This document shows positions 1 to 38,259 of a DNA stretch of 38,259 nt, piece by piece (the first letter of the stretch is position 1; every line of letters starts with the position of its first letter). The notes beneath the pieces were generated by a model that was not told the DNA's origin, did no database searches, and was given only the letters and a program-made list of their open reading frames with translations. The DNA comes from Nemertoderma westbladi. Lineage: Eukaryota; Animalia; Xenacoelomorpha. The DNA is taken from positions 1-38,259 of the forward strand of contig JAUCBJ010007437.1 of assembly GCA_032718475.1 (NCBI GenBank). Direction: 5' to 3'. The translations under genes were made by a program, and so were the position numbers.

Positions 1-232
1 GATAATAATGATGATAATGATAATGACCCACCATTGGCTGTTGCAGCTCATCTGCTGGGTCATGCCCTGTACCCTTGCTGCCAGGTGCAGGTCGCAGTGA
101 AGTGCTCTCAGAGTGGACATGAGAACACTCTACTCCTGACCAGCCATTGGTAGATCACCATCTGCCTGTTCAGGCCATATACCCCTGCAACCAAGAGGTG
201 GCAAGTTTTCTTGATCAATGACCTAGAATACC

Positions 233-1454
233 TGTACGCGCTTTTGAAGACCTTTAGCAGTTTAACCTGCCAAAATTTATATGTCTTTTGGTTTATAAAT
301 AGACTTTAGAAAATGACAAGTATTTAATACCAATAAACACAACATTAGCCGAAGCCAGCCTAGTGCGCGTCCATTCACCCGCTGGATATACCCGGGAGAC
401 TGGATTCGGAGGGCTTAGATTGTTATTGCAGTGTAAGCTTACTGTATTATTCGATTGATCGTTAATAAATAATTTCTGACTAATATTATTCACTTTCGGG
501 AAATATTAACAGTTCCTTTAGGACGTGGCGCTCTATCTAGGTAAACAGAGATATGACTTATACTAAACACAACGGTAAGTAGGTAAGGCTTATGATTCAC
601 GTATGAGGCGCATTCTTTAGGAAATGCTTAGTTATCAGCCACAATCATGCACACTACCGGTAACGCACAATACTGCACACTAATCTGCCGACCGTCAATG
701 AATTTTATCATACATAAAGAGAACAGCAATTGACTCATGTAGTGCCTATCAAATAGCATTAAACTCACTACAAACCACGATAATATAAGTCGCAATCGCT
801 AAATGTAACCTGTCTCTCTAACCTGTAGTGTATCAAGAAAATTGGGAAATTTGGGTTCTTTATAGATGTTCTCCAAATAATATTCAACCAACTGATACAA
901 AATAATAACAACAGTAAAAGCATTAAGACGGTAGGTTAAGATATGATATGACAATGTATGTGCCGATTGAGCCGATAACAGTTATACGCTCTATAATCTA
1001 AGCCTACTAATGTTTCTTCTAAAGTCTGAAACGAATTGACTCTAGAGCCGGTGTTCCTGGCCTAGATAGAAACAACACAACAGTAACAAGAACTCTCTGA
1101 CTCTAACACCGTTGCAGGTATCTTTTTACACAGAGAGGAATAGCTCTCATTGGCAGAACCCCAGATTCCACAGGTTCCACGAATATCTAAATGCCGAACT
1201 ATCAGGATTTTTGCAGCCCTTGGCCAACACACAAAATGAGTCACTCCGCTCGGTTGCCCTGGTTGCATACTCTGCTGCTATAGCTCTGGTTGGCCGATAG
1301 AACATAGCAAAGAGCCCCTCGTATAACAAATCAGCCAATCAGCCGGTCGCTTTGCATCATTCGCGTTAGAGAGCTTTTTAGAGTATTCCAGCGCCTGGGA
1401 GGGAACTGGATTGCAAAGCAAAAGGGCCAGTTACATCCCACAAAAGCTTTTACA
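233..1454 (-). repeat. 3' LTR of BEL copy 1
   Basis: Direct repeat of 11667-12888 (offset 11434); about 4 substitutions seen by eye; inverted match to 31658-32892. Confidence 0.96.
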
Positions 1455-1462
1455 CCGCTCCC
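1455..1462 (-). promoter_or_regulatory. Polypurine tract (plus-strand primer)
   Basis: GGGAGCGG directly precedes the TG of the 3' LTR on the minus strand; same motif at 31650-31657 in copy 2. Confidence 0.75.
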
Positions 1463-1532
1463 AGAAAATGGGATTTGAGTCTATAAAATATACAAAATCA
1501 CAGTTTCTAATATACGTAAATACTCTAAACAG

Positions 1533-3126
1533 TTAGTCTTTCTTGCGCGGACGGCGTTTACGCAGTTTTTTAAAGCTGGCCAGAGTCTTTTTCTCTTTGG
1601 GGGGAGCCACTTTACAAGGAGGGCTATAACTCCTGGGTGAAGGGTGCAATATGATTGCATCAGAGGGTGTAGGATTATGGTCGGTGTATCCGCCGGTCGA
1701 AGTGCCGGGTTGGTTGACATTAACGTCGGGGGAGAGGGGTCTAACGGCCTTTAGAGCGCGTTTTAGGACAGATGCTCTTACGGGTCCTTTACGAGTGGTC
1801 TGAACGAGAGCCGTGGGTGGACCATAGGCAGTCAGAAACTTCCTGGGTTTAATGGTTCTTTCCAACTCGCGTTCGCGGGCTCGGTATTCGTAAGGCCGTC
1901 GATATACTTCCTGTAACTCGGGGTGTGAGTTAACAAATAAGTCTGCATAGTCCGGATCTTGAAGGATAAAATTGATTAAGTTATAGGAATGAATGTCGCT
2001 AGGATTAACACTCCTGAGAAATTTGCGCACAAATTTGGTTGAAATACATTCTCCGACGCGCTTCAGTAGTTCGTAACTCGATATGCGTGATTTCTGTTCG
2101 ACAGAAGCGAATAGATAAGGATGGAACGCATAAACTCCTTCGTAAGCGCGTCCAGGATAATAGCGATGGCGCGAATCACAATGTAAATCAGCGTTCGCTT
2201 CCCAAGCTCTGATGTAATGTAGTGTAATCATTTCATCTACGCTTTCCAATCGTGATTAAAAGGGCAATCGAAACTGGCGTGTCCCTTTAGTTGACAATGG
2301 TGACATTGAGTCATAAATTGAGGGCAAACCGCAAAAAATGTGCAAGTTATTGAGTCTGCAATATGCACAATAAATTTCCATCGCCGGTTTTTCGTGGAAA
2401 TAGGAACAGCAGACGTTTGTGTCTATCAGTTTGTTGGTTGGGTCTAGGGCATTCGTCACAATAACACCAAAGACGTACGTCCTGTAGAGGAAACGCGGGT
2501 GATCGTTCTCCAGTTTTGCAATATTCTTCCATTTGTTCAAAACTATCCGGGATAACAGGTAGTGGACGATCGGCGGTAAGATACATCATAGTGAAATAGA
2601 GCTGTTTGAGTTCTACAATAGGGTCATGATGTATACCTTGAGGATATCGAGTCTCTAGGTTCTGCTGACTGGCGATGTTGAGATAAGTTTCTCTCAAAAA
2701 TTCCAGGTAGTCGTTGAAGTCGAGGCATTTATCCGGTTCTTCAACGTTTTCTCTTTCCAGTCTGTTACGAATAGAATTTTCGTGATCTATTCTCGGTTTA
2801 TCGTTACGACTCCGCTGGGTATGATATTTAAATATAACCATTTCCCTTTCGGTGTCTACATCGTCCGTATCATGTAAATCGATAGGATGGCCGGTAGTTA
2901 AGAAGTCCATATACGTACCATTACGATTCGTATAGCGAGCGGTGAATTTTCGATAGTCCAATTCACGCGTAAGTTGCTCTTGGGACATCGGCGGTTCGAT
3001 ATAACGACCATCGTCCTCCGTAATGGTTGGATCGGCTTCACCGCGTATTAAGCTATCCACAAATGCTTGTAAAGGTAGAGTATATCGCTCCCTAATACCA
3101 AGATCATCTTCTATCAACTCTGTCAT
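1533..3126 (-). pseudogene. Accessory 3' gene of the BEL element (multi-CCHC zinc-knuckle protein with basic C-terminal tail), copy 1, two frameshifts
   Basis: ORFs 2347-3126, 2256-2540 and 1533-2249 join into one protein when aligned with copy 2 (30132-31579); motifs CAYCRLNNLHIFAVC, CHHCQLKGHASFDC and C-terminal KKLRKRRPRKKD. Confidence 0.8.
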
Positions 3127-3950
3127 ATCTGCTATCTGAGTTTATTAATATCAAAATGAGTTTATGTTTAGGCTAGCGGGCGTCGCTGCCTACCTCTCGT
3201 TGCACCCGGACAGTGGGATTCTCAGCGCCGATGTACCGTCGTCGCGGTGTTTACGCCAACATGTAGCAACAGCACGACAACTATAACCGGCATAAGTCAC
3301 TCCACTGTCCGTCCCAAAGGCTTGGATCCACTTTAGGTTCTTTCTATAGGAGAGTTGGGTTACTTTCACAATTGCGACTAGCTACTGTAAACATACTTTA
3401 GCAGTAACATTCACCTATAAACGCACAAATTCCACACAACTGTCACCAATTGTACACATACAGGCCATTTGTCCATTAGTCAGTGCCTTCCAGAATGTCA
3501 CGTTATTACTGTGTATCCTTGGATACTATGTGTGCTATGTATTCTCTATGCTATGCAATGGGACAAGCTTTCTATTGTTCTTTTAACTTGCTTCTAATTC
3601 TAGCGTGGGTGTTGCTATGGTGACATTATGGAAAGCTAGCGGTAGAATTAGGGTAATTCTCATGCATACAGATCTGGAATGCTATTTAATAGTAATTCTT
3701 TAATTGTCAATATCCTCTTTATACATGATTTTATTAATTTTATCGGCTATTGACTATATGTTGGAGATTCTCGCACTCTAATACACTCAATAGGATGAAT
3801 CTCCGCTCCCATGATCTATTAATTAATGGAATTTTGGGAATGTTATAAATTGCACAAAATGACAATTTATGAAATTTATTTAAAATATGAATTTAAATTT
3901 ATTCCCGTGAATTTTATTATTTGATGTTAAAATTGACACAATTTTTATTT

Positions 3951-4206
3951 CAGAGCATGTCTGGGGACTGAGGATCCTTAATTCTATAAAATTGTCTTTT
4001 AAGAGTATCGGTAAATGCTGCGATATCTTAATGGACTAGAAATTTTAAAGGATCTGAATTTTACAGATTTTAATAAATATTAAATTAATATTTAAGATGG
4101 GCACCGATTTATTCCAGAACTTGTCTGGGGACGTTAACCACTGATTCTAGAATTTGTCTTTCAAGTATATCGGTGGGTGCCGCGATATCTTAATCGACTA
4201 GAATTA
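3951..4206. repeat. Diverged tandem duplication (about 164-bp period) in the non-coding spacer between pol remnant and accessory gene
   Basis: cagagcatgtctggggac...gcgatatcttaatggactagaa (from 3951) recurs as cagaacttgtctggggac...gcgatatcttaatcgactagaa (from 4115); also in copy 2 at about 29050-29310. Confidence 0.75.
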
Positions 4207-4753
4207 CAGATGAGTCAAAAGGTTTAACAGATTTATTTGCGTTTTACGCTACTGTTATAGGGACATCACGCTACTATATGTATTATTATATATGGTATGA
4301 GAGCAATATCGCACGAAGCAATGTCAGTGTGAAGAGGCAAGTCGTTTCCAAGGTCTACCCAGAGCTTGGTTTAGCCGAGACACGAGGATCTGAACTTTGC
4401 ATTCCTAATACTCTGCCTACCAATAATACTTGAATATAGTAGTGGCTTTATTGTACTTTAATAAGTACGGACATTTCATCTTACTGTAGTCACGTATTTA
4501 TAATATGATACGGACAGTAAGGAAAGAGAAAAATAATTATTTCTCGCCGTCGCACTAAATATATATTATAAGTAATTACGTACGTAATAAACACTAATAT
4601 ATTGCACTAATCTACTAAATAATCACTAAAATAACATTCTACTAAATAAAATTAAAGAAAACGATTATAATAAAATTACATAATAATACATACATAAATA
4701 TAAAATACAAACAAATATAAAATGATATAGTCACACGCCCACTCCATATGTTA

Positions 4754-7700
4754 TTAAGTTATGGAGTCCCTAGATATTTGTCGGATTAGGGAAGTGGTCG
4801 TAGGAAGAGTATCTTGCCTTCCATAGTTTCCGGACAGTTTTCGGTCTCTTTCCAGTAAACATAAACGATCAGCTGGGCGATTGAGTTGTTGTGTTACTTT
4901 CTCCGCTCCCTTGGCCTGTCTAATCTCCGCCGTTGTAAGATGAGGAGGCCATTCTTCTTCTTCTTTACTTAAGAAGTCGGATCCACCTAACCAGCCTGGA
5001 GTATCTATCAGTTCTTGAGGAGTTGCTCCTCTGGAAGCGATGTCGGCTGGATTAATCGTCCCAAGGCAATGTCTCCATTGATCTACATTGGAGTTAATAT
5101 CGTCATTATCTGAGGAGTATGGTGTTCCCTCAGTTGGATCGTCCACATCACTGCTCTCCACTTCCCATTCCTTTACTTGGTATACCTGTTGTTGAGGTAA
5201 TCTCTCTTTGAGAGTTCTACGGGAAGGGCCAGTGAAGTACCAACCTACTCTAGTTCTTACCGCATAGGTTTGTAGTGGCTGCGGTTGAGCAGGCCGTTTC
5301 TCCAATGTCTCGAGCGCCTCATGCGCGTTTTGGCCGATGAGTATTTGCACTCCAGGATAATCTGTCTGGAATCGAGGTATCTTAAGATGTTGGATGCTCT
5401 CATCCTCATCCCAATTATAAAGGTCTGCTTGGGTAGTAGCGAAGTTCTTTATAGCCACCATTTTTACCGACCTTATACCTTGTGCTCCTAATTTATCCTG
5501 GGGGGTGGACAACACACCTACATAGTAATCTGCCGTTAGGGTAGATTTCCAAACCTGCATAATTCCTAACATATTCAATTTAGTCCGGAATTTGGGTTGT
5601 CCAGCAAAGATATCTTCGGCTAGTTCTTGATCGATGAATGTTCCTGTGCTGCCGGAGTCAAGGAGGGCGTTCACTATGTAACTTTTGTTTGGACCGTGAA
5701 CTCTTACCTGCACTACAGGAAATTCTCTGATTCCTACGTTGGAAGTTGGAGCTTTCCAAGATGGTTGTCTGGCAAAAGTAGTTGGGGGGAACTCATTGTC
5801 GGTGTCCTTTTCATAAGTAAGTGCTCGATACACTGAGGTATTTATTAGGTAACAGGATTCGTTGGCGTCAGAGAATTCGTCAGTATAGAATCCTTCCATC
5901 TCAGACTCTTGATCAGTGTCATTTACATCACTGAATTGGACATGTAGTTCGGGCTCACTTACCTGACTCGGGTTGTCTCGTTCGAACTCACTGTGTAACA
6001 AGATGTGATGTTTCGCGCCACACTTTGCACACTTTACGTCGGAGTAACAGGTTCGCCGTTGGTGTCCTTGTCTGAGGCAATTATAGCATAACCGCTTATC
6101 CCACATGACTTCACGTCTGTCTACCAGGGATTTCTTTAGGAATTCAGCACACACACTCAAACGGTGGGGCCCGTCGCACAGCGCACATTTTGGTTTGATG
6201 TTACTCACTTTACCTTGGGTAACGTTATGCACTCTCGTTCTTTCTTCGGGATTTCTTCCGTGAATTCTCTTAGGAGACGTAGGAGGAGTTGTTGTTACCT
6301 GTTCTCTCCTGTCACTGGTTCGAGACTTATATTTACTTACGTCTTTATAGGTCTTGTTGTCATAGTAAGATTTTGCTGTGTCTTTCCCGCTGTCCTCTTC
6401 TTGAGAAGCTTGGCTTTCGCCGTCGTCAGTATAACACACTGGTATTATCCTTCTCCTAGAAACGGGTTTCTCACTTACCTTATTTTCCGATGTTTTCTCT
6501 CTGGACTGCTTTATGAGTTGTAATTTTACTTCACTATCTAAGAAGGACATGAGATCAGCCATGGTAGGGCTTCGTCGTTGCTGCTCATTCATGTACAACA
6601 CTTTCTTGTCCCAGCGTGTACATACTCCACCCTTTGGTAAAGTAGAGACTACGGCTCCAATAACCATGGAACTCTGATATTCATGAGACTTACCTAACCA
6701 GTCCAATTGTCTACAGATCTCCTGAATCTCATCGGAAAACTCTATAATCCCGCTACTAGGAAAGTTTCGGGGGGCTACTAATTTTGCATACAAATACTTA
6801 TCTATGTTATCCTTGTTACCATACCTGATGTTTAATGTATCCCAAACTTGTCTTAATCCATCTGGATGTCCAATAAACTTTAACGCCATTAACTTGGGAG
6901 GTCCTTCCAAGCACTTGATGAGGAATCTAAGTTTCTCTCCATTAGATAGTACAGAGTTCTGTATGCTATCTTTGTAATATTCATTGAAAGGTAACCATTT
7001 CATCTCATCTCCATTGAATTTGACGATCTCTCCCACTTTGACCACTTGGCGGGCTTCTGTTCTAGCCATCTGATGCGTAAAGCTTTCTTGGGCCATCGTG
7101 TTATTTAATATCGAATTATCGGTATATGAATTTCTCGGATTATTATCAGGTCTATAGGGAATATCATTAACAACAGGTTTATAATCACCCTTAACCCTAT
7201 CCATACCGGGGGGGGGGGGACTTTTGGAGACGCACTTTATTTGATTGCTTGGTTCAAAGCCAAACCACATTTATTGCAAGTGAAATTCCGTTACTTTTCC
7301 TAAAATTTATTATTCTTTATCTTAAAACAAAAATTAATTTTAATATTATTATTTATGACCATGAAAATGACTCGTAAACTGATCTGTCTCTGAAACTGTC
7401 ATATTATTGCTGAACTATTATAGGAGGGAAATTTAAAATTCAATCAATTTAATATCAATTTAAAATCAATTTAAACATAATTATAGTATATAAATATTAT
7501 ATTTGAGCATTAGTGTGTGGCATATTTGGATAGAGGAATAAATTTTGTATCTAAAACTTTTTACTTTAAAGTAATATCATCACACCACACAAAGTTATAT
7601 GCTTCCAAACTTTACGTCCCCAAAAGTCCCCCCCCCCCCCGGTAGTTTGAGCGTCTAAAATACCCCGGTATGGATAGGGTTAATAGGGTTTGCTATAGGA

Positions 7701-9325
7701 GTTTCTACTTCACTAGCAGTATAGATGCGTGTAGGCTCCACACCTTGCGCATGTAATACTTCAGACCTAACAGGTTGACACAATGTTACTGGGGGTATTG
7801 GTATACCCTTTTGTATATTGACTAATTTGTCACGTTCTAGCGCGATGCTTTGCTGCACTTCTTGCAATTCTGCCCTACTTTCCCTTACTGTTCCCTTAAG
7901 TTGGTAGACAGTCTCCTGCATCTGTCCGAGCAGGAGATTCATCCCCCGCCGTCCCTCCTCTACCCACTCGACCGCCGAAGCGGGAGTTGCCAACATTGTA
8001 GCGGGCTGACGTGGGACGACGGGAGACAAATCTTTGATTTCTCTCTCAGCTTCCAGGACAGGGATATTCTCATGGACTGTTCTACCGGGTACAGGCAGTG
8101 TAGTACTGTGTAAAGGGAATTTAGAGTTAAGCTCTGGAAGTACAGGGGTCTCTAGCACAGGAGTGGCTTTGGGAACGACAGGCCTAATTATTTCAGGCTC
8201 ATCAACTATTGTAGGGAGTCTTTTGACCTGAATAATTTGTTCTGTGGGTTCTGTACTACCTAAGTCTGTGCTAGCTAGTTGTCTTCTAACCGCTGGGGGC
8301 AAATCAGGCAATTTGTGACGGTGAGATGTTTTTCTACGCCTGCTTAGACGAGATCTATTTCCTCCGCCTTCAGGATCGGTGGTCTCGCCTTCCTCCGATG
8401 ATGTGTATCCTTGGCGCTTGGGAGTAGATCGACTCCTCATCTGCATTTGACTAGCAGTTAACTGTTTATTTATGCAGTCTTGCGTCTCTTGAAGATTTTC
8501 CAACTCCAGTTGTGTGGTCTCTTCAGACGCTCTCTGTTCTGCTTCTGCCAATGCCATTGCTGCTGCTGCTTTGGCTGCTTCCACTGCCGCTGCCGCTTTT
8601 GCCACTTCCACTGCTAATGCCTTTCTGTCCTCTATCGCTTTTTTCTTTACTTGTTCTTCTTGGACTCTAACGAGGCGGAGTTTTTCATCAAATTTAGCTT
8701 GGTTTGCAGCTAACATTTCCGCATCGATTGCGTCCAACACAAGCTTGGTTCCTTCACTATTAGGGCGAAGTCCAGACAGTCATCTCCTCAACTCTTCGTC
8801 TCCTATGAATCGCTGATAGTCTGACAGATAGATGTCAATGGCGTCTCTAGTTCGCGGCTTCTCTGCTGCTGTTAATTCGCTTTCCACTTCGCTTTCCACC
8901 TCGCTTTCCACTTGAGAAGAAGTGGCGTCGGTTGATTCTTCATAGGTTGGCCGCTCATCATAAACCGTATCCGCCATCTTCGCTCCGCGTTCGGGCGTCC
9001 GCTCAACAGTATCCGAACTACTGGAGCTATCGGGCCGCTGAGAACTAGGTTCTTGGCTAGGAGGTTGCTGCTGTTTTATAGCTTCTTCTTGATCCCGCTT
9101 GACTTGGGCCCGAGTACCTATGGCAGACCAACGGCGCTTCACTAACTTCGCAAATTGCGAAATCTTTTCTACCAACCTAGGTTCTGACACAACCACTGCA
9201 GGGGTTGCCCTTCTTACAGTATGAGGGGTTTCAGACCTCGGTCTGGGATTCTCTACACTTTGATCTGAGAAACAGGCTGTTGTTTCTAGGAGACTATCTG
9301 ACAGAGTTTGCCTTGTGTCAGCCAT
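4754..9325 (-). pseudogene. gag: BEL/Pao Gag-protease polyprotein with deleted pol, copy 1; interrupted by one in-frame TGA (8780-8782) and a MITE
   Basis: ORFs 8780-9325, 7655-8740 and 4754-7270 form one frame (1361 codons) once the MITE and one TTAA are removed. DUF1759-type capsid (KFNGDEMKW...EKLRFL...L..RYG), three knuckles (CALCDGPHRLSVC, CYNCLRQGHQRRTC, CAKCGAKHHILLH), protease ALLDSGS/ILIG, RNase H tail WRHCLGTINPADIASRG, pol C-terminus RPADRLCLLE. Confidence 0.92.
7195..7679. mobile_element. piggyBac-type MITE (485 bp) inserted in gag
   Basis: TIR CCCTATCCATACCGGGG at both ends; TTAA duplicated at 7191-7194 and 7680-7683; asymmetric subterminal inverted repeat (accg-polyG-acttttgg / ccaaaagt-polyC-ggt); absent from copy 2. 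Confidence 0.93.
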
Positions 9326-9460
9326 GTTTGATTGTACAGTTGAATGCCTACTGCTATATTACAGTTAAAGCAAGTCTAGTAATTCAGTATCACTGTTAGC
9401 CTAATAATTAATTACCGATACTGCTACTCAGTGTAGCGTGATATATATATAATATATTAG

Positions 9461-9712
9461 AATACCGGTATGCTTATAGTATATATATAAGTATTATTAC
9501 AGACTAGATTTGTCACAGAGTACCGGTATATAATTTTAGCACAAATATATATAAATATATAATAGGCCTATCGTGAATACCGGTATACAGCTGACACTTA
9601 TAGTATATATAAGTATAATTATTACAGACTAGAATTAATTACAGAATACCGGTATGATTTCAGCCTAAATTTATAGAATAAATATAATAAGCCTATTGTA
9701 AATACCGGTATG
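9461..9712. repeat. Diverged tandem duplication (about 115-125-bp unit) with periodic TACCGGTA just upstream of the gag ATG
   Basis: aataccggtat...ttatagtatatataagta...ttattacagactaga...taccggtat...gcctat occurs twice; conserved in copy 2 at about 25262-25515. Confidence 0.7.
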
Positions 9713-10701
9713 TCAATTATTTTAAAATAATTGAATTTCTGAATGTTAGGGGTTACTTGGTTACTTTACTTACTTTATTACCGTTATTTGAGCAGCAGTC
9801 CAACTGATATTAAGACCTAAGTGTTGTATAACAGGCCTACTATTTTATTAATAGATTTAGTGGATTTATATGTATATACCCGTATGAGGGGTTTTGTTAC
9901 AATATTGAAATAGATGTTATTATTTCTGGGAAGTAATCACTACACAAAAGCTGTGCGCTCTCAGTGAAGTGCTACTTATTGGACACTAAAACAGATAATT
10001 CTAATTTACCTAAGTTACTTATCTACGAATTACTTACGATACGGGTGAGATTAAATCTCTAAATAAACACAACAAAAATATTACGTACGAAATTTTAGGG
10101 TAATTTTACAGGAAGTCTACAAACCAGCCTAACAAAGGGTTAGAATTCTGGTTATTACAACGGACAGGATACTACGGTATTTGAAAATAATAAGTAGTAG
10201 TAAATACACTGTGTTGTCCAGATAGGAAAAATACCACCGTCTGACGACCTATAGCCGTATCGCTATAGGTACTACGTTATGTATCACGGAGTGTCCCTAC
10301 CTAGAAGTTAATTACCGCGGTCTACCAGAACCAACGTGCCTATTAACCACTTTACAACACAAATATACTGCCTACACACTAATTACCTTCGGAAAGCACT
10401 GTACACTAAACCCTAAATTAGGTACAAGTACTGGTACAACAAATAATCAGTAGTTAAAAATACTTGAACAGCTAAAAGAACCACGGCATCTGCTGGAGTG
10501 ACCGGTGCACAAGATCACCAGTCTTTACCTACGCCAAGCAGCCCGTGTAGTACCGGGGTTAATTTAACTATAACGGTATGTATAACAAGCACAATTACTG
10601 TAGGAATAAACTTAGGGACATGAATGTTGCGAATAATCGCATAAACTCTGAATAATAAATATTACGCTACCCGTACAGAATACTCAAACAAAATACAAAC
10701 C

Positions 10702-11230
10702 AAACGCTGGCAGACTACCACCAAGCCTAAATAAACTACAGTATGTGCAGATTCCAAAATGGTTAGTTAGTATGCGTTCTAACACGGTAGTACGACTTAT
10801 TCTTTAAGAGGGGATTGACCTTACAGCTCTGGCTGCCCCAACTTACTAACTGGCACTTTATCAGACAAACTCTACACACGCAGCAATCTCTTCAGACCTA
10901 ATAATAGCTAGACAACAATCCAGCCTACAAAATATCTGAGTAATAACTATTACGGTACCTGAACAGACCACACAAACAAACACAGGCTAAAACGCTGGCA
11001 GACTACTATCAAGCCTAAATAAACTACAGTATGTGCAGATTCCAAAATGGTTAGTTAGTATGCGTTCTAACACGGTAGTACGACTTATTCTTTAAGAGGG
11101 GATTGACCTTACAGCTCTGGCTGCCCCAACTTACTAACTGGCACTTTATCGGACAAACTCCACACACGCCGCAATCTCTCCAGACCCAACAACAGTCAGA
11201 CAACAGTCCAGCCTACAATTATCTGAACAA
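10702..11230. repeat. Tandem duplication (288-bp period) in the BEL 5' leader
   Basis: aaacgctggcagactac...ccagcctacaa starts at 10702 and again at 10990, with a near-identical core. Confidence 0.88.
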
Positions 11231-11414
11231 TCTGAGCAGACTTACACGTCTTCAGCTCAATATTAACTTACATGTAAATAAAACCGACAGAAATAAGTAA
11301 AATCTCAATAAAAAACCAGGGCTGCAGTCCCTGATTAAATACTAAGACCTACCGGTATACAATAATCAAAATCGAATAATACTAATGTACTTATACTGGA
11401 AGTACCGGTTAGGA

Positions 11415-11604
11415 CAGTTGGGCCTACAGACCTACAGCAGTACCGGTTCAGGCAGTTAGGCCTACGGACCTACAGCAGTACCGGTTCTGGCAGTTGGGCC
11501 TACGGACCTACAGCAGTACCGGTTCTGGCAGTTGGGCCTACGGACCTACAGCAGTACCGATTCTGGCAGTTGGGCCTACGGACCTACAGCAGTACCGGTT
11601 CAGG
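11415..11604. repeat. 38-bp minisatellite, 5 copies, just inside the 5' LTR
   Basis: Unit cagttgggcctacggacctacagcagtaccggttctgg repeated head to tail without spacers. Confidence 0.95.
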
Positions 11605-11666
11605 TTTACCGGTCGACCGGTACTTTCAACTTTATTGCTTACTGCAATAAAGACAATAACTGTTAT

Positions 11667-12888
11667 TGTACGCGCTTTTGAAGACCTTTAGCAGTTTAAC
11701 CTGCCAAAATTTATATGTCTTTTGGTTTATAAATAGACTTTAGAAAATGACAAGTATTTAATACCAATAAACACAACATTAGCCGAAGCCAGCCTAGTGC
11801 GCGTCCATTCACCCGCTGGATATACCCGGGAGACTGGATTCGGAGGGCTTAGATTGTTATTGCAGTGTAAGCTTACTGTATTATTCGATTGATCGTTAAT
11901 AAATAATTTCTGACTAATATTATTCACTTTCGGGAAATATTAACAGTTCCTTTAGGACGTGGCGCTCTATCTAGGTAAACAGAGATATGACTTATACTAA
12001 ACACAACGGTAAGTCGGTAAGGCTTATGATTCACGTATGAGGCGCATTCTTTAGGAAATGCTTAGTTATCAGTCACAATCATGCACACTACCGGTAACGC
12101 ACAATACTGCACACTAATCTGCCGACCGTCAATGAATTTTATCATACATAAAGAGAACAGCAATTGACTCATGTAGTGCCTATCAAATAGCATTAAATTC
12201 ACTACAAACCACGATAATATAAGTCGCAATCGCTATATGTAACCTGTCTCTCTAACCTGTAGTGTATCAAGAAAATTGGGAAATTTGGGTTCTTTATAGA
12301 TGTTCTCCAAATAATATTCAACCAACTGATACAAAATAATAACAACAGTAAAAGCATTAAGACGGTAGGTTAAGATATGATATGACAATGTATGTGCCGA
12401 TTGAGCCGATAACAGTTATACGCTCTATAATCTAAGCCTACTAATGTTTCTTCTAAAGTCTGAAACGAATTGACTCTAGAGCCGGTGTTCCTGGCCTAGA
12501 TAGAAACAACACAACAGTAACAAGAACTCTCTGACTCTAACACCGTTGCAGGTATCTTTTTACACAGAGAGGAATAGCTCTCATTGGCAGAACCCCAGAT
12601 TCCACAGGTTCCACGAATATCTAAATGCCGAACTATCAGGATTTTTGCAGCCCTTGGCCAACACACAAAATGAGTCACTCCGCTCGGTTGCCCTGGTTGC
12701 ATACTCTGCTGCTATAGCTCTGGTTGGCCGATAGAACATAGCAAAGAGCCCCTCGTATAACAAATCAGCCAATCAGCCGGTCGCTTTGCATCATTCGCGT
12801 TAGAGAGCTTTTTAGAGTATTCCAGCGCCTGGGAGGGAACTGGATTGCAAAGCAAAAGGGCCAGTTACATCCCACAAAAGCTTTTACA
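11667..12888 (-). repeat. 5' LTR of BEL copy 1
   Basis: 1222-bp direct repeat of 233-1454, TG...CA, followed by TSD ATACC. Confidence 0.96.
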
Positions 12889-12899
12889 ATACCTGACCT

Positions 12900-13255
12900 G
12901 ACCATTAGTCAGGTATTAGCTGGCATTAGCACCTTCCCTTAGTCGCTAGAACACCGCTATTTACTTCTATATTTAGCGACTAAATTGGTGCTAAAATCCC
13001 GCTACTCTCAGCTAGTTTTAGCTTCTCTGCATGCTAAACTGATGCTAAAATCCCGCTATTCATTAATTCGATTTATTCATACGCTAAAGTTACGCTAAAT
13101 CAAGGATTATTTCCAGATATTTAGTGGATATTTTCTCCAGCGAATTGCCGGATACTATTATCCAGCTATTAGCTGGATATTAAAACGCTAAAAACCAAGC
13201 TAACGGGGTTTAGCTGGATATTGTCCGGATATTAGCCGGATGTGTCTTTGCTGGG
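12900..13255. mobile_element. Probable right end of an old non-autonomous DNA transposon with subterminal repeats
   Basis: Many short gctaaaatcccgcta and tagctggatat motifs ending in ctttgctggg; partner TIR not found in the window. Confidence 0.35.
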
Positions 13256-13282
13256 TAAGTTCCCATCCCATTGCCATTTGAA

Positions 13283-13390
13283 GGAGCAGGTTAGAAAAAG
13301 GAGCAGGTTACACAGGAGTGATGGGGGAACCAAAACAATAAACGATAGTTAACACATCTGTTTTGTACAGGTCTTTAGTCTTTGTTTTGA
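13283..13390. repeat. Fragment of the MITE family seen at 36897-37081
   Basis: ggagcag...gggggaaccaaaacaataaacga.agttaacacat...acaggtcttt matches the reverse complement of about 36910-37020; a weaker relic lies near 15000-15050. Confidence 0.75.
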
Positions 13391-14129
13391 ACTCCCCCCC
13401 CCCCCCCCCGCCCCACCCGCTCACCTAAATACAGGCAGGTTTGTTGTTTGTGTCATTATGGTTTTAAAGCGGGAAATTTGATAGCCGGATACCAGTTCGG
13501 TAGGTTACAATACAAATGCAATACAGCTGTACCGGTACATTTCATTGTTTGGAAGGCCAACTTCATTAGTTTATGCTGCTGATTGATTATTCTCCAGTTC
13601 TTGTACTTTGCTGCTTTGAATGGGGTAGGGGTATGCGGTTGCCGATAGACGTTAAATCGTGAAACATGACTCTTCTCGCAGCTTGTAAAGATGTTTTATT
13701 TAAATATAATTGACATTACATAGGCTGATAGGTACCGGTCCGGTATTTCACTCATAATTTAAACTGTAACTGTAACTGACTTGACACTTGAGATAGGCCT
13801 AGTCAGCTAGTGAGATGTACTTCCTCATCCTCTGTCTGTCTTAGTGTTAGACCGGAGCTCCGGCTCCGGTCCGGATCCGGCCCGGAAAATGGTGCTCCGG
13901 TTCCGGTCCGGCTCCGGCTAAAATATGACCGGAGGACCGGAGCTCCAGTTGCCAGTATAAAACTGTAAAAGACAGACAGAGACACACAATGTACAATGCA
14001 CAATCAGTTGTCCACAGTCACAGTCATCTAGTCTAGTCCATCATAGTACAGCTACACTGCCTACTGTGTACTGCTGTACTGGCCTACCAGGTGCCAGCTG
14101 CCAGGCTGAGGCTACAAAGACAGGCCAGT

Positions 14130-16052
14130 CAGTCGGTGAGAAGTCAAAAATTGGACTTGAGTCCAAAATTGGACTTCGACTCCAGTTCAAGTCCAAAATT
14201 GGACTTCTGTGAGTCCAATATTGGACTTCAAATCAGCCAATTGTTCCAGGGCCTTGGGTAATTGGATCGGGCGGAATTTTTTTTTTTTAATCGAAAGTAT
14301 ATCAAAAAATAAAAGTTTTGAACAGGGGGACCTGAAATTCACCAGGGGGAACTTTTTTTATAAGGCTTTGAATTTTACAAAAGTCCAATATTGGACTTTA
14401 AGTCCAATTTTGGACGTGACATTGAGAATCAAACTTAAAGGTACATGAAGCATGACAGATGAGAGACAGCCAGGCAGCTATTAAGTTATGGAAAGTTACT
14501 TTTGCAGAGCTCTGTATGTATCTTCAGCGTACTGTACTTAGAATATAATGGTGCATTCTAGCATTCTAGGCTGCTAGGTACTTCGTACTTAGCATATTGT
14601 TTAGTTTTCATTCATGTTATGTCTAACCTTACAGCCCTATGTACCCAGGACTTGAGAGTCTTTTTGGACTAGATTGGATTATGCTCCAACAAATATTTAA
14701 CTACAAATTATATTTGGTGGAAACTGGTAGCAATGCCAGGTTTGCCAACTGCAGCTGCTGCTAAGGCTAACTACAGTACAAGCTACGATTTCGTCTAAGC
14801 CTATGGCTGTATGGGAGCCCTATCAGAAAGAAATTCTACAAGTTGATGCTTTCACCATCTCTTCTAACTTTTCCATACAACTGTACAACAGGAAGGGTAT
14901 TTTAAAACGGCTGGATAATGAAAGGGGATTAACTGATTAACGTGTTGGGGTCTCCACATAATAAGTACAGAAGTAACACACGTCATGAACCAATTGAGGG
15001 AAAGGAGCAGGTTACAGAGGCAGGCATTTCTAACTAAAACAATAAACGGCCACTTTTGACTTTACCAATTGAAGGAGCCCTATCACCACATAGGGCATGT
15101 GCTTATACATACAGAAGCGGGCTTTTCTAACCAACTACTACTACAATCGGCATGCTGCATTGCAGCTGCATTATATATATAGGCCCTATTAAGAATGCTG
15201 TGCCGGCTTGTTGACAAAATTGCGCCTCCACAACTCCCTTACAGCCTTATCACTCATGACATTTGTTAGATCATCCGCATCTTCAAGGCCAGTGTCCTTT
15301 AAGACAGTAAGAAAGATGCGTATCAAGAAAGTCATGGGCTGTCCACCATGCTTATTCACTCCATGAGGTGCACTGATTGGTCCTCACGGCGAAAGCAATG
15401 TCCTGCAAAGCAGAGGCGGCTTTGTTCTAGTGTCAAGCTTGAGGGAACCAATGAGACACCTCCAACTCCAATGTTATAGGCCCTATCAGCCTATAGCGTC
15501 TCGTTGGAGATATGTGCATTGTACTTGACACAGTGAACCTAATCAAAACAATTAGTCAATAAACATTATTAACTCAATAACATAATAGGTTACAGTTAAC
15601 AGTAGTCTTATTTTTGCCTTATGAAAATACCACAGGTATGGGTATGAATGAACTATACAGCTATAAATCAACTACCACGATGCGGTATACACCGCTAAGG
15701 CAGTAAGTAAGGCTACGGCAAAGTCATACCACTACCTGACTACCGCAAAAAGTAACTACTGATGTCTGACTGTATATGCGATCCCTGCTTATGATACTTA
15801 GAATAATTAATTTGATCATTAAAATAATGTCAGAATGTTGCATTGTAATTAATTAGGCCTACTGAATTATGTAATATGCATGATATGTATGTAGGGCCTA
15901 CAGACTGCAGGATGCAGTTTTGATTTAAATACCGATATATACAGTATAGCAGCATGGGTACACTTCGCACTTGGAGTTGTACTAAAGTCCAATATTGGAC
16001 TTCGGAGTCCAAAATTGGACTTGAAGTCCAATTTTTGACTTCTCACCGACTG
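14130..16052. mobile_element. Nested non-autonomous TIR element with 5-bp TSD
   Basis: TIR cagtcggtgagaagtcaaaaattggactt at both ends; CCAGT duplicated at 14125-14129 and 16053-16057; repeated quasi-palindrome agtccaa(a/t)attggact. Confidence 0.85.
15210..15531 (-). pseudogene. Decayed 3' end of an RTE-type non-LTR retrotransposon ORF
   Basis: Manual minus-strand translation across frameshifts: VKYNAHISNETL*...LEQSRLCFAGHCFRREDQ...HGVNKHGGQPMTF...LKDTGLEDADDLTNVMSDK...ELWRR, matching the RTE post-RT pattern (RRLRFAGH, GRP, M.DR..WR). Confidence 0.75.
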
Positions 16053-16859
16053 CCAGTCAGTACACTAGTACCTACAGTACTGTGTACTGTACTACCTACT
16101 GACCTACTCACTCTCTGACTCTGTCTAGCCTGTCTGCCTGTCGCTGTCACTAGCCTAGCCTAGTACAGTAGTATTAGTACTAGTACCTACCTATACCTAC
16201 CTGTCTACATTTACAGATCTACTGGCAGACTGCAGGACTGAGTTGATGCTATCAACCATTCTTCTAGGTATTGCATCATTGATCTGTTGTTTTGTTAGAT
16301 TTAATATGTAATAAAACTACCCGACTACAGTCAGACAGTCAGACCGTAATGTACTGGTTTATGAGTATAAATAAACAAAGTCAGAAAGTGGAGAAGTTGG
16401 CTCACTTAATAGCTGTGTAGTGGACTAACTGCAACATGCCAGGTCGTATTATAGTACAGTCTGACAGTGCAGCAGTGGTACCGGTACCTTTAGGTCATAG
16501 CCTACAGTCATACCAGGCACCAGGCCTCAATATATAATTTTTAATTTTACTTACCCGGTCCGGCTCCGGTTCCGGCTCCGGTACTTTTGGAATTTACCCG
16601 GTCCGGTTCCGGCTCCGGCAAAAATCTGGCTCCGGTCTAACGCTAGCTGTCTGTATTGTCTAGGGTCCTGTTCTGTCCTAAACGTTATACGAAGCAGGAC
16701 CTTATAGCCCCTGGAACTTTATCGCCCCTATAAATTGCATTTTTGTTGGGAACTTATCCCCCCCCCCCCCCCCCCCAGTTCTGAGTTTAACAATCACGTT
16801 ACAGGTTACTGGCTACTGGGTTAGGTTCTCGTTATTAGAAAACGTACCGGTACTGCGCA

Positions 16860-17675
16860 ATGGCAGCTGAATACATGTCTGTTCACCCGTTTGACTATTA
16901 CAATAAATTTATACAGCAGGATATCCGTCCTGATGGGCGGAGCCTCTCGGAATTTCGTCACACAATACTAACCACTGGCACGATAAATACAGCCGACTCA
17001 TCGGCCACCGTAAAACTCGGACAGACCTTCCTGTGTTGCGGCATTAAACTGGAACTAGGCAAACCCACGGAGGACAATCCGAATGAAGGCTTTATCGTAC
17101 CCAACATCGAGATGACTCCGCTGTGCGAGACGTCATTTAAACCCGGACCACCCTCCGCCTACCAACAGGCCGCCAACCAATACCTGTTGGAACTCCTGAC
17201 TAACTCGGAGGTTATTGACCTCACCCAGTTGTGTGTCACCCAGGGCGAACTGTGTTGGTGCATCTACGCTGATATTGTGTGTCTCAACTGGGACGGTAAC
17301 ATTCGTGACGCTAGTTGGATCGCCCTAATAACAGCGCTCTCTCGACTCAAACTTCCTCGAATCGTCTTTGACGAAGAAACTCAGAAACATTTACTCGATA
17401 AGGAAACAACTCAGAAACACCTGGATGTCAATCCGATTCCAGTTTCAACGACTTTCGCGATATTCAATGATTCCATTGTTATAGTTGATCCAAACTTACA
17501 GGAAGAGAAAATCACTCGGTCTACATTGTCTATAGCCATCACTAAAGATGGGGAAGTATGTAGCGTTTATAAATCTGGTGGTTCTGGTTTGAAGACTTGC
17601 CAACTAGGTGTCTGTATGAGACGAGCGTTAGAACGTGCAGTAGATATTATAGAGCTAATTGATAAAACAGCATAA
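16860..17675 (+). CDS. EXOSC8: Exosome complex component RRP43 (RNase PH family), single-exon CDS
   Basis: 271-aa ORF; N-terminus MAAEYMSVHPFDYYNKFIQQDIRPDGRSLSEFR resembles animal EXOSC8; RNase PH motifs SATVKLG, FKPGPP, DIVCLNWDGN, DP...EE, KSGG. Confidence 0.93.
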   Translation: MAAEYMSVHPFDYYNKFIQQDIRPDGRSLSEFRHTILTTGTINTADSSATVKLGQTFLCCGIKLELGKPTEDNPNEGFIVPNIEMTPLCETSFKPGPPSAYQQAANQYLLELLTNSEVIDLTQLCVTQGELCWCIYADIVCLNWDGNIRDASWIALITALSRLKLPRIVFDEETQKHLLDKETTQKHLDVNPIPVSTTFAIFNDSIVIVDPNLQEEKITRSTLSIAITKDGEVCSVYKSGGSGLKTCQLGVCMRRALERAVDIIELIDKTA

Positions 17676-19264
17676 TATATTTGAATAGAGTACGGAATAT
17701 ATTACTTTATATTATAATATAATATGTTAATACATAATATTATGAAATTATAACGATGCACTAGCATCGTCATCGTGTGTGTACTGGGTAATCGTGCGTC
17801 CGAGCTCAATTTATTATCATGTGATACACTATTTACCCCCCCCCCCCCCATAGCTAAATTGGTTGTTGGTTGGGTCTGATTAGCAAAATGGGGTGTTGGT
17901 TGGGGTAAAAAACTAAGCGTTAGGGGAAATAAGTTCGTGGGCTGATGTTCATTTTGGATTCCAATGAAAACAACTGAGAGGTTGGTTATGGTTATATTAG
18001 CCGTGGACTCACCCGTAAATTATTATTGAGGTAAATAAATCCCAAGGATTTTTTTATTGGATAGGATTCGTGTACGAAAAAAATATGTGACAGAAACAAT
18101 TGAATAAGTTGTAACAATGGGTGTTGAATCGAGTGGTGGGTTGTGTGTTTATTTAATAGTGGCGCTGCAAAAATGTCCTATAGATAGTTATAAATTAGTA
18201 TTAAATTGTAAAGAACGAATTATTTCAAAAAGTTGTCTGATATTTTTGTGCACAATCACACTCTAGACATTCAGTCAAAGTTTTCAAATAATTTGGACAA
18301 AAATTGTAGATGTAGTAGGGTTTTGAGGTTGTTAAAGTCGGGAAAAAAATATTCTGTGATAATTGCAGTTAAACAATGTGAAAACAAAATTATTTTCAAT
18401 TGTTCGCAGTTTATGAAAATTGCCATAACTCGAAAACTAAAAGAGCTAGAACTGCTAAGCCGTTTTTAGATTTGAAATCTCCGTTAACATCTGTTTATTC
18501 GGGGTTGGTATGTTTTTATACAAATAAACTGGATAAGTAACATTTAATATATCTGAATATCTATTAAAACCAATTAAAATATAATAATTAATTACAAACA
18601 AATGAATGATGTATAACTTATTAGATGAGAAATAATCAATAAGTTTCGTAAAGCACTATTCAAGCTGTATATCATATTTTAAGTGTCATAAGGCCCTAAG
18701 TCAAAAATTGCAATTGTTCCGGAGAGCCTATAAAATATAGAGAGATAAATAGGTCCTTTCTGCAGTAAAATACTGTCCAATAGGATTATTGGATTTCATC
18801 TTATTACGTAATAATCATCACCTCCCATTGGTTAAAGTGTTCAAAATTTCACCAGCTGATAGCATGTCTTAAAAGTGTGGAATTTTATAAAAAATAAATC
18901 CGACAAAAATTGACTTAAGCTTATGACACTTAAGCTAAGATATGGTGGGATGATTATAATTCAAAATTACTGAGGTAATAAAGTTATACAAAGTGTGAGT
19001 AAAATTGAACATAAAACCTAAGAATGAACAGTTACAATGGAAAATTAGAAAGTCAATATCTCTAGTTGACCGAACATAATACCGGTACTGTATTCGCAAT
19101 GGAAGACCTATGGAAATAAACATATGGCTTATCTTCGACAAAATTGAATAATTCTTCACAACTATTGGGGTCCGCCACTCACTGTAACCCATGTGGTGAC
19201 GGGAGGAGTTACTTACACAATATAATGATAATGCACGTGGTAAATAGTAATGAACCTAGATGGA

Positions 19265-20128
19265 TTAACTATCAGTGACTGCTTCAGTGTCTAGTTTCCG
19301 TTTACGAATTCCTGACTCTTCATCAGAAACATCGTCATCTTTACCTAAGTGCACGTCGGTGCTGTTATCGTTGGCAGTCTGTAAGTCGCTGTCTGTGTCC
19401 GCAGACATTACCTTATCTACAGGGTCGTCACCTGTAGTAATCGTCTCTCTGGGTCGACGTTTCGACCTAAACATCATCTGCATGACGTCGATACAACCGA
19501 CCATAGCAATACCCAGGAGTAGACCCCCGACAACGGTGAACAGACCGAAAAGGCAATAGGATGCCCAATCAGGGAGACCCAGGGTCTCCGTTTGGTACGT
19601 ATGTAAAGCTCGGAAATACATGGAAACATTAAAAATCATCGACATTCCTTCCATAAGAACGGAATTCGGCGACAAGTACCAAGATAATGGTTCTAGTTGG
19701 GTCCATTTCTTATCGGTTATAAGTGCGACTAGTTCCTGGGCGTCTCGTGGGCCGTTGTACTGCCGGAATTCCCCTCCTATCGCGTGGAACACGCTCGGTA
19801 AACGGGTGATTGTGAACCGACCGCTGAGCCCCGGCTGCTCCGTTATATCCACGTCGGCTACTCGGATCCCGAGTTCGCGCGACTTGGAGGCGAGATGTTT
19901 CCACGCCGGCACCGTCGCTCGGCACGCAGGACACCATGGCGCGAAAAACTCGAGCATCCACTCCCCGTCCAGAACCTGCCGCCAGTTCCCTTCGTCCAGG
20001 TGGATGACCTCTGATTCCGTCTCAGTCTGACAAGAATAGACGGGGAGTTGTATGGTAATAAGTATTAATGATATCGATATGATTATTGCAATAGGCCTAC
20101 TATTGCAAATTGATTCCTTGAAATCCAT
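19265..20128 (-). CDS. TMX1: Thioredoxin-related transmembrane protein 1-like, single-exon CDS
   Basis: First ATG at 20128; hydrophobic signal peptide, thioredoxin domain FFAPWCPAC (CPAC typical of TMX1), QPGLSGRF, one TM helix, acidic tail with IRKRK ER-retention-like motif. Confidence 0.9.
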   Translation of the reverse strand: MDFKESICNSRPIAIIISISLILITIQLPVYSCQTETESEVIHLDEGNWRQVLDGEWMLEFFAPWCPACRATVPAWKHLASKSRELGIRVADVDITEQPGLSGRFTITRLPSVFHAIGGEFRQYNGPRDAQELVALITDKKWTQLEPLSWYLSPNSVLMEGMSMIFNVSMYFRALHTYQTETLGLPDWASYCLFGLFTVVGGLLLGIAMVGCIDVMQMMFRSKRRPRETITTGDDPVDKVMSADTDSDLQTANDNSTDVHLGKDDDVSDEESGIRKRKLDTEAVTDS

Positions 20129-20869
20129 TATCTGCGCCAAAACTTGAGTTTAATATGCAGATAAGACAGAATATCTGAAGATTGATTTTGATTAGCCTAT
20201 TATTCGTTTTATCGGGATGAGTACTGAGTACAGGAGTAGGCCAGGCCTATCTGCTGATTCTGGAATACTGGAATATGCAACTTTAATAATAATAATATTA
20301 TGACCTTTCAGACCTTATACTTGACTTATACGTAACTTGACTTTTATGTGATTATGATACAGTTGTTACAGTGTTAGAGAACGAAATTAGAATACAGAAT
20401 ATATATAAATTACTGAACTAGCAAAACTACTGTATGATACATTAACGATCAATCCTCGCTGGAATTATGACGTGTTGAATGACAGTTTATACCGGTATCT
20501 CAAAGTTAAACAAACCCGAGTTAACACAGGTGGTTCAATACGAAATACAAGTGTGTAGGCCCTACTATGTACATAACTGATGAGGCGGCATGCAACGGCC
20601 AGGGGGTCAATTGTTAACATATTGAATCATTGTGCGCAACCGCATATATTAATTAGCCGGGAAGACTCTTATTTCCAAAATGCATATGACTGACACATAT
20701 GTAAACTTATGCTACTAGGCCTACTGTATGTACTGACGTAGATAAAGCCCTTATGCTTAAGTATGGTACTGCTGTACTGTACAAACCATAAGCGATACAG
20801 AGATGATATATTCTAGTCATGTCTCCTACCGTACCTTGCTGAGGTACCGGTACCATTATATAGCACTAC

Positions 20870-23800
20870 CATGGCCTACTATATACTACGGCCTACCAGG
20901 TCACCTTGAGAGGCCTCTTGAAAAGAGGCCACTTATTTCAATATTATGTAACTGGTAAGTTGTACACAAATTTACCACCCACCCCCTAATACCACTAAAT
21001 CGACTATCGCGAATTCAATGGGTGTATTTTTAAATGTTTATTGGCAGCCTGAAACGATGGACAACTAACTTTTTTGACATTTTCAATATGAAGACTGGTT
21101 GAAAGCCCGAGACTATTCCTCTAGTCAGACGATAATCGACGTGTAAAAACGCGTTAATACAGTATGTGGGTCGAGTCACGAAGTCAGGCGTAGCCTGAGC
21201 ACACAATTATACAAGTATACACACGAAACATCGCGAATTAAACAGCATTCATATATTGTGTTATTAATCGGGAAACCTGCTATTTTTAGAAAACATTTTA
21301 TTGATTATTGTAATATTCCTCAATCTTGTATTGATGTTTAATTTTAACGACAATACTTTCTTTTTAAAAAGTGATAATTTTTATGGAATATATCGGCTCG
21401 TCTACTGCTCGATATTAATATTATCATTATTTATTAAGAATTAATCTACTGTAATTAATTTATAAATGTACTTAAGAAAAGCTAATTATAAATTATAGAA
21501 GCACATTGATAGCACATTGATAACTCATTTACGGAATTTGGATATCTGCCTTTTCTTAAAGTTTGTGATACTATCACATCGTATTTCGTCACTTTTCGCC
21601 TTCTGCATGTTATTGAAATATATGTTAATAATTGTTCGATAGATCGTGACGGAGTAGTTCTTATGGTAATCACAAAATGGCGATGTACCATAAAGTTCAA
21701 GGAAATGGAGTGCTGCCCTTCTTATAGGAATACCCGATCTCAATAGAATATGATGTACACAGTCTAATCTAGCAAAACACGTTGCCACAACATCCGTGAA
21801 TTCTTTTGAAGGTATTTTAAGTGCTCCTCTGTTCAAAACTTCAACATAGTCAGATGGATTTGATTGGGATCCGAATGGGTTAGTATCAGACCCACCAGCA
21901 CCACCACTATCATCTGTATAAAGGTTCGTTGGGCAACTATCGCAAGGTTGCTTAACTATTGACAGCTTGTGCAACAAGAAGCCTGACTCATATTTGACGA
22001 CTTCTAAGCTAATATCGGATAGCTCTGCGGTAAGTACGGGATCAACCATATCTGCCAATTCATTGTTGAGGGAAGTCCAGTTAATGGGATCGGGTCTAAA
22101 GCTTTCTTCCTTCCAGAAGTCAATGTGGCATTTTAATAAAGTTTGAAGACGAGTTATTCTTTCAGCATTTCTAACTTCTCGAAGTGATACTAGGAACCGA
22201 CCACCACTCATTTGCCGAAACTTAGAATATCTCAACTCCAATGGGTCAGACTGTAGCCGCGATGTCAATATATAATCATAGTCCTCCGCGAGAAGATCCT
22301 CAATTAGATCAGCTGCGCAACGTAGTGACTGTGAGAACGCTTTACTTGTCTGAGGGGTTAACCCACATCCACGCCACTGAATGCCATGATCTCCCACACT
22401 GACTGAAGATCGCCAATCGTCATTCCATTCAGCCAACTTGCGAAGGAATTCAGGTCTTTTATCGCCGGGGACTGCAGCATTACCAAGCTTGTTACATTGG
22501 TGGAATCTCTGTTTGGAGTTACTAATGAGCCACCAGGTGTTAATGAGTTGTAAGAACTGCGCCGTTGGCGCTCGGTTTGGAAAATATTGTTCCATAGCAG
22601 CGGTGGTCTTCTCATCGAATATAGCTAATGCCAACTTTACTGATTGTTTATTATTTCCTGGGTGGAGAGAGCTATATGTCAGTGAGTGTGCCATGCGAAA
22701 ATGGGCATCAAGCTGGTCGGCATCGTAAAGATCTAATAGGTCTCTCCATCTACATTCACCATTGATGACGGTGATTGGATCCTGGAAATCTGTAAATGAG
22801 AACGCAGGAAAATTAAAAGCCTTTCCATTGATAAGACTGTTTCGAATGTTCTTGACTAAGTGAACAGGATCGTACATCAGATATATTGTAGATCCATTAA
22901 ATTTAATAACACGATTCAAATAATAGAGATCAGTGGGGTCATTGGGGGGATATAATTGGAAAAGTTTAGCAAACATCGAAACATTCACAGACAGGTTGTC
23001 TGTCGATATTGCTCTGACATGTAATCCCGCACTAAATACATCATTCAGCACAGAGATAGTCTCGGTTGTCTGCCAGTCTTTAAGTACAGAGACGACTGGA
23101 ACTGCTCGCACGATGTAAGAGATACCCTTCTTTATGCTAACAACCATAAAGCAGACAATTCCACTAAAACATTCTCCGTCCTCGTTTACTCCAGTGAACT
23201 CTCCTTGGCTGTAACTGGCTTCCTTCTGTAGTTTCATCTCGTCTATTATTAGAATAACATCGGTATCAATTGCCCCTTTATTAACCATACCAATAAGAGC
23301 TTTCATCCCATCAACTCCGCCAACTTGTAGATTGTTCAGGAGTGTCCACGATGGCAACTGTATTTCTGATCGAAGTATAGAATACGCTTGGGCAGATGTA
23401 TACCGCATCATTAGCGCAAAGCGAATGACATTATGCGAATATGGGGGTCTTCCATATTTATCATAATTTTGATATTGCCATATCTCGTTGAAAATTTCTG
23501 AGGAAGAGTCATCACTGGCATTCTTCAGATATACTGCGAAGTTTTCAATTTGTGTCGTATTTGTGATTGTGCACAAACTCGATTTTGAGAACCAGATTGG
23601 AAGCGGAATAGGCCGCTGGCACAGTTCAAGCTGAACGTGTAAATCCCGAGATATCCTAATCGACCCCTTTAATCTAGGCATTCTGGATTGTGTGTCGAGT
23701 TCGTACAAAAAAACGCGTTCATCTGTTTTATCAAAAATATATCCATCGTCCAAAGATGTAACTCCGTAACGGATATTGAAAGACTGTTGTTCGTCGGGTT

Positions 23801-24471
23801 GGAAAATACGAACTGGGGGATTCCTCCGAGGCTGTTTAACAACTGTCGTTAGTGACTGAGGTGTGCCCGGAACACTAATAGTTGGAACAGGTGATGTTGA
23901 CCAATCTAGAGCTAAGTTTCCGGATGGCGTTGTCTTAAGGAAGTCCTCCTCGAAATGGTCGATGCAGACTCTCGAATATTCCGTTATGGAGAAATCCTTC
24001 CGATTGACGAACTTTGCCCAGCGATCTCGCAGATCTGAATTGATTGGGAATTTAAAACATGGTTTCCGAGGTGAACCTTTGTATCCAGTTTTACAGTTTA
24101 CTACGCAGCACTTGTTCACCATACTGTGTACCGCGACTCCCGGGTCGTCTGACGCTGATGACGGGGGCTTGGCACCGGCAACCGTTATAAAGGAATGTCG
24201 TGGTGCGCTGGTGCCCAGTGTCTGTGTGAATAGGTGACTAAGTCTAATAACATATGAATGAATTAATTTCCATATATATAAAATGCCAAATTATTAATAA
24301 ATATTTATAATTATTACTGTATTAGGCTGCAGAGCTGGTGGGAATAGGCCTACGACAACTGGGTATGAGATCTCCTACTGTAGTGCAGTACTGTACCGCA
24401 GTGTATAAGTGGCCTCTTTTCAAGTGGCCTCTCAAGGTGACCTGGTAGGCCGTAGTATATAGTAGGCCATG
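20870..24471 (-). mobile_element. P-superfamily (THAP9/Galileo-like) DNA transposon, apparently autonomous
   Basis: 67-bp TIRs beginning CATGGCC (20870-20936, 24405-24471) with one mismatch, enclosing an intact transposase ORF; no matching TSD. Confidence 0.93.
21525..24122 (-). CDS. THAP-domain P-element-type transposase, 865 aa
   Basis: N-terminal THAP (CCVVNC...FKFP...W...VCIDHF...VPT); catalytic-type motifs IDEM, STDN, QSDPLE; GTP-binding insertion motifs DPVHLVKNIRN and KQSVKLA; C-terminal CxxC...RGAL..PS...CxxH. Confidence 0.93.
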   Translation of the reverse strand: MVNKCCVVNCKTGYKGSPRKPCFKFPINSDLRDRWAKFVNRKDFSITEYSRVCIDHFEEDFLKTTPSGNLALDWSTSPVPTISVPGTPQSLTTVVKQPRRNPPVRIFQPDEQQSFNIRYGVTSLDDGYIFDKTDERVFLYELDTQSRMPRLKGSIRISRDLHVQLELCQRPIPLPIWFSKSSLCTITNTTQIENFAVYLKNASDDSSSEIFNEIWQYQNYDKYGRPPYSHNVIRFALMMRYTSAQAYSILRSEIQLPSWTLLNNLQVGGVDGMKALIGMVNKGAIDTDVILIIDEMKLQKEASYSQGEFTGVNEDGECFSGIVCFMVVSIKKGISYIVRAVPVVSVLKDWQTTETISVLNDVFSAGLHVRAISTDNLSVNVSMFAKLFQLYPPNDPTDLYYLNRVIKFNGSTIYLMYDPVHLVKNIRNSLINGKAFNFPAFSFTDFQDPITVINGECRWRDLLDLYDADQLDAHFRMAHSLTYSSLHPGNNKQSVKLALAIFDEKTTAAMEQYFPNRAPTAQFLQLINTWWLISNSKQRFHQCNKLGNAAVPGDKRPEFLRKLAEWNDDWRSSVSVGDHGIQWRGCGLTPQTSKAFSQSLRCAADLIEDLLAEDYDYILTSRLQSDPLELRYSKFRQMSGGRFLVSLREVRNAERITRLQTLLKCHIDFWKEESFRPDPINWTSLNNELADMVDPVLTAELSDISLEVVKYESGFLLHKLSIVKQPCDSCPTNLYTDDSGGAGGSDTNPFGSQSNPSDYVEVLNRGALKIPSKEFTDVVATCFARLDCVHHILLRSGIPIRRAALHFLELYGTSPFCDYHKNYSVTIYRTIINIYFNNMQKAKSDEIRCDSITNFKKRQISKFRK

Positions 24472-25650
24472 GTTACACATACCGTTATAGTTAAATTAAC
24501 CCCGGTACTACACGGGCTGCTTGGCGTAGGTAAAGACTGGTGACTTTGTGCTCCGGTCACTCCAGCAGATGCCGTGGTTCTTTTAACTGTTCAAGTATAT
24601 TTAACTACTGATTATTTGTTGTACCAGTACTTGTACCTAATTTAGTTCCTAATTTAATAATTTAGTTAATTAACTTCCAGGTAGGAACACTCCGTGATAC
24701 ATAACGTAGTACCTATAGCGATACGGCTATAGGTCGTCAGGCGGTGGTATTTTCCTATCTGGACAGTGCAATATATTTACTACTACTTATTATTTTCAAA
24801 TACCGTAGTACCCTGTCCGTTGTAATAACCAGAATTCTAACCCTTTGTTAGGCTGGTTTGTAGACTTCCTGTAAAATTACCCTAAAATTTCGTACGTAAT
24901 ATTTTTGTTGTGTTTAGTTAGAGAATTAATCTCACCCGTATTGTAAGTAATTCGTAGATAAGTAACTTAGGAAGTAGAATTATCTGTTTTAGTGTCTAAT
25001 AAGTAGCACTTCACTGAGAGCGCACAGCTTTTGTGTAGTGATTACTTCCCAGAAATAATAACATCTATTTCAATATTGTAACAAAACCCCTCATACGGGT
25101 ACATATAAATCCACTAAATCTATTAATAAAATAGTAGGCCTGTTATACAACACTTAGGTCTTAATATCAGTTGGACTGCTGCTCAAATAACGGTAATAGA
25201 GTAAGTAAAGTAACCAAGTAACCCCTAACATTCAGAAATTCAATTATTTTTAAAATAATTGACATACCGGTATTTACAATAGGCTTATTATATTTATTCT
25301 ATAAATTTAGGCTGAAATCATACCGGTATTCTGTAATTAATTCTAGTCTGTAATAATTATACTTATATATACTATAAGTGTCAGCTGTATACCGGTATTC
25401 ACGATAGGCCTATTATATATTTATATATAGTTGTGCTAAAATTATATACCGGTACTCTGTGACAAATCTAGTCTGTAATAATACTTATATATATACTATA
25501 AGCATACCGGTATTCTAATATATTATATATATATCACGCTACACTGAGTAGCAGTATCGGTAATTAATTATTAGGCTAACAGTGATACTGAATTACTAGA
25601 CTTACTTTAGCTGTATTTATAGCCGTAGGCATTCAACTGTGTAAACAAAC

Positions 25651-28620
25651 ATGTCTGACACAAAACGGGCACTGTCAGATAGTCTTTTGGAAGGTGTTAG
25701 AATGAGTCTTAGACTTGGACAGGGTCTTGAAAGGAAGATGGCAGAGGCAATGGCAACAGCAGAAGCGGAAAGAAAGGCGGCAGAGACAATGGCAACAGCA
25801 GAAGCGGAAAGAAAGGCGGCAGAGGCAATGGCAACAGTAGAAGCGGAAAGAAAGATAGCGACACCTGTACTCCCAGAACCTGCCTATAAATTCCCTTTGT
25901 ACAGTACTAAACTACCTGTGCCCAGTAGGACTGTTCCCGAGTCCGAACCCATCCTGGACGCCGAGCGAGATATCAAGAATTTATCGCCCGTCGTCTCTCG
26001 CTCGCCCGCTACTACGTTGGCGACTCCCGCTTCGGCGGTTGAGTGGGTAGCTGAGGGACGACGGGAGATGGGTCTCCTGCTCGAGCAGCTGAGGGAACAC
26101 TGTTTCTGCTCCTCTCAGCAGGTCCGGGAAATGGAAGAGACTGTTCAGCAGTTCAAGGGAACAGTCAGGGAAAGTAGGTTAGAGTTGCAAAAGGTGCAGC
26201 AAAGTATCGCGTTAGAACGCGATAAATTAGTCAATTTACAAAAGGGTATACCACCACCCCCTGTAACAATGTGTCAACCCGTTAGGTCTGAAGTATCTCA
26301 TGCGCAAGGTGTGGAGCCTACACGCATCTATACTGCTAGTGAAGTAGAAACTCCTATAGTAAACCCTATTCAGGGTAATTATAAACCTGTTGATAATAAT
26401 ATTCCATATAGACCTGATCATAATCCGAGAAATTTATATACCGATAATTCTATATTCAATAGTACGATGGCTCAAGAAAGTTTTACGCGTCAAATGGCTA
26501 GAACCGAAGCCCATCAAGCGGTAAAGGTTGGAGAGATCGTCAAGTTCAATGGAGATGAGATGAAATGGTTACCTTTTAATGAATATTACAAAGATAACAT
26601 ACAGAATTCTGTGCTATCTAACGGAGAGAAACTCAGATACCTCATCGAATGCTTGGAAGGACCTCCCAAGTTAATGGCGTTAAAATTTATTGGACATCCA
26701 GATGGATTAAGACAAGTTTGGGATACATTAAACATCAGGTATGGTAATAGGACTAACATAGCTAGGTATTTATATGCGAAATTAATGGCGCCCCGAAAGT
26801 TTCTTAGCAGCGGGATTATAGAATTTTCCGATGAGATTCAGGAGATCTGTAGACAGCTAGATTGGTTAGGTAAGTCTCATGAATACCAGAACTCTATGGT
26901 TGTAGGAGCCTTAGCATCTACTTTACCAAAGGGTGGAGTAGGTACACGCTGGGACAAGAAAGTGTTATATATGATGGAACAACAACAACGAGACCCTACC
27001 ATGGCTGATCTCATGTCCTTCTTAGATAGTGAAGTAAAATTACAACTCATAAAGCAGTCCAGAGAGAAAACATCGGAAAATAAGGTAAGTGAGAAACCCA
27101 TTTCTAGGAGAAGGGTAACACCAGTGTGTTATACTGACGACGACGAAAGCCAAGTCTCTCAGGAAGAGGACAGCGGGAAAGACACAGCAAAATCTTACTA
27201 TGACAACAAGACCTATAAAGACGTAAGTAAATATAAGTCTCGAACCAGTGACAGGAGAGAACAGGTAACAACAATTCCTCCTACGTCTCCTAAGAGAATT
27301 CGCGGAAGAAAGCCCGAAGAAAGAACGAGAGTGCATAACGTTACCCAAGGTAAAGTGAGTAACATCAAACCAAAATGTGCGCTGTGCGACGGGCCCCACC
27401 GTTTGAGTGTGTGTGCTGAATTCCTAAAGAAATCCCTGGTAGACAGACGTGAAGTCATGTGGGATAAGCGGTTATGCTATAATTGCCTCAGACAAGGACA
27501 CCAACGGCGAACCTGTTACTCCGACGTAAGGTGTGCAAAGTGCGGTGCGAAACATCACATCTTGTTACACAGTGAATTCGAACGAAACAACCCGAGTCAG
27601 GTAAGTGAGCCCGAACTACATGTCCAATTCAGTGATGTAAATGACACTGATCAAGAGTCTGAGATGGAAGGATTCTATACTGACGAATTCTCCGACGCCA
27701 ACGAATCCTGTTACCTAATCAATACCGTGGTGTATCGAGCACTTACTTACGAAAAGGACACCGACAATGAGTTCCCCCCAACTACCTTTGACAGACAACC
27801 ATCTTGGAAAGCTCCAACTTCCAACGTAGGAATCAGAGAATTTCCTGTAGTGCAGGTAAGAGTTCACGGTCCTACCAAAAGTTACATAGTGAACGCCCTC
27901 CTTGACTCCGGCAGCACAGGAACATTCATCGATCAAGAACTAGCCGAAGATATCTTTGCTGGACAACCCAAATTCCAAACTAAGTTGAATATGTCCGGAA
28001 TTATGCAGGTTTGGAAATCTACCATAACGGCAGATTACTATGTAGGTGCGTTGTCCACCCCCCAGGATAAATTAGGAGCACAAAGTATAAGGTCAGTAAA
28101 AATGGTGGCTATAAAGAACTTCGCTACTACCCAAGTAGAACCTTATAACTGGGACGAAGACGAGAGCATCCAACAGCTTAAGATACCTCAATTCCAGACA
28201 GATTATCCTGGAGTACAAATACTCATCGGCCAAAACGCGCATGAGGCGCTCGAGACATTGGAGAAACGGCCTGCTCAACCGCAGCCACTACAAACCTATG
28301 CGGTAAGAACTAGAGTAGGTTGGTACTTCACTGGCCCTTCCCGTAGAACTCTCAAAGAGAGATTACCTCAACAACAGGTATACCAAGTAAAGGAATGGGA
28401 AGTGGAGAGCAGTGATGTGGACGATCCAACTGAGGGAACACCATACTCCTCAGATAATGACTATATTAACTCCAATGTAGATCAATGGAGACATTGCCTT
28501 GGGACGATTAATCCAGCCGACATGCGTGTGACTATATCATTTTATATTTGTTTTTATTTTATATTTATGTATGTATTATTATGTAATTTTATTATAATCG
28601 TTTCCTTTAATTTTATTTAG
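25651..28620 (+). CDS. gag: BEL/Pao Gag-protease, copy 2, uninterrupted 989-aa ORF
   Basis: Same capsid, triple knuckle, LLDSGS protease and NPAD motif as copy 1; short N-terminus with three AEAMATAEAERKA-type repeats; last about 30 aa are read into non-coding DNA after a deletion. Confidence 0.92.
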   Translation: MSDTKRALSDSLLEGVRMSLRLGQGLERKMAEAMATAEAERKAAETMATAEAERKAAEAMATVEAERKIATPVLPEPAYKFPLYSTKLPVPSRTVPESEPILDAERDIKNLSPVVSRSPATTLATPASAVEWVAEGRREMGLLLEQLREHCFCSSQQVREMEETVQQFKGTVRESRLELQKVQQSIALERDKLVNLQKGIPPPPVTMCQPVRSEVSHAQGVEPTRIYTASEVETPIVNPIQGNYKPVDNNIPYRPDHNPRNLYTDNSIFNSTMAQESFTRQMARTEAHQAVKVGEIVKFNGDEMKWLPFNEYYKDNIQNSVLSNGEKLRYLIECLEGPPKLMALKFIGHPDGLRQVWDTLNIRYGNRTNIARYLYAKLMAPRKFLSSGIIEFSDEIQEICRQLDWLGKSHEYQNSMVVGALASTLPKGGVGTRWDKKVLYMMEQQQRDPTMADLMSFLDSEVKLQLIKQSREKTSENKVSEKPISRRRVTPVCYTDDDESQVSQEEDSGKDTAKSYYDNKTYKDVSKYKSRTSDRREQVTTIPPTSPKRIRGRKPEERTRVHNVTQGKVSNIKPKCALCDGPHRLSVCAEFLKKSLVDRREVMWDKRLCYNCLRQGHQRRTCYSDVRCAKCGAKHHILLHSEFERNNPSQVSEPELHVQFSDVNDTDQESEMEGFYTDEFSDANESCYLINTVVYRALTYEKDTDNEFPPTTFDRQPSWKAPTSNVGIREFPVVQVRVHGPTKSYIVNALLDSGSTGTFIDQELAEDIFAGQPKFQTKLNMSGIMQVWKSTITADYYVGALSTPQDKLGAQSIRSVKMVAIKNFATTQVEPYNWDEDESIQQLKIPQFQTDYPGVQILIGQNAHEALETLEKRPAQPQPLQTYAVRTRVGWYFTGPSRRTLKERLPQQQVYQVKEWEVESSDVDDPTEGTPYSSDNDYINSNVDQWRHCLGTINPADMRVTISFYICFYFIFMYVLLCNFIIIVSFNFI

Positions 28621-30131
28621 TAGAATGTTATTTTAGTGATTATTTGGTAGATTAGTGCAATATATTAGTGTTTATTACGTAATTACATATATAATATATA
28701 TTTAGTGTGACGGCGAGAAATAATTTTTTCTCTTTCCTTACTATCCGTATCATATTATAAATACGTGACTACAGTAAGATGAAATGTCCGTACTTATTAA
28801 AGTACAATAAAGCCACTACTATATTCAAGTATTATTGGTAGGCAGAGTATTAGGAATGCAAAGTTCAGATCCTCGTGTCTCGGCTAAACCAAGCTCTGGG
28901 TAGACCTTGGAAACGACTTGCCTCTTCACACTGACATTGCTTCGTGCGATATTGCTCTTCTACCGTATATTAAATAATACATATAGTAGCGTGATGTCCC
29001 TAACAGTAGCGTAAAACGCAAATAAATCTGTTAAACCTTTTGACCATCTGTAATTCTAGTCGATTAAGATATCGCGGCACCCACCGATATACTTGAAAGA
29101 CAAATTCTAGAATCAGTGGTTAACGTCCCCAGACAAGTTCTGGAATAAATCGGTGCCCATCTTAAATATTAATTTAATATTTATTAAAATCTGTAAAATT
29201 CAGATCCTTTAAAATTTCTAGTCAATTACGATATCGTAGCACTTACCGATACTCTTAAAAGACAATTTTAGAGAATTAAGGATCCTAGGTCCCCAGACAT
29301 GCTCTGGAATAAAATTGTGTCAATTTTACCATCAAATAATAAAATTCACGGGAATAAATTTAAATTCATATCTTAAATGAATTTCATAAATTTGTCATTT
29401 GTGCAATTTATAACATTCCCAAAATTCCATTAATTAATAGATCATGGGAGCGGAGATTCATCCTATTGAGTGTATTAGAGTGCGAGAATCTCCAACATAT
29501 AGTCAATAGCCGATAAAATTAATAAAATCATACATAAAGAGGATATTGACAATTAAAGAATTACTATTAAATAGCATTCCAGATCTGTATGCATTGGAAT
29601 TACCCTAATTCTACCGCTAGCTTTCCATAATGTCACCATAGCAACACCCACGCTAGAATTAGAAGCAAGTTAAAAGAACAATAGAAAGCTTGTCCCATTG
29701 CATAGCATAGAGAATACATAGCACACTGTTAGTATCCAAGGATACACAGTAATAACCTGACATTCTGGAAGGCACTGACTAACGGACAAATGGCCTGTAT
29801 GTGTACAATTGGTGACAGTTGTGTGGAATTTGTGCGTTTATAGGTGAATGTTACTGCTAAAGTATGTTTACAGTATCTAGTCGCAATTGTGAAAGTAACC
29901 CAACTCTCCTATAGAAAGAACCTAAAGTGGATTCAAGCCTTTGGGACGGACAGTGGAGTGACTTGTGCCGGTTATCGTTGTCGTGCTGTTGCTACATGTT
30001 GGCGTAAACACCGCGACGACGGTACATCGGCGCTGAGAATCCCACTGTCCGGGGGCAAAGAGAGGTAGGCAGCGACGCCCGCTCGCCTAAACATAAACTC
30101 ATTACAATATTAATAAACTCAGATAGCAGAT

Positions 30132-31579
30132 ATGACGGAGTTGATAGAAGATGATCTTGGTATCAGGGAGCGATATACTCTACCTTTACAAGCATTTGTG
30201 GATAGCTTGATACGCGGCGAAGCCGATCCAACATTACGGAGGACGATGGTCGTTATATCGAACCGCCGATGTCCCAAGAGCAACTTACGCGTGAATTGGA
30301 CTATCGAAAATTCACCGCTCGCTATACGCATCGTAATGGTACGTATATGGACTTCCTAACTACCGGCCATCCTATCGATTTACATGATACGGACGATGTA
30401 GACACCGAAAGGGAAATGGTTCTATTTAAATATCATACCCAGTGGAGTCGTAACGATAAACCGAGAATAGATCACGAAAATTCTATTCGTAACAGACTTG
30501 GAAGACGAACCAATATGCCTAGAAGCTGAGGAGATTCAGCCTATCGCGCCCGGAACAGCGACAACGATTACATCCTAGAATGGTATCAAGGTCCACAGTG
30601 TCTCACTGCGTACGATTATCGCCATGCCAACTATGTTTCTCGGCAACGTTGTCGGTTATGCGCATCGAGAGACCATGTTACGCCCATGGACACAAACATC
30701 CGCTGTTCCTATTTCCACGAACAACCGGCGATGGAAATTTATTGTGCGTATTGCAGACTCAATAACTTGCACATTTTTGCGGTTTGCCCTCAATTTATGA
30801 CTCAATGTCACCATTGTCAACTAAAGGGACACGCCAGTTTCGATTGCCCTTTTAATCACGATTTGGAAAGCGTAGATGAAATGATCACACTACGTTACAT
30901 CAGAGCTTGGGAAGCGAACGCTGATTTACATTGTGATTCACGCCATCGTTATTATCTTGGACGCGCTTACGAAGGAGTTTATGCGTTCCATCCTTATCTA
31001 TTCGCTTCTGTCGAACAGAAATCACGCATATCGAGTTACGAACTACTGAAGCGCGTCGGAGAATGTATTTCAACCAAGTTCGTACGCAAATTTCTCAGGA
31101 GTGTTAATCCTAGCGACCTTCATTCATATAACCTAATCAATTTTATCCGTCAGGATCCGGACTATGGAGACTTATTTGTTAACTCAAACCCCGAGTTACA
31201 GGAAGTATATCGACGGCCTTACGAATACCGAGCCCGCGAACGCGAGTTGGAAAGAAACATTAAACCCGGGAAGTTTCTGACTGCCTATGGTCCACCCACG
31301 GCTCTCGTTCAGACCACTCTTAAAGGACCCGTAAGAGCGGCCGTCCTAAAACGCGCTCTCAAGGCCGTTAGATCCCTCTCCCCCGACGTTGATGTCAATC
31401 AACCCGGCACTTCGACTGGCGGATACACCGACCATAATCTTACACCCTCTGATGCAATCATATTGCACCCTTCACCCAGGAGTTATAGCCCTCCTTGTAA
31501 AGTGGCTCCCCCCAAAGAGAAAAAGACTCTGGCCAGCTTTAAAAAACTGCGCAAACGCCGTCCGCGCAAGAAAGACTAA
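30132..31579 (+). pseudogene. Accessory 3' zinc-knuckle gene, copy 2 (one 1-bp frameshift near 30235, one in-frame TGA at 30527-30529)
   Basis: ORFs 30269-30529 and 30686-31579 share a frame; the intervening codons read GDSAYRARNSDNDYILEWYQGPQCLTAYDYRHANYVSRQRCRLCASRDHVTPM. Confidence 0.82.
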
Positions 31580-31657
31580 CTGTTTAGAGTATTTACGTAT
31601 ATTAGAAACTGTGATTTTGTATATTTTATAGACTCAAATCCCATTTTCTGGGAGCGG

Positions 31658-32892
31658 TGTAAAAGCTTTTGTGGGATGTAACTGGCCCTTTTGCTTTGCA
31701 ATCCAGTTCCCTCCCAGGCGCTGGAATACTCTAAAAAGCTCTCTAACGCGAATGATGCAAAGCAACCGGCTGATTGGCTGATTTGTTATACGAGGGGCTC
31801 TTTGCTATGTTCTATCGGCCAACGGCTATAGCAGCAGAGTATGCAACCAGGGCAACCGAGCGGAGTGACTCATTTTGTGTGTTGGCCAAGGGCTGCAAAA
31901 ATCCTGATAGTTCGGCATTTAGATATTCGTGGAACCTGTGGAATCTGGGGTTCTGCCAATGAGAGCTATTCCTCTCTGTGTAAAAAGATACCTGCAACGG
32001 TGTTAGAGTCAGAGAGTTCTTGTTACTGTTGTGTTGTTTCTATCTAGGCCAGGAACACCGGCTCTAGAGTCAATTCGTTTCAGACTTTAGAAGAAACATT
32101 AGTAGGCTTAGATTATAGAACGTATAACTGTTATCGGCTCAATCGGCACATACATTGTCATATCATATCTTAACCTACCGTCTTAATGCTTTTACTGTTG
32201 TTATTATTTTGTATCAGTTGGTTGAATATTATTTGGAGAACATCTATAAAGAACCCAAATTTCCCAATTTTCTTGATACACTACAGGTTAGAGAGACAGG
32301 TTACATATAGCGATTGCGACTTATGTTATCGTGGTTTGTAGTGAACCTAATGCTATTTGATAGGCACTACATGAGTCAATTGCTGTTCTCTTTATGTATG
32401 ATAAAATTCATTGACGGTCGGCAAATTAGTGTGCAGTATTGTGCGTTACCGGTAGTGTGCATGATTGTGACTGATAACTAAGCATTTCCTAAAGAATGCG
32501 CCTCATACGTGAATCATAAGCCTTCCCGACTTACCATTGTGTTTAGTATAAGTCATATCTAGATACCTTTTACCTTTTACCAGTTTACCTAGATAGAGCG
32601 CCACGTCCTAAAGGAACTGTTAATATTTCCCGAAAGTGAATAATATTAGTCAGAAATTATTTATTAACGATCAATCGAATAATACAGTAAGCTTACACTG
32701 CAATAACAATCTAAGCCCTCCGAATCCAGTCTCCCGAATCCAGCGGGTGAATGGACGCGCACTAGGCTGGCTTCGGCTAATGTTGTGTTTATTGGTATTA
32801 AATACTTGTCATTTTCTAAAGTCTATTTATAAACCAAAAGACATATAAATTTTGGCAGGTTAAACTGCTAAAGGTCTTCAAAAGCGCGTACA
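31658..32892 (+). repeat. 3' LTR of BEL copy 2
   Basis: TG...CA, 1235 bp, inverted match to 233-1454 with small indels; preceded by GGGAGCGG. Confidence 0.95.
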
Positions 32893-33039
32893 GTTAGTGA
32901 TAATTGCATAAAAATATGATTATTGTTATTGTTTATTATATGTATGCGATCCCCTTAATTATTGGGTATGTTTATAGTCCAATAAAAATATACAAAATAT
33001 TACTTTTAAAACATGCAAATACAGTAGTTGTTCTATAAT

Positions 33040-33280
33040 GACTAATTGATTGAAGCTTTGAGATGGGAGGTCGCGTGTTGGATCCCAAACCGAGTCAGTT
33101 ACAATTTCTAAACCAACTCAGCGATATGGGTTTTTAGTTATCTTTACTTTTGGGCATAACGAAAGGGGTTGGGTAGTTACAGATTGCTTAACATTGGGAG
33201 TTAGTGTGAAGGTCTTACTGCCTTGCAGGTAAAAGCCAAGAGAGATGAGCCTATATGGGTTATCTGTGATGTTTCTTGAC
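33040..33280 (+). mobile_element. tRNA-derived SINE-like remnant
   Basis: gggaggtcgcgtgttggatccc resembles a degenerate Pol III B-box; body shared with 33665-33815 (accg.gtcag.tacaa.ttct...caggtaa.agccaagagagat.agcct). Confidence 0.5.
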
Positions 33281-33664
33281 ACAAGATCACCGGTAACTTT
33301 ACTTTATAAGACCGGTAATTTTACTTTATGGAAATATATATTAACTACGAATGAATTGGTCTTTTTTTCTGTTCGTACAGTAATAATAATTATCGTTATT
33401 TTAGCTATAATAAATTTATTAAACAATACTAACGTGATTCACTTGTTGATGGACTTGTTGATGAATATAGCTGAGCTACCGATGGTGATGGCGGCTGAGT
33501 GCCGTTTGGTGGTTCTGGCGACTCAGTGTCGTTATCTGCAATAGAAATACAAATACTATTATTAATATTACCGAAACTTAATCCACTATTATACACATAA
33601 GAATTATCAAATAACTATGGAATTACTGTTTGATCCCAAATTTATTTTTACAGCTTCTAGCTTT

Positions 33665-33815
33665 GTTGTTCCGGGTTCGATCCCAGACCGTGTCAGATAC
33701 AACTTCTTAAGCAACGCAATGATATGGAAATCTTGCTTTTGTTAGGGAAGTAGTGAAATGTCAAACAGGTAATAGCCAAGAGAGATCAGCCTCAGGGTAA
33801 TCTAAGATGTTTCGA
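33665..33815 (+). mobile_element. tRNA-derived SINE-like remnant, second copy
   Basis: B-box GGTTCGATCCC followed by the same body as 33040-33280. Confidence 0.55.
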
Positions 33816-35664
33816 GACTTGTAAACTAATGAAATTTAAGTTCGAACAATTACTTTGCATACATTAATAATAATTATTATTATAAATATATAAATATTAA
33901 ACACAAATCCTAACGGGATTCACTTGTTGGAGTGCGAACAACGTCAGAATATAGCCGAGCTACTGGTGGTGGTTGCGGCTGTGTGTCGTTGGGTGGTTGT
34001 GGCGGCTCGTTATCTGCAATAGAACATAAATATAAATATTGATATTACCAAAATTTAATACAATATTATTGACATAAAATTTATCAAGTTTAGTTATAAT
34101 ATATTTGTTATTGCAACTCTATGCGCTCGTTCATAAAGATATATTACAACCAATAGTTTAGTTACATTACAAAGGTAGTCCCGTTGCAACATAGGATTAG
34201 TTATATAACATATTGCGTGATATATGAATTAAGGTTATATTGGTTTCACTTACCTTGATGTTGTTGTTGGTTGTTGGAACTCATTGGGGGGATCGGTGGA
34301 ACAGCTGCTGAAGTTCCTTGGGTCGTGGGGACTTGATTGTTGTCGCTAAATTCTAGAACACAAAATTTATTATTATTTTATTATATTATTAAATTTAGTG
34401 AACTAAAGAAATCTAAATTCGAAGAAATTTGTCATTTCTTTGCGAACATTAATATTAAATTAAGATATTTTAATTATTATAATAAATATATTAAATACAA
34501 ATCCTAACGGGATTCACTTGTTGGAGTGCGAACAACGTCAGAATATAGCCGAACTACTGGTGGTGGTGGCAGCTGAGTGCCGTTTGGTGGATGTGGCGGC
34601 TGAGTTTGTTATCTGTAATAGAACATAAATAGTAATATTACCGAAATTTAATCCAATATTATTTATAAATATTATCTAGTTACTGTGGAATTACAATGTT
34701 ATTATATATATATATATATACATATTTATTATCACTCTCTGCACTATCAATGGTTTAGATATGTTACAAAGGGGGTTACAAAAGTTATATAACATATTGT
34801 GTGATATATGAATTAAGGTTATATTGGTATCACTACCTTGATGTTGTTGTTGGTTGTTGGAACTCATTGGGGGGATCGGTGGAACAGCTGCTGAAGTTCC
34901 TTGGGTCGTGGAGACCTGATTGTTGTCGTCAAATACTAGAACATAAAATGTATTATTTGTATAAAAATAGTATTAATTGGAAAGTTGAGAAAGGAAAACA
35001 TATGAGATCGTTTTCCTATGGATTAATTAGTTAATAAAATAATTAATAAGGACATGTTTTGCTTTGCTTTGTTCCTACCGAGTGTCAGTATAAAGTACCG
35101 CTATAGTTTTCACCTACACATTGTTATAGTTAATATATTATGCAATGATTAAACAATAATATACATTATAGTTGCGCATAACATACGGTACTGCTATATA
35201 CATAAACAAAATGCATTACAGTGCAAAATTATAGAGATACCTGTACACATATTTAGAAACCACAACTTATTAATCATACTAACAAAACATATCAAAATAT
35301 AAATATTATAATATCAGAATATAAAACGTAGATAGTTCCACGAGAATGGATTTATATGGGATGATCACACGATAATTCAGTACAGGATATATAATGGGGA
35401 TATCAGAACACGTCGCCATAGCAGCATAGGGCTAGTTTATTTATTGAGGACTAATAGAGTATAGGAACGATAGCAACAACAGGTTAAGATATGCACTTTA
35501 AACTGAAAGTAGTTAACACTGATTTTACACAAGGCACAAAATCTAATTGGTTAAAATCACTATTGAATTTTAAAAAGAATAAGTATGTAGGTTTAAAGCT
35601 CGGTAACACAAATTAATTAAAATCACGAATCGAATTTATAAATGTATGCAGGCTAAGTTAAAAG

Positions 35665-35810
35665 TTAAAATCACGCTTAAAATCACATTAAAATCACGCT
35701 TAAAATCACATTAAAATAACGCTTAAAATCACTTTAAAATCACATTAAAATCACATTAAAATCACGCTTAAAATCACTTGAAATCACATTTAAAATCACA
35801 TTAAAATGAC
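35665..35810. repeat. 11-12-bp minisatellite (ttaaaatcaca / ttaaaatcacgc)
   Basis: About 12 tandem units. Confidence 0.9.
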
Positions 35811-36896
35811 TGAAAATATTTAATTTATAGTTACCAATTAATTAGAATCACAGGTTGAATTAAAAATTTGTATGTAGATTAAAAATTATGTCTCTCGTAC
35901 CTAGATTATTTAAAATTGTATGTAGATTACAATGTTTATGGTGTACATTAGCCTCGAAGAATGCATGGCCCTTGAGGTAAAGACCTTGTCTCCCAAGGGG
36001 TCCTCGTTAAAATGTATATTAAAATAAAATTGAACTGCCATTTAAATAATTATAGGTGACGACCTTAAACAATAGTTAAATATATGATAAAAAAAGAATG
36101 TGACAAATTTAAATAGTTAAAATATATTAATGTGGTGGTAGCAACATAACCCCTGAACCCATCCGGACAATATATTTTGTACTACTGAAAGTCTACAGGT
36201 ACTACCACCGGTACTACTATAGCAGTAATGGTTCCTTCTCTTCAAATAATACAATTTAAATTATTGAATTATGTTTATTAAAAATACTCTTACAGCGAGC
36301 CATTCAATACTTAGCAACCTCGATTATGTTACAATAATTATTTAGCAATGTATGTGCAACAATAATCATGAAATCAATATTACGTGTGGTACAGCAGTTT
36401 GTTGGTATAATATTGTTAGTACAGTAGTCACTAGTCAGGTAGCAGGCCTGTTATATTCCGATATTGTAATTCCTTTTTAGTAGGCCTATTCTGCTATTAC
36501 TGTAGGCCTATTAAACAGTTAAAGATAAGCTTGAATTTCAAAATTATACAAGTCTGAAACACGTTTCTTTAGTTTTTGACTGCACGAAAACCCGGGTTTA
36601 TTCGCCCCATGCAGCCATGTGAAGCGTACCAGGATTTCACTATCAACCCAGGTTACAGAACTGTTGAATATAACCAAAACAATAATCGAATATAGAAAAA
36701 TGCGATGTAAAACACTTATTATAATTATGTCTATAAATTAATATATAAAAATCCAATAAAATGTCGAGCGAAAAGTGAAATCCTCGTATTTTTCGCATGG
36801 GCGGAAACCCCAGTAAAAACCTATCATTAAATCAGTATTTAACTGGTATCAAGGTATACTGTATATCAAGAGAAGTATCATATCAATATAGCAACA

Positions 36897-37081
36897 GGGT
36901 GACTACAATACAAAGACCGAAATAACAAAGACCTGTATAAAACACATGTGTTAACTTTCGTTTATTGTTTTGGTTCCCCCAACACGCGTCTGTAATCTGC
37001 TCCTTTACTAAGCTGCTCCCGTTACAATATTACTGTATTATGCAGGTCTTTATTATTTGGGTCTTTGTTTTGTAGTCACCC
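36897..37081. mobile_element. 185-bp MITE, Mutator-like or hAT-like
   Basis: TIR gggtgactacaa.acaaagacc.aaataa.aaagacctg (about 40 bp); flanking direct repeat tatagcaaca (36887-36896, 37082-37091), or 8 bp atagcaac if the TIR is 1 bp longer. Confidence 0.85.
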
Positions 37082-37761
37082 TATAGCAACAGCGTTTAGG
37101 CCTATGTCTAATATATATTGCGAAAATAATACAATAGGCAGGCAGATAGACCTACGATGAAAGACAAGCACAAATATAGGCCTAATAATAAAACTAACCA
37201 TGGAATGGAAGTACCGCTGGTAGACCCCTCTCACGTCGCGGGCATGTTGTCCGATTGTGTTTCCGTTTGCCTTCAGTACCAAGGCACTGAGTGCAAATCG
37301 TCGCCTTTCTCTTCGGCATCTTGATGAACACGGTTAATCAATATGATAATTATGAAGTATTAAAGTATATTATATATAAGTATTAAAGTAGAATGAACAA
37401 AGAATGAAAAAAGGAACAATTCAAGAATTTAGGCTTGGCCAACAATGTCGCCTGGAAGCCCTTAAAATCTATACTTTACTTAATCAATTGCAGAATTGAG
37501 TTTACACAAACTCTAGAATCCAATACTGCAATATACTAAGACTGTGATTGTGGAAGGAGTGCTGTTGTAGTAATAGTAGGACCTAAACCAAATACTGAGG
37601 ACTCTGAAGGACTCATCAGTATAGAAACAGCTGAAAGGACACATTCTATTGGTCGAATGGTTCCAATAAATAAGTAATGTTAAGGATGAGACCTCACAGA
37701 GCCATAGTGGGACACGACACTTTCTATTGGTTGTTCATACATAAACTGCAGAAAGATAATA

Positions 37762-38160
37762 TCTACCAAGGTTGTGCGGGGAATGTGGGGCGAGCCACGA
37801 AGTGAGTGAGCCTTAGCGTAGTGGTACCATTAATCAACCTGTCGTTCTGTCGTTCTGTCGTGTTCAATTTAAACGTTAATAACTCGGCCAATCTTTGATG
37901 AAATCTATCCATACTTGGTACATGACTAATCAGAAGGGCAGCAATGCAGAAGGCCGTAGTACGTATGTACTGCTGTATAATCAGAATGGGTAATATTGAA
38001 ACATAACATAACTAAGATAGCTACGCCATCTAGCGGGCCAAAGGTGTAGGGCTTATGAAGATACTACACATACCCCTCTTTAGGTGGGGTGGGGTTGGCG
38101 TTAGCGCCTCAAAACAAATAGTTTATAAACAATTTATTGCTGAGTTACAGGTTAATCTAG
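37762..38160 (+). mobile_element. Possible non-autonomous Helitron remnant
   Basis: A|TC start and CTAG|T end with an internal ctgtcgtt repeat; no clean 3' hairpin. Confidence 0.3.
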
Positions 38161-38259
38161 TTTGTTATACTCGCTGTTCGAGTAACGTAAGGGCGGTTTT
38201 ATTATTCTCCCCGACCTAGTCTGGATAAGAGGGGTAACCGGTTGTGGGGCTGGCTGTGG

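What the first reader, a model, noticed from the sequence alone, without database searches (positions are those of the whole stretch)
1533..3126. BEL/Pao family carrying a non-Env accessory gene: multi-zinc-knuckle protein with Arg/Lys-rich tail
Seen: both copies (here and 30132-31579) have a large sense-strand coding region between the pol remnant and the 3' LTR, about 1.5-1.6 kb after the gag stop. It has no signal peptide or TM helix. It does have CX2CX4HX4C (CHHCQLKGHASFDC), a variant knuckle (CAYCRLNNLHIFAVC), a third truncated one in copy 2 (CRLCASRDHVTPM), further Cys clusters and the C-terminus KKLRKRRPRKKD. Known: extra ORFs at this position in BEL/Pao elements (nematode Cer, Tas) are typically captured viral glycoproteins. 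Inference: a nuclear nucleic-acid-binding accessory factor (RNA export or chaperone, or anti-silencing), which would make this a complex retroelement that kept this gene while losing RT and integrase.
Basis: partly seen in the sequence, partly recalled or inferred. Interest (0 to 1): 0.85.

Follow-up and report, generated by a model that had tools for sequence, protein, structure and literature searches.

The report
Spliced zinc-knuckle gene in BEL retrotransposon
A multi-copy BEL/Pao jumping gene carries, where a viral coat gene can sit, an unrelated zinc-knuckle gene that is under purifying selection and likely made from a spliced RNA; its protein likely binds the element's own RNA in the nucleus, much as HIV Rev does, though both copies seen here are broken.

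Summary
The gene is real; its function is inferred. Two copies of a BEL/Pao LTR element (gag-protease kept, RT and integrase gone) carry a ~1.5-kb sense ORF before the 3' LTR. It has no membrane helix, a CCHC knuckle pair and a basic tail. It is frame-broken in both copies, and their middles differ.

It evolved as protein: dN/dS between the copies is 0.18-0.32 (gag-protease 0.26), and 20 of 25 variable sites among other copies are synonymous. New here: one contig in one public run joins a donor in the LTR (12257) to an acceptor 217 nt before the ATG (3343), exactly GT..AG. This points to an env-style spliced message.

No homolog or fold was found. The knuckle pair's best hit is yeast Air2 (E 0.016, weak). 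It is not Env, and a nested gag is unlikely.

Best reading: a trans-acting nuclear RNA-binding accessory protein that works like CERV or Rev (0.4). Non-Env third ORFs are known in Gypsy and plant elements; my searches found none for BEL/Pao. The scan had no note on this sequence; it has noted LTR-leader splicing in Gypsy elements of other genomes.

The parts
11667..12888 (-). 5' LTR of copy 1 (1222 nt, TG...CA)
   Evidence: 4 differences from the 3' LTR; 5-bp target duplication GGTAT on both sides
12251..12259 (-). Splice donor inside the LTR (exon ends at 12257; same site at 823 in the 3' LTR and 32286 in copy 2)
   Evidence: Contig joint 3324->823 in run X5 (table 5c) read in the element's sense; one of 4 distinct strong donor-like sites in the element
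9330..11666 (-). Long 5' leader with 38-, 288- and 125-nt tandem repeats; no tRNA-type primer site recognised
   Evidence: no Rfam match at gathering threshold
4754..9327 (-). gag (DUF1759, three-knuckle NC), protease and C-terminal RNase H remnant; stop at 8780 and a MITE break it in copy 1; RT and integrase absent
   Evidence: (tblastn with BEL polyprotein P0002)
7191..7681 (.). Inserted TTAA-flanked element with CCCT...AGGG ends (piggyBac-type MITE; label recalled)
   Evidence: absent from copy 2; empty-site joints in 4 of 4 runs; ends
3344..4753 (-). AT-rich non-coding spacer ending in the splice acceptor at 3344
   Evidence: longest stop-free run 74 codons in the copy-2 spacer; acceptor region identical in copy 2, ending at 29914
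3127..3343 (-). 217-nt leader of the likely spliced RNA; a 3-codon upstream ORF in both copies
1533..3126 (-). Third ORF, copy 1, broken: acidic start, copy-specific middle (2751-2427), knuckle pair (~2370-2265), helical part, basic tail
1455..1462 (-). Short purine-rich tract before the 3' LTR
233..1454 (-). 3' LTR of copy 1
24472..28620 (+). Copy 2, 5'-truncated: leader and open gag-PR frame with the same pol deletion
30132..31579 (+). Third ORF, copy 2, broken near 30231 and 30527; copy-specific middle 30506-30685; knuckle pair 30743-30847 in an unbroken 349-codon frame
31658..32892 (+). 3' LTR of copy 2

Best explanation
The third ORF is a selected accessory gene of this BEL/Pao family, likely expressed from an RNA spliced from the LTR, and its protein likely acts in trans in the nucleus, binding the element's unspliced RNA through its CCHC knuckles so that this RNA would be protected and exported (CERV/Rev-like). 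Shown: the gene, its position, selection, and one GT..AG joint. Inferred: the joint is linear 5'-LTR splicing; the basic tail is a nuclear or nucleolar signal; the knuckles bind RNA; the target is the genomic RNA, which keeps the spliced-out stretch (8.9 kb in copy 1) and so faces nuclear retention. Copies with a broken gene, like the two here, would be served by intact copies elsewhere, as they must be for RT and integrase.
For: Selection:
- dN/dS 0.32 (295 codons, Fisher p 0.003) and 0.18 (124 codons, p 0.01) between the copies; the other two frames give 0.63-2.78; gag-PR gives 0.26.
- Of 34 scored variants from other copies, those at mixed frequency are 20 synonymous to 5 not (expected share 0.22-0.31, p<1e-6); those where copy 2 differs from nearly all are 2 to 7.
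- Listed contig pieces inside the ORF show 1 gap per 227 differences, against 79 per 218 in non-coding parts.

Splicing:
- The X5 joint has exact GT..AG ends, at a consensus donor and at the acceptor-like site nearest the ATG; both sites are the same in copy 2.

Motifs:
- The best solved-structure hit of the knuckle slice is Air2 knuckles 2-3 (E 0.016), which PMC3384339 identifies among Air2's RNA-binding knuckles.
- No membrane helix; the last 49 residues hold 14 K/R.

Precedent:
Against: - No homolog or confident fold, so the function rests on motifs and analogy.
- The Air2 hit is marginal, came from a slice I chose, and is no stronger than the gag NC slice's hit to retroviral NC (E 0.014).
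- The splice joint is one contig in one run whose kind is guessed as DNA; identical LTRs also allow a back-splice from the 3' LTR.
- Some retroviruses export unspliced RNA through an RNA element, with no protein.
- No export signal or RNA response element was identified.
- Both copies here are broken, and copy 1 is young (4 of 1222 LTR differences) yet has three or more breaks.
- dN (0.014-0.026) is about equal to non-coding divergence (0.021-0.023); the signal is an excess of synonymous change.
Confidence: 0.4

Rival explanations
1. The gene is an old duplicate or capture of a gag/nucleocapsid. It now makes a separate NC-like RNA chaperone that helps packaging or priming inside particles.
For: The two knuckles align weakly with the element's own NC knuckles 1-2, including Cys-x-x-Phe after the first (E 0.068). 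No tRNA-type primer site was recognised after the 5' LTR, so priming might need help.
Against: No DUF1759 or other capsid family on the pieces scanned. Knuckle spacing differs from BEL NC. The ORF slice hits Air2 first and no lentiviral NC, whereas the gag slice hits retroviral NCs and no Air2. Best E against the BEL polyprotein P0002 is 0.13. No flanking repeats of a nested element.
Confidence: 0.2
2. The knuckles were captured from, or mimic, the host's Air2/ZCCHC7 adaptor. The protein shields element RNA from TRAMP/exosome decay or from small-RNA silencing.
For: Air2 is the top solved-structure hit. Atlas neighbours carry zf-CCHC, AIR2-like_ZnK4 and a ZCCHC7 cluster, at scores 0.77-0.85.
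Against: All Atlas scores are under 0.9, a level that shuffled proteins often reach. There are two complete knuckles, not five, and no IWRxY motif in the sequence. No similarity outside 39 residues.
Confidence: 0.17
3. The protein is a DNA- or chromatin-binding regulator of LTR transcription or an anti-silencing factor (Tat/Tas- or VANC-like; labels recalled).
For: Acidic N-terminal piece (net -17) and basic C-terminal piece (net +15 to +18), a layout common in activators. The 5' leader holds tandem repeats that could be binding sites.
Against: CCHC knuckles are known mainly as single-stranded nucleic-acid binders. No DNA-binding family was hit.
Confidence: 0.13
4. The region is a decaying relic or hitch-hiking host fragment with no present function.
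For: Five or more breaks over the two copies; copy-2-private changes look neutral (2 synonymous of 9); internal deletions are listed in other copies.
Against: Strong synonymous excess among copies, near absence of gaps in 15-18% diverged pieces, conserved splice sites and a spliced-form contig.
Confidence: 0.07

Closest known systems
CERV of Cer1, C. elegans Ty3/Gypsy element (PMC10309623; passages read)
   Same: [quoted passage not shown]
   Different: Cer1 is Gypsy, not BEL/Pao. CERV joins gag-frame exons to the ORF and has a candidate C4 finger. Here the ORF has its own ATG 217 nt after the acceptor and CCHC knuckles. No homology was detected, and export was not tested here.
Env-like third ORFs of BEL/Pao (Roo F-type, mosquito Chuviridae gB-type; PMC13524379 passages; ICTV profile PMC8742986 whole text; P0002 with Baculo_F)
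   Same: Same family, same slot before the 3' LTR, same strand.
   Different: No membrane helix, no fusion-protein family hit; zinc knuckles and a basic tail instead.
Non-Env ORF3s of bdelloid rotifer LTR elements (DEDDy, GDSL, CC, TM; PMC5408684 passages) and plant additional ORFs (PMC7264820, part 1 of 3 read)
   Same: [quoted passage not shown]
   Different: Other lineages; no CCHC ORF3 in the passages seen ('CCHC' and 'zinc' occur 0 times in PMC5408684).
Air1/Air2/ZCCHC7 TRAMP adaptors (PMC3384339 passages; PDB 2lli)
   Same: CX2CX5HX4C followed after a short linker by CX2CX4HX4C, as in Air2 knuckles 2-3.
   Different: Two complete knuckles and one partial, not five; no IWRxY; E only 0.016; element-borne.

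Membership tests
BEL/Pao (Belpaoviridae) element | LTRs of 0.2-1.2 kb flanking the internal region | tested here: met
   1222-nt LTRs, TG...CA, 5-bp target duplication; range
BEL/Pao (Belpaoviridae) element | BEL-type Gag (DUF1759, three-knuckle NC) and protease | tested here: met
   DUF1759 E 7e-14; three motifs; tblastn to BEL polyprotein P0002 E 1e-11
BEL/Pao (Belpaoviridae) element | RT, RNase H and integrase | tested here: not met
   Only a 42-residue RNase H end in copy 1; no RT or integrase match at E<5. A non-autonomous derivative, not a full member.
BEL/Pao (Belpaoviridae) element | 18-nt primer site for tRNA-Arg or tRNA-Gly; purine tract of about 10 nt | tested here: inconclusive
   No TGG-type start after the LTR; host tRNAs not available; 8-nt purine-rich tract
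Env-like ORF of BEL/Pao | Signal peptide, transmembrane helix, fusion-glycoprotein homology | tested here: not met
   Max hydropathy 0.96; no such Pfam family. No dedicated signal-peptide predictor was run.
Second or nested gag | Capsid domain, BEL NC spacing, own terminal repeats | tested here: inconclusive
   No capsid family, different spacing, no repeats; weak NC similarity E 0.068; models too poor for a fold test
CERV/Rev-like export factor | Expressed from a spliced element RNA | tested here: inconclusive
   One GT..AG joint contig in one run of uncertain kind; favoured, not proven
CERV/Rev-like export factor | Nuclear protein that binds genomic RNA and is needed for its export | not testable with these tools
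   Needs localisation, CLIP and knock-down
CERV family | Sequence homology to CERV | tested here: inconclusive
   No direct comparison; general searches returned no relative
Air1/Air2/ZCCHC7 | Five tandem knuckles and IWRxY | tested here: not met
   Two complete motifs; no IWRxY in the translations; features

The most novel reading that the evidence does not exclude
This is a 'complex' BEL/Pao retrotransposon, a kind my searches found no report of. A leader spliced from the LTR expresses a Rev-like nuclear protein built on host-type Air2/ZCCHC7 knuckles, which gets unspliced element RNA past nuclear surveillance. It comes in two subtypes with different middles, and it serves RT-less copies in trans.
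Probability: 0.25. Interest if true: 0.85.

Novelty: new variant of a known kind. Interest (0 to 1): 0.64.

Why it matters
BEL/Pao replication is described as poorly understood, and the only third gene named for the family in the sources I read is env-like. A selected, likely spliced, non-Env gene shows that this family too can carry a retrovirus-style accessory gene. If it exports or protects unspliced RNA, it would be another independent invention of a Rev-like factor, after lentiviruses and Cer1, from an unrelated protein. It gives a concrete junction and protein to test how LTR elements get intron-containing RNA past nuclear quality control.

Tried and rejected
Homology searches:
- No whole genome is held, so copy number, intact copies and the autonomous partner were not examined.
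- The 349-aa piece: 0 of 843 candidates. One hit among 1.84 billion representatives, P0001, rejected as a sum over eight repeats of a MORN protein, E 3e-4 each pairwise. No locus in metagenome or viral contigs. 0 solved-structure hits for the whole piece.
- The N-terminal piece: 0 of 403 longer candidates; Atlas hits all under 0.9 and inconsistent.

Structure:
- AlphaFold without alignment gave pLDDT 38 and 44.5. Foldseek found nothing at E<=0.001. Best VIA Z 7.0 for a three-helix stretch is within background.

Expression:
- No RNA holder listed: no evidence either way.
- Contig depth of X5 relative to X3 is high over 1054-3615 and in the LTR leader bins (8-58) and low over 3616-12155 (0.7-4.9, one bin 9.4), while X1/X3 stays at 1.1-2.3. 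This fits the spliced RNA, but the tool states that contig depth cannot rank parts of a gene, so I do not count it.
- X4 is only guessed to be RNA and its depth is roughly flat; not used.
- Twelve of the 15 listed table-5 joints were read in sense; none is GT..AG. Dropped: two repeats of the MITE joint and a 4-nt skip. 68 joints were not shown.

Middles:
- The two middles are not homologous (307 of 500 shuffles score as high). Whether they are two deletions of one longer gene or two subtypes is open; contigs show start-to-B, start-to-C and C-to-end joins.
- The frame of the copy-1 middle stays unresolved.

Other:
- No Rfam match in copy 1; no tRNA gene in the window.
- Paper searches for a non-Env BEL/Pao third ORF: 0 papers; listings, none on point by title or abstract start. 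Repbase, GyDB and subscription papers could not be searched. The sequence supplements of PMC3118150 were not opened and may hold related elements.

Full report
The element. The window holds two inverted copies of one LTR element. Copy 1 (233-12888, minus) has 1222-nt LTRs that differ at 4 places and a 5-bp target duplication, so it inserted recently. Copy 2 (24472-32892, plus) lacks its 5' end. Both encode a BEL-type Gag with DUF1759 and three knuckles, and a protease. Against a distant full BEL polyprotein (P0002, which ends in a baculovirus-F-type Env), the window matches Gag, protease and, in copy 1, the last 42 residues of RNase H, and nothing of RT or integrase. The 2,155 nt running from inside gag through protease to the start of the RNase H remnant align between the copies without a gap, so the pol deletion is shared. 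Copy 1's gag also carries a stop and a TTAA-flanked insertion. The host is taken to be an animal from the family's known range and from unchecked notes on this genome. No genome is held.

The observation. The third ORF, its position, the knuckles, the basic tail and the lack of a membrane helix are there. A knuckle pair arose in 0 of 20,000 shuffles. But neither copy is open from ATG to stop. Copy 1 has one-base gaps near 2339 and 2250 and a further frame change in its middle. Copy 2 has a gap near 30231 and a stop at 30527. The copies share the first 375 and last 894 nt, but their middles are unrelated. Contigs of other runs show both kinds of middle. The two one-base breaks of copy 1 are not among the 12 of 14 indels shown when runs are laid on copy 2, so they look rare or private.

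Is it a gene? Yes. Between the copies, dN/dS is 0.32 for the end part and 0.18 for the start part, against 0.26 for gag-protease; the alternative frames give 0.63-2.78. Four runs were laid on each copy (five different runs in all); each gave from 75 to over 100,000 contig pieces, so the family is multi-copy and diverse. Of 390 variant sites, the 40 best supported were shown; 34 lay in scorable frame. Sites at mixed frequency were 20 synonymous to 5 non-synonymous. Sites where copy 2 differs from nearly all others were 2 to 7 (Fisher p 0.004). This is the pattern of a gene selected in the family and decaying in this copy. The 31 listed pieces wholly inside the ORF carry 837 differences and 3 gaps. 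In one search, 13 non-coding pieces carry 218 differences and 79 gaps. Against this: dN is about equal to non-coding divergence, and divergence is uneven along the element (LTR 1.2%, spacers 2.1-2.3%, dS 8-13%). The copies may therefore be mosaics, and the selection may predate or lie outside the RT-less lineage.

How it is expressed. One search lists a joint in run X5 from 3324 back to 823 with 19 letters between. Those letters match window 3325-3343 at 13 of 19 (other offsets 3-7; LTR side 4), so the joint lies at 3343. Read in the element's sense, it runs from CAG|GT in the LTR (823, equal to 12257 in the 5' LTR) to a pyrimidine-rich AG at 3344, 217 nt before the ATG. The donor is one of 4 distinct strong donor-like sites in the element. 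The acceptor is one of 44 acceptor-like sites in the element, one of 3 in the spacer, and the nearest to the ATG. Both are unchanged in copy 2. A random break pair reads GT..AG with probability 0.0044, and none of 12 other joints read in sense does. Limits: it is one contig in one run, the run's kind is guessed as DNA, most joints were not shown, and a back-splice from the 3' LTR would look the same. I put linear splicing at about 0.8.

What the protein is. No relative was found among 5.8 billion proteins, 1.84 billion representatives, or viral and metagenome contigs; the one hit was a repeat artefact. Structure models were too poor to use. A 78-residue knuckle slice gave 4 solved-structure hits at E<=10, the best being Air2 knuckles 2-3 (E 0.016). 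The same-sized slice of the element's own NC gave 21 hits, mostly retroviral NC and no Air2. The Atlas placed the protein near zf-CCHC and Air2/ZCCHC7-like clusters, all under 0.9. These are leads only. It is not Env. A nested gag is unlikely but not excluded (E 0.068 to the own NC).

Mechanism. An element with a donor in its LTR and an acceptor after pol must still get unspliced RNA out of the nucleus to make Gag and to be packaged. Cer1 solves this with CERV, a spliced, nuclear, Cys-rich protein encoded in the same slot (PMC10309623, passages). RNA-type knuckles and a Lys/Arg tail fit the same job here, acting in trans, which would explain why young copies with a broken gene still move. I give this 0.4. 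An NC-like chaperone gets 0.2, an Air2-like shield against RNA decay 0.17, a chromatin regulator 0.13 and a relic 0.07. The gene being real and selected is about 0.93. Location, binding and export are untested.

Novelty. Extra non-Env ORFs are known in plant elements (PMC7264820, first third read), rotifer elements (PMC5408684, passages), Drosophila MDG1 elements (bioRxiv 2025.03.14.642691, passages) and Cer1. PMC2774666 (passages) names accessory genes for Retroviridae, Caulimoviridae and some Gypsy clades. For BEL/Pao, the ICTV profile (whole text), PMC3118150 and PMC13524379 (passages) mention only env-like genes. PMC3597677 (passages) lists one BEL element with a captured gene fragment. 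Searches gave no report of a zinc-knuckle third ORF in BEL/Pao; repeat databases were out of reach. Verdict: a new variant of a known kind, interest 0.64.

Noticed in passing
window 7191-7681: A ~490-nt insertion with TTAA duplication and CCCT...AGGG inverted ends (piggyBac-type MITE; label recalled) splits gag of copy 1; empty-site joints are seen in all four runs.
   Followed up: partly
window 11620-11670 (minus): Directly after the 5' LTR there is no TGG-type primer site; instead two short hairpin-like palindromes, then a 38-nt repeat (5.4 copies). Priming mode unknown.
   Followed up: no
window 2427-2751 and 30506-30685: Two unrelated middle segments at the same place of the third ORF; both occur in other runs. 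Two subtypes, or two deletions of a longer gene.
   Followed up: partly
window 21525-24290 (minus): Open 921-codon THAP/P-element-type transposase frame.
   Followed up: no
window 16860-17675 (plus) and 19265-20128 (minus): Intron-free RNase PH (exosome core-like; label recalled) and thioredoxin-domain membrane-protein genes; unchecked notes describe intron-bearing genes elsewhere in this genome.
   Followed up: no
window 20868-20936 and 24405-24473: A 69-nt inverted pair that brackets the THAP transposase gene, probably its terminal repeats; copy 2 of the BEL element begins right at the second.
   Followed up: no
window 30132-31579: CpG observed/expected is 1.37 in the third ORF against 0.79 in gag and 0.83 in the LTR, which may hint at a separate origin.
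   Followed up: no
window 33342-34957 and 35654-35822: Diverged ~590-nt repeats and an 11/23-nt tandem array outside the element.
   Followed up: no
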